Shown: in pieces, positions 1 to 64,000 of the stretch
How positions within the stretch are numbered: position 1 is the first letter of the stretch
Layout of the letters: every line of letters starts with the position of its first letter
Assembly (NCBI GenBank): GCA_022180725.1
Contig: BQMO01000020.1
Coordinates: 3,380 to 67,379, forward strand
DNA length: 64,000 nucleotides
Direction of reading: 5' to 3'
Source: Phycisphaerae bacterium
GTDB taxonomy: Bacteria > Planctomycetota > Phycisphaerae > Phycisphaerales > UBA1924
Notes under the pieces: generated by a model
Databases searched by the model: none
Told to the model about the DNA's origin: nothing
Seen by the model: only the letters and a program-made list of their open reading frames with translations
Program-made: the position numbers and the translations under genes

Positions 1-495
1 GGGTACACGGTCACGCTGAAGCGCGGCGACGAGCCGGGCTGGAGCCGCGCCGTGACCATTCACGGCCAAGGCACGCGGCTGCTGCCGGGCACGTACACCA
101 TCCGCCCGAAGCGCGACGCGCCGGCGCCCGAGGTGCTGCGGTGCGACGGGCTGCTCACCAGCGCGATCGTGCCCGTCGCGGACTTCGCGTACACCTTCGT
201 GTTGCGGGCCGACTGCAACGCCAACGGCATGGAGGACGAGGGCGAACTGCTCGCCGAGCCGGGCAAGGACCAGTGGCCGCTCAACGGCGTGATCGACGCG
301 TGCGAGGATTGCGAGGCCGACCTGAACTGCGACGGGGCGGAGAACCCGGGGGACGTGGAGATCATGGTGCGGGCGGTGGAGGGGGACTTCGCGGACTTCT
401 GCGGGTTCGACGCGGACTTCAACCACGACGGGGTGGTGAACGGGTTCGACATCGCGACGGTGGAAGACGTCGTCGGCGGCGGGCCGTGCCCGTAG
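1..495 (+). CDS. C-terminal part of a secreted protein ending in a dockerin-like module (5' end lies outside the window)
   Basis: Frame 1 is open from nt 1 (GYTVTLKRGDEPGW...), so the track ORF 52..495 is only its tail. The C-terminus CEDCEADLNCDGAENPGDVE...DADFNHDGVVNGFD...GGGPCP* contains the DxNxDGxxNxxD dockerin/EF-hand repeat twice and parallels the ends of the CDSs finishing at 3206, 5494 and 11446. Confidence 0.6.
   Translation, partial: GYTVTLKRGDEPGWSRAVTIHGQGTRLLPGTYTIRPKRDAPAPEVLRCDGLLTSAIVPVADFAYTFVLRADCNANGMEDEGELLAEPGKDQWPLNGVIDACEDCEADLNCDGAENPGDVEIMVRAVEGDFADFCGFDADFNHDGVVNGFDIATVEDVVGGGPCP
301..495 (+). repeat. dockerin-like C-terminal cassette, divergent copy (1 of 4)
   Basis: Same Cys...NCDG...DADFN(H/Q)DG...GGxxCP-stop layout as 3021-3206, 5309-5494 and 11261-11446, but clearly more diverged at the nucleotide level. 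Confidence 0.6.
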
Positions 496-517
496 CAGGG
501 GCACGCCCCGGGTCGTG

Positions 518-1408
518 TCAGGGGACCTCGAAGTACCGCGGGATGCTCTGCCCGTTGAAGGTCATCATCGTGTGCGAGTACGGCGAGACCTGCGGGTAGT
601 TCGTCGGCGGCTCATCCCACGAATCCAGGTACACGCGGATCAGGCCCGGGCCGGGCGGCACGAACTTCGCGTGCCCGTCGGTGAACGCGATGTTGTACCC
701 GTCCTTGCCGTGGTTGTTCCACGGGTCGGGGTAGTTGTTCACCCCGTCGGGGCGGCCGACGCCGGGCACCACCGACCCGTCGTTGTCGTTGTCCACGACG
801 AGGTAGCAGCGATCGGGGAACTGGATGCGCTTGTGGGTCTTGAGGGCGTTGCGCGTCGAGAGGTTGAAGACTTCCGTGAGGTCGTTGCGGCTCCAGCCGA
901 GTTGATCCCCGATGCTCACCGTCGTCGGCGTGCAGATCGTTGTGCCGTCGAGGTACTTGCCCGCGCTGAACCACGCGCGGATCTCGTAACTGTGCCCCCC
1001 GGCGTCGTCGTCGCGGTCCTTGGCGGCCCAAAACGTGTCGCGGATGAAGTCGCGCCCGTAGACCTGCTCGACAGGCTCCCCGCTTTCCTCGCTGAGCGTG
1101 AGGTTCTCGCGGATGCGGTTGCGGGTGCTGGGGCAGATGGCCGCCTGGTACGAGTCGAGGTACGTCGGGAAGAGCCACCCGATGTTGTCCTCCCAGTCGA
1201 AGAACGCGGGGATGAAGTACCCCGCGCGGACCTCGTTGGAGTACGTCATGCACGCCATGGCCAGTTGGCGCGTGTTCGAGAGGCACTTGGCCCGGCGGGA
1301 GGTTTCCCGCGCCCGGCCCAGCGAGGGCAGCAGGATGCCGATCAGCAGCGCAATGATCGCGATCACCACCAGCAACTCGATCAGCGTAAACCCGCGTCGG
1401 CGGTCCAT
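518..1408 (-). CDS. DUF1559-type pseudopilin-like protein (prepilin N-terminal cleavage/methylation domain plus H-X9-DG-like C-terminal motif)
   Basis: N-terminus [30 protein letters not shown] is a class III (type IV pilin/T2SS pseudopilin) signal. The C-terminal ...[20 protein letters not shown] resembles the H-X9-DG motif; by my count the spacing here is 10. Confidence 0.85.
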
Positions 1409-1532
1409 GCGTCACTCCCGGACCATGCAGTGTACCCGTCCTCGCGCCGCGGCGGAATCCTGATTCTTCTGGACGCCCACGCAAAACTCGCTACGCTGAG
1501 ACTCCCGCCCCGGGCGGATTCAGGAGCCTCCC

Positions 1533-3206
1533 ATGCGTTTGCTCGCTGCGTGCGCCGCCGTGATCATCTCGCCCGCCGTCCTGGCGCAGCCCTCGGTCTT
1601 CGTGGACTGCGCGGGCGCGAGCATCTCGTCGCTCTCGACGAATCCGCCCGATGTCGTCCGCACCAGCACCGGGACGATCGATGCCGCCGCGGGCTACACC
1701 TTCGCGTTCAACCCGATCGTCCGCGGCACGGGCTTCCTCGGCGTCATCGTCATCCCCAACGACACACCCCTAGGCGACGTGCTCAACGGGTTCGTGGTCG
1801 GCTCGCAGCGCACGCTCTATGGGGCCGTGCGCAACCCCGGGGCGGGCGTGCCGGTCACGCTCGACAGCGAGACCATCGCCGGCACGTTCTCGGGGATCAG
1901 CATCTCGCTGACGTTCGAGCAGTCCATCCTCGCCGACCGCCGCGGCCGCAGCGCTATCCGCAACATCGTGAAACCCTTCGGCCTGGGCATCAACGTCGTC
2001 TCCGGGGGCGGGGTCTTCCAGACGTTCAATCCCCCGCCCGCCACCGTGTCGGAGTTCCACTTCGAGGGCAATCTTCAATCCGTGCGCCAGTCGGGCATGG
2101 CGCCAGCCTCGGGTTTCGGGCTGCTGCGATACCTCGACGATTCCGCGTTCGGCCCGATCCTCGGCGGGCCCGCCGAGATCAACGCCTACCCCAACCCGCC
2201 CACGCCGCAGAACGTCACACAGGCACAATCATCCTTCGGGCTGGCGTCGTCGTTCGGGCTGCCCCTGCCCGGCGGCGAGGACGACGTCGTTTACAAGACC
2301 AGCCCGCCCCGCAACGCCGCCGACCCGTCGAACCAGGCCAAGTCCCGCGGCCTGGGGCTGGCCTTCTGGCCCAACACGCGCCACTACTGGCCCGAGGACC
2401 GCAACGGGCAATGGACCTTCGTCTGGGACCTGCTGATTCCATCCGCCGCGTGGGCCAATGAGTTCGCCGCGTGTCTCATCGAGGACAATCACAACAACGA
2501 CCAGTCCGCCGACGCCTTCATCCGCGTCGTGGGTGGGCAGGCCCGTTTCGGGTACCAGGTCCCCTTCGCCAATGACATCGCCCTGCCCGGCGTGCAGCCC
2601 AACCAGTGGTTCCGCCTCGCCATCGCCAGCGACGGGTACCGCACGAAGGTGGGCCGGGTCTTCGTCAACGGCGTGTACGTTGGCTCAACCGGGGGCGACT
2701 GGGTCTACGCCTCGTGTAACAAGGACAACCCGCGCTGGGGCGACGTGTCGTCCACCAACCCGACCGGCACCGCCGTGGCCCCGGCGACGTGGAACGCCTG
2801 GGGCCAGTTCCCCAGCCCCTGGGCGCAGGCGCCCAACGCCTCGCTCGCGCCGATGGCATCGACTGTCTGCCTTTTCGCCGACCTGCAAGGCCGCGGCGAG
2901 AGCATCTACATCGCCAACATGCTCTACACCGACGAAACGCTCACCGACGCTCAGATCGGCGCGCTGGGCGGTGTGAATGCCCGCGGCATCGTCCACCTGC
3001 GCCCGCCCCCCGCGCCCGCGTGCGACCCCGACGTGAACTGCGACGGGGCCGCCAACGGCGTGGACGTGGAGGTGCAGGAACTCGCCGTCGGCGGTGATTT
3101 CAGCGACTACTGCCAACCCGACGCGGACTTCAACCAGGACGGCGCGATCAACGGGTTGGACGTCGAGGCCGTCGAACTCGTCGTCGGCGGCGACCCGTGC
3201 CCGTAA
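1533..3206 (+). CDS. secreted protein, possible LamG/concanavalin-like central domain, dockerin-like C-terminal module
   Basis: Sec signal MRLLAACAAVIISPAVLAQ. The central segment ...NQWFRLAIASDGYRTKVGRVFVNGVYVGS... has LamG-like flavour (tentative). The last 61 aa are CDPDVNCDGAANGVDVEVQELAVGGDFSDYCQPDADFNQDGAINGLDVEAVELVVGGDPCP*. Confidence 0.75.
   Translation: MRLLAACAAVIISPAVLAQPSVFVDCAGASISSLSTNPPDVVRTSTGTIDAAAGYTFAFNPIVRGTGFLGVIVIPNDTPLGDVLNGFVVGSQRTLYGAVRNPGAGVPVTLDSETIAGTFSGISISLTFEQSILADRRGRSAIRNIVKPFGLGINVVSGGGVFQTFNPPPATVSEFHFEGNLQSVRQSGMAPASGFGLLRYLDDSAFGPILGGPAEINAYPNPPTPQNVTQAQSSFGLASSFGLPLPGGEDDVVYKTSPPRNAADPSNQAKSRGLGLAFWPNTRHYWPEDRNGQWTFVWDLLIPSAAWANEFAACLIEDNHNNDQSADAFIRVVGGQARFGYQVPFANDIALPGVQPNQWFRLAIASDGYRTKVGRVFVNGVYVGSTGGDWVYASCNKDNPRWGDVSSTNPTGTAVAPATWNAWGQFPSPWAQAPNASLAPMASTVCLFADLQGRGESIYIANMLYTDETLTDAQIGALGGVNARGIVHLRPPPAPACDPDVNCDGAANGVDVEVQELAVGGDFSDYCQPDADFNQDGAINGLDVEAVELVVGGDPCP
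3021..3206 (+). repeat. 186-nt dockerin-like C-terminal cassette (copy 2 of 4)
   Basis: Same length and frame as 5309-5494 and 11261-11446, with long identical nucleotide runs (e.g. gacgtcgaggccgtcgaactcgtcgtcggcgg). Confidence 0.8.
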
Positions 3207-3208
3207 CA

Positions 3209-3253
3209 CCCCCTCCCCGCGAAGCGCGGCACCTCCCCCTTCGGGGGAGGACC
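3209..3253 (+). repeat. GC-hairpin intergenic repeat, copy A (stem cctccccc / gggggagg, loop ttc/ttcg)
   Basis: ccccctccccgcgaagcgcggcacctcccccttcgggggaggacc is repeated almost verbatim at 3325-3370. Confidence 0.7.
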
Positions 3254-3263
3254 TGCTTCTGAT

Positions 3264-3281
3264 CCTCCCCTCAGGGGGAGG
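3264..3281 (+). repeat. related short GC hairpin (cctcccc tcag ggggagg)
   Basis: Perfect 7-bp stem of the same CCTCCCC/GGGGAGG composition, lying between copies A and B. Confidence 0.5.
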
Positions 3282-3324
3282 TGGCGAGTCCTCGAGCCGG
3301 AGGGGGTGCGGCGTGAACTTGATT

Positions 3325-3370
3325 CCCCCTCCGCCGCGGAGCGCGGCACCTCCCCCTTCGGGGGAGGACC
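3325..3370 (+). repeat. GC-hairpin intergenic repeat, copy B
   Basis: ccccctccgccgcggagcgcggcacctcccccttcgggggaggacc. The 3' 31 nt are identical to copy A. Confidence 0.7.
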
Positions 3371-3375
3371 CTCTT

Positions 3376-3400
3376 GGGTAGCCCGGCACTCCGTGCCGGG
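3376..3400 (+). repeat. REP-like 25-nt palindromic element (gggtagcccggcactccgtgccggg)
   Basis: 8-bp stem cccggcac/gtgccggg with loop tcc. Identical copy at 17747-17771, degenerate copy at 17788-17812, inverted copy with a compensatory stem change at 24317-24341. Shows up in the ORF track as the peptide GSPALRAG. Confidence 0.75.
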
Positions 3401-3526
3401 TATGAGCCCGGACATTCTCGGCCCTGGCGCACGACGAACATCCCTCTTGCACCGGGCCGAATATCGCGTATCGTGTTGGTGCTCGGCGTGTGTGGGAGAC
3501 CCCGGGCCGATACGAGGAGCACCGCC

Positions 3527-5494
3527 ATGACCACTCCCCGCACGCACCTTGCCTTGGCGATCATCGCCGCCGCTGGTTCCGCGTCCGCCGTGCTCGCCCA
3601 GCCCATGAACTGGGACGGTTCGTGCGGAACGAACCTCTGGAGTTCGTGCTGCTGGAACGGGCAGAGCGGCGGCGCGTGCCAGAACAACAACAACTTCGCC
3701 TCCGGCTCGGCGGCATGCCCCGACTGCCCGCCCTATCCCGGCGTCACCAACGACGTGGACATGGGTTGGGCCAGCGTGACGCTCGACGTGCCCGGCACGG
3801 TGCGTTCGATGTTCGCGTGGTCGCCCTTTACGCTGGCGAATGACCTTTACGCCGCCGACCAGGCCATGTTCGGCGGGCAACTCACCGTGATGCCCGGCGG
3901 CGCGATGCGTCACGGGGTGTTCATCTCCGAAGCAACCGCGACCATCGTGAGCGGGCTGGCGATCCGCGAGGGGGCCGAGTATCGCGTGCAGGGCGTCACC
4001 ACGTGGCAGGGCGGCGGTATCACGCTCGATGAATCCATGCTCAAGGTGCTGCCCGGCGCGACGTTCCGCTGCCAGGCCAACGCCGCCATCGCGCCCGAGT
4101 CTGTGCTCGGGCAGATCGTGAACACCGGCACGTTCCGCAAGGACTCGGGCACGGGCACGACGACCGTCAACGCGCTGGTCACGTCCAACGCGCTGATCTC
4201 CGCCGAGGTCGGCGTGCTCGACCTGGTGGCCGGGGGCACGCTGTCGGGATACATCCAGTCCCTCGCCGCGGGCACGCTGCGGCTGTCGGGGTCTTCGCCC
4301 TTCGTGGTGAACACCTCGCTGACCACCACGGGGGCCGGGCAGTTCCATGTCAACGCGCCGTTCACGGTGCCCGCCGGGGCCACCGCTTCGTCGAATCACG
4401 TCACCTTCGGCGCGAACACGCTCCGCGACGGGGCGGGCATGCACACCATCGTCGGCAACGCGTCCTTCCGCGGCACGTTCGACGGCGGTGGATCGACCGA
4501 GACCGAGCTCGGGTCGTTCCTCACGGTGCCCGCCTCGGCGTCCGTGTCGCTCCCCAATCACCTGCTCGTCCTCAACGGGCCGAGTTCCTGGGGCGCGAAC
4601 GTTGCGTTGGCGATGGGGGCGTCGTCCATGATCCGCAACCATGGTTCGCTGACCGTGAACGGGGACATCACCGCTACGGCGATTTCGCCGACGCCGGGCG
4701 TCGTTCGCAACCACGTCGATTGGATCAAACTCTCGGGCGCCGGCGACTCGCTGTTCGACGTTCAGTTCTTCAACCACGCCTCGTTCACGCTCTTCGCCGG
4801 CACGCTGTATTGCCGCGCCTTCACCCAGGTGAGCGGTTTCTCCATGCTCTCGGGCGGATCGCTGGGGATTCTCAATGGCGGAACCGCCGACATCCTCGCC
4901 GGTACTATCGGCGGCACGGCCGCGGTCCGCGGCTCGCTCCGCCTCGTCGTCGCGACGCTGGCCCCGGGCAACGCCGTCGGCGCGTTCGCCGTGCTCCGCG
5001 CCCCCGGCGGCGGGCCGGCCAACCTCACGTTTGACTCGCCGCAGTCGCGCCTGGAGATTGATATCAACGGCGTCAACCCCGGCTCGTTCGACACGGTCGT
5101 GGTCGAGGACCACGCCGTGCTCGCCGGGACCGTCCGCGTCACGTTCACCGGCGGGTTCGTCCCGCAAGTCGGCCAGTCGTTCCGCATCCTCAGCGCCGGC
5201 TCGATCGCGGGCGCGTTCCTCACGCTCGACAAAGTCAACGCGCCGCCCGATCTGCCCATGACGCTCGTCTACGACGCCGCGGGCGTCACGCTCGTGATCG
5301 GGCCGACGTGCGACCCCGACGTGAACTGCGACGGCGCCGTCAACGGCATCGATGTCGAGATCCAGGAACTCGCCGTCGGCGGGGACATGGCCGACTACTG
5401 CCTCCCCGACGCCGATTTCAATCAGGACGGCGCGGTGAACGGCACCGACGTCGAGGCCGTCGAACTCGCCGTCGGCGGGGGCGGTTGCCCGTAG
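3527..5494 (+). CDS. secreted beta-strand-repeat (autotransporter-passenger/adhesin-like) protein with dockerin-like C-terminal module
   Basis: ATG 3527 is preceded by GAGGAG (3514-3519). Sec signal MTTPRTHLALAIIAAAGSASAVLAQ. Gly/Thr/Asn-rich repeats (GTFRKDSGTGTTTVNALV...). Last 61 aa are CDPDVNCDGAVNGIDVEIQELAVGGDMADYCLPDADFNQDGAVNGTDVEAVELAVGGGGCP*. The track start 3374 (TTG) was rejected because it reads through the REP-like element. Confidence 0.75.
   Translation: MTTPRTHLALAIIAAAGSASAVLAQPMNWDGSCGTNLWSSCCWNGQSGGACQNNNNFASGSAACPDCPPYPGVTNDVDMGWASVTLDVPGTVRSMFAWSPFTLANDLYAADQAMFGGQLTVMPGGAMRHGVFISEATATIVSGLAIREGAEYRVQGVTTWQGGGITLDESMLKVLPGATFRCQANAAIAPESVLGQIVNTGTFRKDSGTGTTTVNALVTSNALISAEVGVLDLVAGGTLSGYIQSLAAGTLRLSGSSPFVVNTSLTTTGAGQFHVNAPFTVPAGATASSNHVTFGANTLRDGAGMHTIVGNASFRGTFDGGGSTETELGSFLTVPASASVSLPNHLLVLNGPSSWGANVALAMGASSMIRNHGSLTVNGDITATAISPTPGVVRNHVDWIKLSGAGDSLFDVQFFNHASFTLFAGTLYCRAFTQVSGFSMLSGGSLGILNGGTADILAGTIGGTAAVRGSLRLVVATLAPGNAVGAFAVLRAPGGGPANLTFDSPQSRLEIDINGVNPGSFDTVVVEDHAVLAGTVRVTFTGGFVPQVGQSFRILSAGSIAGAFLTLDKVNAPPDLPMTLVYDAAGVTLVIGPTCDPDVNCDGAVNGIDVEIQELAVGGDMADYCLPDADFNQDGAVNGTDVEAVELAVGGGGCP
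5309..5494 (+). repeat. 186-nt dockerin-like C-terminal cassette (copy 3 of 4)
   Basis: A manual alignment to 11261-11446 gives roughly 18 mismatches in 186 nt. It includes a 52-nt identical run, ttcaatcaggacggcgcggtgaacggcaccgacgtcgaggccgtcgaactcg. Confidence 0.8.
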
Positions 5495-8131
5495 TTACTT
5501 GGCCCGCGCGGCCCAGGCCTCGGCCTGATCGCGCTGCCCTGCGGCCGCGTAGTGCGTTTCCAAAGTCCGCGCCGCCGCTCGTGTGCGTTTGTCCGTCTCG
5601 CCCACCGTCTTCGCCAGCACGCGATAGCACTCGAGCAACTCGCGCTCCGCGTCGTCGGGCCGCCCGAGCAGGTCCAACCCCTTGCCCAGGTTCCCGCGGA
5701 ACACCCCGGTGAAGTACGCGTCCGGGCCGAGCGTCTCCACCGCCGTCTCGACGGCCTTGTGGAGATGGGCCTCGCCGGTGGTCGCGTCCCCCGTCTGCAC
5801 CAGGCGCAGGCCCACGGCGCTGTAGGAGATCAGCGTCCCGGTGTTTCGCTCGCCCAGCACGCGCCGCCGCGTTGCCAGCGCTCGGCGATCCAGGTCGAAC
5901 GCTTCATCCGCCCGCCCGAGGTCGCGGCAGAGCGCCGCGAGGTTTGACATAGTGACCAGCGTGTGCGGATGCTCCTCGGTGAGCACTTTGATGCGAAGGT
6001 CGAGCGTGCGGCGCATCAACCGCTCGGCCTCGTCGAACTTCCCCACCTCATGCATGGCTTTCGACAGGTTGTGCGCGAAGGTCAGCGACGTCGGGTTCTC
6101 CTCGCCCAGCGTCCGTCGGGCCGCCTCTTCCCCGCGACGCAGGATCGTTTCCGCCTCGTCGAAGCGGCCACGCTGAATCAGGAGTGTTCCCAGATTGCTG
6201 ATGGCGCTGAGGGTGTCGTCGTGCTCGTCGCCCAGCAGGGTCGAGAGGCCGTCGATCGCGCGGCGGTACATGCGTTCCGCCGTGTCGTACGCGCCCGTGC
6301 TGTGCAGCGCCGAGGCGTAGTTTCCGATCATCGTGAACTGTCCGGGCGTGAGGGCGCGTCCGCGCGCGTCGATCCGCGCGATCTCCTGCTCGTACAGCGA
6401 GAGCGCCTCGGGCACGCGCTCCATCTGACGCAGGCACACCGCCAGGTTGCCCACGGTGTCCTCGTACTCCGGCCCGTCGGCCGCCTGTGCGTCGAGTTGG
6501 TCCTGCATCGACGCGCGGAAGACGACCTCCGCCTCCGCGTTCTTCCCGCGGTAGTGCAGTGCCAGCCCCAGGATGTCGTTGGCCCGCACCCGGACCCGAT
6601 CGGCCAGCGGGAAGTTCGCTATCGCCTCTGAGGCTTCCCGGGCGATGGCCTCGCCCTCGTCCAGCTTGCCCTGACGGCAGCGGAGGTACCCGAACCGCGC
6701 GAGCGCACGCAGGGCTTCGGGGTGAGCGGGGCCGTGAATCTCCCGGCGGAGGTCGCGGGCGAGCGCCATGAGCGGCTCGGCCTGGTCGAACTGTCCGAGC
6801 GCGATGTACGTGTCGCCCATCGCCGCCGCCAGGATCGCCCGTGACGCCGGCGAGAGCGAGGTATCATCCAGCCGGAGCCGTGCCGAGCGGAGCAGATCGA
6901 CGACGCGCACGTTGCGCCCGTCGACGCCGGGGTTCGGCGAGGCAAGCATGTCGCGGAGGAACCCGACCGCCGCGGACTTCTCGTCGAGTTCCCGTCGTGC
7001 GTCCCCGAGTGATTGCCGGGCCTGCTGTTCCGATTCCGTGGCCCGCGCGTACAGCACGCTGAGCCAGATAGCGCCGCCGATCAGCACCGCCAGCACCACC
7101 ACCATGGCCGCGGCCTCGCGCCGGTGCCGCTTCAGCAGTTTGCGCAGCGTGTACCACGTGTGATCCTGGCGCGCGCGGATCGGTTCGTCCCGCAGCCACG
7201 CGCGGACGTCGTGCGCCAGGTCCATCGCGCTCTGATACCGCCGATCGGGTTCCTTCGCCAGGCACGTGAGCACCATGGTCGCCAAGTCCTCGTCGAGGCC
7301 GGGAGCGATTGACCGGGGCGGCACCGGGTCGTGCTCGCGGATGTGCCGGATCGTGCTCACGACGTCCCCCTCCACGGGGTACGGGAATCGCCCCGTCAGC
7401 ATCTGGTACAGCATCACGCCCAGCGCGTACACGTCGCTGCGCACGTCCACCGCCGCAGGGTCGCCCATCGTCTGTTCCGGGCTGGCCCACGGCAGCGAGC
7501 CGAAGATCTGCCCCGCCACGCTCACGTCGGGCACGTCCTGCCCGTGCGCCTTGGCCAGCCCGAAGTCCAGCACGCGGGGCTTGCCCGCGAGATCGATCCG
7601 CACGTTCGAGGGCTTCAGGTCGCGGTGGATCACGCCGCGCTGGTGCGCATGGGCCACCGCGTCGACGATGCCGGCGTACATCTCGACGCGCCGACATCGC
7701 TCTACCTCGTCCGCCGCACTCGTCCCCCGAGGGGCGGGCGTGGCGCGGAGCACCTCGTCGAGCGGCTGCCCGTCGACAAACTCCATCACCAGATAGGCCA
7801 GACCGTCCGTAGTGCCTCCGCGGTCATACACGCGAACGATGGCGGGGTGTCGCAGGCTGGCGGCGAGTTCGGCCTCGCGCTCGAACCGCGCCCGCGCCGT
7901 CGGGGAGGCCAACGCCCCACCCAGCAGCACCTTGATCGCCACCCGCTGCCGTGTCGACCGCTGCACCCCCGAGAAGACCACGCCCTGACCGCCGCGTTTG
8001 ATCTCTGTGAGGTCTTCATACCCCGGGATCGTCGGCACGACGATCCCCGCGTGAACCCGGCGGGCCAGCCCGAGGATCGATCCCTCGTCGTGGTACCACG
8101 CCGAGCCGGTGTTGTCCGCCGTCCGCGTCAT
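5495..8131 (-). CDS. Ser/Thr protein kinase with transmembrane segment and C-terminal TPR-repeat domain
   Basis: Hanks kinase motifs GGQGVVF, VAIKVL, HRDLKPSNV and DFGLAK. TM helix AAMVVVLAVLIGGAIWLSVLY. About 480 aa of TPR-like repeats follow. Starts 19 nt downstream of the ECF sigma gene. Confidence 0.9.
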   Translation of the reverse strand: MTRTADNTGSAWYHDEGSILGLARRVHAGIVVPTIPGYEDLTEIKRGGQGVVFSGVQRSTRQRVAIKVLLGGALASPTARARFEREAELAASLRHPAIVRVYDRGGTTDGLAYLVMEFVDGQPLDEVLRATPAPRGTSAADEVERCRRVEMYAGIVDAVAHAHQRGVIHRDLKPSNVRIDLAGKPRVLDFGLAKAHGQDVPDVSVAGQIFGSLPWASPEQTMGDPAAVDVRSDVYALGVMLYQMLTGRFPYPVEGDVVSTIRHIREHDPVPPRSIAPGLDEDLATMVLTCLAKEPDRRYQSAMDLAHDVRAWLRDEPIRARQDHTWYTLRKLLKRHRREAAAMVVVLAVLIGGAIWLSVLYARATESEQQARQSLGDARRELDEKSAAVGFLRDMLASPNPGVDGRNVRVVDLLRSARLRLDDTSLSPASRAILAAAMGDTYIALGQFDQAEPLMALARDLRREIHGPAHPEALRALARFGYLRCRQGKLDEGEAIAREASEAIANFPLADRVRVRANDILGLALHYRGKNAEAEVVFRASMQDQLDAQAADGPEYEDTVGNLAVCLRQMERVPEALSLYEQEIARIDARGRALTPGQFTMIGNYASALHSTGAYDTAERMYRRAIDGLSTLLGDEHDDTLSAISNLGTLLIQRGRFDEAETILRRGEEAARRTLGEENPTSLTFAHNLSKAMHEVGKFDEAERLMRRTLDLRIKVLTEEHPHTLVTMSNLAALCRDLGRADEAFDLDRRALATRRRVLGERNTGTLISYSAVGLRLVQTGDATTGEAHLHKAVETAVETLGPDAYFTGVFRGNLGKGLDLLGRPDDAERELLECYRVLAKTVGETDKRTRAAARTLETHYAAAGQRDQAEAWAARAK

Positions 8132-8150
8132 GGTGCTCCGGCCCCCGTGT

Positions 8151-8741
8151 TTACCCTTCGTCCGCGATCTGGGCCTCGATGATCGCCGAGAGGCGCTTCA
8201 GTATCCGGCTCTTGGCCTGATAGACCGCGTCGACGCTCATCGCCAGTTCCTTCGCCACCTCGCCCGCGCCTCGCCCTTCCACCGCATACATCGCGAATGC
8301 GCGACGATCCGCTTCGGCATACTCCGTCTCGATGACTCGCATCGCGCGCCGGTAGTGATACTGCCGCCATTCCTGCTCCCACGGGTCGTCGTCGCTGTCG
8401 ATGCCGACGCCCTCTGCCTGTGATAGTCCCCCCGCGGGAGGGTTCTGACGCCATTTCCGAGCAATCGCGTTGTTCACCACCGTCTTGAGGTATGATCGGA
8501 ACAGGCCTTTCCCGGGGTCATAGTTGAAGTTCCCCATCGCCTTCGACAGCGAGAGCAGCACCTCCTGCTCCACGTCCTCGATATCCGCCGCCTGAAGCCC
8601 CCGCCGGACACAAAACCCGCGGATCAACTCCGAATAGCGGCCTTTGAACTCCACCCAGGCGGCGAAATCCCCCACGTCGGCGAGCCGGGCAAGCAGAGTG
8701 GAATGAGTGGCGGTCTGGCTGAACACGCACTCAGAATACAC
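8151..8741 (-). CDS. ECF-type RNA polymerase sigma-70 family factor
   Basis: About 195 aa. Region-2-like DIEDVEQEVLLSLSKAMGNFNY...FRSYLKTVVNN and a region-4 HTH GEVAKELAMSVDAVYQAKSRILKRL. GTG start. No anti-sigma gene adjacent. Confidence 0.85.
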   Translation of the reverse strand: MYSECVFSQTATHSTLLARLADVGDFAAWVEFKGRYSELIRGFCVRRGLQAADIEDVEQEVLLSLSKAMGNFNYDPGKGLFRSYLKTVVNNAIARKWRQNPPAGGLSQAEGVGIDSDDDPWEQEWRQYHYRRAMRVIETEYAEADRRAFAMYAVEGRGAGEVAKELAMSVDAVYQAKSRILKRLSAIIEAQIADEG

Positions 8742-8983
8742 GATGAATCAACGGGTTACGAGAAAAACCAATCCGCGGCCGACCTGTACCGCCGGCGATT
8801 CGTCACAAATTCACATTTACGTCCTGAAACGTCGTGGCCCATGTCAATCCCGTCCACGTGCTTGAGTTTCAAACGGAACCGCGAGCAACACAGACAGATG
8901 TTAGGGGTTAGTTCATACGTCTTTGATCGACTGAAACCACGATCCTGACGGCTGCGAATGGACATGACCGGGCGGGTTGCTGA

Positions 8984-11446
8984 TTGGTGCTCAGAATCAT
9001 GATGTTTCGTGATAGCCTGGCACGCAGGGGTGTGGACATGTCGAGCGATCTCTACGCTGTGCGGGCCTCTTGGCTCGCGTGGATTCCGTGCTTGGCACTT
9101 TCCGCCGCGACGGCGGCGCAGACAGTCAGGCCGACCGGGCACGACGGCGAGATGGGCTGGGAGGCCTGCTCATGCGGCAAGGAAATGATGATCGCCGTCC
9201 GTGCCGCGTTGGGCCTCACCATCAACGAGCCGGGCACGCCCGCGTTCTCTGACCGTGAGGCCTTCACGGACACCGATGTCCTCCACAACGAGGCTGACAT
9301 CGAAGTCTTCCCGGCGACCGCCACGATCGCGGGGTCCAACACCATCACGGTCAAGTCGCTCGTCCCAGGACTGACCCAGTTCACGTTCATGCTCCGCGGG
9401 AACTTCTCCGTGCAGCGCGGGTTGTCCGGCAATGCCGCGGACAACAACCGCGTTACACTCAACGGCGGCACCGTCGCCGTCTGCTCCACCCCACCCGCCG
9501 ACAACTCCAGTTACGCCCGCACCGTCACCCTCGACCGCGCGTACGGCGTAGGCGAGGTATTCACCGTGCGCATCGACTACACCGGCCCGGCGGTTTCGCG
9601 CGGGTTCGGGTCGATCGAGTTCGGCACGCAGAACGGCGTCGACGTGGTCGCCTCGCTCAGCGAGCCGTACTACGCCGCCACGTGGGTGCCTGTGAAGGAC
9701 GGCGACGTACTTCTCCCCGGCAACAACGCCGACAAGGCGACCTGGGAACTGGCCGTCACCGCGCCCGACTCGTTGACGACGACCGCGAACGGCCTGTTGC
9801 AGGGAATCGACATCGTGGCCGGCGGGAAGAAGAAGTACCGCTGGGCGACGGCGTACCCCATGTCCACGTACCTCGGCGCCTTCTGCACCACCGCGTACGA
9901 CTTCTGGTCGCAGACCTACACGTACCCGCTCCCCGGCGGGGGCACGGGCACCATGCCCGTTGAGTTCTACATCTACCCTGCCAGCAACACCGCGGGTAAC
10001 CGCGCCGCGTGGGAGAAGTGCATCCCGATGCTCGCGGCCTTCCGCGGGGTCTACGGCGAGTACCCGTTCGTCAACGAGAAGTACGGCATCTACCAGTTCC
10101 CCTTCGGCGGGGGCATGGAGCACCAGACCAACACGGGCCAGGGCACCTTCGCCGAGTCCGTCACCGCGCACGAACTCGCCCATCAATGGTGGGGCGACAA
10201 CGTCACCTGCAAGACGTGGAATCACATCTGGCTGAACGAGGGTTCCGCGACGTACGGCGAGGCGCTGTGGGAAGAGCGCAAGCCCGGGAGTTTGGGGCTG
10301 CCCGCGCTCCAGGCCGCCATGAACGCCCGCCGACCCACGCAGGTCAACAACTCCGTGTATGTCCCCGCCACGAACGATCTCAACCGCATCTTCAGCAGCA
10401 ACTTCACCTACCGCAAGGGCGGGTGGGTGCTTCACCAACTCCGCCGCATTATCGGCGACGCCGCGTTCTTCCAGACCTTGCAGGACTACCGGGCCGCGTT
10501 CGGCGGTTCGGCGGCCACCACAGAAGACCTTCGTGACGTCGCCTCCGCCGCCGCCGGCGTGGACCTGACCAACTACTTCCAGCAGGCCGTGTACGGCATC
10601 GGCGCGCCGTCGTACGCCTTCGGCTGGCAGCCCGCCGTCATCAACGGGCAGCAGTACCTTCGGCTGTCCATCCGCCAGACGCAGAACAGCGCCTGGCCGG
10701 GGACCGGCACGCCGAGCAACGCCTTTGCCTACCCGATCGACCTGGCCATCACCACCGACCAGGGCGTCGAGTCGCGCGTGGTGGTCAGCGATGCGCGCAC
10801 CGAGCACTACGTGATCCCGCTGTCCGCCGCGGCCACGGGCGTCGCGCTCGACCCCAACGACTGGCTGCTCATCGTCGCGAAAGACGCCGAGGCGTACGTC
10901 AACGGCCCGGCGAAGATTGTCCAGGCCTCGCCCGCGCCGGAGGGGCTCCTCGACAACCCGCCCTCGACGCTCACCGTCACCTTCAGCGAGCCGGTGAATA
11001 CGCAGGGGTCGTACTACACCCTGACCGGCCCGGGTGGGCCGGTCGCCGCCTCGTACGCTTACAACGCCGCGTCGTACACCGTGACGCTCACGCCGGCGGC
11101 CCCGCTTGCGCCGGGCGCATACTCGCTCACGGTATCGCCGAGCGTCACTGCCGTCGCCTCGGGGCAGAGCCTCGACGGCGAGATCATCGCCGGGGTGTTG
11201 CCGTCGGGCGATGGGCAACCCGGCGGGGCCGCCATCATCGCGTTCACCATCGGCGCGCCGTGCGATGCCGACGTCAACTGCGACGGCGCCGTCAACGGGA
11301 TCGATGTCGAAATCCAGGAACTCGCCGTCGGCGGTGATTTCGCCGACTACTGCCAGCCCGACGCGGACTTCAATCAGGACGGCGCGGTGAACGGCACCGA
11401 CGTCGAGGCCGTCGAACTCGTCGTCGGCGGGGGTGAGTGCCCGTAA
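8984..11446 (+). CDS. M1-family zinc aminopeptidase with Ig-like spacer and dockerin-like C-terminal module
   Basis: GGMEHQT exopeptidase motif and HELAHQWWGD-x18-WLNEGSATY (HExxH...E). Signal-like ...WIPCLALSAATAAQ. C-terminus CDADVNCDGAVNGIDVE...DADFNQDGAVNGTDVE...GGGECP*. A more likely start is ATG 9038 (MSSDLYAV...), which is preceded by AGGGG. Confidence 0.85.
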   Translation: MVLRIMMFRDSLARRGVDMSSDLYAVRASWLAWIPCLALSAATAAQTVRPTGHDGEMGWEACSCGKEMMIAVRAALGLTINEPGTPAFSDREAFTDTDVLHNEADIEVFPATATIAGSNTITVKSLVPGLTQFTFMLRGNFSVQRGLSGNAADNNRVTLNGGTVAVCSTPPADNSSYARTVTLDRAYGVGEVFTVRIDYTGPAVSRGFGSIEFGTQNGVDVVASLSEPYYAATWVPVKDGDVLLPGNNADKATWELAVTAPDSLTTTANGLLQGIDIVAGGKKKYRWATAYPMSTYLGAFCTTAYDFWSQTYTYPLPGGGTGTMPVEFYIYPASNTAGNRAAWEKCIPMLAAFRGVYGEYPFVNEKYGIYQFPFGGGMEHQTNTGQGTFAESVTAHELAHQWWGDNVTCKTWNHIWLNEGSATYGEALWEERKPGSLGLPALQAAMNARRPTQVNNSVYVPATNDLNRIFSSNFTYRKGGWVLHQLRRIIGDAAFFQTLQDYRAAFGGSAATTEDLRDVASAAAGVDLTNYFQQAVYGIGAPSYAFGWQPAVINGQQYLRLSIRQTQNSAWPGTGTPSNAFAYPIDLAITTDQGVESRVVVSDARTEHYVIPLSAAATGVALDPNDWLLIVAKDAEAYVNGPAKIVQASPAPEGLLDNPPSTLTVTFSEPVNTQGSYYTLTGPGGPVAASYAYNAASYTVTLTPAAPLAPGAYSLTVSPSVTAVASGQSLDGEIIAGVLPSGDGQPGGAAIIAFTIGAPCDADVNCDGAVNGIDVEIQELAVGGDFADYCQPDADFNQDGAVNGTDVEAVELVVGGGECP
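11261..11446 (+). repeat. 186-nt dockerin-like C-terminal cassette (copy 4 of 4)
   Basis: See 5309-5494. Same length, frame and terminal tgcccgta(a/g). Confidence 0.8.
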
Positions 11447-11456
11447 CGCGTTCGCG

Positions 11457-12044
11457 CTAGGGGTGCGGCGCGATGTACGAGTCCCGGCAGTGCTCGGAGA
11501 TGGGTTGCGAGAACTCGTACACGTTCATGCTCTTGATGGGCGGCGAGTAGATGTGCAGGGTGATCAGGTCCTGCCCCGGGGCCTGCATGTTCGCCACTTC
11601 GTGGATGTCCGCGTCATCGGCCGCGCAGATGTACCCCGGCCTCATCACGTTCGTCGCCACGGGGCAGATCAGCCCCGAGGGTGTGTCTTTGAATCGAATC
11701 TCCGTGCCCTCGCCCTCGACCACCTTGAAGGCGCAGGAGACGCCCCTGTGATCGTGGATCGGGGTGCGGTCGGCCGAACGCCAGCACAGGGCCAGCAACT
11801 CGTACCAATCCGTCCGGCGGATGGTGTTGCGCTTGTACCCCTTCTGCCCGAACTCGCATGAGGGGGCGATGTCGGCGCGGGTCAGGTCTACCGAGGCCAG
11901 CAGCTTCGTGAGCACCGCCAGGTCGGCCCGCCCGGTGAGCGAATCGAGGTACTCGACCAAGGGGCCGAGTTTGGCGTACGTCTGCCCGCCGCGCGAGCAA
12001 CAACACATCGACGGGGTGGCCTGGGTGGGCGAAGTCTGGGTCAC
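11457..12044 (-). CDS. cysteine dioxygenase type I-like cupin protein
   Basis: YELLALCWRSADRTPIHDHRGVSCAFKVVEGEGTEIRF follows the CDO pattern L..CW..G..S.IHDH..S.C..K.L.G. About 195 aa. Confidence 0.7.
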   Translation of the reverse strand: MTQTSPTQATPSMCCCSRGGQTYAKLGPLVEYLDSLTGRADLAVLTKLLASVDLTRADIAPSCEFGQKGYKRNTIRRTDWYELLALCWRSADRTPIHDHRGVSCAFKVVEGEGTEIRFKDTPSGLICPVATNVMRPGYICAADDADIHEVANMQAPGQDLITLHIYSPPIKSMNVYEFSQPISEHCRDSYIAPHP

Positions 12045-12106
12045 GGCGTGCTCCTGTGCGGAAAGAATATCGCGGATTTCACGCCGCGCCCAGCCCGTTC
12101 TTCCGG

Positions 12107-13339
12107 TTACAGGCGCGCTTCCGCGTCGAGTTCAGTCCGCAGAGCCTTGGCCAGGTACTCATACTGCGCCCGCGAGTTGTAGACCTGGGTGCTGATGCGT
12201 ACGAATCGTTCGGGCTTGCCCGCCAGCCCCCAGACGGGCACCTGAATGCCCCAGTTGGCCAGCAGCGCGTCCTGGAGCGCGTCGTGGTACGCGGTGGGCC
12301 GGGCCGCGAGGCGCACACGCCGGGCCTCGTCGTGCGGCGGGAGGACGATCGTGGCGATCGACCCGATCATCGACTCCGGGGCCGGCGCCTCGACCCCGAG
12401 GGATTCGCAGAGCATGCCCCGCGCCCGCACGCACAGGTCGTGGTTGTGCGTCATGACCGCAGGCCAGCCCCCGCCGAGATCCGCCATCACCTCGATGGCC
12501 TTGGGGATGCTGTAGAGCGCGGTGTAATCCTGCGTGCCGACGTAGTCGAACTCGGTGAGGAACTGCGATCGGCCCGGCTTGGGCTTCTCCGCATTGTTCG
12601 AGAGCACCAGCGGACGGAACGCCTCGCGCCGGTCGTCTCGCACGTACAAAAACGCCGAGCCTTTGGGTGAGCAGACCCATTTATGACAGTTGGCGGTGTA
12701 GTACGCGGGCCGGAGGGCGCCAAGGTCGAGCGTGGGGATCATGCCCGGGGCGTGGGCGCCGTCAACAAGCACGTCAACCCCGCGTGCCTGGAGCGACGCC
12801 ACCACGCGCTCGACGGGCAGGACCAGACCCGTGGGGCTGGTGACGTGGCTGACGAGCGCCAGCCGCGTGCGCGGCGTGACCTTCGCCTCGTACGCCGAGA
12901 CGACCTGCGCCGAATCGCGGATGGGGAACGGCACGTCGGCATAGGTGACGCTCGCGCCGGCCCGTGCCGCGGCCCGACGGACGCTGTTCTGGCACGCCGG
13001 GTACTCCTGCGCGTTCATCAGGATTTCGTCGCCTGGTTCCAATCGGACATTTGAGAGCACGGTCGCCACGGCGATGGAGGCGTTGGGGAGCAGCGCCAAC
13101 CCGCCCTGATCGCACCGAACGAAGCGGGCCAACGCGTGACGCGCGTGGTCCATCAACCCTTCGTGCCGCGTGACGTAGTGTCGCACCAGCTCGCGCTCCA
13201 TCTGAGCGCGCTGTTGCGTCTGCTCCTCCAGCACCGCCCGCGGGCACGAGCCGAACGAACCGTGGTTCAGGTACACGACGTCGTGTTCGTGGTCCCAGTG
13301 CGAAGCCAGCGGGGAAGGCGGGGGCAAAGATCGGGTCAT
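12107..13339 (-). CDS. class V PLP-dependent aminotransferase (isopenicillin-N-epimerase / cysteine(sulfinate) desulfurase-like)
   Basis: YLNHGSFG N-terminus, DGAHAPG, and NCHKW (PLP-lysine context). 410 aa. Confidence 0.8.
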   Translation of the reverse strand: MTRSLPPPSPLASHWDHEHDVVYLNHGSFGSCPRAVLEEQTQQRAQMERELVRHYVTRHEGLMDHARHALARFVRCDQGGLALLPNASIAVATVLSNVRLEPGDEILMNAQEYPACQNSVRRAAARAGASVTYADVPFPIRDSAQVVSAYEAKVTPRTRLALVSHVTSPTGLVLPVERVVASLQARGVDVLVDGAHAPGMIPTLDLGALRPAYYTANCHKWVCSPKGSAFLYVRDDRREAFRPLVLSNNAEKPKPGRSQFLTEFDYVGTQDYTALYSIPKAIEVMADLGGGWPAVMTHNHDLCVRARGMLCESLGVEAPAPESMIGSIATIVLPPHDEARRVRLAARPTAYHDALQDALLANWGIQVPVWGLAGKPERFVRISTQVYNSRAQYEYLAKALRTELDAEARL

Positions 13340-13414
13340 GAATCGGTCACCTCACGCATGCCGCGGGGCGCGACCGACGCAACACCGCCAGCGAAGAACG
13401 TACAGTAGCGACCC

Positions 13415-14380
13415 GTGGGAGCGCCCCCGCCAACTTCACCAACGCCCCGATGGCGCCAGGTTCTGTTCCTCGCGGCCATGGTCGCCGTCGCAGGGCCATG
13501 GCCCTGGGCCCGCGCCGACCTCGCCCTGCTCGTGGGGATCGTGCTCGCGCTCGCGGGCCTTGCCGCTTTCGAGCACGGGGCCAAGGCCGTTTCAAAGTAC
13601 CTCATCCAGGCGTGCGTGGTGCTGCTGGGGCTTCGGCTGGACCTTTCCACGCTGGCCCGCGCCGCCGCCGACGGCTTCACCCTCGCCATCGCCACCATCC
13701 TGGGCGCGCTCGCCCTCGGGCTGGTGCTCGGACGGGTGCTGCGTACAGGGCGTGAAGTATCAACACTCGTCTCGGCGGGAACCGCGATCTGTGGAGGGTC
13801 GGCCATCGCCGCGGTGGGGGCGTCGATCCGGGCCGCCTCCGCCAGCATGGCCGTCGCCACCGGGGCCATCTTCGTCCTCAACGCCGTCGGGCTGTGGACG
13901 CTCCCGCCGATCGGGCACGCCCTGGGCCTGACCGACGCTCAGTTCGGCACGTGGGCCGGGGTGGCGCTGCACGACATCGCCTCGGTCAACGGGGCCGCCA
14001 AATCGTTCGGCCCCGAGGCCGTCGATACCGCCAACGTCGTCAAGATGGTCCGCGTTGTGTGGATCTTCCCCCTCGCGCTGGCGGCGGGGTGGATCGTGAA
14101 ACCCGCGGGCGAGGTGTCCGCGAAGCGTCCACCGTTTCCATGGTTCATCCTGCTCTTTGTTCTTGCCAGCGCGGCCCGGACGTGGGTTCCCGGCACGGGG
14201 TCGATCGAAGGAGAAGTGAAGCACGCGGCGGGGATGGGCTTTCAGGCCGCATTGTTCCTGATCGGCACCGGACTTTCGCGTGCGGCGATGAAGCGCGTCG
14301 GGTGGCGTGCCCTGGTGCAGGCCGCCGTGCTCTGGGTGCTCGTCGCGGCCGGCTCTCTTGCCGCCGTGATGTACCTGTAG
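13415..14380 (+). CDS. YeiH/UPF0324-family membrane protein (putative sulfate/sulfite exporter family)
   Basis: Polytopic membrane protein with the family-typical SAGTAICGGSAIAA motif. 321 aa. Confidence 0.7.
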   Translation: MGAPPPTSPTPRWRQVLFLAAMVAVAGPWPWARADLALLVGIVLALAGLAAFEHGAKAVSKYLIQACVVLLGLRLDLSTLARAAADGFTLAIATILGALALGLVLGRVLRTGREVSTLVSAGTAICGGSAIAAVGASIRAASASMAVATGAIFVLNAVGLWTLPPIGHALGLTDAQFGTWAGVALHDIASVNGAAKSFGPEAVDTANVVKMVRVVWIFPLALAAGWIVKPAGEVSAKRPPFPWFILLFVLASAARTWVPGTGSIEGEVKHAAGMGFQAALFLIGTGLSRAAMKRVGWRALVQAAVLWVLVAAGSLAAVMYL

Positions 14381-14384
14381 CGTG

Positions 14385-15650
14385 CTAGGCGGCGGCCCTG
14401 GTCGGCGCGATGCAGAGCGCGGTCACATCGTCGGGGTGGTGCAGCGACCCGGCCTGCCCATCGACCAGGTCCTTCATACGGGCGAGCACGCCGCTCAAAC
14501 CCTGTCCCGCGCCCCGTGAAGCCGTGGCGATCTCACGGATCCATGCCTCGCGCCGTTCACGCGACGCCGGGGAGACCCCCGCGGGCGGGGGGAACGCGTT
14601 CTCCAGCCCGTCGGTGTACACCAGCAACGTCTCATCCTCCGCGAGCGGCACCACAACCTGGTCGAACGTCGCCTCGCCGAAGACGCCCAGGAGCGGCCCG
14701 CTGGTTTCGACCTCGCGCGGCGCCCTGGACGACAGCACGACGGGCATGGGGTGCCCCGCGCCGGCGATGGTCGCGGTGCGCGTGGCCGAGTCGACCACCC
14801 CGTACACCGCGGTTGCAAATCGTCCCGACCCGAAGCAACTCGCGCACATCCGCGTGTTCAGCCGCGCCAGGACCTCCGACGGTTCCAGCGGCGTCAAGCG
14901 TCCGGTTGCGTCGGGGACGCTGGTGGTCAGGCTCGCCGTGAGGACCATGGTGAGCAATGCCGCGGGCACGCCGTGGCCCACCGCGTCGGCGATGAAGAAC
15001 GCCGCCTTGCCGTTGCCCAGGTCACGCAGGGAATAAATATCGCCCGAAACAAAGTTCACCGGGCGGTAGAGCACGGCGATCTCCAGCCCGGGCAGGGTCG
15101 GCACGGTCGACGCGGTGAACTCCCGCTGGATGGCCGCGGCCAGGTGCAGTTCCTCGTGCATGCGGTCCATCTCGAGCCGGATGCCGCCCTGGCACCGATG
15201 GGCGAGTTGGACCTCGCGCGCCAGAAGTCGCACCGCGCCCTGCCGCTCGGCCAGGGCGTACAGCATGGCCGAGACATGGCGCGGGTCCGCGTCGAGCGTG
15301 GTGAAGATCACCCCGTGCCGCTGGAACGATTGCCAATCTCCCGCCGCGGGCAGTTGCACCACCGCGGGCAGGTGTCGCCGGTGCAGCCCTTCGACGAGTC
15401 GGTCCACGTACGACGCGGGCGTGCCCTGTCCCAGGGCGACCAGCGCCACGCCCGCCATCGGCGCGGGGTCGTCGCCCCCGCCCTGCTCCAACTCCTGCAG
15501 GAGCACGTCGAGCAGCATTGGTCGGTGCGTGGGCGTGGGAGAGGCCGGCCAGCGGTCCAGCACCGGCGACAGAAACATCCGTTGCGGCTGCTCGAACGAA
15601 CCCGACGTGGCGAACACGATGTGCCGATCGGACATTGCTGCGCTCCCCAC
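14385..15650 (-). CDS. PP2C/SpoIIE-family Ser/Thr phosphatase with uncharacterised about 190-aa N-terminal domain
   Basis: C-terminal half has SGDIYSL, ADAVGHGVPAALL, AGHP and YTDGL, typical of RsbU/SpoIIE phosphatases. Confidence 0.8.
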   Translation of the reverse strand: MGSAAMSDRHIVFATSGSFEQPQRMFLSPVLDRWPASPTPTHRPMLLDVLLQELEQGGGDDPAPMAGVALVALGQGTPASYVDRLVEGLHRRHLPAVVQLPAAGDWQSFQRHGVIFTTLDADPRHVSAMLYALAERQGAVRLLAREVQLAHRCQGGIRLEMDRMHEELHLAAAIQREFTASTVPTLPGLEIAVLYRPVNFVSGDIYSLRDLGNGKAAFFIADAVGHGVPAALLTMVLTASLTTSVPDATGRLTPLEPSEVLARLNTRMCASCFGSGRFATAVYGVVDSATRTATIAGAGHPMPVVLSSRAPREVETSGPLLGVFGEATFDQVVVPLAEDETLLVYTDGLENAFPPPAGVSPASRERREAWIREIATASRGAGQGLSGVLARMKDLVDGQAGSLHHPDDVTALCIAPTRAAA

Positions 15651-15706
15651 GCCTCGAGCCGCGGCGACGACCGCGCCGGCACTCCCGCGATGGGGAAACC
15701 ATCGGC

Positions 15707-16363
15707 TTACTTGGCCAGTTTCTTCAGGCGCGCAATGTCGAGGTCAAACTTATCGGCCACCTTCACGTTCAGCCCGTCCAGCGTGTTGCCCTTCAGTTCG
15801 ATAACGAACTGTGCCGCGAACTTGCTGTGGTACCGCTTCAGCCGCTCCTCGTACTGCCTGTTGAATGTCTGTCCCGGGTCGTTCACCTTCTCGGCCTCGG
15901 TCCGCGGGGGCTCGGGGGTCATCTTGTAGAACGACACCACCCGCCCCGACCCGTCGAGATAGATGATGTCGATCGGGATCGGGCAATCCCGCATCACGAA
16001 CTGTTGGACCGACGGGCGATCAAATACGAACAGCATGCCGCCGTCGTCCGCAATCTCCGTCCGATCAGACAATCCCTTGAACCGCGACGTCGGTTCCGCC
16101 GCCAACTCCAGTTTGAACTTTTTCCCCGAGATCGTCACGGTCTCGATCGGCAGGGATGATTTGGGCGCCTCGGGCGGATTGGTCTTGTCTTGCTTCGCCG
16201 GCGTGCCGCCGCTCGGCGTGGGTGTGGGCGGCGGGGTGTCCTTCTTCGCGGGGGTAGCCCCCTGGTCCGCCCCGGCGTGGTCGCACGCGGGCAACGTGCC
16301 GATCAGCCCCGTCGTGAAGCATGCGCCCAAGACCAGCCGTGCCGTCATCGCGATACGAGCCAT
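15707..16363 (-). CDS. DUF192-domain lipoprotein
   Basis: KGLSDRTEIADDGGMLFVFDRPSVQQFVMRDCPIPIDIIYLD matches the DUF192 core. ATG 16363 (MARIAMTARLVLGACFTTGLIGTLPAC lipobox) is preceded by GGAGGA. The longer track ORF (to 16480) overlaps gluQ. Confidence 0.7.
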   Translation of the reverse strand: MARIAMTARLVLGACFTTGLIGTLPACDHAGADQGATPAKKDTPPPTPTPSGGTPAKQDKTNPPEAPKSSLPIETVTISGKKFKLELAAEPTSRFKGLSDRTEIADDGGMLFVFDRPSVQQFVMRDCPIPIDIIYLDGSGRVVSFYKMTPEPPRTEAEKVNDPGQTFNRQYEERLKRYHSKFAAQFVIELKGNTLDGLNVKVADKFDLDIARLKKLAK

Positions 16364-17379
16364 GCGTGATCCTCCGGGGTGAACACGATCGGCGTGCGGG
16401 GAATGGTATCGAGCGAAAACCCGGCGAGAAACTCCGCCGCCGAGAGCGCCCGGGGTTTCGGGATGATCCCGCACCACCACGCCGCCAGCCCGATGACGCG
16501 CTCGGCGGATACCCCGGCCGCGCGGTACGAGTCCAGTCGCGTGTCCCCGTGCCGCTTGGCGAGCCGTCGCCCGTCGGTGCCCAGCACGAGCGGCACGTGC
16601 ATATAGGCCGGGGGCTCCGGATGCGCGAGCGCCCGACCGAGCAGGATCTGCCGCGCCGCCGAATCGAGCAGGTCGTCGCCCCGCACCACGTGCGTAACGC
16701 CCTGCCGGGCATCATCCACCACGACCGCGAGTTGATACGCCGGCTGTCCGGGCCGATCCGGGGTGCGCCTCGTCCAGATCACAAAGTCGCCCACACGCGT
16801 CGAGATGTCATACGACCGCGCCCCGGCGAACTCATCGACGAACGCGACGGGACCGGGCGGGGTGACGAACCGCCAACTCGGGTTCGTGTCCTCGAACCGC
16901 CCGGGCATCGCCGTCGGCCTCAGCGTCGCCGGGAACACCACCTCGTGCGACCCTTCCTGCGGCGCATTCGCCGCCGCCTCGATCTCCCCACGTGTGAGTG
17001 CGCACGGATACGTCAACCCGCGTGCCGCCAACGACGCCATCGCCGCACGGTGTGGTTCCAGGTCCGCCGACTGCACGATCGGTCCGGCGTCCCAGTCCAT
17101 CCCCAGCCATTGGAGCAGGTCGATTGTCAGGTCAATGACCCCCGGCTTGACGCGCGGCGTGTCGAGGTCCTCGAGCCGCAGCACGATCCGCCAGCCGCGT
17201 TGCCGCGCGAGGGCCCAGGTGATCAAGAACGTCCGCGCGTTGCCCAGGTGCAGCGCTCCGGTGGGGGACGGGGCCAGGCGTGTGGTTGAGGCGGCGGCCT
17301 GCGGCGCAAGTGCTGTCACGAACGCAGGGTACGTCGGGACGCCGGGGTCGGTACACTGTGCCTCGGATCGTGCTGGCAT
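16345..17379 (-). CDS. gluQ: glutamyl-Q tRNA(Asp) synthetase
   Basis: RLAPSPTGALHLGNARTFL (HIGH-like), VRGDDLLDSAARQ, RRLAKRHGD. Start ATG 17379 (MPARSEAQ...). The track ORF upstream extension overlaps the convincing + strand PCD gene. Confidence 0.8.
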   Translation of the reverse strand: MPARSEAQCTDPGVPTYPAFVTALAPQAAASTTRLAPSPTGALHLGNARTFLITWALARQRGWRIVLRLEDLDTPRVKPGVIDLTIDLLQWLGMDWDAGPIVQSADLEPHRAAMASLAARGLTYPCALTRGEIEAAANAPQEGSHEVVFPATLRPTAMPGRFEDTNPSWRFVTPPGPVAFVDEFAGARSYDISTRVGDFVIWTRRTPDRPGQPAYQLAVVVDDARQGVTHVVRGDDLLDSAARQILLGRALAHPEPPAYMHVPLVLGTDGRRLAKRHGDTRLDSYRAAGVSAERVIGLAAWWCGIIPKPRALSAAEFLAGFSLDTIPRTPIVFTPEDHAWLVSR

Positions 17380-17391
17380 CAGGAGCGACCC

Positions 17392-17736
17392 GTGGCAGAT
17401 GTCGTTGAAAAAATGTCGCCGACGGAAGTGGAATCGGCCCTCAAGTCCCTCCCGGAATGGAGTGGCGTCGGCGAAACGATTCAGCGCACGTATCAGTTCG
17501 TCGATTTCGTGACGGCCATGACGTTCGTCGCGCAGGTCGCCCAGCACGCCGAGGCCGTGCAGCACCACCCCGACATCATGATCCGTTACAGCAAGGTGAC
17601 GCTGACGTACTCGACGCACGACGCGGGCGGGCTGACGCGCAAGGACTTCGACGCCGCGGCCAAGGCCGATCTCCTCGCCGCCGCTCTTCCCGCGGCCCCC
17701 AAGGCCCCGGCCAAGGCCGCACGCAAGAAGAAGTAA
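17392..17736 (+). CDS. phhB: pterin-4a-carbinolamine dehydratase (PCD/DCoH) with Ala/Pro/Lys-rich basic tail
   Basis: LPEWSGVGETIQRTYQFVDFVTAMTFVAQVAQHAEAVQHHPDIMIRYSKVTLTYSTHDAGGLT is the PCD fold signature. GTG 17392, or alternatively ATG 17413. Tail ...LPAAPKAPAKAARKKK*. Confidence 0.8.
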   Translation: MADVVEKMSPTEVESALKSLPEWSGVGETIQRTYQFVDFVTAMTFVAQVAQHAEAVQHHPDIMIRYSKVTLTYSTHDAGGLTRKDFDAAAKADLLAAALPAAPKAPAKAARKKK

Positions 17737-17746
17737 CCAGGCTTGT

Positions 17747-17771
17747 GGGTAGCCCGGCACTCCGTGCCGGG
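17747..17771 (+). repeat. REP-like 25-nt palindromic element, copy identical to 3376-3400
   Basis: gggtagcccggcactccgtgccggg, 10 nt after the PCD stop codon. Confidence 0.75.
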
Positions 17772-17787
17772 CTCTTCCGCGAGCATG

Positions 17788-17812
17788 GGGTAGCCCGGAA
17801 CTCCGTGCCGTG
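17788..17812 (+). repeat. REP-like element, degenerate copy
   Basis: gggtagcccggaactccgtgccgtg. Two substitutions break stem pairs. Confidence 0.55.
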
Positions 17813-17865
17813 CGCTGTCGGCCACATGACGTGCGGCGGCCCGTCGCCTCGCGGGGGGATCAGCC

Positions 17866-18618
17866 TCAGCCCAACTCCACGCTCCAGTACGCGTGGTCGA
17901 GGAAGGCCTTCCACGACTGGTACTTCTCGTGCCCCAGCCGCAGCGAGATCAGCGGATTCCGCCGCGGCTTCACCGGCGGGCGGATCAACTTCATCCGCGC
18001 CTGGTCGGGCGTGCGCCCGCCCTTGCGTGCGTTGCAGCGGATGCACGAGCACACCAGGTTCTCCCACGTGTCATTCCCGCCCTGTGAGCGCGGCAGCACG
18101 TGGTCGATCGAAAGATCGTTCGTCGGGTAGATGCGCCCGCAGTACTGGCACTTGTTCCGATCCCGCGCGAACAGATTGCGCCGGTTCAACTTCACGTTCT
18201 GGTCGGGCAGGCGGTCGTACCCGAGCAGGCGGATGATCCGCGGCACGGCGATGTCGAACCGCACCGTGCGCACCCAGTCGTGCCGGTCGCGTTCGAACTC
18301 CCGCTGGAGCGCCGAAACCTCGATCCATGATTCGAGGTTGTACGTGAGGTACTTCCCCGGGCCGTCGCCGTCCGGTTCGACGTGGATGATCTCCGCGATC
18401 TCCCGCGCGAGCAGGCAGAACGCGCGCTTCGCCGACACGATCCGCATCGCCGCGTAGGCCCGGTTCAGCACCAGCACCTTGCTGCTCAACCCGCCGGCCA
18501 CGTCCGTGCCCGCGAGCACCGCGGCCAACTCCGTCGGCAAGGATCCACCCTCGGGGCCATCCTCCGGATGAGCCTCGCTCCCATCGTCCTGCGGTATGTC
18601 CCGGTTCCGGCGGTGCAT
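17866..18618 (-). CDS. HNH endonuclease-domain protein
   Basis: CQYCGRIYPTNDLSIDHVLPRSQGGNDTWENLVCSCIRCNARKGGRTP is a canonical HNH/CCCH motif. The N-terminal VLVLNRAYAAMRIVSAKRAF segment is typical of stand-alone HNH proteins. Confidence 0.75.
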   Translation of the reverse strand: MHRRNRDIPQDDGSEAHPEDGPEGGSLPTELAAVLAGTDVAGGLSSKVLVLNRAYAAMRIVSAKRAFCLLAREIAEIIHVEPDGDGPGKYLTYNLESWIEVSALQREFERDRHDWVRTVRFDIAVPRIIRLLGYDRLPDQNVKLNRRNLFARDRNKCQYCGRIYPTNDLSIDHVLPRSQGGNDTWENLVCSCIRCNARKGGRTPDQARMKLIRPPVKPRRNPLISLRLGHEKYQSWKAFLDHAYWSVELG

Positions 18619-18680
18619 GTGGGCGAACCCCCGGACGTAATGCTACCGTGGCCGCACGCCCGGGGCAAGACAATCATGCA

Positions 18681-20258
18681 CTAGTGCCGAAAGTGCCTCA
18701 ATCCGGTGGTCAGGCACGTGACCGAGCGGGACGAGCACAACGCGAACGTGTCCTCGTCGCGTTTGGAGCCCCCCGGGTGGACCATGGTGGTGACTCCGGC
18801 CGCGATCAGGATCTCCGGTCCGTCGGCGAAGGGGAAGAACGCGTCGGAGAACGCCACGGCGCCCGTGGCCTTCACTCCGGCCTTTTCGCACGCCAGACGG
18901 CAGGCCGTCACCCGGTCCATCTGCCCTGCGCCGGCCCCGGCGAGGCGCACGCCGCCGCCATCCTCGATGCCGAGGCAGACGGCGTTGCTCATGAGCGACC
19001 GGCAGACCGGCTCGAGGAATCTGGCCACGCGCAAGGCCGAGTCGCTCGCGGGCGGGCCGGCGCGGTGCACGAACTCGTCGGCGCGCGCCACGCGATCGTC
19101 CACCGATTGCACCAGCAGCCCGCCGGCGATGGAGCGGGACTCGAATCGTCCCGTGGAGTTCGATTCACCCACGTCGAGCAGCCGAACGTTGGCCCAGCGT
19201 GCCCGCAGCGAGTCGAGAGCCGCCGGCTCGAACCGCGGCGCGACGATGACCTCGAGGAAGACGTCCTTGCCCTGAAGGCGTTCCGCCGCCGTGGCGTCGA
19301 AGGGCGTGTTGATCGCCAGGATTCCGCCGTACGCCGCGAGCGGGTCGCCGGCGATGGCCAACTCCACGGCCTGCCTGGGTGTGCGCGCCGCCGCGGCCCC
19401 GCAGGGGTTCCCGTGCTTGACGATGACGGCCCCGCAGGCGTCCGGCTCGACCCGCCGCAGCGCCTGCGCGAGCGCGAGCGCCGCCGCGGCGTCAAGGATG
19501 TTGTTGTAGGAGAGTTCCTTCCCGTGGAGTTGTCGCGCCTGGGCGATGCCGTGCGTGCTTCCCGACGCGTCGCGGTAGAGTGCGGCGTGCTGGTGCGGGT
19601 TCTCGCCGTAACGCAGGCCCATCGTTTTGATGAACGCGGGGGCGTAAACGGCGGGGAACATGTCGCCGTCACCCGCGAGGTAGGCCGCGATCGCCGCGTC
19701 GTACCGCGCGGTGAGGGCGAACGCCTTGCGCGCCAGGCGCGCCCGCAGCGCCTCGCCGGTCGCCCCGTCGTGGGCCGAGAGATCGGCGAGGACGGCCTCG
19801 TACTGCGCCGGATCGGTGACGACGGTGACGAACGCGTGGTTCTTGGCCGCCGAGCGGATCATGCTCGGCCCGCCGATGTCGATCTGCTCGATGGCCTCGT
19901 CCCGCGTGCAACCCACGCGGGCGATGGTCTGCTCGAAGGGGTACAGATTGACGCACACCAGATCGATGGGGGTGATGCCGTGCGAATCCATCTGGGCGCG
20001 GTGGGCGGCGTCGGTGCGCACGCCCAGCAGTCCGCCGTGCACCTTCGGATGCAGCGTCTTGACCCGCCCATCGAGGATCTCGGGGAAGCCGGTGACGGCG
20101 TCGATCGGGGTGACGCGCAGCCCCGCGGCCGCCAGCGCCGCCGCCGTGCCGCCCGTGGAAATCAGTTCAACGCCCCGCGCGGCGAGGGCCGAGGCGAAGG
20201 GCGCCAGCCCGGCCTTGTCCGACACCGACAGCAGCGCGCGACGGATTCGCTCGGACAT
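18681..20258 (-). CDS. purH: bifunctional AICAR transformylase / IMP cyclohydrolase
   Basis: N-terminal ALLSVSDKAGL...ELISTGGTA (MGS-like) and KHGNPCG in the AICARFT domain. 525 aa. Confidence 0.95.
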   Translation of the reverse strand: MSERIRRALLSVSDKAGLAPFASALAARGVELISTGGTAAALAAAGLRVTPIDAVTGFPEILDGRVKTLHPKVHGGLLGVRTDAAHRAQMDSHGITPIDLVCVNLYPFEQTIARVGCTRDEAIEQIDIGGPSMIRSAAKNHAFVTVVTDPAQYEAVLADLSAHDGATGEALRARLARKAFALTARYDAAIAAYLAGDGDMFPAVYAPAFIKTMGLRYGENPHQHAALYRDASGSTHGIAQARQLHGKELSYNNILDAAAALALAQALRRVEPDACGAVIVKHGNPCGAAAARTPRQAVELAIAGDPLAAYGGILAINTPFDATAAERLQGKDVFLEVIVAPRFEPAALDSLRARWANVRLLDVGESNSTGRFESRSIAGGLLVQSVDDRVARADEFVHRAGPPASDSALRVARFLEPVCRSLMSNAVCLGIEDGGGVRLAGAGAGQMDRVTACRLACEKAGVKATGAVAFSDAFFPFADGPEILIAAGVTTMVHPGGSKRDEDTFALCSSRSVTCLTTGLRHFRH

Positions 20259-20281
20259 CGCCGGAGGCTCCCGAAACGTGA

Positions 20282-21457
20282 TCAGCGCGGCATGAACTTG
20301 GCGACCACGCCGCGATCAGACACCGCGTAGAGATGGCCGTCGACGAAGGCGTCGGGGGCGACAGTGACGACGCCCGGCACCGCCGCCTGCGACACGATGT
20401 CGCCCGTGGCGGGGTCGAGGGTTGCGAGCGAGCCGGCGTTCCAGACCAGCAAGCGCCCGCCGCGGATGCCGATGACCCGACCGTGAGCGTTGGGATTACT
20501 CCAGTGGATCGATCCTGATTCGGGGTCGAGCCGGCTCAGGCCCTGGGCGCCCAGGTCGACGTAGAGCGCGCCGTCGTGCAGGGTGGGCGAGGCCATCAGC
20601 GGGTTCGAGGTGCGCAGACGCCACGCGGTGGCCCCGGTGATCTCGAAGGCCCACAGCGATTGATCGTGGCAGGCGATGTACAGGCGGTTCCCGTCGGTCG
20701 CGGGGTCGCAGTCCAGCGAGCCGAACACTCTGGCGCGCCCGATCATGTTCCCCGCGGCGTTCAGGAACATGACGTCGCCCCGCTGCGAGACGGCGGCGAC
20801 GACGCCCTGCACCTCCATGAGCGCCCCTTCGATCGACGCGTCGGTGGCGAAGGCCCACAGGGGCAGCCCGTTGTTCAGGTTGTGGGCGTGCACCACGCCC
20901 AGCGAGGTGCCGAAGACGGCCGTGTCACCCATCAGCAGCGGGGGGGTGTTGACCACCCGGGCCAATCGCTGCCGTCCGAGCAGGTTCCCGGTTGCCGGCG
21001 CGAGCACGAAGATTTCCGATTCGCTGGCGACGAGCAGCCGCCCGGCGGGGCCTTCTTCGCGCGTGACGCCGACCCACTTTGTGAGCGGGCCGGTGAGTTC
21101 GGTGGACCAGCGGTTCTTTCCCGTGGTCGCTTCCATGAGCGTCACAGCGCTCGAGTCGCGCTGCACAATCACGAAGTCGCTTTGCACGTTCATGGCGGCG
21201 AGTTTCACGGGTCGATCGTCCACGCCGAACGGGAAGCCCACCCAGTCGAGCCGGTATCCCACCTTCGCCCAATCCTCGTGCACGACCGGGAACCGTGAAT
21301 CGCTCGTCGGGCCTTGGGAAGCCGCGCGAGGAGAGGCTTGGCGCGGCGTCCCTTGCTTCTGGGTACAACCGCACATCACGGCGGTCGCCGCCGCGACAAG
21401 GGTGCCGGCCGAAAGGAATCGAGAGAATGACGAGATCGTGCGTTGCATGCGCTTCAT
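20282..21457 (-). CDS. PQQ-like beta-propeller lipoprotein (BamB-family-like)
   Basis: Lipobox ...ATAVMCGCTQ. Repeated beta-propeller blades (...LWAF..., ...LYIACHDQSLWAFE..., ...GHLYAVSDRGVVAKF). Confidence 0.65.
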   Translation of the reverse strand: MKRMQRTISSFSRFLSAGTLVAAATAVMCGCTQKQGTPRQASPRAASQGPTSDSRFPVVHEDWAKVGYRLDWVGFPFGVDDRPVKLAAMNVQSDFVIVQRDSSAVTLMEATTGKNRWSTELTGPLTKWVGVTREEGPAGRLLVASESEIFVLAPATGNLLGRQRLARVVNTPPLLMGDTAVFGTSLGVVHAHNLNNGLPLWAFATDASIEGALMEVQGVVAAVSQRGDVMFLNAAGNMIGRARVFGSLDCDPATDGNRLYIACHDQSLWAFEITGATAWRLRTSNPLMASPTLHDGALYVDLGAQGLSRLDPESGSIHWSNPNAHGRVIGIRGGRLLVWNAGSLATLDPATGDIVSQAAVPGVVTVAPDAFVDGHLYAVSDRGVVAKFMPR

Positions 21458-21634
21458 GCTCCAGGAATGCCGGACCGTGCTCTCTTCACATCAACCTGTT
21501 CGTTCTTTGATTGGGAACAAGTCCCAATCCGGGGGCGGGCAGTATCGAGAACTTTGGCCTCGCGGTCAAATCGGCGTCCCGGAGCGTAGGAGCCGTCCTC
21601 CACACCCGGAGTCATCGGGCCGTACGCTCGGGGT

Positions 21635-22252
21635 GTGTTTACCGGGCTGGTCCAGCATGTCGGCGTCGTTCGTCGAGCGGAGCGCACCGCGACCGGCGTG
21701 CGCATGACCGTTGATCCCGCGGGGTGGACGCACCGACCAACCCCGGGTGATTCCATCGCCGTCAACGGGTGCTGCCTGACGATGGTCCATTCCGACGGCA
21801 CACTGGCGTTTGACGTGGTGCCCGAGACGCTCGCGGTGACCACGCTGGCAGGGTGGCAGGCCGGTCGGCGCGTGAACCTCGAGCACGCCGCGACGCCCAC
21901 GACGCTGCTGGGCGGACACCTCGTGCAGGGCCATATCGACGGCGTGGGGCGCGTCGTCTCGAACGCCGACGCGGGGCAGGGATGGCGTCTGGCCATCGAA
22001 CTCCCGGCGTCGATCTCGCCGTACATGGCCCCCAAGGGCAGCGTGTGCGTGGATGGCGTGTCACTCACGATCGCGGCGTTTGACCCCGCCACCGCACGGC
22101 TCGAGGTCGCGTTGATTCCCACCACGCTCGAACGCACAACCCTCGCCGCGCTCGCGCCGGGCGACGGCGTGAACCTCGAAGCCGACGCCCTCGCGAAGAT
22201 GGTCGTCCAGTACTTGGGCGTGTTCGGGCGCACCCCGGAGCGTGGCGCATGA
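21635..22252 (+). CDS. ribE: riboflavin synthase alpha chain
   Basis: MFTGLVQHVG start (GTG) and two lumazine-binding repeats, GDSIAVNGCCLT and GSVCVDGVSLT. Confidence 0.9.
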   Translation: MFTGLVQHVGVVRRAERTATGVRMTVDPAGWTHRPTPGDSIAVNGCCLTMVHSDGTLAFDVVPETLAVTTLAGWQAGRRVNLEHAATPTTLLGGHLVQGHIDGVGRVVSNADAGQGWRLAIELPASISPYMAPKGSVCVDGVSLTIAAFDPATARLEVALIPTTLERTTLAALAPGDGVNLEADALAKMVVQYLGVFGRTPERGA

Positions 22253-22782
22253 CGCGGGTGCTGGGCATCGACCCGGGGTTGCGGATCACCGGGTACGGGT
22301 GCGTCGAGGGCGAGTCGCACGCGCCGCGGCTCGTCGAAGCCGGTGTGTTTCGGCTGGTGCGTGGCGATGCCACGCCGAGCATCTCGTCGCGGCTGGCGGA
22401 ACTGGACCGGGACTTTCGGGACCTGCTTGCGAGGGTCCGTCCCGACGCCGTCGCGGTGGAGGGGCTGTTCGCGCACGTGAAGCACCCGGCAACGTCGATC
22501 GTGATGGGGCACGCGCGGGGCGTGCTGCTGCTGGCCGTGCAGCAGGCCGGGCTGCCGCTGATCGAACTCAAGCCGGCGCAGGTGAAGAAGAGCCTGGTGG
22601 GCAGCGGCCGGGCCGAGAAGGGTCAGATGCAGCGGGCCATCCAGGAGGTGTTCCGGCTCCCCGAACTGCCGCGCCCGCCCGACGTGGCCGATGCGCTGGC
22701 CATTGCGCTGGCGGGGCACCAACGGCACGACGCACCTTCGGTCTCCGACCGTCAGGTGATCTCGCCGGCGCGTCGCTCGTAG
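22249..22782 (+). CDS. ruvC: Holliday junction resolvase RuvC
   Basis: VLGIDPGLRITGYGCVE and a C-terminal ...DVADALAIAL motif. The ATG overlaps the ribE stop (ATGA). Confidence 0.9.
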   Translation: MTRVLGIDPGLRITGYGCVEGESHAPRLVEAGVFRLVRGDATPSISSRLAELDRDFRDLLARVRPDAVAVEGLFAHVKHPATSIVMGHARGVLLLAVQQAGLPLIELKPAQVKKSLVGSGRAEKGQMQRAIQEVFRLPELPRPPDVADALAIALAGHQRHDAPSVSDRQVISPARRS

Positions 22783-22791
22783 AATCTCCCG

Positions 22792-23865
22792 GTGCGACTC
22801 CTCCTCGCCAATCCCCGCGGTTTCTGCGCCGGCGTTCGCATGGCCATCGACGTCGTCGACCAGGTGCTCGACCTTTTCCCCGGCGAGACGATCTACGTCT
22901 ATCACGAGATCGTGCACAACAAGCACGTCGTGGGCCGCTTTGTCAACCGCGGCGTGCGCTTCGTGGACGACCTCGCCGAAGTTCCCGAAGGGGCCATCGT
23001 CGTCTTTTCCGCGCACGGCATCTCGCCGGCCATCCGGGCCGAGGCCAAGGCCCGGGGCCTGCGTGCCATCGACGCCACGTGCCCGCTCGTGACCAAGGTT
23101 CATGCCGAGGCCGTGCGCTACGCCCGTGCGGGGTTCCAGATTCTCCTGGTCGGGCACCGGAACCATCAGGAAGTCGTCGGGACCAGCGGCGAAGCCCCCG
23201 AGGTGACGCAGGTCGTGGAGCGCCCGGACTGCATCCCCACACTCAACATCCGCGACCCGGAGAAACTCGTCTACCTCACGCAGACCACGCTCTCGACCGA
23301 CGACGCCGGGGTGATCATCGAGGCCCTCAAGCGGGCGTTCCCGAAGATCAAGGCCCCGCCCAGCGAGGACATCTGCTACGCGACGACCAACCGGCAGACG
23401 GCCGTGCGGCAGATCGCGCCCGAGTGCGATCTCGTGCTGGTGGTGGGCAGCCGCAACTCGAGCAACTCCGTGCGCCTCACCGAGATCGCCGCCAACGTCG
23501 GCACGCCGGGTCAACTCCTCGACGACGTGAGCGAGATTGACTGGTCGTGGTTCCCAACCGGCGACGAGACGGTGCTGGTGACGGCCGGGGCGTCGGCGCC
23601 GGAAGACCTGGTTGCGGGGCTGTGCCGGGCGCTGCTCGAACGCTTCGGCGGCACCATCGAGCAGCGCGACGTGTTCGAGGAGGACGTCGAGTTCGCCCAG
23701 CCCGGGGCGCTGCGCAAGGTCATGGCGGAACGCGGGCTCGACCCCGAGGCCCGTCGCATCCGCGTCAGCGCGCCGGTGATCACGCGCGAGGCCTACGGCG
23801 CGGTGCCGCTCACCGTCGGGGGGCGGGCCGTGCACGAGTCGCGCGGCGGGCGGGGCGTTGCGTGA
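22792..23865 (+). CDS. ispH: 4-hydroxy-3-methylbut-2-enyl diphosphate reductase
   Basis: GFCAGVRMAIDVV, HEIVHNKHVV, FSAHGISP, DATCPLVTKVH, SSNS. About 45-aa C-terminal extension. Confidence 0.9.
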   Translation: MRLLLANPRGFCAGVRMAIDVVDQVLDLFPGETIYVYHEIVHNKHVVGRFVNRGVRFVDDLAEVPEGAIVVFSAHGISPAIRAEAKARGLRAIDATCPLVTKVHAEAVRYARAGFQILLVGHRNHQEVVGTSGEAPEVTQVVERPDCIPTLNIRDPEKLVYLTQTTLSTDDAGVIIEALKRAFPKIKAPPSEDICYATTNRQTAVRQIAPECDLVLVVGSRNSSNSVRLTEIAANVGTPGQLLDDVSEIDWSWFPTGDETVLVTAGASAPEDLVAGLCRALLERFGGTIEQRDVFEEDVEFAQPGALRKVMAERGLDPEARRIRVSAPVITREAYGAVPLTVGGRAVHESRGGRGVA

Positions 23866-25127
23866 AGCATCCCGCCCACCATATCTTCGAGTTCACCCCC
23901 GAAACCCTCGCCGCGTGGTGCGAAGCGCGTCGGATGCCGAAGTTCCGCGCCACGCAGATCCTGGAATGGGTGTACGAGAAGGGAATCGCCGACCCCGCCG
24001 CGATGAGCAACCTGTCGAGACTTGACCGCGAGACGCTTTCGCGCGAGATGGTTTTCTTGTCCGGTGAGGTTCTGGCAGAAAAGAACGCGAGCGATGGCAC
24101 CCGCAAGTTGCTGGTGCAATGGCGGGATTACTCGGAGGACGTCAAACTCGCGACGCCCACCCCCCAGCCCCCTCCCTCGGGGAGGGGTGCCCTGAACGTC
24201 CTCGGCCAAGCCGTCGGCGACCCTTCACGGCAGACCGAGTGCGTGATGATTCCGTCGATGCCGCGCGATGAGGAAGAGCAGGGTGAGGGTTGGGAGGGTG
24301 ACGAGGAAGAGAGCGGCCCGGCTCGGAGAGCCGGGCTACCCAGGAGCGGGCCGCCCAGAGCCGCGCTCGCCAGGTTCACGGCGTGCATTTCCTCGCAGGT
24401 CGGCTGTCCCGTAGGGTGCAAGTTCTGTGCGTCGGGGCTGACGGGGTTGGATCACAACCTCTCGGCCGGGCGGATTGTCGAGCAGGTATGGCGGCTGGCA
24501 CGGCTCGAAGGCGTGCGGCGCATCACCAACGTTGTGTTCATGGGCATGGGCGAGCCGCTGAGCAACCTTGGCGCGGTCGTGCCCGCGATCCGCACGCTCA
24601 ACGCGCTGTGGGGGATGGGCATCTCGGCCCGCAAGATCACGATCTCGACGGTCGGGCTTCCCAAGGCCATCGAGAAACTGGCCTCCCAACTCGATCTTCC
24701 GGTGACGCTCGCTCTCTCGCTGCACGCGCCCAACGACGACCTGCGGCGGCAACTGATCCCCTGGGCCGAGTACACGACGGTGGCCGACCTGCTCGCGGCG
24801 TGCCGGGCATGGTTCGAACGCACCGGGCGCGAGGTGACGCTGGAATACACGCTGCTCCGCGGGGTGAACGACCGCCCCGAGCACGCGACCCAACTCGCCG
24901 GAATCGCCCGCACACTGCGCGGGAACGTGAACCTGATCCGGTACAACGAGGTCGTCGGGCTGCCGTTCCAGCGGCCGCACACCGAGGACGTGCGGGCGTT
25001 CCAACGGACGCTCCGGGCCGCGGGGATCAAGGCGCACATCCGCGCCAGCCGCGGGCGCGACATCGAGGCGGCGTGCGGGCAACTCCGCCACGAGAACCGG
25101 AAAGACGCGCCCCTCGCCGCGTCGTGA
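23862..25127 (+). CDS. rlmN: 23S rRNA/tRNA adenine-C2 methyltransferase RlmN (radical SAM) carrying two extra in-frame loops
   Basis: PKFRATQILEWVY, CISSQVGCPVGCKFCASG (CxxxCxxC), NVVFMGMGEPL, LSLHAPN, AACGQL. The GTG 23862 start overlaps the ispH stop (GTGA). The track ORF upstream extension is a read-through of ispH in another frame. Confidence 0.9.
   Translation: MKHPAHHIFEFTPETLAAWCEARRMPKFRATQILEWVYEKGIADPAAMSNLSRLDRETLSREMVFLSGEVLAEKNASDGTRKLLVQWRDYSEDVKLATPTPQPPPSGRGALNVLGQAVGDPSRQTECVMIPSMPRDEEEQGEGWEGDEEESGPARRAGLPRSGPPRAALARFTACISSQVGCPVGCKFCASGLTGLDHNLSAGRIVEQVWRLARLEGVRRITNVVFMGMGEPLSNLGAVVPAIRTLNALWGMGISARKITISTVGLPKAIEKLASQLDLPVTLALSLHAPNDDLRRQLIPWAEYTTVADLLAACRAWFERTGREVTLEYTLLRGVNDRPEHATQLAGIARTLRGNVNLIRYNEVVGLPFQRPHTEDVRAFQRTLRAAGIKAHIRASRGRDIEAACGQLRHENRKDAPLAAS
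24169..24187 (+). repeat. GC hairpin (cccctccc tcg gggagggg) inside rlmN insertion 1
   Basis: Perfect 8-bp stem of the same C/T-rich versus G/A-rich composition as the 3209-3370 hairpins. Kinship is plausible but not proven. Confidence 0.4.
24317..24341 (-). repeat. REP-like 25-nt element, inverted copy inside the rlmN coding sequence
   Basis: The reverse complement reads gggtagcccggcTctccgAgccggg. The two differences from 3376-3400 are paired stem positions (A-T becomes T-A). Translated in frame as GPARRAGLP. Confidence 0.7.
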
Positions 25128-25131
25128 TTCC

Positions 25132-25878
25132 ATGAGTCCACCCGTCCCGTCAGCCGCTCTCGCCGCCGCGCCCGTGCCGGGCTTTGCGCCCTTCTCGCTC
25201 CAGCACGCGCTCTGTGTCGCGGGGTTCGTGTTGGCGGTGATCGTGCTCCTCGTGGCGGGCCGTCGCGCCGGCCCGCACGAGCCGCGAGCCCGCCGCGTTG
25301 TCGTCATCCTGCTGTGGCTCTTCATTGTCGTCTACAACGCGTACTACCTCTGGCCCAGCCGATTCGATCCCGCCGTCAGCCTCCCGCTTCAACTCTGTGA
25401 CCTGGCGCTCCTCGCGGCTCCACTGGCGCTCGCGGGTGTGGCGTGGGCCAGACCGCTGCTGTATTTCTGGGGCCTGCTCCTCTCCTCGCAGGGGTTCATC
25501 TCGCCGACGGTCGAGGTCGGCCCGGCGCACGCGCGGTTCTGGCTCTTCTGGATCAGCCACGCCGTGATTGTCGGCGGGGCCGTCTACGACCTTGTCGTCC
25601 TCCGCTATCGCCCGCGCTTCGCCGATTTCGCGTGGGCGTACGGCGCCGGGGTTGCCTACATCCTCGCCATGTTCGAGTTCAACCGTCGCACCGGATTCAA
25701 CTACGGATTCGTCGGCAGTTCCACGCCCGGCGCGCCCACGCTGCTCGACCACCTCGGCCCCTGGCCGGGACGCGTCCTCTGGATGATCCTTCTCGGGGGG
25801 GTCGTGCAGTTCATCGCCTGGATTCTCTGGCCTCTTGCCGCGCGATTGGGGCGTACCGCCCCGACCCCGCCGCGATAG
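25132..25878 (+). CDS. polytopic integral membrane protein (TIGR02206/YwaF-like, tentative)
   Basis: About 7 hydrophobic helices. LPLQLCDLALL resembles the family motif. Starts 4 nt after rlmN. Confidence 0.55.
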   Translation: MSPPVPSAALAAAPVPGFAPFSLQHALCVAGFVLAVIVLLVAGRRAGPHEPRARRVVVILLWLFIVVYNAYYLWPSRFDPAVSLPLQLCDLALLAAPLALAGVAWARPLLYFWGLLLSSQGFISPTVEVGPAHARFWLFWISHAVIVGGAVYDLVVLRYRPRFADFAWAYGAGVAYILAMFEFNRRTGFNYGFVGSSTPGAPTLLDHLGPWPGRVLWMILLGGVVQFIAWILWPLAARLGRTAPTPPR

Positions 25879-25887
25879 ACTCCGCCC

Positions 25888-27105
25888 ATGGTCTGGCTCT
25901 GCCTCGGACTCATACCCCTCGCGGCGTTGCTCGCCGTGGCATTCACCGCGCTGGTCATCCGCGTCAGCCGTCGAATCGGCGCCCTCGACGGCGCGGGCGT
26001 GCCGGGGCAAGTCAAGGCTGCGCCGCGGCTGGTCCCCAACACCGGCGGCCTCGCGATCGTGCTTGCGATCATGCTCCCCATCCTCGCGGGGCTGTGGTTC
26101 TACCACGGCCTCGATGCCTCGCCGAACGCCGATTGGCGCAACGATTTTTCATTCATCCCCGCCGACACCCACGAGCACGTCGAGGGCATCCAGCGGATGA
26201 CCCCGCTGGCGGTTCACCTGGTGCTGTGCCTGGTGTGGCTCCACGTGCTGGGACTTGTTGATGACCGACGTCCCTTGGGCCCGTGGATCAAACTCCTGCT
26301 CATGGCCGTGCCCGCCTTCGCCGTGCCCATCGTCACGCACCTCTGGGGCGGCCCGGCCGAAACACGGCTGATGACCTTGCTCGATAGCCGTGTAGGCGGC
26401 CCGTGGCTCTCGATTCTCCTGACCGCGCTGTGGTTCCTGGCCGTCACGAACGCGATGAACTTCATGGACAACATGGACGGGCTGGCCGCCGGGGTCGCCG
26501 CGGTCGCCGCCGCCCTGTTCCTCATCGCCGCGTTCATCAACGAACAGTGGTTCGTCGCCACGGTGCTCGCGCTGGTACTCGGCGCGTGCGTGGGCTTCCT
26601 GGTGTTCAACGCGCCGCGGCGCGGCGGCGCCCGCGTCTTCATGGGCGACGGCGGATCGCTCGTGCTTGGTTTTCTGCTCGCCTTCCTCACCGTTCGTACG
26701 ACCTACCTCGGCGCGACCCCGTTCACCTTCTACACGCCCTTCGGCGTGGCCCAGGGCACCAGCGCCGATGGCGGGTGGTATTCCGTGCTGATGCCGTTGG
26801 TGGTTCTCGCGGTGCCGCTGTACGACGCCGCCAGCGTCATCACGATCCGCCTGGCCCAAGGCCGCAGCCCCTTCGTGGGCGACCTTCAGCACCTCTCGCA
26901 CCGCCTGGTGCAGCGTGGCCTGTCCAAGCCCGCCGCCGTGTTCACCATTTGGGGTTTGACCGGCGTCACCGGTATCTCGGGCATCCTGCTCACCCGCGCT
27001 CAAGGATGGCAAGCGGCCCTGCTGGGCCTCCAGGTCTTCGCCATCCTCGCCGTCATCGCCGCCTTCGAGTACGCCAGCGCCAAGCGGCCAACGGATTCGC
27101 CGTGA
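25888..27105 (+). CDS. polyprenyl-phosphate N-acetylhexosamine-1-phosphate transferase (MraY/WecA family, GT4)
   Basis: NAMNFMDNMDGLAAG and FMGDGGSL motifs. About 10 TM helices. Confidence 0.8.
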   Translation: MVWLCLGLIPLAALLAVAFTALVIRVSRRIGALDGAGVPGQVKAAPRLVPNTGGLAIVLAIMLPILAGLWFYHGLDASPNADWRNDFSFIPADTHEHVEGIQRMTPLAVHLVLCLVWLHVLGLVDDRRPLGPWIKLLLMAVPAFAVPIVTHLWGGPAETRLMTLLDSRVGGPWLSILLTALWFLAVTNAMNFMDNMDGLAAGVAAVAAALFLIAAFINEQWFVATVLALVLGACVGFLVFNAPRRGGARVFMGDGGSLVLGFLLAFLTVRTTYLGATPFTFYTPFGVAQGTSADGGWYSVLMPLVVLAVPLYDAASVITIRLAQGRSPFVGDLQHLSHRLVQRGLSKPAAVFTIWGLTGVTGISGILLTRAQGWQAALLGLQVFAILAVIAAFEYASAKRPTDSP

Positions 27106-29582
27106 ACGCCGACCCACCGACGACAGCCCCGCCCGATGAATCCCGCGTGACGCTCGCGGGCGTGCTGCTCATGCTCGCCGCGGTCGGGCTGCGCGTGCTC
27201 GCGTCGTTCGAGCCGTTCCCGCACTGGGCCGGCGACCCGTTCTCGATCCCCGCGCCATTGGTCGGTGTCACGCCGGTCACGGCGCTCGGGATCGACGCGC
27301 TGCTCGCACTTGGCTCGGCGGTCGCGCTGTTCGGCGCCGTCCGATCCGGGCATCATCGCGGGTGGTGGGGGGGGCTGGTGCTGCTGCCCTTCGCCGCGGT
27401 CGCGTGCGTGCACGCCCGGCCCGAGGCGAAGGGCGCGGTCGACAGCGTGGCCTCATGCTCGGCGTGGATCAGTGCTCTGGCCGCCGGGTGGGCCGCGACG
27501 CACGCGGGATGCGACCCCCGCGCCCGCCGCGTGCTCATCGCCGGGGTGTGGGCCTTTGTCGGCCTGCTCGCCGCCAAAGGACTCGTGCAGGTCGCCTTCG
27601 AGCACCCCGCCACGGTCGCCTCGTTCCGTTCCAATCGCGAGGCGTTCCTCGCATCGCACGGCTGGTCGGTCGATTCGCCCATGGCCCTCGCGTACGAGCG
27701 CCGCCTTATGCAGCCCGAGGCCTCGGGGTGGTTCGGCATGGCCAACGTCTACGCGGGCATCGCCGCGGCGATGGCCGTCGCGCTGTTCGGCCTGTTTTTC
27801 GCACGCCTGTGGCGGCGCGAACCTTTCACGTCGGGCCCTGAGACGGACACCGGATCGCGCCTCGTGACGTGGGCACTCGTGGCCGGCGTCCTCCTTGCGC
27901 TGCTCGCGGTCTACCTCGCCGACGCCAAGGGTGGGTACGCCTGCCTGGTGCTGGGCGTGGCGGTGCTGGCCCTGGCGCGCCTCACGATCCGTAGCCGATC
28001 CGTTCCCAGCGCCGTCGGCTGGGTGCTCCGCCGCGCGTCGACGCAACGCGTCCTCGGGCTATCACTCGGCATCGGCGCCGTTGCAGGCATCATCGCGATC
28101 CTCGCGACGCGAGGCCTCATCGGCACGCGATGGGCCGAACTCAGCCTGCTCTTCCGTTCCTTCTACATCACCACCGCCGCGAAGATCGCCGCCGCGCACC
28201 CGTGGCTCGGCGTCGGCCCCGGCAACTTCAAGGACGCCTACGCCCTGCTCAAGCCCCCGATCTCTCCCGAGGATGTCAGCAGCCCGCACAGCATTCTGTT
28301 CGATTGGTGCAGCATGCTGGGCGTGGCGGGTGCGGCGGTCGGGGTGTGGTGGTGGACCTGGGTTCTCAGCGCGGGACGATCCGCGCTGGAACCACCGACA
28401 TCACCCATGGTCGCGCCGTCGTCGCTGCTTCGTCGAGAGGCGATGCTCGTGGCCGCCGCCCTCGTCGTCCCGCTCGCTGTGACGGTCCGTCTCGAGGCGT
28501 CCATCATGGTCCCCGAGGCCGCCCTGGCGAGGTTGCTCGGGTTCGGAGTCGGCGTGGCGGTCGCTGTCGCCGTGCTCGTCGTGCTGCGCGACCCCGCCCC
28601 CCGCGCCGCCTGGGGCGCCCGGGCCGCAGTCGCGGCCGCCGCCCTCGCGCTCGCCGCCAATGCCCAGTTCGAACTCACCGGTACGCACGTCGGGAGCGCC
28701 GCGTGGGGCATGCTCCTGATCGGCACGGCGGGGGCTTGCCCGCGGGCATCCGACCCGGCAATCAGCCCGACAAGAACACTCCGCGCCGCGTCTGCCGCGC
28801 TCGTCCCGCTGCTCGCGCTCGCGGGCGTGCTCGGGCCTTCCATGGACGCGCTTTCGTCGTGGGAGCATCATCTCCGCCGTGCCTATGCCAGCGCGGCGGT
28901 GGTCGGCGACCTCGACGCCCGGTTCCGCGAGGCGCTCCAGTTGCCTCCAGGCCGAGCGCGCGACGACGCGGTCAACGCCGTCATTGCCGACCTCCGCGCC
29001 GCCCACGTGGAGGCCGGGCTGCCCGAGCCCGTCGTATCGTCCGGCGTCGAGATGGCCCACGCGTTGATGACGCTCCGTGCACGCCGAGCCTCGTACGCCG
29101 CCACAGCGCTGGCCGAGGCCGCCCGTGCCCAGCCGTCCCACTTTGGCACCCTCGCGGCGTGGACCCGCACCGAGTTGATGATCGCCCAAGCCGAGCGGGC
29201 CGCGGGGCGATCGGCCGACGCCGACAGACTCGTTCAAGCCGCCGTGGCGAACGGCGAGACCCACGCGTCGGCGTACCCATCCAGCGCGGCCTGGGGATGG
29301 GTCGGGACGCTCGCCGAGGCTGCCTCGCGCGAGGCCGACAACGGCACGCCATGGCTCGTCCGGGCTACCACCGCGTGGGAACGAGCCGTCGGGTATGCGC
29401 CCCATGGTGTGATCTACCCGGCCTCGCTCGCCAAAGCCTACCAGCGCCTCGGGAACGCCGCGGCCGCTGCGCATTGGGCCTCGGTGGCGCTCGCGAACGA
29501 CCGCATGGCCGCTCTCGACCCCCTCGCGGGCCTCAACGAAGCGGATCGGGCCGTCATGCAGCGGCTGGCCGGGGTTCGCTAG
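27102..29582 (+). CDS. O-antigen ligase/polymerase-like (Wzy_C) membrane protein fused to a C-terminal helical-repeat (TPR-like) domain
   Basis: The GTG 27102 start overlaps the upstream stop (GTGA). Many TM helices. GVGPGNFKDAY...SPHSILFDWCSMLGVAG is the Wzy_C signature region. The last about 250 aa are soluble, Ala-rich helical repeats. Confidence 0.7.
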   Translation: MNADPPTTAPPDESRVTLAGVLLMLAAVGLRVLASFEPFPHWAGDPFSIPAPLVGVTPVTALGIDALLALGSAVALFGAVRSGHHRGWWGGLVLLPFAAVACVHARPEAKGAVDSVASCSAWISALAAGWAATHAGCDPRARRVLIAGVWAFVGLLAAKGLVQVAFEHPATVASFRSNREAFLASHGWSVDSPMALAYERRLMQPEASGWFGMANVYAGIAAAMAVALFGLFFARLWRREPFTSGPETDTGSRLVTWALVAGVLLALLAVYLADAKGGYACLVLGVAVLALARLTIRSRSVPSAVGWVLRRASTQRVLGLSLGIGAVAGIIAILATRGLIGTRWAELSLLFRSFYITTAAKIAAAHPWLGVGPGNFKDAYALLKPPISPEDVSSPHSILFDWCSMLGVAGAAVGVWWWTWVLSAGRSALEPPTSPMVAPSSLLRREAMLVAAALVVPLAVTVRLEASIMVPEAALARLLGFGVGVAVAVAVLVVLRDPAPRAAWGARAAVAAAALALAANAQFELTGTHVGSAAWGMLLIGTAGACPRASDPAISPTRTLRAASAALVPLLALAGVLGPSMDALSSWEHHLRRAYASAAVVGDLDARFREALQLPPGRARDDAVNAVIADLRAAHVEAGLPEPVVSSGVEMAHALMTLRARRASYAATALAEAARAQPSHFGTLAAWTRTELMIAQAERAAGRSADADRLVQAAVANGETHASAYPSSAAWGWVGTLAEAASREADNGTPWLVRATTAWERAVGYAPHGVIYPASLAKAYQRLGNAAAAAHWASVALANDRMAALDPLAGLNEADRAVMQRLAGVR

Positions 29583-29609
29583 CACCGCCGCGTGTGACAA
29601 CGGGCAACC

Positions 29610-29637
29610 TTGATATGCACGGGCACGCCGTTACTAT
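29610..29637 (+). promoter_or_regulatory. candidate sigma-70-type promoter (TTGATA-N16-TACTAT) upstream of fusA
   Basis: TTGATA at 29610-29615 and TACTAT at 29632-29637, an AT-rich hexamer pair that stands out in GC-rich DNA. It would give a roughly 300-nt leader. Not tested. Confidence 0.3.
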
Positions 29638-29948
29638 TCCGTCCACCCCGGGAGCGGCGTACCAGCCGATGGTTCCACGTGGTCAGCGCGTGGCCGCGCG
29701 GCGCGTATCGACGCACCGAGGTGGGCGGAGTTGGCGTGCCATGGACGAGGACGAAGACAACGCACGGGGATGAACCACGGCCTTCGGGCCGGCCCGAACA
29801 CCGTCCGGGCCGCACGCACCCCACTCTGCACGAACGACATTGTCCGACGGGGTCTCCCGTCGATCCACGAATCAGCACCGATCGGGATTCAATCCCACCC
29901 GCCCGGCGACCCCGGGGGGCCGAAGCGTCAGAAAGGCACGAGGCAGTC

Positions 29949-32084
29949 ATGGCGACCGACCTGAGTCACATCCGAAACATCGGCATCTGCGCCCACATCG
30001 ACGCGGGCAAGACCACCGTCTCCGAGCGCATCCTGTACTATACGGGGAAGAACTACAAGATCGGCGAGGTGCACGAGGGCACCGCCACCATGGACTTCCT
30101 GCAGGACGAGCAGGAGCGCGGCATCACCATCCAGTCCGCTGCCACCACCTGCCCGTGGACGCGCCACGGGAAGGATTACAAGATCAACCTGATCGACACG
30201 CCCGGGCACGTGGACTTCACCATCGAGGTGGAGCGTTCGCTGCGCGTGCTCGACGGGGCCGTGGCCGTGTTCGACGGCAAGGAAGGCGTCGAGGCGCAGT
30301 CCGAGACAGTCTGGCGTCAGGCCGATCGGTACAAGGTGCCGCGGATCTGCTTCATCAACAAGATGGACAAGATCGGGGCGTCGTTCGAGTTTTCGTACGG
30401 CACCATCAAGAGCCGCCTGGGCGCCAACGGCATCCCCATCCAGTACCCCATCGGGCTGGGGCACGAGTTCACCGGCATCATCGACCTGCTGCGCATGCAG
30501 GCCCTGTTCTTCGAGGGCGAGAAGGGCGAGACGATGGTCGTGAAGGACATCCCCGCCGACTACGCCGAACTCGCCAAGAAATGGCGCCACGACATGATCG
30601 AGAAGATCAGCGAACTCGACGATCACCTCATGGGCATGTACCTGGAGGGCAAGGAGCCAACCCTTGACGAACTGATCGCCTCGCTCCGTGCGGCGACCGT
30701 AGCCCGGCGGGCCTACCCCGTCATGTGCGGGGCCGCGCTGCGCAACATGGGCGTGCAAGCGCTGCTCGACGCCGTCATCGACTTTCTGCCCAGCCCCACC
30801 GAGAAGACCGACGTCGAGGGGACCGACCCGCGCGACAAGGACAAGAAGCTCACCCGCCCGCACGACAAGGACGCGCCCTTCTCGGCCCTGGTCTTCAAGG
30901 TCGTCTCCGACACCCACGGCGACCTCACCTACATGCGGGTCTACTCCGGCACGCTCACGAAAGGCTCGCGACTCCTCAACCCCATGAACGGCAAGAAGGA
31001 AAACTGCTCGCGCATCTTCGAGATGCACGCCCAGAACCGCATCCCCCTCGACGAAGTCGGCGCGGGCAACATCGTCGCCGTCGTCGGCATCAAGGACTCC
31101 TACACCGGCGACACGCTCTGCGACCCCGACACCCCCATCGTGCTCGAGCGCATGTTCTTCCCCGAGCCGGTCATCTCGATGTCCATCGAGCCCAAGACCC
31201 AGGATGACAAGCGCAAACTCTCGGACGCGCTAGCCACCATCCGCCGCGAGGACCCCTCCTTCCGCTACACCTACGACGAGGAAACCGCCCAGACCATCAT
31301 CTCCGGCATGGGCGAACTCCACCTGGACATCATCCGCACCAAGCTCGTCCGCGACATGAAGATCGGCGTCGAGGTCGGCAAGCCCAAGGTGTCGTACCGC
31401 GAGGCCATCACCCGCAAGGTCACCGACGTCCGCGGGCTGTTCAAGAAGCAGACCGGCGGCCGCGGGCAGTACGGCGACTGCGTCATCTCCCTTGAACCCT
31501 TCACCAAGGCCCAGGCCGAGGCCGAGGAACTCGACTTTACCGACAACATCGCCTTCGAGAACGCCATCGTGGGCGGGGTGATCCCCAAGGAGTTCATCCC
31601 CAGCGTGGAGTACGGCGTGCGGCAGACGGCGGTGACGGGCGTGAAGTTCGGGTACCCGCTCATCAACATCAAGGCGACGCTGACCTACGGCTCGTACCAC
31701 GACGTGGACTCGTCGCAGATCGCCTTCGAGCAGGCCGGGCGGCTGGCGCTGCTCGAGGCCGTCGAGAAGGCCGGGCCGGTCCTCCTCGAACCCATCATGA
31801 AGGTCGTCATCACCGTGCCCAACGAGTACCTCGGGAACATCACGGGCGACGTGAACTCCCGCCGCGGCATGATCCTCGACACCGAGGACCGCGATCCGGT
31901 GAAGATGGTCAACTGCGAAATCCCCCTCGCGGAGTTGTTCGGCTACACGACCAGCCTCCGCGGCATGTCCCAGGGCCGCGCCAGCGCCACCATGGAGTTC
32001 CTCGAGTACCGCCAGGTGCCCCGCAACGTGCAGGAGCAGCTCGTGGGCGAGAAGGAAAAGGAAAAGGCCAAGGGGAAGAAATAG
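29949..32084 (+). CDS. fusA: elongation factor G
   Basis: [26 protein letters not shown], and the full five-domain length (711 aa). ATG 29949 is preceded by GAGG. The upstream part of track ORF 29610.. has no EF-G similarity. Confidence 0.95.
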
Positions 32085-32162
32085 CCGGCCGGCCACATCG
32101 AGCCACGTGTACGCGGCGTACGCGGTTTGGTCTGATTCAGTTCCGCCTGAATGGGTAAACCA

Positions 32163-32190
32163 AGGCCCGGGCACGTGCCCGGGCCTTTCT
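32163..32190 (+). terminator. intrinsic terminator after fusA
   Basis: Perfect 24-nt palindrome aggcccgggcac/gtgcccgggcct followed by tttct. Confidence 0.6.
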
Positions 32191-32263
32191 CATGCGCTCA
32201 CGCACCGCGACGATGCGGATAGTCGGCTCTTCGCATCCACGTGCCCCGGCGTACCCTCCCGGC

Positions 32264-33706
32264 ATGTCGACCTCCACTGCGCTTGATTGGCTTACCGCGA
32301 ACCAGCCCGCCTCCATCGACCGCTGGATCGACTGGCTGAAAATCCCCAGCATCAGCACCGACCCGGCCTACCGGGACAAGTGCCGTGATGCCGCCGAGTG
32401 GTGCCGCGCTCGCCTCGAAGACCTCGGCTTCAAGGCCTGGCTCGCCGAGACGGGCGACGTCGATGCCGCCGGGCGAGGCTCGGGGCACCCCGTGGTCATG
32501 GCCACCATCGACCCCGCCCCGTCGTACCAAGGCCCGCATGTTCTCTTCTACGGGCACTACGACGTGCAGCCGGTTGACCCCATCGACCTCTGGGAATCGC
32601 CTCCCTTCGAGCCGGTGCTGCGCGACGCAAAGCCCGGCGAGGGCGGCGGGCGGCGCGTCGTCGCCCGTGGCGCCGTTGACGACAAGGGCCAGGTCATGAC
32701 CTTCCTCGAAGCCTGCCGGGCCTGGAAGGAAACCACCGGGCACCCCACCGGCGGCGCGCGATACACCATCATGATCGAGGGCGAGGAAGAGTCCGGTTCG
32801 ATGAATCTTCCGCGGTTCGTGAAGGACCACAAGAAGTCGCTCGCCAACTGCGACGTCTGCCTTATCTCCGACACGGGCATGCTGGGGCGGAATCAGCCCG
32901 CGATCACCTACGGCGTGCGGGGCCTGGCCTACACCCAGGTCACGCTCCACGCGGCCAACCAGGACCTGCACAGCGGCTTGTGGGGCGGGCGCTGCCCCAA
33001 CCCCATCACCGAACTCGCCCGCGTGCTCGCCAAACTCCACGACGACAAACGCCGCATCACTATTCCCGGCTTCTACAAGGGCGTTGTGCCCCTCTCGAAG
33101 CAGGAACGCGCCAACTGGAAGAAACTGAAGTTCAATGCCGCCGCCGCGCTGAAGAAGATCGGCCTGCCCAAGGCCGCCGACATCGGCGAGGCCGGCTACA
33201 CCGCCATGGAGCGCGAGTGGGGCCGGCCTACCGCGGAGATCAACGGCATCTGGGGCGGGTACACCGGCCCGGGGGCCAAGACCGTCATCCCCGCCCACGC
33301 CAGCGCCAAGGTTTCGTTCCGGCTCGTCGCCAACCAGGACCCGCGCAAGGTCACCAAACTCTTCTTCGCCTGGTGCAGGAAGCACACCCCACCCGGCTGC
33401 CGTTGGGAACTCGTGGACCATCACGGTGGGTTTGGGGTCACCACGCCGATCGACTCTCCCGCGATGCAGGCCGCCAGCCGCGCGCTCAGGAGCGCTAGCG
33501 GGAAATCCCCCGCGCTCATCAAGTCCGGTGGATCGATCCCCGTCGCCGGCATGCTCAAGGACGTGCTGGGGCTGGACACGATCTTCATGGGCTTCGGCCT
33601 GGACGACGACCGCGTCCACAGCCCCAACGAGAAGTTCGAGGTGGACTGCTTCACGCTCGGCTGCCGCGCCCACGCCGCCTTCTTCGGCGAACTCGCCGCG
33701 TCGTAG
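32264..33706 (+). CDS. M20-family dipeptidase/amidohydrolase
   Basis: LFYGHYDVQP, ARGAVDDKG, IEGEEESGS, SGGSIP and ...RVHSPNEKF motifs. The ATG 32264 start is preferred over 32192, which sits 1 nt after the fusA terminator. Confidence 0.8.
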   Translation: MSTSTALDWLTANQPASIDRWIDWLKIPSISTDPAYRDKCRDAAEWCRARLEDLGFKAWLAETGDVDAAGRGSGHPVVMATIDPAPSYQGPHVLFYGHYDVQPVDPIDLWESPPFEPVLRDAKPGEGGGRRVVARGAVDDKGQVMTFLEACRAWKETTGHPTGGARYTIMIEGEEESGSMNLPRFVKDHKKSLANCDVCLISDTGMLGRNQPAITYGVRGLAYTQVTLHAANQDLHSGLWGGRCPNPITELARVLAKLHDDKRRITIPGFYKGVVPLSKQERANWKKLKFNAAAALKKIGLPKAADIGEAGYTAMEREWGRPTAEINGIWGGYTGPGAKTVIPAHASAKVSFRLVANQDPRKVTKLFFAWCRKHTPPGCRWELVDHHGGFGVTTPIDSPAMQAASRALRSASGKSPALIKSGGSIPVAGMLKDVLGLDTIFMGFGLDDDRVHSPNEKFEVDCFTLGCRAHAAFFGELAAS

Positions 33707-33725
33707 CCCGCCGCGCCGGTTTGTA

Positions 33726-33744
33726 CGGCACGGACCTCGTGCCG
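33726..33744 (+). terminator. possible weak terminator hairpin after the M20 peptidase gene
   Basis: 7-bp stem cggcacg/cgtgccg with a 5-nt loop, followed by ctcttctcc, which is only partly T-rich. Confidence 0.3.
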
Positions 33745-33856
33745 CTCTTCTCCACCGCTCACCCAGGAGGGCGGCACGCCCCGCGACGCTTCCATCCCGA
33801 CCTCCGCTCCGCGACGATCACCGTGGCGACACCCCGGCACCGTCGTTGGACTCGGC

Positions 33857-34861
33857 GTGCTCGTTGTCATGCTCGCCGCGTGTCTCGGCTCGCTCCCATG
33901 GACACTTACCCGCGTGGACGGCGTGCCGCGCTACAACGCGGGCGACACCGCCGCCGGGCGTCTCCCGCCCCGGTGGATCACACCCACCGCCGACCAGGCC
34001 CGCCGCGCTGAACTCACCGGCCTGGGCGGCACCTGGCTCGGCACCGACGCCCTCGGGCGCAGCCTCGCCGTCCGCATGCTCCTGGGCGGGACCATCTCCC
34101 TGGCCGTCGGGCTTGCCGCCGCCGCGCTCGCCGTCGTCATCGGCACGCTGGTGGGTGTCACCGCGGGCTACCTCGGCGGGCGCACCGATGCCCTCCTGAT
34201 GCGTCTGGTCGATGTGCTCTTCGGGCTGCCGTATGTCCTCGTCGTCGTCCTCTTCGCCGTCGCGGGCGACGCCCTGGTCGCCGAGTACGCTTCGCGTGAG
34301 CGTGCCCGCGCCGTGTGGGTGCGTGAGCACGCCCGCGATGGGCTCGACCCCGAGACTCTCCACGCTCCGGCACTCGCCGCGCTCCCGCCCCGCCCCATCG
34401 GCGAGGGCACGCGCACCGCGCTCGATCTTGGCGTGATGCTGCTCGCCATCGGGGGCACCGGGTGGCTCTCGATGGCCCGCGTGATCCGGGGCGAAGTCCT
34501 GAGCCTGAAGAACCACCCGTTCATCGAGGCCGCCCGGTCCATCGGCGTGCCGCCGGGGCGGCTTCTCGCGCGCCACCTGCTCCCCAACCTCGCCGGCACC
34601 ATCGTCGTCTACGCCACCCTGACCGTGCCCCAGGCGATGCTCCAGGAAGCGTTCCTGAGTTTCCTCGGCATCGGCGTGAAGCCCCCGCTGCCGAGCTGGG
34701 GTCGACTCGCCGCCGAGGGGTTGGGCGAGATCAACCCCTATCAATCCAACTGGTGGCTGCTCGCGGCGCCCTGCGCGGCCCTCGCCGTGACCCTGCTCGC
34801 GCTGAACCTGGTCGGCGAAGGTCTGCGCGAGCACCTCGACCCGCGGAGCCGTCGATCATGA
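33857..34861 (+). CDS. ABC peptide/nickel-type transporter permease (DppC/OppC family) with an about 50-aa loop insertion
   Basis: LGTDALGRSLAVRMLLGGTISL..., GYLGGRTDALLMRLVDVLFGLPYVL, ...FIEAARSIGV..., LLALNLVGEGLREHLDPR. GTG start. Confidence 0.8.
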   Translation: MLVVMLAACLGSLPWTLTRVDGVPRYNAGDTAAGRLPPRWITPTADQARRAELTGLGGTWLGTDALGRSLAVRMLLGGTISLAVGLAAAALAVVIGTLVGVTAGYLGGRTDALLMRLVDVLFGLPYVLVVVLFAVAGDALVAEYASRERARAVWVREHARDGLDPETLHAPALAALPPRPIGEGTRTALDLGVMLLAIGGTGWLSMARVIRGEVLSLKNHPFIEAARSIGVPPGRLLARHLLPNLAGTIVVYATLTVPQAMLQEAFLSFLGIGVKPPLPSWGRLAAEGLGEINPYQSNWWLLAAPCAALAVTLLALNLVGEGLREHLDPRSRRS

Positions 34862-35814
34862 CCCCCCCGGTGCTCAGCCTCGAAGGCCTCACGATCACCT
34901 TCCGGGGCGCTCCGCACCCCGCGGTGGCGGATGTCTCGATGTCATTGAACACCGGCCGCACCCTCGCGGTCGTGGGGGAGTCCGGAAGCGGCAAGACGCT
35001 GACGGCGTTGGCGGCGATCGGCCTGCTTCCCGCGGATGCGACGATCGACCGTGGCGACATCATGCTTCGTGCCGCATCGGACGCGCCGATCAACCTTCGA
35101 ACCGCCACGGCGAAGGTCTGGCGCCAGGTCCGTGGCTCGAAGGTCGCCATGATCTTCCAGGAGCCGATGACCGCCCTCAACCCCGTCTTCACCATCGGCG
35201 AACAACTGACCGATGTGTTCAGTTGTCACCGCGGGTTGGGCGGGCGCGACGCACGCCGTGCCGCCGCCGAGGCGCTCGCCGAGGTTGGCATCCCCGAGCC
35301 GGCCCGCCGCCTGGATCACTACCCGCACGAGTTCTCCGGCGGGATGCGCCAGCGCGTGATGATCGCCCTGGCGCTCGCGGGGAACCCGAGGGTGCTGCTC
35401 GCCGACGAACCCACCACCGCGCTCGATGTCTCCCTCCGGGCGCAGGTGCTCGACCTGATCGACGCCCTCCGCCGCGAGCGCGACCTCGCGGTGATGCTCA
35501 TCACGCACGACCTGGCCCTGGCCGCGCGGCGGGCCGACGACGTGTGCGTGATGTACGCCGGCCGCGTTGTCGAACGGGGCCCGGCCCGCCGCGTGCTCGA
35601 CCACCCGCGGCACCCGTACACCCGGTGCCTGCTCCGCTGTGTGCCGAGCGAACGTTCGCGTGGTCAGCGGCTCGCCACCGTCGCCGAACTCCTCGCCGAC
35701 GCGGCCGAGTTCGCGCCGGTCGACGGCCGGACGCCCTGGTGGCCCGGGCGGAGCGCCGCGCCCGGGGCGCTTGCGGAGATCGAACCCGGGCACGCAGTGC
35801 TCGTCGAGGGATGA
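34858..35814 (+). CDS. ABC transporter ATP-binding protein (DppD/OppD-like)
   Basis: Walker A GESGSGKT, signature FSGGMRQR, Walker B LLADEPT, ITHDL. The ATG overlaps the permease stop (ATGA). Confidence 0.85.
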
Positions 35815-35848
35815 CGCGTGGTGAAGGACGCGTGCCGGGCCGCGGGGT

Positions 35849-38800
35849 TCAGGTGATTCCCAGCGCCGCGGCGTCGCGATCGCTCAGCCACCCGCCGTCC
35901 GACCGCTGCCTCACCGTGCCGTCGCGTTTCCACGACCGGTCGCACCGGGGCTCGTGCGCGAGGTTCTGGACCATCGCCGCCTTCGCGGCGGGGTCGATCG
36001 ACACGCGGCTGACCCCGAGCAGGTCCGTGAGATCGGCGCGGTCGAAGGCCGCCAACTCGCCGCGCGGGTCGGGCAGGATCACGCCCGCGTCGAGCGGGTT
36101 CTCCACGCCCTGGGTCGCCTTGGCCTGTTCGAGCGCGACGCGTGCCGAGGCCAGCGCCTCGTGCGCCGCCGTCCACCGCGCGTCAGGCATGGCCCCGAAG
36201 CCCGCGTGGAATGTTTCGAGGTGCACGCTCCGCGGGTCGTCCGCGGGCACGCGGTGGAGACTGCGCCAGGCCTCGTCCGCCGTGTGGCCCATGATCGGCG
36301 CGAGCAGGCGGCACAGACCGTCGGTCAGGGCGAACATGGCCGCCTGGGTGCGTCGCCGCCGGGGCGAGTCGGGCGCGTCGCAGTACAGCCGGTCCTTGAC
36401 CGCGGCCAGGTACGTCGCCGAGAGCGTGTCGTTGCAGAAATCGAAGAGCGACTTGTGCACCGTCTGGAAGTCGTAGCGGTTGTACGCCTCGATCACCCGA
36501 CGCGCCATCGCGTCGTACGCCCCGAGCACCCACGCCTCGATCGACGTGCCGGGGAGTGTCGCCGCCCACCCGGGCGCGGGCGGCCCCGACGCGTGGTCCG
36601 CCAACGTGCCCAGCATGTACCGCAGCGTGTTCCGCACCTTGCGGTAACTCTCGCCCGCCAGCGCGAACAACTCGACGTCCACCTTCACGTCGTTCTCGTA
36701 CGCCAGTGAACTCACCCACCACCGCATCACGTCCATGCCGAACTCGGCGCACAGCGAATCGACCTCGTACCGCGCCGCGTCCGCTCGGCTCTTGCTCAAC
36801 TTCTTCCCGTCGCGGTCCACCATGAACCCGTGCGTGAGGATCGTCCTGAACGGTGGACGCCCCGTCACCCCCAGCGCGGGCAGCAACGACAACTGGAACC
36901 ACCCCCGGTGCTGGTCCGACCCTTCCAGGTACAACTCCGCCGGGTAACCCATCCCGCGCTCGCGGAGCACCGCGTTCCACGACGACCCGCTCTCGAACCA
37001 CACGTCGAGGATGTCCTGACCCTTGCGCGCCCGCGCCAGCACCGACGGGTCGCCCTTCACCGCCGCCGGCGCGTCCGGGTCGGCCTTCGCGTCGTACTCC
37101 GCCAGCAACTGCGCGGGCGTCAGCGTGAACCACGCGTCCGACCCCTTCTCCCGCACCACCTTCGCGACGGCCTTCACCGACGCCGCCGTCATGAACACCG
37201 TGCCGTCGGGCAACTCGAACGCGGGGATGGGCAGGCCCCAGGCCCGCTGGCGCGAGATGCACCAATCCGGGCGCGAGTCGAGCATGCCCCGCATCCGGTT
37301 GCGGCCCCACTCGGGCACAAAGCCGACGCCACCGCCCTCGGTCGCCGCCAGCGCCCGCTCGCGGATCGACCGCGGCGGGTCCCCCTCGACCGAGCACGGC
37401 GTGTTCACCCCCACGAACCATTGCTCCGTGCAGCGGAAGATCACCGGCGTCTTGCTCCGCCAATCGTGCGGGTAACTGTGCGTGAACTTGTGCTCGAAGA
37501 ACATGTGCCCGCTCTCGCGCAGCCGCCGGGCGATCAGGTCGTTGGCCTTCCAGATGTCCAGCCCGCGCAGCCACTCCGGCACGCTCGCGTCGTATGTTCC
37601 GTCACCCTTCACGGGGCAGTACGCCGGCAGCCCGTGCTTCTGCCCCGTCTGGAAGTCCTCCTGCCCGTGCCCGGGGGCGGTGTGCACCAGCCCCGTGCCG
37701 TCCTCGAGCGTGACATAGTCCGCGGGAAGGATCGTGTGTGTCACGCGCCCGCCCGTGGGCATGAACGGGTGCCGGTAGCGCAGCCCCACCAGCCGCTCGC
37801 CGGGCGTGGTCGCCAGCACGACGACCTCTTCGCTCTTCGCGGCCTTGGCGACGCGTTCCACCGCGTCCTTGGCCAATACCGTCACGTTCCCGTCGATCCA
37901 GACAAGCGCGTACTCGAACTTCGGGTTCACGGCGATCGCCAGGTTGGCCGGCAGCGTCCACGGGGTCGTGGTCCAGATCATGAACGACGGGGTGACGTGC
38001 GGGCGCGTCCCGGGTTGCGGGGCCGCGTTCCGGCTCGCGGATTCGTCGTCGGCGTCAGGAAACTCCGGCGCGTCGTCCTCGTCGGGGTCGTCCGGCGCTT
38101 CCGCGGGCAGGCCGAACGCCGCGTACACCGCGTCCTTGTCCGCCGCTTCGAAGTCCACGTACACCGACAGGTCCTCGCGGTCCTGGTACTCCAGTTCCGC
38201 GTCCGCCAGGGCCGTCTCGTTGGCGATCGACCAGTGCACGGGTTTCAGCGCCCGGAACACCACCCCGCGCGCCAGGAGCGCCGAAAGCACCTCCAGCGTC
38301 GCGCCCTCATACTCGCGGCTCATGGTCATGTACGGGTGGTCGTAGTCGCCCAGGGTCAGCAGCCGCTGCATCTGCCCCGCCTGGAGTTTCACGTACTTCT
38401 CCGCGTGCTTCTGGCACTCCCGGCGGATGGCGTTGGCCCGCGTCCAGTGGTCCAGCCCGCGGAGTTTCTCGTACTTCCCGCCCTCGACCAGTTCGACGAC
38501 GACCTTGTGCTCGATGGGCAGCCCGTGGCAGTCCCACCCCGGCACGTAGGGCACGTTCAGCCCCTGCATCGACTTCATCCGCACCACGAAGTCCTTCAGG
38601 CACTTGTTCATCAGGTGCCCGAGGTGGATGCCCCCGTTGGCGTACGGCGGGCCGTCGTGGAAGAGCCACGTCGGGGACTGCGCCCGCGCCTCGCGCAGTC
38701 GCTCGTACACGCGCGTGCTCTGCCAGCGCTTCACCGTCGCCGGCTCGTTCTGCACCAGGTTGGCCTTCATCGGGAAGGCCGTCTGCGGCAGGTTTACCGG

Positions 38801-38902
38801 GTACTTCTTCTTCTCGGGCTTGGGCGGTGTGGCGGCGGGTGGGGTCGACATAGAGCCGGGATCGTAGGAATCCGGACCCGGCAGCGCCGGCGGCCGTTCC
38901 AT
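35849..38902 (-). CDS. ileS: isoleucyl-tRNA synthetase
   Basis: PPYANGGIHLGHLMNK (HIGH), GKKLSKS (KMSKS), and a CP1 editing-domain-sized insert. 1017 aa. An alternative start is ATG 38851 (MSTPPAAT...). Confidence 0.95.
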   Translation of the reverse strand: MERPPALPGPDSYDPGSMSTPPAATPPKPEKKKYPVNLPQTAFPMKANLVQNEPATVKRWQSTRVYERLREARAQSPTWLFHDGPPYANGGIHLGHLMNKCLKDFVVRMKSMQGLNVPYVPGWDCHGLPIEHKVVVELVEGGKYEKLRGLDHWTRANAIRRECQKHAEKYVKLQAGQMQRLLTLGDYDHPYMTMSREYEGATLEVLSALLARGVVFRALKPVHWSIANETALADAELEYQDREDLSVYVDFEAADKDAVYAAFGLPAEAPDDPDEDDAPEFPDADDESASRNAAPQPGTRPHVTPSFMIWTTTPWTLPANLAIAVNPKFEYALVWIDGNVTVLAKDAVERVAKAAKSEEVVVLATTPGERLVGLRYRHPFMPTGGRVTHTILPADYVTLEDGTGLVHTAPGHGQEDFQTGQKHGLPAYCPVKGDGTYDASVPEWLRGLDIWKANDLIARRLRESGHMFFEHKFTHSYPHDWRSKTPVIFRCTEQWFVGVNTPCSVEGDPPRSIRERALAATEGGGVGFVPEWGRNRMRGMLDSRPDWCISRQRAWGLPIPAFELPDGTVFMTAASVKAVAKVVREKGSDAWFTLTPAQLLAEYDAKADPDAPAAVKGDPSVLARARKGQDILDVWFESGSSWNAVLRERGMGYPAELYLEGSDQHRGWFQLSLLPALGVTGRPPFRTILTHGFMVDRDGKKLSKSRADAARYEVDSLCAEFGMDVMRWWVSSLAYENDVKVDVELFALAGESYRKVRNTLRYMLGTLADHASGPPAPGWAATLPGTSIEAWVLGAYDAMARRVIEAYNRYDFQTVHKSLFDFCNDTLSATYLAAVKDRLYCDAPDSPRRRRTQAAMFALTDGLCRLLAPIMGHTADEAWRSLHRVPADDPRSVHLETFHAGFGAMPDARWTAAHEALASARVALEQAKATQGVENPLDAGVILPDPRGELAAFDRADLTDLLGVSRVSIDPAAKAAMVQNLAHEPRCDRSWKRDGTVRQRSDGGWLSDRDAAALGIT

Positions 38903-38915
38903 ACTGGCCGCGGGG

Positions 38916-39458
38916 CTACGCGTGCTCGAAGAGCGATTGAATCCGCAGCACCAGCCCCGTCGCCGCCACCAGGTGGTAGCACTGCACGTGCACCTCCCCG
39001 TTCATGCGCTGCGCGTCGATCAGGCTGATGCACTTGCCGACCCCGTCGTTCCAGCGGTGGGCCAGGGCCTGCGTCTCCTTGGCGAACTCGATCATCTCGT
39101 TGTACGTCGACTGGTACAGGTTCTCCGACAGGGTCTCGGTTTGCACCGTCGTCAGGTAGTTCACCTTGTCTTTCGGGAACTTGTGGTCGTAGTCCCGCTC
39201 GCTGGTGCACAGGAACGCCGCGACAATCCCGCCCTGCGGCACGGCCTTTTCCGCGTCGCACAGCAGTTCGGTCAGGCACAGCCCCTTGTGCTCGAAGCGC
39301 AGCGCATGCTGCCCATCCATCACCCAGGCTTCCAGTTCAAACGCCTTGTCGCGAAGCACCCGTCGCCCCCGCAGCTCGAACAGGTCCGGGTGGAGCGCGC
39401 GACTGTACAGAACGACCTGGGACCCTTGAAGAATGGCCTGCTTGACGGGAGTAGTCAT
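38916..39458 (-). CDS. conserved hypothetical cytoplasmic protein (family not recognised)
   Basis: ATG 39458 (MTTPVKQAIL...) is preceded by AAGGAA. Protein-like composition, no repeats, no TM. Immediately upstream of ileS. Confidence 0.5.
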   Translation of the reverse strand: MTTPVKQAILQGSQVVLYSRALHPDLFELRGRRVLRDKAFELEAWVMDGQHALRFEHKGLCLTELLCDAEKAVPQGGIVAAFLCTSERDYDHKFPKDKVNYLTTVQTETLSENLYQSTYNEMIEFAKETQALAHRWNDGVGKCISLIDAQRMNGEVHVQCYHLVAATGLVLRIQSLFEHA

Positions 39459-39625
39459 CGGGGTTCCTTGACCTGTTCGTGCCTCCGGCCGCGGCCCACG
39501 ATCTTCAACAACCACGTCGTGTCAAGGGTGCACCAAACTCATGCACAATCTTCACGGGGTGATCGAAATTAGACGCGTAGCGCGATCTCCGGTGCCGTCC
39601 TGACGCTCCCTCGCTCCCCCAACGA

Positions 39626-41848
39626 TTGACGCGATTATTCGCGGGCTTTCCCCGGAATCAATGCTCCAAGCCATGCTACCGACAGGTTGCGTGGTTCAAC
39701 CCGACGGGTTTGGCCAGTATCCTGTTCGGGATCGGCCAAATTTGCCGAAGTGTTCCTCGCGGCGCGGCAGTCTCAGGGAACATCGCCTCCTTGTCAAGAC
39801 CAATCAGCACATTCCATGAACGTGCCGAGCGGGTCCAACGCCTGCCATGGCGACTTCGACTCGCGGCGCTCAGCGAGGGCCTTGCGGCCTGCTCGCCCGA
39901 CGAGGCCGAGGCGTTGGCCCCGATGCTCGTCGAACTCGCGGTCACTCCTCTCTCCGAACATTCGGACAGGTTGGTTCCGCGACTTGCTCGAAAGTGCTTG
40001 CAAATAATCGGGTTAGGTGAACCCGAACACCGCCGGACTCGCGCGTTGACGGCCATGGCACGGCTGTGGCCGTCTCTCCCCACCATGTCCCGCCGTGCCG
40101 CGGTGGCCGTCGGGCGAGGACAGTGGCACACGGTGATTGGCGGGCAGGGAACCGACCCCGAGCCATTTCGAAGGTTTTCACTGGCCGAACTTGCTGGGGA
40201 TGCGGGGGATGCGCGTCTCGCCGCGCCATGCGCCGATCTGCTCGCGGACCGCGATGAGCAGGTCGCGGGCGCTGCGGAACGGGCCTTGCGCGCCCTGGCC
40301 CTGCGGACCGCGATCGCGGCCGGCGGGTGCGCCGAACTGATTGGTGGGGTCGAGCGTGAAGCCGCCCTGGGATTGGCCGATCCCGCGGTGCTCGACGGCG
40401 ACGCGGACCTTGTCTACGCGGCGGTGGCGTCGTCGTGTCGTCGCTTCGCCACGCATCGCCGTCGCGGCGTGATCGAGGCCGCGATGATCCTGCTCGATCG
40501 AAGCGTGATTCGTCTGTGCGGAACAGGCGATGGTCGTCTGGCGCTGGGCGCGTGGTTCAACCACGCCGACGACGAGGCCCTGGCCGTACTGCGCACCGTG
40601 CTCGAAACCACGGCCTTGCCGATCGCGCGGATTCGTGCGATGGAATGGCTGGATCGACGTGCGTTGGCGGGGGCGTGTGCCCGAAAACTCCGCCGTCTTC
40701 CCGGCAAGGCGATCCACGACCCGGCCATCGCCGTCTCGCACTTGATGCTCAGGCCCGCGCGGGCCAGCGCCGTGCGGCCGAAGTCCGCAGCACCCGAACC
40801 TGCGCCAACGTCCTACACGACGCTGGATTCCGCGTCGAAGCGAGGCCTGCCGCGGTTTCTCATTGCCTTGGGTATGTCCGGGCCGACATGCCGGCGTGTG
40901 CTCGAGTGGGCGGTGGCGGAAGAAGACCCGCACGCGAGGTTTGTTGCCGTGGGTGCCCTGCCCGACGAGGCCCTGGCGGACTATTGCTTCGACGCATCGT
41001 CGGGCATCGGGAGGCTGGCGGCGTGCCGCTGGGCGTGTCGGCCTCTGTGCCACGATGAACCCCACGGCCGTGCCCGCGCGCGATTCGCGAGTTTGCTGAC
41101 CCGAAGCCCGGACCCGTGGGTGCGTCGGCTCGGCGTCGAGGTGCTCGATTCGTCGCGCGGGATATGGGCCGGTGGAGTGGTCGGCGGTCTGGCCGCCCAG
41201 CGCCGCCTGCGAGCGAATCGCGATGATCTGCTCCGAGATCTGCGAGAGGCGCTCCGTGGCGAGAACGAACCGGACATGGTCCGTGCGATGGCGCTCGTGA
41301 GACGAGTCCGGCTTGGGGACATGCTCCTGGACACGCTGTGCGAAGCGGCGAAGGACGCGTCGGCGCGCGTGGCCGCGTCCGCGTGTGCGGCCCTGGGCGA
41401 CACCCGTGCCGAACCCGCCCGGATCGCCCTGTCGCAGGCGCTCCGGGCCGCGGATCCGCGAGTGCGTGCCAACGCCGCCGAGGCGCTGGCACGCCATCAG
41501 GTTCGAGCGGGCGTGCTGGTCGAGTTCAAGAACGACCCGCACCATCGTGTGCGGGCGAATATCGTCCGTGCAGGACTGAACGGGCGCGTGGAAGGCTACG
41601 CCCCCGCCGAGGCGGTGCGGTCGTTGCTCGCGATGTTCGACGATCCCAACCCCAACCAACGCCGCGCGGGCCTCTGGGCGGCGTCCCGCCGAACGACCGC
41701 CGCCCTCGACCCGGTTACTCAACGCGAGATCGACACACGATGTACCGCGCTCGCGCGGGCGGACACCGATGCCTCGGTGCGTGCCAGGGCCGCCCTGGTC
41801 GTCGATCGAGCGCGACGGCTTGCGTCCATGGCGGAGCATGCGTCATGA
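39626..41848 (+). CDS. large HEAT/armadillo-type repeat protein (start uncertain)
   Basis: The C-terminal half has repeated ...(D/N)P.VRA.AA.AL... units (DPWVRRLGVEVL, DPRVRANAAEALARH, HHRVRANIVRA, NPNQRRAGLWAA, DASVRARAALVV), typical of HEAT_2/PBS-lyase repeats. The track start is TTG. Confidence 0.55.
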   Translation: MTRLFAGFPRNQCSKPCYRQVAWFNPTGLASILFGIGQICRSVPRGAAVSGNIASLSRPISTFHERAERVQRLPWRLRLAALSEGLAACSPDEAEALAPMLVELAVTPLSEHSDRLVPRLARKCLQIIGLGEPEHRRTRALTAMARLWPSLPTMSRRAAVAVGRGQWHTVIGGQGTDPEPFRRFSLAELAGDAGDARLAAPCADLLADRDEQVAGAAERALRALALRTAIAAGGCAELIGGVEREAALGLADPAVLDGDADLVYAAVASSCRRFATHRRRGVIEAAMILLDRSVIRLCGTGDGRLALGAWFNHADDEALAVLRTVLETTALPIARIRAMEWLDRRALAGACARKLRRLPGKAIHDPAIAVSHLMLRPARASAVRPKSAAPEPAPTSYTTLDSASKRGLPRFLIALGMSGPTCRRVLEWAVAEEDPHARFVAVGALPDEALADYCFDASSGIGRLAACRWACRPLCHDEPHGRARARFASLLTRSPDPWVRRLGVEVLDSSRGIWAGGVVGGLAAQRRLRANRDDLLRDLREALRGENEPDMVRAMALVRRVRLGDMLLDTLCEAAKDASARVAASACAALGDTRAEPARIALSQALRAADPRVRANAAEALARHQVRAGVLVEFKNDPHHRVRANIVRAGLNGRVEGYAPAEAVRSLLAMFDDPNPNQRRAGLWAASRRTTAALDPVTQREIDTRCTALARADTDASVRARAALVVDRARRLASMAEHAS

Positions 41849-42231
41849 CCACGATGTTCGTCCTCGCGCTCGCCCCTCCCGATGCCGTGCGGCTGATTCT
41901 CGCACCGCCCGAACCGTCCGTGTGGACGTGGGGCCGGTGGGTCTTCGCCGCCATCCTCGCGGGCATGGTGCTCGCGCCGCTGGTCGTGCATGCCTGGCGA
42001 CGGTTCGTCGATCGTCACGCCACGGCCTTGGCGTTCGCGACGGTCGCGTTCGGCCCGGGCACGTCGCGACGTGAACGAGTCGCCTTGCGGGCGCTCGCTC
42101 GGGCGCGGGGTATGTCGCCGTTGGCGCTGTGGCTCTCGGATCATGCCCGCGCCCAGGCCGAGCGGGCAATCGCCGAGAACCGTCCGCCGACGAGACCGAA
42201 GCCGCCCCGAACCACCGCACGCAAGCGGTAG
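41845..42231 (+). CDS. small single/double-pass membrane protein, hypothetical
   Basis: The ATG overlaps the HEAT-gene stop (ATGA). Hydrophobic segment WGRWVFAAILAGMVLAPLVVHAW. Basic Pro-rich tail. Confidence 0.4.
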   Translation: MTTMFVLALAPPDAVRLILAPPEPSVWTWGRWVFAAILAGMVLAPLVVHAWRRFVDRHATALAFATVAFGPGTSRRERVALRALARARGMSPLALWLSDHARAQAERAIAENRPPTRPKPPRTTARKR

Positions 42232-42318
42232 GTGACCGTCAGGCCCGGTTCGGCGCTCGCCGTAGCGGTCGGAGCGACCTACATTTCTGCCCAATCCCCG
42301 TGAGGGGGTTGGTGCCTT

Positions 42319-42401
42319 GGGCGTGTGCCGGAGTGGCCAAACGGGGCAGACTGTAAATCTGTTGGCGAAAGCCTACGGGGGTTCGAATCCCTCCGCGCCC
42401 A
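42319..42401 (+). tRNA. tRNA-Tyr (anticodon GTA), CCA not encoded
   Basis: Manual fold. Acceptor GGGCGTG/CGCGCCC. D arm CCG-GAGTGGCCAAA-CGG. Anticodon stem GCAGA/TCTGT with loop CTGTAAA. Long variable arm (GGC-GAAA-GCC). T arm GGGGG-TTCGAAT-CCCTC. Discriminator A. Confidence 0.9.
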
Positions 42402-42406
42402 CTGAC

Positions 42407-42437
42407 GCGGCTTCCACCCCGGAAGCCGCGTTTTTTT
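42407..42437 (+). terminator. intrinsic terminator after tRNA-Tyr
   Basis: gcggcttcc-acccc-ggaagccgc hairpin followed by g + ttttttt. Confidence 0.8.
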
Positions 42438-42451
42438 GCTTATGCTCGATC

Positions 42452-43411
42452 ATGGCCGCTGACCGCCCCATCCTGACGTTGGCGCACTCGGGTGACCCCG
42501 ACGACGCCTTCATGTGGTGGCCGCTCACGGGCAAGGTTCGACCCGACGGCTCGCCCGTGCCGGGCGAGGGGCCGCGTCTGATCAGCCCGCGGTTTGCCTT
42601 CCGGGCGGTGCCCGGCGACATCGCCGAGTTCAACCGCCTCGCCGCGGGCAGCGCCCCGTACGACATCACGGCGCTGTCCGTGCGCGCCTACGCCGACGTG
42701 GCCGATCGGTATGTCATCACGGCGGTGGGGTCGTCGTTCGGGGAGGGGTATGGGCCGAAGGTGGTGTCCCGCGAGGGTGGCCGCATCTCATTGCCGAGGG
42801 ATCTGTGCTCGCCGGGCGTTCGGCTGGCGGTGCCGGGGCTGCGGACCAGCGCCGTGCTCACGCTCACGCTCATGCTCCGCGAGCTCGGGCCATCGACGCC
42901 GGCGCTGATCGAACGCCGGTTCGACGAAATCATCCCCGCGGTGGTGCGTGGCGAGGCCGACGCCGGGCTGGTCATTCACGAGGGCCAGGTCATGTTCCGT
43001 GACGCGGGGTTGCGGGAAGTGATCGATCTGGGCGAGTGGTGGGGGCGCACGCGCGGCTTGCCCCTGCCGCTGGGCATCAACGCCGTGAAGCGTGATCTTG
43101 ACGCCCGGTTCGGCCCTGGGTCACTCGTCGAGGTGGCGGGCCTGCTCGGGCAGAGCCTGTCCTTCGCCCTGGCGCATCGCGACGAATCCGTCGAGTACAC
43201 GCTTGACTACGCCGCCGTCAACGCCCGTGCGTCGGGCCTGCACGCGCCCACGCGGGCCACGGTGGAGCGATACCTGGGCATGTACGTCACGAGCCTGACG
43301 GCGGACATGGGCGACGCGGGTCGCGCTGCGATCGAGCGGCTGCTGGCGGAGGGCGCCAAGGCGGGGCTGTGCCCGTCCGTTCCGAAGATCGACGTGCTGG
43401 AGCGCCCATGA
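42452..43411 (+). CDS. MqnA/MqnD/SBP-family protein (futalosine-pathway menaquinone biosynthesis-like; family call tentative)
   Basis: N-terminus ILTLAHSGDPDDAFMWWPL... and the overall periplasmic-binding-protein-like length (319 aa) recall PF02621-type proteins. ATG 42452 lies after the tRNA terminator. Confidence 0.5.
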   Translation: MAADRPILTLAHSGDPDDAFMWWPLTGKVRPDGSPVPGEGPRLISPRFAFRAVPGDIAEFNRLAAGSAPYDITALSVRAYADVADRYVITAVGSSFGEGYGPKVVSREGGRISLPRDLCSPGVRLAVPGLRTSAVLTLTLMLRELGPSTPALIERRFDEIIPAVVRGEADAGLVIHEGQVMFRDAGLREVIDLGEWWGRTRGLPLPLGINAVKRDLDARFGPGSLVEVAGLLGQSLSFALAHRDESVEYTLDYAAVNARASGLHAPTRATVERYLGMYVTSLTADMGDAGRAAIERLLAEGAKAGLCPSVPKIDVLERP

Positions 43412-44193
43412 CGCGCCACGAATCGCGTTGTGGCGGCCCATCGTCGGCGTGGTGTCCCCTACACTCGCCCATGAACCTTGTTCGTGTGCCGACGGGTGTG
43501 GGTATTCAAACGTCCGATGGTATGGTGCCGATCCCCTGGATCATGGGCATCGGGATGAACTACGCCGCCCACGCGAAGGAGCAGGGCAAGGGCGTGCCCG
43601 AGAGGCCGGTGGTTTTCGCCAAAAACCCCGCTGCGGCATGCCTCGACGGCGACGACATCGTGATCCCCAAGGTCTGCCAGGACCGCCCGCAGGTAGACTT
43701 TGAGGCCGAGTTGGGCGTGGTCATCGGCCGTCGGCCGGACGGGAGGTTGGTCAAGGAAGTGTCCCGCGACGTGGCCTTGGCATGCGTCTGGGGATATGTC
43801 GCGGCCAACGACGTGTCGGCGCGGTGGTGGCAGAAGGAGGGCAGCGGGGGCCAGTTCTGCCGCGGCAAGGGGTTTGACACGTTCTGCCCGATCGGCCCGC
43901 GCGTGGTGCCCGGGGCGATCGTCGGCAACCCCAACGCCCTGCGGCTGACCACCCGCGTCAATGGGCAGGTCATGCAGGACGCGAGCACGAGCGACATGAT
44001 CTTCGACGTCGCGACGCTCGTGAGCGAACTCAGCCGCGGCTCGACGCTGCTGCCGGGCACGCTGATGCTGACCGGCACACCCAGCGGCGTGGGCATGTCG
44101 CGCACGCCGCCCGTGTTCCTGAAAGACGGCGACGTGGTCGAGGTCGAGGTGGAGCGCGTCGGGCGGATCGTGAATCGCGTGCGGGCCGGTTGA
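43408..44193 (+). CDS. fumarylacetoacetate hydrolase (FAH)-family protein
   Basis: GMNYAAHAKE, VVFAKNP, VDFEAELGVVIG, ANDVSARWWQ, GKGFDTFCPIGP, MLTGTPSGVG. ATG 43408 overlaps the upstream stop (ATGA). ATG 43471 (MNLVRV...) is an equally plausible start. Confidence 0.8.
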   Translation: MTRHESRCGGPSSAWCPLHSPMNLVRVPTGVGIQTSDGMVPIPWIMGIGMNYAAHAKEQGKGVPERPVVFAKNPAAACLDGDDIVIPKVCQDRPQVDFEAELGVVIGRRPDGRLVKEVSRDVALACVWGYVAANDVSARWWQKEGSGGQFCRGKGFDTFCPIGPRVVPGAIVGNPNALRLTTRVNGQVMQDASTSDMIFDVATLVSELSRGSTLLPGTLMLTGTPSGVGMSRTPPVFLKDGDVVEVEVERVGRIVNRVRAG

Positions 44194-44199
44194 GGGATC

Positions 44200-44676
44200 A
44201 TGGCCAAAAAGCCCGACACCGACGGAGAACTCATCGCCGAGAACCGCAAGGCTCGGCATGATTATCACATCGGGGAGACGCTCGAGGTGGGGATCATCCT
44301 GCACGGGTCGGAGGTCAAGGCCGTGCGCGACCACAAGGTGTCGCTCACCGAGGGGTGGGTGTTGGCGCGCGCCCACCCGCCCGAGTTGCTGCTGATGAGC
44401 GTGAACATCGGGGAGTTTGGCCCGGCGGGGGCGCTGGGGCACAAGCCCGTCCGCCCGCGCGGGCTCCTCGCCCACAAGAGCGAAGTCCGCCGCCTCGCCA
44501 AGGCGATGGAAGTAAAGGGCGCGACGATCGTGCCGCTCAAGATGTACTTCAAGAACGGGTACGCGAAGGTGCTGATCGGGGTCGCCAAGGGCAAGGCCGA
44601 GCATGACAAGCGCGATGCGATCGCGAAGCGCGACGCGAAGCGCGACATGGACCGGGCGATGAGCCGGCGGCGGTAA
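44200..44676 (+). CDS. smpB: SsrA-binding protein
   Basis: IAENRKARHDYHIGETLEVGIILHGSEVKAVR and C-terminal KRDAIAKRDAKRD. 158 aa. Confidence 0.95.
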   Translation: MAKKPDTDGELIAENRKARHDYHIGETLEVGIILHGSEVKAVRDHKVSLTEGWVLARAHPPELLLMSVNIGEFGPAGALGHKPVRPRGLLAHKSEVRRLAKAMEVKGATIVPLKMYFKNGYAKVLIGVAKGKAEHDKRDAIAKRDAKRDMDRAMSRRR

Positions 44677-44699
44677 GCCGAACCTTCGGCTGGACGCGT

Positions 44700-44984
44700 T
44701 CAATCCTTCGCCGAGGCCTTCTCCGCGAGGATCACCAGTTTGTCGTCGGCCATCTGCAGGAACCCGCCCTCGACGTGATACGTTGCCGTGCCGCCCTGCC
44801 CCTTGCTCGTGTCGGCGAAGTCCAGCCGCACGTCGCCCTTGCCGAGGCGAGCCAGGATCGGCGCCCGCCCGGGCTGGAAGCCCATCTGTCCGTCCCACGC
44901 GGGGACGTTGGCGTAGACAACCTGCCCGCTCACCAGGGCGGCGGTGGGGGTGACGACCGTGCACTCGAAGGACTTCTTGGCCAT
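44700..44984 (-). CDS. atpC: F-type ATP synthase epsilon subunit-like protein, beta-sandwich domain only
   Basis: FECTVVTPTAALVSGQVVYANVPAWDGQMGFQPGRAPILARLGKGDVRL...GGFLQMADDKLVILAEKA follows the epsilon N-terminal domain pattern. Only 94 aa. No atp neighbours. Confidence 0.65.
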   Translation of the reverse strand: MAKKSFECTVVTPTAALVSGQVVYANVPAWDGQMGFQPGRAPILARLGKGDVRLDFADTSKGQGGTATYHVEGGFLQMADDKLVILAEKASAKD

Positions 44985-45044
44985 GGGGCGGATGATAGGA
45001 AGGCGCCGGCCCGGTGCCTAGTGCCCTTCTCCTACGCTCCCCCC

Positions 45045-46031
45045 ATGCGTCGGTCGAGACCTCTCCCCACGCTCGTGGTGCTCGCCGCTCTTGCGGCGAC
45101 CGCGATCCTCATGCGCCTGGCCATCGGTCGGGGGGAGGGCGGGGTGACGTGGGGTTTGGAGAATCTCGACTTCCGCGGCGTGCGCGTCGTGTCCGGGGCC
45201 ATTGTGGGTGTGTGCCTGGCCGTCGCCGGAGTCTTCCTGCAATCCATGCTCCGCAATCCCCTCGCGTCGCCCGACATCATCGGGCTGGCCTCCGGCTCGG
45301 GGCTGGGTGTCATGCTGGCGGCGTGGCTGGGGTATCGGGCCGGGCTGGGCCTAGCCGCCATCGACGCCGGGGGGCTGGGCGTCAGCGGGGCGGCACTCGT
45401 CGGCTCTCTGCTCGCCCTGGGGCTGGTCTACGCGCTCAGCCAGCGCCGGGGATTGATCGACCCGATCACGCTGGTGCTCGTGGGCGTGGCGGTCAGCATC
45501 GTCTGCGGTGCGGGCACGCTGCTCATCAAGCAACTGCTCCCCGATCAGGGCATGTCCGCCGGGCGGTACCTGATGGGCGTCGTGCGCGACGACACGCCGG
45601 TGCGCACGCTCTGGTGGGCCGGGGCGGTGGCGCTGGGGGGCGTGGTGTTGGGCGTCGCGTGCGGCCGGGCGATGGACGCCAACGCGCTGGGCGAGGACGA
45701 GGCCCGCAGCGTCGGGGTGCCGGTGGGCCTGCTCCGGGGTGTGCTTTTCGCTGCTGCAGGCGTGCTGACCGCCGCCGCGGTGGTGGTCGCCGGGCCGGTG
45801 GGGTTTGTCGGCCTCATTTGCCCGCACGTAGTGCGATTGGGGGCGGGGCCGGGGCACCGCGTGCTCGTGATCGGGGCCGCGCTCGCCGGCGTGGCGCTGG
45901 TCGTGGGATGCGACGTGCTCGTGCGGGCGGTCAACGTGGGTACGGGGCAACTGCCCATCGGGGTGCTCACCAGCCTCATCGGGGCGCCGGTGCTCATCGG
46001 GATGCTGCGGCGCGAACAGCGCGGCATGTAG
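45045..46031 (+). CDS. FecCD/BtuC-family iron-siderophore or cobalamin ABC permease
   Basis: NPLASPDIIGLASGSGLG, GPVGFVGLICPHVVRL, QLPIGVLTSLIGAPVLI. ATG 45045 (MRRSRPLPTLVV...). Confidence 0.85.
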   Translation: MRRSRPLPTLVVLAALAATAILMRLAIGRGEGGVTWGLENLDFRGVRVVSGAIVGVCLAVAGVFLQSMLRNPLASPDIIGLASGSGLGVMLAAWLGYRAGLGLAAIDAGGLGVSGAALVGSLLALGLVYALSQRRGLIDPITLVLVGVAVSIVCGAGTLLIKQLLPDQGMSAGRYLMGVVRDDTPVRTLWWAGAVALGGVVLGVACGRAMDANALGEDEARSVGVPVGLLRGVLFAAAGVLTAAAVVVAGPVGFVGLICPHVVRLGAGPGHRVLVIGAALAGVALVVGCDVLVRAVNVGTGQLPIGVLTSLIGAPVLIGMLRREQRGM

Positions 46032-46058
46032 GCAAGGATCGACCGCCAAGATCTGGGA

Positions 46059-47246
46059 TCAGGTCCGGAGTGTTTCCAGTCGTCGGACGGCCTCGTCGAT
46101 CGTCTCACGCTTCTTGCAGAACGCGAAGCGTGCGAGGCGCTTTCCCGCCGCGGGGTCGTGGTAGAAGACGCTGGGCGGGATCGCCGCCACGCCGACCTTC
46201 GCCGTCAGGTGCGTGCAGAACGCCCGATCGTCCGCGAAGCCCAGGGCCGCGTGGTCGGCCATGAGGAAGTACGTTCCGTGCGAGGGGTACACCGTCAGCC
46301 CGGCCCTCGTCAGCGCCGCGGCGAGCAAGTCGCGGTTGGCGGCGTAGAGCGCCCGCAGGTGGGCGGGGTAGTCGCCCGGTTCGCGGATGGCCGCCGCGGC
46401 CCCGTGCTGCAGAGGTGTTGCGGCGCAGAACGTCAGGAACTGGTGGGCCGCCCGCACGCACGCGGAGAGCGGTTCGGGGGCGACGGCCCATCCGACCTTC
46501 CACCCCGTCAGGCTGAAGGTCTTGCCCAGGCTCGAGAGGGTGATGGTCCGCTCCCACATGCCCGGGAGCGTCGCGATCGAGATGTGCGGCCGTGCGGCTT
46601 CGTATGTCAGGTACTCGTACACCTCGTCGGTGATGACCACCGCGTGGTGACGCTGCGCGAGGTCCGCGATGAGCGAGAGTTCCTCGCGCGAAAAGACCTT
46701 GCCGGTGGGGTTGTGCGGGGTATTCACGACGACCGCCCGCGTGCGGGACGTGAACGCTCGACGTAACTCGCCCTCGTCGAAGGTGAACGCGCCTGTGGAA
46801 CTGCTCGGCGGGTTGAGCCGCACGAACCGCGGCGTGGCCCCCGCCATCGCGGCGCACGTCACGTAGAAATCAAAGTACGGCTCGAAGATCACGACCTCGT
46901 CGCCGGGGTTGAGAAGCCCCAGGTACGCCGCGACGAGGCCTTCCGAGCATCCCGACGTGACCGTGACGTGGGCCTCGGGGTCGATCGATCCCCGCCCGTC
47001 GCGTTGCCACGCGGCGGCGACGGCCTCGCGCAGCGGAGGCACGCCCGTCATCGGGGCGTACTGCCCCTTGCCCGCGCGGATGGCCTCGACGGCGCCGTGC
47101 GTCGCCACCTCGGGCCCGTCGAAGTCGGGGAAGCCCTGCGCGAGGTTGACGGCCTTGTGGGCCGCCGCCAGCGCCGACATCTCCGCGAAGATCGACGTGC
47201 CGAAGGGACGGAAGCGATGCGCGATCTGAGACATGCCGCCCAGCAT
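46059..47246 (-). CDS. class I/II PLP aminotransferase (YbdL/kynurenine-aminotransferase-like)
   Basis: NLAQGFPDF, NTPHNPTGKVF, SLGKTFSLTGWKVGW (PLP lysine), RFAFCK. Confidence 0.85.
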   Translation of the reverse strand: MLGGMSQIAHRFRPFGTSIFAEMSALAAAHKAVNLAQGFPDFDGPEVATHGAVEAIRAGKGQYAPMTGVPPLREAVAAAWQRDGRGSIDPEAHVTVTSGCSEGLVAAYLGLLNPGDEVVIFEPYFDFYVTCAAMAGATPRFVRLNPPSSSTGAFTFDEGELRRAFTSRTRAVVVNTPHNPTGKVFSREELSLIADLAQRHHAVVITDEVYEYLTYEAARPHISIATLPGMWERTITLSSLGKTFSLTGWKVGWAVAPEPLSACVRAAHQFLTFCAATPLQHGAAAAIREPGDYPAHLRALYAANRDLLAAALTRAGLTVYPSHGTYFLMADHAALGFADDRAFCTHLTAKVGVAAIPPSVFYHDPAAGKRLARFAFCKKRETIDEAVRRLETLRT

Positions 47247-47269
47247 AGCGGCCGACGCTATGCTCGGGC

Positions 47270-48457
47270 ATGAACGACGGATTTCACTATGACGCGGCGG
47301 GAGAGGCGGACCTGCCCGCGGTAGCGCGGATTCTCAGCGACGCCTTCGCGGGCCCGCTCGCGGGGAGCACCGATTGGGCGCGGATGCACGCGCCCGGCAG
47401 CCTCCGCGTGCTCCGCGACGCGCCGGGCGCGCCGCCGGCGGCCTGCCTGGTGCGCATTCCCATGGGTCAGTGGTTCGGGAGGCGACGGGTACCGATGGTG
47501 GGCATCGCGGGCGTCGGGGTGCGGCACGAACGCCGCGGCGCGGGGTTGGCCCGTCGGATGATGGCCGCGTGCATTCGAGACCTCGCCGCCGAGGGCGTGG
47601 CCCTCAGCACGCTCTACGCCTCGACGCGGCCGCTGTACCGCAGCGTCGGGTACGAAGCCGCCGGGAGCCGGTACCGCTACGCCGTCCCCATCGAGAAGTT
47701 CGCGGGCGACCGTGCCGCCGCCACCCTGCGGGAACTCACACGCGACGACGACGCCGCCATCGCCGCGTGCTACGACGCCTGCGCCGCCGACCAGAACGGC
47801 GTGCTCGACCGCGGAGCCTATTGCTGGCAACGCGTCTGGAAGTTCCGCGAGGACGAGTTCCGGGGGTTCGGCGCGTGGTCGCCCGCGGGGCAGCTCGACG
47901 GGTACGTGATGATTCATCAGAAGCGCAACCCGGAGTTCGGCAAGCACGACGTGCTGCTGTCAGACATCGCGGCCAGTTCGCCCGCCGCGTGGGCCGCCCT
48001 GCGGGCCTTCATCGCCGGCTTCGGCACCATGGGCGACCGGGTCATCTGGTACGGCGGGGCCACCCACCCGCTGTACACCGCGCTGGCGCACCCGTGGGGG
48101 ACTGTCGAACTTCACGAGCCGTGGATGACGCGTGTGGTCAGCGTGCCCGCGGCCCTGAACGCCCGCGGGTACGACCCCGGTGTGCGTGCCCGCGCGTGCT
48201 TCGAGGTTGCCGACGATCTTGTGGAGTCGAACCGCGGTACATGGACGCTCGAGGTGGAGGGTGGGCGCGGCGCGGCCTCGCGCGGCGGATCGCCCGGCGC
48301 GAAGGTGTCGATCCGCGGGCTGGCGGCGATCTTCACGGGGTATCTCACGCCGTGTGACGCCGTGCTCGCCGGGCTGTGCGAAGGCGACGCCGCGACGCTC
48401 ACCGCGCTGCGGAGCATCTTCGCCGGGCCTTCGCCTTGGATGGGTGACTTCTTCTGA
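47270..48457 (+). CDS. GNAT N-acetyltransferase with Eis-like three-domain layout (GNAT-GNAT-SCP2-like)
   Basis: GIAGVGVRHERRGAGLARRMMAACI (acetyl-CoA-binding R/Q-x-x-G-x-G/A). About 395 aa. The C-terminus ...ILAGPSPWMGDFF recalls Eis-type proteins. Confidence 0.65.
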   Translation: MNDGFHYDAAGEADLPAVARILSDAFAGPLAGSTDWARMHAPGSLRVLRDAPGAPPAACLVRIPMGQWFGRRRVPMVGIAGVGVRHERRGAGLARRMMAACIRDLAAEGVALSTLYASTRPLYRSVGYEAAGSRYRYAVPIEKFAGDRAAATLRELTRDDDAAIAACYDACAADQNGVLDRGAYCWQRVWKFREDEFRGFGAWSPAGQLDGYVMIHQKRNPEFGKHDVLLSDIAASSPAAWAALRAFIAGFGTMGDRVIWYGGATHPLYTALAHPWGTVELHEPWMTRVVSVPAALNARGYDPGVRARACFEVADDLVESNRGTWTLEVEGGRGAASRGGSPGAKVSIRGLAAIFTGYLTPCDAVLAGLCEGDAATLTALRSIFAGPSPWMGDFF

Positions 48458-48464
48458 GTCGTGC

Positions 48465-49733
48465 CTACTCGACGAGCACCGGAGCCTCGAGTTCCACCCG
48501 TCGGAACCACACGGCCCCCGCGGGCGTCGCGGGCGTGCCGTCGGGCTGCCACGCCAACTCGTCCGTGAACGACCGCTGATACGACAGCCAGTAGACCGCT
48601 CGCAGCCGGTGCCACCCCGGCGTATCGATCCGCAGGCTCGCGGGCAGCACGCGACGCGCCGGCCGGAGCACCCCGGGATCGAGTTCGTGCGCCCACAGCG
48701 TCTTGGCCTGCCGCCCCGCCGTCGCCGGTTGGTCATCGACCGCGTACCCCGCGAAGAAGACCCCCAGCACGTTGTCCGCGTTCAAGGCTCGCCGAACCTC
48801 CAGCGAAACGTCGATCGCTTCGCCCGTCTTCGCACGCTTGGGTGCGCGCAGCGAGGCGACGAACCCCTCGGTGTAGAACTGTTCGATCATGGCCGCAGGC
48901 ATCGCCCCCGCCTTTGCCGCCGCCTCGAACCACTTGCCCGGCGATCGATCGTGCGACACGCGTCGCCGAAATGAGATCACGCGATTGCCCATCGCCTCGG
49001 TCGAACGCGGGGAGAGCGTCCGCAGGGCCAGTTCGTCCCACGCCAGGTACCCCGACCTCGGCGAGGCGTACAACACCGTGTACAGGATCGGCGTGGGCAG
49101 GTGCGGGGCCAGCGTCGGGAGATAGAACACCGGGTTCATCACGACCGCACCGAACAGCGCCAACGCCACCCCCAGCGCCACCAGCCGCGGCGAACTCACC
49201 CGCCGCCCGCGTTGCAGCCGCCCGAACCACGCCGTGCCGCACTCCGGGCAGCGCAGCGGGGGCATCGAGGCCTCGCGCGCGTCGGGCGATGGCCCGTGGT
49301 TGTACTCGTACTCGCACGCGGGGCAGTGAAGCGACTCGCCCACGCGTCGCGCCCACCCCGCCCCGGCGAGCGTCATCCCGCCCATGGCGACGATGATCCA
49401 CATGGGGAATACATCCGCGAACTGCGTACCCGCAAGCATGATCCACATGGCGATGGAGAACGCGCTCATCCCGAGCACCGAGACGCCGGCGTGCACCCAG
49501 GGCAGCCGTTCGGGGCGAATCCGCCGCGACAGCGCCAGCAGCCGCGCGTACACCCACACCACCAGGCCCATCAAGACGGCCGTCAGGAGCACCCGGAGCG
49601 CGAGAATCGTCCACGGCACCGACCCGATGCCGACGATCACGCCCACGATGATGCCCGTGGTCGTGATCCCGCCCGTGAGCAGCGCGAAGGCTCGCACGGA
49701 CAGTCGCGGGGGTTGCAGGAAGGGTGTGCTCAT
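48465..49733 (-). CDS. hypothetical membrane protein with a zinc-ribbon loop
   Basis: 4-5 N-terminal TM helices. CPACEYEY...x22...CPECGTAW four-Cys ribbon. Further TM and an about 220-aa soluble C-terminal domain. Family not recognised. Confidence 0.5.
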   Translation of the reverse strand: MSTPFLQPPRLSVRAFALLTGGITTTGIIVGVIVGIGSVPWTILALRVLLTAVLMGLVVWVYARLLALSRRIRPERLPWVHAGVSVLGMSAFSIAMWIMLAGTQFADVFPMWIIVAMGGMTLAGAGWARRVGESLHCPACEYEYNHGPSPDAREASMPPLRCPECGTAWFGRLQRGRRVSSPRLVALGVALALFGAVVMNPVFYLPTLAPHLPTPILYTVLYASPRSGYLAWDELALRTLSPRSTEAMGNRVISFRRRVSHDRSPGKWFEAAAKAGAMPAAMIEQFYTEGFVASLRAPKRAKTGEAIDVSLEVRRALNADNVLGVFFAGYAVDDQPATAGRQAKTLWAHELDPGVLRPARRVLPASLRIDTPGWHRLRAVYWLSYQRSFTDELAWQPDGTPATPAGAVWFRRVELEAPVLVE

Positions 49734-49774
49734 GCGGGCCGGGCATGGTACCGACGCCCGCCTACCTTGGGGGC

Positions 49775-50275
49775 ATGACCAAGGCCATTCTTTTCGCGTT
49801 GCTCGCCGGGCTGTGCTGGGGCGTGGGGGAAATCGGAACGAAGGCCGCCCTCAACTCCAAGCAGGTCGGCCCGATGGGGGCGACGCTCGTGCGGGCGCTG
49901 GTGACGGTGCTGCCGGTGATCGTGGCGTACGTGCTCGCGACGAGCGTATGGAAAAGCGAGAGCGCGGCGTGGTATCAGAGCGCGAGTCCGAAGACATGGT
50001 TATATCTGATTGTGGGGTCCGGGCTGCTGGCGGGGTTTGGCGGCGTGTTCTTCTTCTACACGGGCCTGCGGCACGGGGACATTTCGCTGTTGCGGCCGAT
50101 CGCGTTCGGGGTGGCGCCGGCGACCGCCGTGCTGCTGGGGTGGTGGGTGCTGGGCGAGGAGATGACCATCCGCAAGGGGCTGGCGGTGGTGCTGATCGTG
50201 TCGGGGATCGTGCTGCTGGCGGGAGAGGGGAAGGCGAAGGAGCGGGCGGCGGCGCAGGCCGTGGCGGAGGCGTGA
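49775..50275 (+). CDS. small EamA/DMT-superfamily membrane protein
   Basis: MTKAILFALLAGLCWGVGEIGTKAAL... Five hydrophobic helices, half-size DMT architecture. Confidence 0.6.
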   Translation: MTKAILFALLAGLCWGVGEIGTKAALNSKQVGPMGATLVRALVTVLPVIVAYVLATSVWKSESAAWYQSASPKTWLYLIVGSGLLAGFGGVFFFYTGLRHGDISLLRPIAFGVAPATAVLLGWWVLGEEMTIRKGLAVVLIVSGIVLLAGEGKAKERAAAQAVAEA

Positions 50276-50286
50276 GCCTTCAGGCA

Positions 50287-50616
50287 CTACGAGTCATATA
50301 CCAGCAGAATCAGAACTAAGACCGTCCAGCCGAGGCACACCATCCCAACGATCCGGGTTCGGAATGGACGGACAAGAGCGAGAAGCAGGTGGAGGGTGAG
50401 CAGCAAGATCGAGAGTACGCCACCTTCGATAAACAACGCCATCGCCGAATCGCCGGAAGTGTACAAGGTCGTGAACCACCCGTAGTTCAACGACAGGACA
50501 AAGGCCGCACAAAGAAAACTCAGGACTCCGAGCACAGCATTGAACTTGGCCGCCGGGCCCATGGGCCGCGGTGTTGGCAGCGTTGACGGAGGAATCGGTT
50601 CCGCCTTCGGGTTCAT
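50287..50616 (-). CDS. hypothetical small membrane protein
   Basis: ATG 50616 (MNPKAEP...). Three hydrophobic segments. No family recognised. Confidence 0.35.
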   Translation of the reverse strand: MNPKAEPIPPSTLPTPRPMGPAAKFNAVLGVLSFLCAAFVLSLNYGWFTTLYTSGDSAMALFIEGGVLSILLLTLHLLLALVRPFRTRIVGMVCLGWTVLVLILLVYDS

Positions 50617-50620
50617 TGAC

Positions 50621-50860
50621 TTAGGACGCCTTTCGTCGGCGGCGATGCCCGTTACCGAACTCCAATCCGCTGACAAGCAGCAAGTCGAGAATCGTGTACT
50701 CCTCTTCACCATGCGCTACGACGAATGTGCGTTCTGCCTTTGGCGCGATGGTGATGAACTCGCGTGAGGGCACGTGGTATTCCCGACCATCAGCAACGAG
50801 AATCGTGAACGGCCGAAACGGCTGGGTGGCGAGTGCCTGGCGGAGTTTTTCAATCGTCAT
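50621..50860 (-). CDS. hypothetical 79-aa protein
   Basis: MTIEKLRQALATQPFRPFTILVADGREYHV... Globular composition, 17 nt downstream of hppD. No family recognised. Confidence 0.4.
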   Translation of the reverse strand: MTIEKLRQALATQPFRPFTILVADGREYHVPSREFITIAPKAERTFVVAHGEEEYTILDLLLVSGLEFGNGHRRRRKAS

Positions 50861-50877
50861 GTGTACTCCAATCTGTT

Positions 50878-52137
50878 CTACAGATTCCCCCGCCGCTCCT
50901 GCTCGATCTCCAACGCCTCGAAGAGTGCCTTGAAGTTGCCCTTGCCGAAGGACTGGCTCCCGCGGCGGCAGATGATCTCGAAGAAGAGTGTCGGGCGGTC
51001 CTGCAGGGGCTTGGTGAAGAGTTGCAGCAGGTACCCCTCGTCGTCGGCGTCCACGAGGATGCCCAGGTCGTGGATCTTCTTGTGGTCTTCCTTCACGACG
51101 TCCTTGCCGTGCTGTCTGAGCGTGCCGTTCACGCGGTCCCAGACCTTCTCGTAGTACGTATCGGGGAGCGTGAGGAAGTCCACGCCGCGGGCGCGGAGCG
51201 CCGCAATGGAATGCAACTCGTCATCCGTCCGCAGGGCGAGGTGCTGCACGCCCGGGGTGTTGCCGTGCCAGTCGAGGTACTCCTGCACCTGGCTCTTGCG
51301 CTTGCCGGGGGCCGGCTCGTTGATGGGGATCTTGATGAGGTTGTTGCCGCTGGCCATGACCTTGGACATGAGGGCGGAGTAGTCGGTGGCGATGTCCTTG
51401 TCGTCGAAGTGCTTGAACATGCTGAACTCCAGCACGTCCTCGTAGAACTTCACCCAGTGGTTCATCTTCCCGAGTTCCACGTTCCCGACGAGGTGATCTA
51501 CGTACTTGAGCCCGCACGGGTTCTTCTTGTTCTGTTCATTAATCGCGAGCACGGCCGAGCCGGCGCCGGCCTGCGGGCCGCACCCGGCGGCGGGCGCGCA
51601 CAGCCCGCCGTCGATCCGCTTGAACTTCGGCTTGAACAGCCCGCCCTGCTTGACCTTCGTGAGTTCGTACGCGCCCGTGCGGCTGACAAAGGTGTGCACC
51701 ACGCGCCCGAAGGTCTTGATCCCCGCCATGGTGACCGTGCCGTGCTCGTCGCGCCACGTGCGCGGCTCGTAGGCCGATTCGGCCCCGTTCCGTACGGCCT
51801 TCTCCCACGCCTTCTCCGCGTCGAACACGGTGAAGGCGATGTCCTTGACCCCGTCGCCGTACATCGCGACCTCCATGCTCGCCGGGTGCGTGGGCGAAAG
51901 CGGGGTCGTGAGGATGAACCGGATGTTGCCCTGCGTGAGCAGGTAGTGGGCCGCGTCGCGGTAGCCCGTGGTGAGGTCGCCGACCTGCTCGATCTGGAAC
52001 CCGAAGCAATGGGCGTAGAAGAACGCGGCCTGCTTGGCATTGCCCACGTAGAACTGCACGTGATCGACGTCGATCAGTTGGAGCGGGTCGGTGCTCGTGG
52101 CCCCGGCCGCGGCGGGCTGTCGAGTGACGGTGGTCAT
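50878..52137 (-). CDS. hppD: 4-hydroxyphenylpyruvate dioxygenase (eukaryote/actinobacterial long type)
   Basis: IKIPINEPAPGKRKSQVQEYLDWHGNTPGVQHLALRT, YLLQLFTKPLQDRPTLFFEIICR, GKGNFKALFEALEIEQERRGNL. Confidence 0.9.
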   Translation of the reverse strand: MTTVTRQPAAAGATSTDPLQLIDVDHVQFYVGNAKQAAFFYAHCFGFQIEQVGDLTTGYRDAAHYLLTQGNIRFILTTPLSPTHPASMEVAMYGDGVKDIAFTVFDAEKAWEKAVRNGAESAYEPRTWRDEHGTVTMAGIKTFGRVVHTFVSRTGAYELTKVKQGGLFKPKFKRIDGGLCAPAAGCGPQAGAGSAVLAINEQNKKNPCGLKYVDHLVGNVELGKMNHWVKFYEDVLEFSMFKHFDDKDIATDYSALMSKVMASGNNLIKIPINEPAPGKRKSQVQEYLDWHGNTPGVQHLALRTDDELHSIAALRARGVDFLTLPDTYYEKVWDRVNGTLRQHGKDVVKEDHKKIHDLGILVDADDEGYLLQLFTKPLQDRPTLFFEIICRRGSQSFGKGNFKALFEALEIEQERRGNL

Positions 52138-52194
52138 GGTCGGCTCCTTCGCCGCAAGTATATGAGCCGATCGGGGATCGCCGGGCCGTCGGGT

Positions 52195-54222
52195 CTATTT
52201 CGGGGCCTCGGGCGGAACTCCCGGGCGCGGCTTGGGCAAGGCCGCCCGCACCTCGGCGACGACCGCCTTCTGCTCGGGCGTCAGCGTCGTGCCGAACGCG
52301 GCGTCGATGATGCCCACGACCTCCGTCGCATGCGGACGATCCAGGCACATCGAGAGCGCCCGAAGCCACGTCGGGGCGCCCTGGTTCAGCGCCCGGGCCT
52401 CATCGAGTCGCCCCAGCACGATCAGGGCGGCGGCCTCGGAGTCCCGAATCAACGCCCAGGCCGGCTGGTCCTCGCTCACGGCGGGAATCCCGTGCAGCAA
52501 GGCGAGCGCGTTCTCCGGCATGCCCGCGGCGGTCTGCACCTCGGCCAAGGCCAGCACCCCTCGCAGGATCGCCGCGCGGTGGAGTTCGTTGTCCCACTCG
52601 GAGAGCACCCGCTCGGGAGCGCACAACGATTGGAGCAGGGGTCGCTTCAGGCCCGGGTCGAGGTTGCGTGCGACCGCGTCCCACAGGTCCGCCGCCGACA
52701 TGCCCGCGGCCACGCGGAGGATGGCCTCGCGCGCCACGTCGGGATCGGGACGCGGCATCGCGAGGAGCGCCCCCAACCCATCCGCCGTCGGACGATGAAT
52801 CAGCACCACTCGCGCCGCGATCTCGAACAACTCCGCGTGACGCGACGCCGCGGTCAGCACGGCCTCGGCGTGCTCGGGCGACCAGGTCAGCGCCTCGGCG
52901 GCGGCGTACCGCAGGGCGGTGCTGTCATGCTCGAGCAGCGGGATCAATCTGGCGCGGTCATCGGCCTCCCCCAGCGCGCCGATCAGCCCGCAGATCGGCG
53001 CCGTCAGCCCGCTCTCGGGAAGCACCCGGATCAGTTCCAGCACGCGGTTCTGCATGGCGTCGGGCAGTTCGCCCGCGCGATAGAGCAGCCACAGCGTTTC
53101 CGCCGCGCGATCGTGCGCCGCGCCGCGACGCTCCATCCACCGCATCGCCTCCCGCGCCACCGCAGGCCCGGGCCAGCGGCCCGCCGCCACCAACAACGCC
53201 CCCGCGACGGCGGCGTTCTGCTCGGCCTCCAACGCCCGGGCCACCGCGTCGCCCGCGCCGGGCGGCGCCAAGGGCCTCACCAGCCCCGCCGCCGTGGCGC
53301 GCACATCCGGGTTGTCCGAGGCGAGCAGCGACAAGACGGCCAGCCCGACCTCCGGCCCCAGCGTCGCCGATGCCGCCACCTCGCGCCCCACCAACTCCAA
53401 CCCGAGGTCGCGCACCTCGGGCGTTTCCGAGGCCACGAGCGACGCCAAAAAGGACGATCGCTTCGCGGGTGCGGTCGCCAGGTGCAACTCCCGGAGCGAC
53501 GCCACGAGCGACCGGGCCAGCCTCGCGCGTTCTTCTTCCAACCCCTGGGCCCGCCTCGCCCACGACTGCGCCAGGCTCAGTCGCCACTGCGATTCGGTCA
53601 TCCGCTCGGCCTCGTGGAGCCAGCGTGACCACGCCACAACGTCCGTCCCACGGTCGGTCTGGCCGCTCAGCCGGCTCAGCGCCTCCCCCGCCGCCTGGCG
53701 GACGGCGTCGGGCAGCCCCGGGTCCAGGTACGTCACAAGCAACCGAGCCGCGTCGCGTGTGCGGAACGGGCTGATCGCCCCGATAATCCGGGGGATTTCC
53801 GACTCCGCCGCCTTGTCCAATCGCTGGGTGAGGATCGGGAACAACCGATTCGACGGGTCTGACGACGCCCGGATCGTGTCGAGCAACAGCCCGCCGCCCC
53901 CCGTGCCCGACAACGGGAGCGAGAGTTCCCGTTCGATCGCCTCCCGGGCTTCGCTGGATTCGGCTCGCGAAACAAGGAACTGGGCCGCGGCCCGTCGGAC
54001 CGTCTCGGCGTTCGTCGCATCCGCCAAGGTTCTGGCTGCCTCGGCCACCGTTGGCGCTGGCTGAGTTGTCCCCTGGGCGATGGCCGGCCCCGTCGCCCCA
54101 ATCGGCAACCCGGCCAGCCCCGCGATGAGCACCCATGCCTTCACGAATCCTCCAAGGAGTCTTACGGCCACGCCCGACCTTCGTTCCACAAAACTCGGAA
54201 CGGTCCCTGCCTCGTGTCGCAT
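52195..54222 (-). CDS. secreted/periplasmic helical-repeat (HEAT/TPR-like) protein, hypothetical
   Basis: Signal-like VKAWVLIAGLAGLPIGATGPAIAQG. All-alpha, Ala/Leu/Arg-rich repeats (...SDNPDVRATAAGLV..., ...TPEVRDLGLELV...). Start uncertain. Confidence 0.5.
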   Translation of the reverse strand: MRHEAGTVPSFVERRSGVAVRLLGGFVKAWVLIAGLAGLPIGATGPAIAQGTTQPAPTVAEAARTLADATNAETVRRAAAQFLVSRAESSEAREAIERELSLPLSGTGGGGLLLDTIRASSDPSNRLFPILTQRLDKAAESEIPRIIGAISPFRTRDAARLLVTYLDPGLPDAVRQAAGEALSRLSGQTDRGTDVVAWSRWLHEAERMTESQWRLSLAQSWARRAQGLEEERARLARSLVASLRELHLATAPAKRSSFLASLVASETPEVRDLGLELVGREVAASATLGPEVGLAVLSLLASDNPDVRATAAGLVRPLAPPGAGDAVARALEAEQNAAVAGALLVAAGRWPGPAVAREAMRWMERRGAAHDRAAETLWLLYRAGELPDAMQNRVLELIRVLPESGLTAPICGLIGALGEADDRARLIPLLEHDSTALRYAAAEALTWSPEHAEAVLTAASRHAELFEIAARVVLIHRPTADGLGALLAMPRPDPDVAREAILRVAAGMSAADLWDAVARNLDPGLKRPLLQSLCAPERVLSEWDNELHRAAILRGVLALAEVQTAAGMPENALALLHGIPAVSEDQPAWALIRDSEAAALIVLGRLDEARALNQGAPTWLRALSMCLDRPHATEVVGIIDAAFGTTLTPEQKAVVAEVRAALPKPRPGVPPEAPK

Positions 54223-54244
54223 CGGCCATCGTCCCGGCTCGGCT

Positions 54245-55537
54245 TCAACGCCCGGGTGGGGATTCGGCCCGAATCGAAAGCAGCCGCGCAGCCTCGTCCA
54301 CGTCCTTGTCCCCGCGCCCCGACAGATTGACGACGAGATGCTGGTCCGCCTTCATCTCCACCGCCGCGCGGAGTGCGTGCGCCACCGCGTGGGCCGATTC
54401 GAGCGCGGGGATGATCCCCTCCGTTCGCGCCAGCAGCGTGAAAGCGTCGAGGGCCTCGGCGTCGGTTGCCGCGGTATAACTCACCCGCCCGGCGTCCTTC
54501 CAGTACGAGTGTTCCGGGCCGACGCCGGGGTAGTCCAGCCCCGCCGAGCAGGAGTGCACGTCGGCGGTCTGCCCGTTTTCATCCTGAAGCACATAACTCA
54601 TCGACCCGTGCAGCACGCCGGGCTTGCCGAGGTTCAGCGGGGCGGCGTGCTCCCCCGGCCCTTTCCCCCGTCCGCCCGCCTCGACCCCGACCAACTTCAC
54701 GGCGGCTTCATCGATGAACGGGAAGAACGCCCCCGCCGCGTTCGAGCCGCCGCCCACGCACGCCACGATCGTGTCCGGCAGTTTCTGCATCAGCCGAAGG
54801 CTCTGAGCCTTGATCTCCCGCCCGATGATGCTCTGAAAGTCGCGGACGATCATCGGGAAGGGGTGCGGCCCGACCACCGACCCCAGGATGTAGTGCGTGT
54901 GGTCGCTGCTGCCCATCCAGTCCCGCAGGGCCTCGTTGGTCGCGTCCTTCAGCGTCTTGGACCCCGCGTCCACCTCGACCACGTTCGCCCCGAGCATCTT
55001 CATCCGCACGACGTTGAGGTGCTGGCGGCGGGCGTCCTCGGCCCCCATGTACACGTCGCACGCCAGCCCGAAGTGCGCCGCCGCCGTCGCCGTCGCCACC
55101 CCGTGCTGCCCCGCCCCCGTCTCGGCGATCACCCGCTGCTTCCCCATCCGCACCGCGAGCATCGCCTGCCCCAGCGTGTTGTTGATCTTGTGCGCCCCGG
55201 TGTGGGCCAGGTCTTCACGCTTCAGCCAGATCGTCGCCCCTCGCCCGGCCCCCGCGCCCGCCCGCACGTGCCCCGTCAGCCGTTCCGCCTTGAACAGCGG
55301 CGTCGCACGCCCAACGTATGTCCGCAGCAGGTCGTGCAACTCGTCCCAGAACTTCCCGTCGCGGCAGATGCGTTCGTACATCGCACTCAACTGCTCCAAA
55401 GCGGCGATGAGTGTCTCGGGCACATACCGTCCCCCGAAAGCGCCAAATCGCCCCTCGGGCGTAGGCACGTCGGATAGTTTGGGCGCCACGGGCTTGTCGG
55501 GAGCCATCGGCATGGTGCGAGTGTTCGTCCGGGTCAT
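54245..55537 (-). CDS. trpB: tryptophan synthase beta chain
   Basis: [30 protein letters not shown] (PLP lysine), [27 protein letters not shown]. Confidence 0.95.
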
Positions 55538-55552
55538 TCTTGGGGAGCGTAT

Positions 55553-56899
55553 TCAGCCCGCGCCCGTGCCGCCCCGGGCGGCCTCGGCGCCGCGGCGCTC
55601 GTCCACGCTCAGCGTGATCAGCAGCCCGATCAGGATGAACCCCGCCAGCACCAGCAGCGAGGCCGGCGTCCCCAGCCGATCCTTCACCAGCGCGAATGGC
55701 ACCACCAGCACCGCCGCCAGTTTGAAGACCATGCCCCACAGGCCGAAGACCTCCGCGGTGCGCGATTCGGGCGTGAAGTACCCCACGAAGGCCCGGTTGG
55801 CCGACCCCAGCGACCCCAGCCCGAACCCGATCAGGTTTCCGAAGATCCACAAGGGCCAGGCGGGCACCGTGCCAGGGCTGCGCAGCCGCAGATGCGCGAA
55901 GAGCGCGAATGCCCCCGCCGTCACCAGCCACACCAGCAGCAGGAGGATCGTCGTCCGCTTGTGCCCGAGGCGGTCCTGGAAGTACGTGGGCAGGAGCGTG
56001 CCGACGATGCCCGACACGGTGATGACGGCGACGAACACGACCAGGGCCTCGTCCTTGAACCCGAACTGCACCGCGAGGATCGACGCGAAGAAGATGATGA
56101 CGTTCATCCCCGCACCGTAGAAGAGCGACGCCACCAGCAGCCGCGCCAGGTCCCGGTACTCCTTCACGCGGCGAAGACTCTCGGCCAGGCGCACGAATCC
56201 CACCGTCCACACGTTGCGGGCCGCGTGCGTCGCCGCGCCCCGCGGCTCACGCAGCACGACGAGCGTGGGGATGGTGAACGCGAAGAACCAGACGCCGGAG
56301 AGCACGAAGAATGGCCTCCACCGGTCCGGATCCTGCAGCCCCAGAAGCATCATCGTGCCCGCGGTGAGCACCAGCAGCACCAGGGCCGCCCCGTACGCGA
56401 CCGCCCACGAGAAGCCCGACACCCGCCCGAAGTCTTCCCGTCGCGCCAAGACCGGCAGGAACGACGCCAGGAAGTTCTCCCCGATCGAGAACATGAAGTT
56501 TGCGGGGATGTAGATGAGCGCGGCGAGCCACACCTGATCGGGTTGAATCACGCCCAGAAGACACGTCATCACGGCGCACGAGAACCCGGTGACGAGCAAC
56601 GCCGCCTTTTTCCACGAGCGTTCGTCCGCCACGGCCCCGGCCACGGGCGAGGCGAGCACCACCAGCAGCATCGACGCCGCCGTCACGATCGACCACAGCG
56701 TCGACGGGTGGGCCGACCCGCGCGCCACGATCTTCTCGAAGAACACGGGAAAAAGCAGCGTGTTGATGATGAGCGTGAACGACTGGTTCGCTACGTCGAA
56801 GGAGATCCACGACCAGATCTGCCCCTGGTTAGGCAGGCCGCGGAGCGGGTAGAAGCGGGCGAGGGACATCCGGCGAGCGTATGGGCAGTGGTCAACCAT
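55553..56899 (-). CDS. MFS transporter (UMF1/Atg22-like family)
   Basis: WSWISFDVANQSFTLIINTLLFPVFF is the typical N-terminus of this family. 12 TM helices. An alternative start is ATG 56869. Confidence 0.8.
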   Translation of the reverse strand: MVDHCPYARRMSLARFYPLRGLPNQGQIWSWISFDVANQSFTLIINTLLFPVFFEKIVARGSAHPSTLWSIVTAASMLLVVLASPVAGAVADERSWKKAALLVTGFSCAVMTCLLGVIQPDQVWLAALIYIPANFMFSIGENFLASFLPVLARREDFGRVSGFSWAVAYGAALVLLVLTAGTMMLLGLQDPDRWRPFFVLSGVWFFAFTIPTLVVLREPRGAATHAARNVWTVGFVRLAESLRRVKEYRDLARLLVASLFYGAGMNVIIFFASILAVQFGFKDEALVVFVAVITVSGIVGTLLPTYFQDRLGHKRTTILLLLVWLVTAGAFALFAHLRLRSPGTVPAWPLWIFGNLIGFGLGSLGSANRAFVGYFTPESRTAEVFGLWGMVFKLAAVLVVPFALVKDRLGTPASLLVLAGFILIGLLITLSVDERRGAEAARGGTGAG

Positions 56900-56900
56900 G

Positions 56901-56929
56901 AAAAAGGGGCGAGCCGACGGGCTCGCCCC
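56901..56929 (-). terminator. intrinsic terminator after the thioredoxin-like gene
   Basis: On the minus strand, ggggcgagcc-cgtc-ggctcgcccc is followed by ttttt. It ends 2 nt before the MFS ATG at 56899. Confidence 0.55.
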
Positions 56930-56953
56930 CGAACATCCACGCGATCATTCCGT

Positions 56954-58384
56954 TTACCCGCCGGGCTTCTCGTCCTTCGCGTTCTTCGAGGGCATGGGCG
57001 ACGCGGGCATGGGGAGTTTGAACTCCTTCAGCAGCCCGTCGATCTTCTCGGCCTCCTCGGCGGGGTCGCCGCCGGGGTGCAGCCCGCGGAAGCGCACCAC
57101 GCCCGCGGGGTCGATGATGGCTACGTGCGGGATCCCCCGCACGCCGTACTGCGGGTTGAAGACGTTGGTCTCGCCGAACGCCACCGCCCAGGTCATCTCG
57201 AGGTCCTTCATGAACCCGGGCATGAGTTCATATTCCTTCGCGGGGTTGTCCTTCGTGTCGATGCGGCGGTTCTTCGGGTCGGTCGCTTTCTGATCGATGT
57301 GGTACCCCTGGAGGCTCGTGACGCCGAGGATCACGACCGGGAAGCCCTCGTACCGCGCCTGCAACTGGCGGATGTTGGGGAAACTGGCGATGCACGGCCC
57401 GCACCAGGTCGCCCAGAAGTCCAGCACCACCACCTTGCCCTTCAGATCGCTCAGCGAGGTCGCCATTTCGCCCAGCGTCGACCACGTGAACGCGATGTTC
57501 GGGGCCGGGTGCCCGACGAGTTCGCCCCGGGCGTACGCGCCGGTGAGGTACTCCATCGACCGCCCGGCGCTCTGGATCATCCGGGTGGCCATATCGCGGC
57601 GCGAGGTCGCCGCGGCGCGTTGGCCGTCGGCCTCGTCCCCCGCCGGCACCGCGGCGAGCGCCGCCTCGGCCCGCTCGAGTTCCGCCGTCAACGCGGGGAG
57701 AGATCGTTCAATCGCGTCATTCACGGCGAGCCGCACGCGGTCGATCGTCGCGCGGTCCGCGCCGAAGTCGTCATCCGCGATCGTGTCGAAGACGCCCACC
57801 ATCGCCATCGCCGCGCGCGGCGGGAGGTCCGCCTTCAGCACCTTCTCGACCAGCGGCAGCAGCCCCGCGGCCTTGAACTGCTCGGGCGCCACGCCCCCGA
57901 TCGACGACACGATGCTCAGCCCGATCTCCTTCGAGAGAGCCTCCGTCAGGGCCGGGTGCGCCAGCGCGCCCGCGACCGTCGTGGCGACCTGGGTGCGGTA
58001 CGCCTTCACGCCCTCGGCGTCCATCGACGTCGGGCGCGACGAGGCCGCCAGGAGCATCTCATACGCCTTTACGCCGTCCAGGCCGCGGTCGCCGGTCAGC
58101 TCAGCCAGGCGCGTGCGGATCGCCGCGGCCTGGTCCGTCAGCAGCGGGAAGACCCGCGCCTGGTTCAGACGCTCCAACTGCGCCAGCGTCGCCTCGCCCA
58201 AACTCAGGTCCTTGAAGGCCTCCTTGGCCAGTTCGGCCCGGGGGCGGGCCTTCTGCCCCTCCGCGGGCGGCGCGGACAGTTTCGTCAGCGCCTCGCCGAT
58301 CTGGTCATCGGTGGGGGGCGTCGCCAACCCCGCCTGCGTGAAGAGAACCAACGCCGCCGCGCCAAGCCACGATGCACGCTTCAT
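56954..58384 (-). CDS. secreted TlpA/ResA-like thiol:disulfide oxidoreductase with long helical N-terminal domain
   Basis: Signal MKRASWLGAAALVLFTQAGLA (ATG 58384). C-terminal thioredoxin fold with VVVLDFWATWCGPC. Confidence 0.8.
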   Translation of the reverse strand: MKRASWLGAAALVLFTQAGLATPPTDDQIGEALTKLSAPPAEGQKARPRAELAKEAFKDLSLGEATLAQLERLNQARVFPLLTDQAAAIRTRLAELTGDRGLDGVKAYEMLLAASSRPTSMDAEGVKAYRTQVATTVAGALAHPALTEALSKEIGLSIVSSIGGVAPEQFKAAGLLPLVEKVLKADLPPRAAMAMVGVFDTIADDDFGADRATIDRVRLAVNDAIERSLPALTAELERAEAALAAVPAGDEADGQRAAATSRRDMATRMIQSAGRSMEYLTGAYARGELVGHPAPNIAFTWSTLGEMATSLSDLKGKVVVLDFWATWCGPCIASFPNIRQLQARYEGFPVVILGVTSLQGYHIDQKATDPKNRRIDTKDNPAKEYELMPGFMKDLEMTWAVAFGETNVFNPQYGVRGIPHVAIIDPAGVVRFRGLHPGGDPAEEAEKIDGLLKEFKLPMPASPMPSKNAKDEKPGG

Positions 58385-58433
58385 GTTCCAACTCCCGGGG
58401 ATGGTGTGAGTTTGCAACGAATTCCATCGAATC

Positions 58434-59270
58434 CTAGCCCGCGCGCTCGCCGCGCCCCGGAAGCCTGAAAACCTCCTGCAGAAACGCCGTCTGTTCGTTT
58501 TTCGCATCATTCCCGAAGCGCCCGAACCCCGCGTGCTCGTCGGGCGCGCCGGTATTCGCCCAGGCCCGATGCCGGATCAGCCCCGGGTCGGCCCCCCGGG
58601 CCGCGTAGTGCGCCCGCACCGCGTCCAGATACCCCGTCACCGCGTCGTACGGCACCATCCGATCCGTGGTCGTGCTGAGCAGGAGCATCGGTACCGGTCT
58701 CATCCCGGCCAGGTGACGGACGGGGTCCAGCCGGGCCAGTTGCTCGCTCTTCTCCGCGACGTTCCACGGTCCGCGCGACGGGGCCTCATCGCCGAACAGC
58801 CGTTCCAGCCACCCTGTCGTCCCTTCGACGGCGGCGGCGACGAAGTCGTGCCCCTCGCACAGCCGCCGCAACGTCACCATGCCACCCGCCGACATCCCGC
58901 CGACCCCGAGCCGCTCCAAGTCAACCACGCGCTCGAACTCGGGCGCCGCCAGCGCATCGATCACGTGATCGATCTCGCCCAGCATCCGCTCCACCACGTC
59001 GAGCACGCGATCGGGGTGCTGGAGTTTGGCGTCGAATCGCTCGCCGTGCCCCGGCAGATCGAGCGCGACCGCCGCGATGCCCGCGCGAATCCACCGCAGG
59101 TATCGCCCCGGGTCGATCTCCTTGGACACCGTGCGCCCGTGCATCCAGATCACCGTCGGCGCGGGCGTGGCCCAGTCCGGGTGGGCGATGATCGCGGGCA
59201 CGCCCGCGAGCGTTACGCGGCGGGTCCGCTCGGCGAGGGCCTTGGGGAACTGGGCAAAGCGGGGGATCAC
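58434..59270 (-). CDS. alpha/beta hydrolase (dienelactone hydrolase / S9 peptidase-like)
   Basis: Nucleophile elbow GVGGMSAGG, distal Asp and His context (...DRMVP..., ...APDEHAGF). The GTG 59270 start overlaps the upstream stop (GTGA). Confidence 0.7.
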   Translation of the reverse strand: MIPRFAQFPKALAERTRRVTLAGVPAIIAHPDWATPAPTVIWMHGRTVSKEIDPGRYLRWIRAGIAAVALDLPGHGERFDAKLQHPDRVLDVVERMLGEIDHVIDALAAPEFERVVDLERLGVGGMSAGGMVTLRRLCEGHDFVAAAVEGTTGWLERLFGDEAPSRGPWNVAEKSEQLARLDPVRHLAGMRPVPMLLLSTTTDRMVPYDAVTGYLDAVRAHYAARGADPGLIRHRAWANTGAPDEHAGFGRFGNDAKNEQTAFLQEVFRLPGRGERAG

Positions 59271-60697
59271 AGCGCGATCCGGCTTCCGCGCTCGACGGCG
59301 GTGGGGAGCATCGCCGCACGCAACTCGACCACGCTCGTCGCCGTCCGCGGCGAGATCTCGATCACGCAGTCCGGTTCGCCCGCGGGGGTCATCGGCACGT
59401 CCACGCCGCACGCCTGCAGCCACCGTGCCGCCCGCTTCGTTTGCAGCACCTTGGACGTCTCGACGCTGTCCACGCCCGTCGCGTTCTTGATCGGCGCGAA
59501 CTCTTCCAGCCGGTCCGTCTCGTACACGATGCTCGCCCGCGCCAGCGCGAGCGCATCAAAGACGAACTTCTCGAGTTTCACGGCGTTGTTCGCCGTCGGC
59601 GTCACGGGCTGCCCCGTTTCGGGGTTGATGCACGGCACTTTTTTCTCTGCGCGGTGGAAGGGCAGGGCAAACCTCGGATCGGTCGCCAGCCGCTCCAGGA
59701 ACTCCACCCCGATCGCGTGAATGGCGATCGACCCGGCGTTGAACGTGAGCGAACCATCCGGGTTCCGGGCCGTCGTCAGCGCCGCGGGCATGTCCGAGTA
59801 CTCGACCACGCGGACCTTCCCCCCTGCCAGGCAGAACACGCCGACCTTTTCGTCGGGCGAGGCCTTCACCACCATCTTGCTCGACATCTCGCCGGAGGAA
59901 TCTTCCGCCCCCGCGTGCAGCCCCAGGAAGGCCGGGTCGATCACCCGCGCGTGAGGGTTGTCCACCTGGAAGTACGAAAGGTGCTCGATACCCCGGCGTC
60001 GCATGTCGGCCAAGGCGCCGGACACGTGAAGCGCCCGCACGCACCCCCCGTGCCCGTCCGGGTTCGTCGCGATCTCCCCCTTGCTCGCCAGCAGCACCCG
60101 CCCCGTGGCCAGATCGAGCGAGGGCATCACGCCCTGCGGGAAGAACATCACGTCGTCGGCGTTCAGCCCGAAGTACGCGTGCGCCTTGAAGAACGCCACC
60201 GTCGCGTCGTGGTTCAGGGGGCTGGTCATGATGTACCACGGCACGACCGCCCCGTAACGGTCCTTCGCGCCCAGCAGGTTCTCGGCGAACATCTGGAAGA
60301 GCGTCTTCCCCGTCACCGCTCCGGCGGGGAAGCACCCCTTCGGGCCGTCGAACCCCAGGCGCGATCCCTGCCCCCCCGCCACGACGAACGCCGCGACCTT
60401 GCCCGCGCGCACCAGTGCCTCGCCCCGGGCCTTGGCCTCGTGCCGGTGCCACGCCCGCGCCCGGGCCGCGGGGTTGAAGGGGTAATAAGGAACAGGTTTC
60501 AGATCGGCGGGCACCTCCGCGGCTGGTGTGTGCGTGACGTACGTCTCGATCAGCCCGGGCAAGGCGTCCACGTCCAGCGACTGGAGTTGCGCGAGGTAGG
60601 CGACGCGCTGATCGATGGTCAGGCCGTCGAAGTAGCGGAACAGGTGGCCCTGCCCGATCGCTTCGAGACGGGATCGCAGTGTGCTCAGGTCGGTCAT
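59267..60697 (-). CDS. UDP-N-acetylhexosamine pyrophosphorylase, eukaryote-type UDPGP family (UAP1-like)
   Basis: VVAGGQGSRLGFDGPKGCF, WYIMTSPLNHDAT, YFQVDN, EKVGVFCLAGGKVRVVEYSDMP and KLEKFVFD parallel the UAP1/AGX signature blocks. Confidence 0.8.
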   Translation of the reverse strand: MTDLSTLRSRLEAIGQGHLFRYFDGLTIDQRVAYLAQLQSLDVDALPGLIETYVTHTPAAEVPADLKPVPYYPFNPAARARAWHRHEAKARGEALVRAGKVAAFVVAGGQGSRLGFDGPKGCFPAGAVTGKTLFQMFAENLLGAKDRYGAVVPWYIMTSPLNHDATVAFFKAHAYFGLNADDVMFFPQGVMPSLDLATGRVLLASKGEIATNPDGHGGCVRALHVSGALADMRRRGIEHLSYFQVDNPHARVIDPAFLGLHAGAEDSSGEMSSKMVVKASPDEKVGVFCLAGGKVRVVEYSDMPAALTTARNPDGSLTFNAGSIAIHAIGVEFLERLATDPRFALPFHRAEKKVPCINPETGQPVTPTANNAVKLEKFVFDALALARASIVYETDRLEEFAPIKNATGVDSVETSKVLQTKRAARWLQACGVDVPMTPAGEPDCVIEISPRTATSVVELRAAMLPTAVERGSRIAL

Positions 60698-60799
60698 CGC
60701 ACGAATCGTAGCGGTCGCGTCCCGAGCGACGGCGATGTGTTGAGCCGGGGGGGAGCATGGCGCTCGGTAGCGTGCCCCCCGCCGCTACACTCGCGGCGC

Positions 60800-61477
60800 A
60801 TGAGCCTCCTGACCGCCCCGCCCCGCCTGCCCCTGATCGCGCCCTCGGTGCTCGCCGCCGACTTTGCCGCGATGGGTGCGGATTGTCGCAGTGCAATCGA
60901 CGCCGGGGCTGATCTGCTGCATTTGGACGTGATGGACGGGCATTTCGTGCCCAACCTCACCATGGGCCCGGACCTGTGCAGGGCGCTTCGGCGGACGCTG
61001 CCCGAGGCGTACCTCGACGTGCACCTGATGATCACCGACCCCGCGTCGTACGTCGAGCCGTTCGCCAAGGCCGGCGCGAACATGCTCACCTTCCACGTCG
61101 AAGTCGTCGCCCCCGAGCGCATCGCGCCGCTGGCGAAGGCCATCCGCGCCTTGGGCGTCGACGCCGGGCTGGCCATCAACCCGCCCACGCCCGTCGAACG
61201 AATCCTCCCGCACGTCGCCGACGTGGACCTCGTGCTGGTGATGTCCGTGAACCCCGGCTTCGGCGGGCAGGCGTTCATCGCCGAGACCCTGGAGAAGACC
61301 CGCGCGATTCGGCCTCTGCTCCGCCCGTCGCAGCGTCTGGAAATGGATGGCGGGATCGGCCCGAGCAACGCCCGCGCGGTGCGCGAGGCCGGGTGCGATG
61401 TCATCGTGGCCGGATCCTCCTTCTTCGGCGTCGCGCCGGGGCAGCGGTCCGCCGTCGTCGCGTCGCTGCGTGGTTAG
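60800..61477 (+). CDS. rpe: ribulose-phosphate 3-epimerase
   Basis: IAPSVLAADFA, LHLDVMDGHFVPN, HLMI, MSVNPGFGGQ, DGGI. ATG 60800. The upstream part of track ORF 59441.. is an antisense shadow of the UAP1-like gene. Confidence 0.95.
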   Translation: MSLLTAPPRLPLIAPSVLAADFAAMGADCRSAIDAGADLLHLDVMDGHFVPNLTMGPDLCRALRRTLPEAYLDVHLMITDPASYVEPFAKAGANMLTFHVEVVAPERIAPLAKAIRALGVDAGLAINPPTPVERILPHVADVDLVLVMSVNPGFGGQAFIAETLEKTRAIRPLLRPSQRLEMDGGIGPSNARAVREAGCDVIVAGSSFFGVAPGQRSAVVASLRG

Positions 61478-61642
61478 TGCCCGCTTATCGCGTGGATTAT
61501 CGGAGTTCGTTCGTACGCTCGCGTTTCGCGCGGGTTGTGATACACTCCCGCCAACTTGCCACGCCGTCCGATGGAGTGGGAATCGCCCGGACGGCGGAGC
61601 GGGGCGGATGGAAGTCGCCTCACGGGGCACGCGAGGATCAAT

Positions 61643-62497
61643 ATGGCCAAGGCAGCCGCCGACGGGAACGCACGCACGTGGAGCGATGTTCGCCCGCAGC
61701 GCCGCGCCTCGATCCCCGAGGGGATGTGGGTCCGGTGTTCGTCGTGCAGCAAGATGGTCTACAAGCGGCACCTGGAGGCCAACCTCCACGTGTGCCCGGA
61801 ATGCTCGTTCCACAACCGCATCGGAGCCGCCGAGCGGGTGAAGCAACTGGCCGACACGGGCACGTTCCAGGAGATGTTCGCGAACCTGACGCCGACGGAC
61901 CCGCTGGGGTTCAAGGACCTCAAGGGGTACAAGGACCGCCTGTTGGCCGAGCAGATCAAGACTGGACGCGTCGACGCGGTGAAGGCGGGGACGTGCTTCA
62001 TCAAGGGCCGGGCCACCATGCTCTGCTGCCTCGACCTTACGTTCATGATGGGGTCGATGGGGTCGGTCGTGGGCGAGGTGGTGACGCGGAGCATCGAGCA
62101 CGCCACGCGCGATTCTCTGCCGCTGGTGATCGTGAGTTGCTCGGGCGGGGCGCGGATGCAGGAAGCCGGGCTGAGCCTCATGCAGATGGCCAAGACCTCC
62201 GCGGCCCTGGCCCGCTATGACGACGCCGGCGGGCTGTTCATCAGCGTGCTGACCGACCCGACCACGGGCGGGGTGACGGCTTCGTTCGCGATGCTGGGCG
62301 ACGTGATCCTCGCCGAGCCGGACGCGCTCATCGGTTTCGCCGGCCCGCGCGTCATCGCGCAGACTATCCGCCAGGAACTCCCCGAGGGCTTCCAGCGCAG
62401 CGAGTTCCTCCAGAAATCGGGCCTGGTTGACCGCGTCGTGCCGCGGGCGCAGTTGCGCAACGAACTGGCCCGGCTCATCGACTTTGCGGGCAAGTAA
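61643..62497 (+). CDS. accD: acetyl-CoA carboxylase carboxyltransferase beta subunit
   Basis: Zinc ribbon CSSCSKMVYKRHLEANLHVCPECSFH, MGSMGSVVGE, SGGARMQEG. ATG 61643 is preceded by GAGGA. Confidence 0.9.
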   Translation: MAKAAADGNARTWSDVRPQRRASIPEGMWVRCSSCSKMVYKRHLEANLHVCPECSFHNRIGAAERVKQLADTGTFQEMFANLTPTDPLGFKDLKGYKDRLLAEQIKTGRVDAVKAGTCFIKGRATMLCCLDLTFMMGSMGSVVGEVVTRSIEHATRDSLPLVIVSCSGGARMQEAGLSLMQMAKTSAALARYDDAGGLFISVLTDPTTGGVTASFAMLGDVILAEPDALIGFAGPRVIAQTIRQELPEGFQRSEFLQKSGLVDRVVPRAQLRNELARLIDFAGK

Positions 62498-62552
62498 TCG
62501 CCACGTACCGACCCATCCGGCGTGCCCAGCGGCTCGCGACGCGCCGATCCAC

Positions 62553-62583
62553 GAAATAAACCGCCGGCACGCGAGCCGGCGGT
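62553..62583 (-). terminator. intrinsic terminator after the collagen-like gene; the hairpin may also stop accD transcription
   Basis: 9-bp stem accgccggc/gccggcggt. On the minus strand it is followed by tttattt. Confidence 0.5.
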
Positions 62584-62615
62584 CGGGTGTCGTGACGTCG
62601 CGGTGACGGTGGCGA

Positions 62616-64000
62616 TCAGAACTTCCCGATCTTCAGGAAACTGTCCTGCTTCACGGTGATGTTGCTCCCGTTGGAGGAGTTCTGCGCCCAGCGGAGTGTG
62701 AGACTGCCCGCCGTGGACCCGTTGCGGACGTAGCCACGCACGCGCGTGAGGATGAGATCGCCGGCGGCAAAGTCGTTCACGCGCGTGGTGCCCGACGCCG
62801 TGACGGGGATCTCCTGGGTTACGGTCGCGCTGGTCGTGAGTTGCTTGCTCGCAGTCCACAGGATCGTGGCGCCCGTCGGTACCGCGAAGGTGTACTTGAT
62901 GTCCGCGTTGTTGTGTGCCTGTGTGGTCAGAATAAACGCCTCGAACTCGACGTGCTCGTTCGCTTGCAGCGCGTAGGTGAGGTGATCGTCATCCTGAAGC
63001 GTGGTGGTGCTGTTGAGGCTCTCGTCCGCGGCCTTCAGGATCAGCGTGTGCCCAGGCCCGGCGGGTCCCTGGGGTCCTTGCGCACCCGTAGCACCCTGCG
63101 GCCCTTGCGGACCCATCGGACCTTCCGCGCCGTCGGTGCCCGCCGGACCCTGGAGACCTTGAATGCCCTGCGGACCGGCCGGACCCTGCGGCCCCTGCGG
63201 CCCGACTTCGCCCTGCGGACCCTGCGCGCCGACCGGACCTTGCGGGCCGACTTCACCCTGCGGACCCTGCGCGCCGGCCGGCCCCTGCGGGCCTACCTCG
63301 CCCTGCGGACCTTGCGCGCCGGCCGGACCTTGCGGGCCGACTTCACCCTGCGGACCCTGCGGCCCCATCGGACCTTGTGCGCCGTCCTGGCCGTCAGCGC
63401 CGGCCGGCCCTTGCGGGCCGACTTCACCCTGCGGACCTTGCGGACCCTGCGGCCCCATCGGACCTTGTGCGCCGTCCTGGCCGTCAGCGCCGGCCGGCCC
63501 TTGCGGGCCAACTTCACCCTGCGGACCCTGCGCGCCGGCCGGACCTTGCGGGCCGACTTCACCCTGCGGACCCTGCGGCCCCATCGGGCCTTGTGCACCG
63601 TCCTGGCCATCAGCGCCGGCCGGCCCTTGCGGGCCGACTTCACCCTGCGGACCTTGCGGACCTTGCGGACCCTGCGGTCCCATCGGGCCTTGTGCACCGT
63701 CCTGGCCGTCAGCGCCTGCCGGACCCTGCGGGCCGACTTCACCCTGCGGACCCTGCGCGCCGGCCGGCCCCTGCGGGCCTACCTCGCCCTGCGGACCCTG
63801 CGGCCCCATCGGGCCTTGCGCACCGTCCTGGCCGTCAGCGCCTGCCGGACCTTGCGGGCCGACTTCACCCTGCGGACCCTGCGGCCCCATCGGGCCTTGC
63901 GCACCGTCCTGGCCGTCAGCGCCTGCTGGACCTTGCGGGCCGACTTCACCCTGGGGACCCTGCGCGCCGGCCGGACCTTGCGGGCCTACTTCACCCTGGG
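62616..64000 (-). CDS. collagen-like triple-helix repeat protein with about 145-aa non-collagenous C-terminal domain (5' end outside window)
   Basis: Uninterrupted G-X-Y triplets ([27 protein letters not shown]...) run from about 63057 to the window edge. The reading frame stays open past the track start at 63890. The C-terminal domain [27 protein letters not shown]...[13 protein letters not shown] is Thr/Ser/Asn-rich and looks beta-rich. Confidence 0.85.
63057..64000 (-). repeat. tandem coding repeats of the collagen-like gene (modules of 81, 90, 99 and 126 nt)
   Basis: The recurring module start ggccccatcgg (Met codon on the minus strand) was located at about 63361, 63451, 63577, 63676, 63802 and 63883. 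The length differences come from presence or absence of GPQ triplets and of a 45-nt [15 protein letters not shown] block. Confidence 0.8.

Follow-up and report, generated by a model that had tools for sequence, protein, structure and literature searches.

Four plus-strand coding sequences (CDSs), ending at positions 495, 3206, 5494 and 11446, lie in the 64 kb window, that is, the whole stretch of DNA analysed, and the ORF listing and translations show that each closes with the same terminal module. A six-frame regex scan returned exactly these four copies and no others, in agreement with the earlier note on this DNA. The features are as follows.

1..495, plus strand: 3' end (165 codons) of CDS 1, cut by the window edge; full protein P0151 / GJQ30803.1, 878 aa
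310..492, plus strand: module copy 1, from C1 to the final Pro, 61 aa; stop 493-495
1533..3206, plus strand: CDS 2, 557 aa, secreted, with a weak LamG-like region
1533..1589, plus strand: predicted Sec signal peptide of CDS 2, MRLLAACAAVIISPAVLAQ, read from the sequence, with the cleavage site placed by eye
3021..3203, plus strand: module copy 2, 61 aa; stop 3204-3206
3527..5494, plus strand: CDS 3, 655 aa, secreted, identical to GJQ30806.1 / P0002
3527-3601, plus strand: signal peptide of CDS 3, MTTPRTHLALAIIAAAGSASAVLAQ
5309..5491, plus strand: module copy 3, 61 aa; stop 5492-5494
9038..11446, plus strand: CDS 4, 802 aa, identical to HBSAPP03_26930 / P0164
9038-9121, plus strand: signal peptide of CDS 4, MSSDLYAVRASWLAWIPCLALSAATAAQ
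11261..11443, plus strand: module copy 4, 61 aa; stop 11444-11446

CDS 3 and CDS 4 are given with their deposited starts (3527 and 9038), and their ORFs open at 3374 and 8984, respectively. The N-termini of the three complete CDSs are signal-peptide-like, ending ...AVLAQ, ...AVLAQ and ...ATAAQ, as had been claimed, and the same holds for full-length P0151, which begins MFRTVLAILTVVCFTAGLAAAQ and whose residues 715-812 are 100% identical to CDS 1. The four protein bodies, described earlier as unrelated, share no blastp similarity at E<=1e-3. The earlier domain labels fared unevenly: the M1 aminopeptidase of CDS 4 was recovered (PF01433, E=3e-27) and is followed in Pfam by an Ig-like CopC/Big_5 domain and then the module; the LamG-like label of CDS 2 corresponds to a match below threshold (Laminin_G_3, E=0.033); and for CDS 3 the dockerin is the sole Pfam match, leaving the beta-strand-repeat adhesin label without backing. 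An orthologue of CDS 2 is found at locus L026 of the Phycisphaerales genome CAJPFG01, with 78% identity in the body.

The 61-aa module has the consensus C-D-x-D-V-N-C-D-G ... C-x-x-D-A-D-F-N-x-D-G ... G-G-x-x-C-P-stop. Compared with the first copy, the most divergent of the four, the 66-aa tails show 62-88% identity, and 34 columns are invariant; pairs of window modules differ by 7-16 synonymous codons out of 61 and are therefore not fresh copies. The earlier suggestion that the module is dockerin-like was confirmed at the levels of sequence and fold. Three of the four window proteins exceed the Pfam Dockerin_1 (PF00404) cut-off of 22.9 bits, with 24.9 for CDS 1, 25.9 for CDS 3 and 25.3 for CDS 4, and CDS 2 reaches 19.0 bits, under the cut-off; in the module family as a whole, 51 of 81 members match. 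The family profile, searched against PDB sequences, returned dockerins only (best E=4e-7, positions 6-60). The AlphaFold2 model (pLDDT 95.1, pTM 0.82) places helices at residues 16-26 and 48-58, and a Foldseek search of the PDB gave 31 matches (TM 0.55-0.71), every one of them a dockerin taken from a cohesin-dockerin complex. On the module, C1 is residue 1, Ca loop 1 spans residues 4-15 with C2 at residue 7, C3 is residue 31, Ca loop 2 spans residues 36-47, and C4 and the final Pro are residues 60 and 61; each loop is followed by a helix with an acidic face (D-V-E-x-x-E). Ligand positions 1, 3, 5 and 12 are invariant or nearly so in both loops, which suggests that the module would bind calcium. 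The module is thus a member of the dockerin family, with two loop-helix units and putative Ca2+ sites. It shares with the cellulosomal type I dockerins (PF00404; PDB 6KG9, 4FL4, 1OHZ) the two D-x-N-x-D-G-x-x-N-x-x-D loops with a helix after each, the fold, a Pfam match at threshold, an internal two-fold symmetry and the principle of an N-to-C clasp.

In known dockerins this intramolecular clasp is non-covalent, links one of positions -1 to -3 with a residue at the C-terminus that is frequently Pro, and increases stability (PMC3821032). C1 of the module lies at position -2 relative to the first Ca loop; 206 of 210 tails carry it, and C4 occurs in all 210. The number of cysteines in a tail is almost always even: C2 and C3 co-occur (phi 0.71), as does an optional additional pair (phi 0.93), and two-Cys sub-types retain C1 and C4 alone. 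Co-occurrence and the analogy with known clasps point to C1–C4 and C2–C3 disulfides, so that the module would apparently be closed by a covalent version of the dockerin clasp, with, in the window sub-type, a probable second disulfide from loop 1 to the inter-repeat linker; both features set it apart from type I dockerins. The earlier note had taken the terminal placement and the Cys-Pro ending as arguments against a binding domain. The cysteine bracket is better read as a covalent clasp: the protein would end at Cys-Pro because the domain stops there, with C1 at the clasp site of known dockerins. The last module of a protein is a common place for a dockerin.

Across 1.84 billion proteins searched, all 129 single-domain matches were located at the extreme C-terminus, with none internal and none N-terminal, as the earlier note's proposal of a C-terminal tag had anticipated. 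Sampled loci contain 123-128 distinct module ORFs, 123 of them in CAJPFG01, where at least 123 paralogues are spread over ~0.7 Mb. A signal-peptide-like N-terminus is present in 101 of the 112 module ORFs with a complete 5' end, and most full-length module proteins thus carry the signal peptide expected of them. The cargo comprises peptidases, oxidases, and lectin-like, Ig-like and propeller proteins, in contrast to the glycoside hydrolases of type I systems.

Of 120 orthologues of the M1 peptidase, 115 finish with a dockerin-like tail that has a Cys within the last three residues, and ~102 of these 115 also have a Cys just upstream of the first loop. Many of these tails match NCBIfam NF041540 (31-75 bits), a family curated as 'GC-type dockerin domain-anchored protein', with matches ending <=2 residues from the last residue. 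The NF041540 HMM gave no match to the window proteins or other four-Cys members even at E<=1, and hhalign of alignment A2 against the GC-type alignment matched C1 in both and gave a probability of 96.6% (E=7e-10). On profile comparison, the window's module type is an unmodelled sister sub-family of NF041540 'dockerin_GC', and in orthologous proteins it replaces the NF041540 domain at the same position. Both are extreme C-terminal, two-fold dockerin-like repeats of ~60 aa from Phycisphaerae, in which one Cys precedes loop 1 at -2 and another is terminal. They differ at the C-terminus, which is G-G-x-x-C-P in the window module and G-C in the GC type. The window module also has C2 in loop 1 and C3 in the linker as a second Cys pair, carries acidic D-V-E-x-x-E rather than D-x-x-x-F-F helices, and scores higher against canonical Dockerin_1. 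The term 'GC-type dockerin' was not found in the literature searched.

Modules cluster by genome and not by cargo: same-genome paralogues share 82-92% module identity, whereas modules of orthologues share 57-62%, with bodies 69-78% identical. In a third genome, five adjacent secreted enzymes carry their own homogenised variant, and two discrete module classes occur within a single genome. Clustering by genome implies a common, genome-specific partner, which the sequences suggest would be shared by the cargos; gene conversion, as a form of concerted evolution, could partly explain the pattern in place of co-evolution with a receptor. We consider it probable, though far from certain, that the module is a dockerin with a covalent clasp that docks Sec-exported cargo to a shared, genome-specific envelope receptor. 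That it is instead a partnerless C-terminal cap, stabilised by Ca2+ and disulfides and protecting or folding secreted proteins, seems very improbable. Disulfides and Ca sites would suit an oxidising extracellular milieu, and the stability gained from clasps (PMC3821032) fits such a role, but a cap gives no reason for homogenisation within a genome alongside divergence between orthologues, and would need neither a strictly C-terminal position nor exposed helix residues that are invariant over >100 unrelated cargos.

The earlier note likened the module to C-terminal sorting signals. As with T9SS CTD, PEP-CTERM, GlyGly-CTERM and LPXTG domains, it is the last element of signal-peptide proteins, occurs on many unrelated cargos (>100 substrates in a genome) and is swapped between orthologues in the manner of a 'choice of anchor'. 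It could accordingly be proposed that Phycisphaerae possess dedicated machinery for export or processing, which reads the module as a sorting or attachment signal, as in T9SS, PEP-CTERM/exosortase or GlyGly-CTERM/rhombosortase, and cleaves it or attaches its terminal Cys covalently to the envelope. Strict terminality, a near-terminal Cys kept across very different sub-types of one cargo and its upstream counterpart are in keeping with this proposal, as is a cargo repertoire similar to that of surface proteins that undergo sorting (7 of 81 family members have GBD_T9SS_assoc; there are weak choice-of-anchor J/X matches), and a docking receptor and a sorting enzyme or similar recognition machinery would leave identical genome-specific signatures. 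We nevertheless regard it as unlikely: the C1-C4 bracket and the even numbers of cysteines explain the terminal Cys as half of a structural disulfide; the module forms a well-folded, helical dockerin with intact, putatively Ca-binding sites, not a beta-sandwich, and has no transmembrane stretch, basic tail or motif of the known signals; no NCBIfam sorting-signal model matches it; no sortase-like candidate or cognate enzyme was seen near module genes in four genomes; and ordinary Cys-free dockerins occupy the same site in a few M1 orthologues (P0246, P0248 and P0271). The argument from terminal placement and Cys-Pro towards a sorting signal is not supported, and the idea of an anchor tag stands as reasonable, given that curators call the sister family 'anchored'; surface anchoring by the module is plausible.

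Consistent with the earlier note, no cohesin was detected in 20 window genes, including all immediate neighbours; nor was one found in ten large secreted proteins of a related genome, in orthologue neighbourhoods of two other genomes, or in a phmmer scan of 760 kb, which has low sensitivity. These searches, which covered parts of the genomes with low power, returned neither a cohesin nor a sorting enzyme. The lack of a cohesin suits the sorting proposal and distinguishes this planctomycete system from type I dockerins. It would also suit docking of the module, by way of Ca2+ bridges, to a non-protein part of the envelope (polysaccharide, LPS or peptidoglycan) in place of a cohesin-type protein, as would its strongly acidic helix faces and two Ca sites. 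Dockerins without cohesins occur in many non-cellulosomal genomes, which again fits such binding. We rate this as distinctly improbable, since fast, genome-specific helix divergence, with two discrete classes in one genome, is more typical of protein-protein co-evolution, and none of the PDB matches offers an example of a dockerin fold that binds carbohydrate.

Docking to an envelope receptor would proceed from Sec export of the cargo to folding of the module with Ca2+ and its oxidation, either periplasmic or extracellular; the planctomycete envelope has two membranes. The two conserved acidic helix faces would then dock the cargo non-covalently to the shared receptor, cohesin-like or of an unrecognised kind, and >100 proteins of the cargo classes above could be displayed at the surface through one module. 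A related proposal is the 'planctosome' (Andrei et al. 2019, PMC6461901), in which non-cellulosomal pairing of cohesins with dockerins would hold dockerin-bearing peptidases of Phycisphaerae at the cell surface; class and peptidase cargo are shared with the present system. As described in the portion of that paper considered here, the planctosome belongs to Nemodlikiaceae and has identifiable cohesins and few components, and that portion makes no mention of a Cys clasp, a strict terminal Cys or >100-gene expansions. Another precedent from the class is a scaffoldin with two cohesins, reported from Limihaloglobus (PMC11557425).

The four plus-strand CDSs ending at 495, 3206, 5494 and 11446 share a 61-aa terminal module behind unrelated bodies, as the earlier note had described; comparison of the four bodies confirmed that they are unrelated, and a six-frame pattern scan of the 64 kb returned exactly four module copies. 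The window (G+C content 68.8%) is part of a 68-kb contig in the MAG 'Phycisphaerae bacterium HBSAPP03', and two of its proteins are identical to deposited entries (GJQ30806.1 and HBSAPP03_26930). The module tails show 62–88% identity to the first tail, with 34 invariant columns. Since 7–16 of the 61 codons differ synonymously between module pairs, the similarity does not stem from recent copying, and recent duplication or gene conversion as its sole source was rejected. The signal-peptide-like N-termini ending A-x-x-A-Q were recovered on all three complete CDSs and also on the first CDS, truncated here, in its full-length version (P0151, 878 aa). As for the labels previously given to the bodies, M1 peptidase is solid, whereas 'LamG-like' remained sub-threshold and 'adhesin-like' had no Pfam match. 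Between its catalytic domain and the module, the M1 peptidase carries one further domain:

~10910–11180 (residues 643–726 of the ORF opening at 8984): Ig-like domain, scored as CopC and Big_5

The names 'copper-binding protein CopC' and 'copper resistance protein CopC', given to orthologues of this peptidase by several sources, are probably misannotations.

The earlier description of the module as dockerin-like is supported by Pfam, by profile comparison with the PDB, by an AlphaFold2 model and by the positions of the Ca ligands. PF00404 (Dockerin_1; gathering score 22.9 bits) scored 24.9, 25.9 and 25.3 bits in three window proteins and 19.0 bits, under the gathering score, in the LamG-like protein; it matches 51 of 81 module-family members at E ≤ 1e-3. 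Type I dockerins (PF00404) are defined by Ca ligands at loop positions 1, 3, 5, 9 and 12. The module contains two 12-residue Ca-binding loops, each followed by a helix and related by two-fold symmetry. D at position 1, N at 3, D at 5 and D at 12 show little or no variation in either repeat. Searched against PDB sequences, a family profile of 61 members found only dockerins, the best match being Clostridium acetobutylicum CaDoc0917 (E = 4e-7), which spans profile positions 6–60 and thus leaves the first Cys and the terminal G-G-x-C-P outside the canonical dockerin core. AlphaFold2 modeling with the 61-sequence alignment gave two loop-helix units with helices at 16–26 and 48–58 (pLDDT 95.1, pTM 0.82), a result that depends on alignment depth, as the four window sequences gave a pLDDT of 37. 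All 31 Foldseek matches of the model in the PDB were dockerins from cohesin–dockerin complexes (TM up to 0.71, probability up to 1.00, 22–36% identity), with E-values of only ~0.07, the domain being small. The profile matches, the modeled fold, its structural neighbors and the near-invariant Ca-ligand positions identify the module as a genuine dockerin. The same MAG also encodes a sub-type in which the sixth position of each Ca loop, normally a conserved Gly, is Phe (C-D-x-D-V-N-C-D-F-A-L-D-G-F-D), carried by database proteins P0009 (HBSAPP03_16140), P0014, P0022–P0025 and others; Phe at this position is unusual in an EF-hand-like loop.

The module cysteines (C1–C4, at positions 1, 7, 31 and 60) were surveyed in 210 non-redundant tails, fewer than half of them database-derived and pre-selected for a terminal Cys; C1 is present in 206 of these and the terminal C4 in all 210. 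Among 128 ORFs taken from genome loci, which were unselected for Cys, every complete one ends in Cys followed by 0–2 residues, and the two exceptions are both cut by contig ends. C2 and C3 tend to be present or absent as a pair (phi 0.71), and so do the two cysteines of an optional third pair, in mid-helix 1 and the linker (phi 0.93); two-Cys sub-types retain just C1 and C4. With rare exceptions, the number of Cys residues in 115 orthologue tails is even. The simplest reading of this pairing would be disulfides C1–C4 and C2–C3. C1 occupies position −2, counted from the first Ca loop. For dockerins, Slutzki et al. showed an 'intramolecular clasp', which joins residues −1 to −3 to a C-terminal residue, frequently proline, and stabilizes the Ca-bound dockerin fold and cohesin binding (PMC3821032). 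By analogy, a putative covalent clasp is the best reading of the C...C-P bracket, and it would explain why the polypeptide stops at Cys-Pro. The terminal placement and the Cys-Pro ending had been taken as signs of a sorting signal and not of a binding domain; this view lacks support, as both features would follow from a covalently clasped dockerin. A dockerin clasped by a disulfide in nature may also prove interesting to those who engineer stable cohesin–dockerin parts.

Close orthologues of the M1 peptidase number ~120 across Phycisphaerae (50–70% identity, ~780–800 aa). In 115 of the 120, a Cys lies within the final three residues and is preceded by a two-fold dockerin-like repeat, the sequence sub-types of which differ strikingly; in the equivalent place, three others have ordinary dockerins without Cys. 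Many of the tails end in ...G-C and match NF041540, the NCBIfam model 'GC-type dockerin domain-anchored protein' (cut-off 29 bits): six of ten orthologue tails scored over the cut-off (31–75 bits) and a seventh under it, with matches ending at the last residue or at most 2 residues short of it. The model gave no match at E ≤ 1 to the four window proteins and eight other members, nor to three further orthologue tail types, and no NCBIfam model matches the window module. The two types are alike in their extreme C-terminal position and alternate at the C-terminus of orthologous M1 peptidases; they differ in that the GC-type ends with Gly-Cys at the last residue, whereas the window module ends G-G-x-x-C-P, with Cys penultimate after a variable residue. 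Canonical dockerins are nearer to the window module than to the GC-type. Alignment of the two types with hhalign gave 96.6% probability (E = 6.8e-10) with C1 in register. Given this homology, the absence of NF041540 matches and the GC-type tails on M1 orthologues, the window module is, judged by sequence, an unmodelled sister sub-family of the curated C-terminal anchor domain. The idea of a C-terminal anchoring tag is therefore reasonable and agrees with the NCBI name of the sister family ('anchored'). The term 'GC-type dockerin' was not found in the literature searched. A sub-type profile would label hundreds of proteins as probably surface-associated.

Established C-terminal signals and other Ca-binding folds fit the module poorly. 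In PEP-CTERM, GlyGly-CTERM and LPXTG signals, a hydrophobic transmembrane helix and then a basic tail come after a short motif; these signals were rejected, as the acidic end of the module contains neither a hydrophobic stretch or transmembrane helix nor a basic tail, and no match to NCBIfam sorting-signal models was reported for the window proteins and eight other members. The T9SS C-terminal domain is a beta-sandwich of ~80–100 aa, whereas the window module is helical, modeled as loop-helix-loop-helix, and has no match to the NCBIfam or Pfam models of such tails. Thrombospondin type 3 (TSP_3) and EF-hand domains were rejected because the window proteins gave a match to neither at E ≤ 1 and the fold differs, an EF-hand being helix-loop-helix and the window module loop-helix; weak EF-hand matches occur in GC-type tails only. 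RTX proteins of type I secretion lack an N-terminal signal peptide and carry Gly-rich nonapeptide repeats, whereas all four window proteins have N-terminal signal peptides and nonapeptide repeats are absent.

To assess the distribution of the module, 1.84 billion cluster representatives were searched exhaustively with HMMER, which returned 534 matches at E ≤ 1e-3, of which 119 reached E ≤ 1e-10. The best 150 of the 534, together with seven fragments from a later search, were re-scored locally, and in this sample the module was C-terminal in 129 of 129 single-module proteins, as the earlier note had proposed. These have 0–6 residues past the alignment end, the longer gaps belonging to a sub-type that still ends in Cys. 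In the 27 multi-module proteins of the sample, the modules are dockerin repeats of the ordinary tandem kind, most of them without Cys and rich in K/N. Word-indexed protein search is ill-suited to such a short domain, returning nothing for a 64-aa module and nine short fragments for the 61-sequence profile. Two narrow peptide patterns, run against one genome per species, gave 61 loci, 59 of them in the related Phycisphaerales genome CAJPFG01, where 123–128 distinct module-bearing ORFs lie in the ~0.7 Mb sampled. Named members belong to Phycisphaerae or Phycisphaerales throughout, with one exception (L019, DATLZF010000445.1), a 2.6-kb contig in the Methylomirabilota MAG DATLZF01 (labelled Methylomirabolota); as its module is typical of Phycisphaerae, this is probably a binning error.

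By a crude hydrophobicity test, 101 of the 112 locus ORFs with complete 5' ends have signal-peptide-like N-termini; so do 83 of 106 database members, many of the rest being visibly truncated. The cargo comprises Ig and galactose-binding domains, DUF5122 and Kelch propellers, M36, M23 and S8 peptidases, FG-GAP and beta-helix domains, multicopper oxidases, a PETase-like hydrolase and many adhesin-like proteins; neither glycoside hydrolases nor cohesins occur among the 25 most frequent of 44 families. In public records, module proteins are mostly 'hypothetical protein', and the tail is missed by the specific NCBIfam model and, often, by Pfam. The module marks a very large exoproteome, with at least 123 genes in the ~0.7 Mb covered in CAJPFG01.

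Clear orthologues of two window proteins exist in CAJPFG01: for the LamG-like protein the bodies share 78% identity, and for the M1 peptidase 69%. The modules of these two window proteins share 57–62% identity with those of the orthologues and 82–92% with paralogous modules of their own genome, and the CAJPFG01 modules behave likewise. In a third Phycisphaerae genome (L063, 10001–22178), five consecutive secreted enzymes, namely an M1 peptidase, two ~1000-aa multicopper oxidases, a DUF5122 propeller protein and a PETase/chlorophyllase-like hydrolase, share a homogenized 4–6-Cys variant particular to that genome, ending ...DIDALAQVVGGAPCP, and their cytoplasmic neighbors have no module. CAJPFG01 loci L001–L060 contain two discrete classes, one of ~76 modules ending '...ETEEQRVNGAPC'-stop and the other of ~38 ending '...EAVEQxVNGxPCP'-stop, along with a few hybrids of first-class sequence with a C-P ending and a minor third class ending ...L(V/T)(N/L)xC-stop. 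These classes may reflect two or three receptor specificities.

Concerted genome-specific evolution combined with synonymous divergence is as expected if the copies must all fit one or two common partners, and it speaks against the module being a stabilizing cap only. Cohesin–dockerin pairs show comparable species specificity. We hypothesize that the putative function is Ca-dependent, non-covalent docking of the very large exoproteome to a genome-specific envelope receptor, which is the most likely reading and one we consider probable. It is unlikely that a dedicated sorting or attachment machinery acts on the module. Just as doubtful is the broader proposal that the Cys-terminated Phycisphaerae tails (C-P, GC-type and several others) are the recognition domain of a class-specific sorting or attachment system and not cohesin ligands. 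Such a system could have more than 100 substrates per cell, possibly through a route coupled to outer-membrane secretion or, alternatively, through covalent or disulfide exchange via the terminal Cys; were this so, the rapid genome-specific divergence would represent co-evolution with its machinery.

For the receptor-docking reading, two precedents exist within the class, one of them in Limihaloglobus sulfuriphilus, which we take to belong to Phycisphaerae (order Sedimentisphaerales). This bacterium was reported with a two-cohesin scaffoldin and placed only in the PVC superphylum (PMC11557425); the other is a cohesin–dockerin 'planctosome' displaying peptidases, proposed for Nemodlikiaceae (PMC6461901). 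Pfam analysis of 20 window genes, including all immediate neighbors, agreed with the earlier remark that no cohesin-like gene is visible in the window and revealed no sorting-enzyme gene among them; these neighbors are otherwise regulatory and housekeeping. Pfam likewise detected no cohesin or sorting enzyme in the ten largest secreted module-free CAJPFG01 proteins. Single-sequence phmmer, a search of low sensitivity, gave no cohesin match in all ORFs of 760 kb or in the module-family members themselves, using as queries a CipA cohesin validated against PDB 1AOH and a putative Ruminococcus flavefaciens CohE sequence. Neither a cohesin nor a sorting enzyme was found around the orthologues in two other genomes. 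Three large CAJPFG01 proteins (~690–820 aa) with a signal peptide, no Pfam domain and no module are candidate unrecognized receptors:

L035, 3114–5576, plus strand
L036, 6497–8617, plus strand
L005, 6567–8645, plus strand

The module family is essentially unstudied, and the placement of proteins on the planctomycete cell surface is, to our knowledge, poorly understood. The family offers a defined bait for the receptor or machinery. If the receptor is a cohesin, this would be a large non-cellulosomal cohesin–dockerin display system in a two-membrane bacterium; if it is not, a new anchoring route.

Some other genes of the window, these all on the minus strand, are the following:

518–1408, minus: DUF1559 protein with a prepilin-type N-methylation motif (pilin/pseudopilin-like), between two module genes
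5495–8131, minus: Ser/Thr protein kinase with a long TPR region
8151–8741, minus: sigma-70 family (ECF-like) factor
11457–12044, minus: cysteine dioxygenase type I
12107–13339, minus: class-V aminotransferase/desulfurase-like gene
17866–18618, minus: stand-alone HNH endonuclease (250 aa), among housekeeping genes
56954–58510, minus: unusually long 518-aa protein, with a thioredoxin/redoxin (AhpC-TSA) domain as its C-terminal third

Genes similar to the DUF1559 type by their N-terminus also occur near module genes at CAJPFG01 loci L010, L015, L045 and L046. This proximity could be a hint that the cargo is exported by type II-like secretion or, as the DUF1559 family is hugely expanded in planctomycetes, it could be due to chance. 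The kinase gene lies directly downstream of the sigma factor gene, and the pair, situated amid the four module genes, is oriented divergently from the M1 peptidase gene; beside the orthologous peptidases in two other genomes the arrangement is not retained. A link of the module to the DUF1559 gene, the kinase or the sigma factor was rejected, since synteny is not conserved in other genomes. The cysteine dioxygenase and aminotransferase genes, located right after the last module gene, may form a cysteine or sulfinate catabolic pair. The 518-aa redoxin protein is a putative extracytoplasmic thiol-disulfide oxidoreductase and, if so, might be relevant to a disulfide-rich exoproteome.
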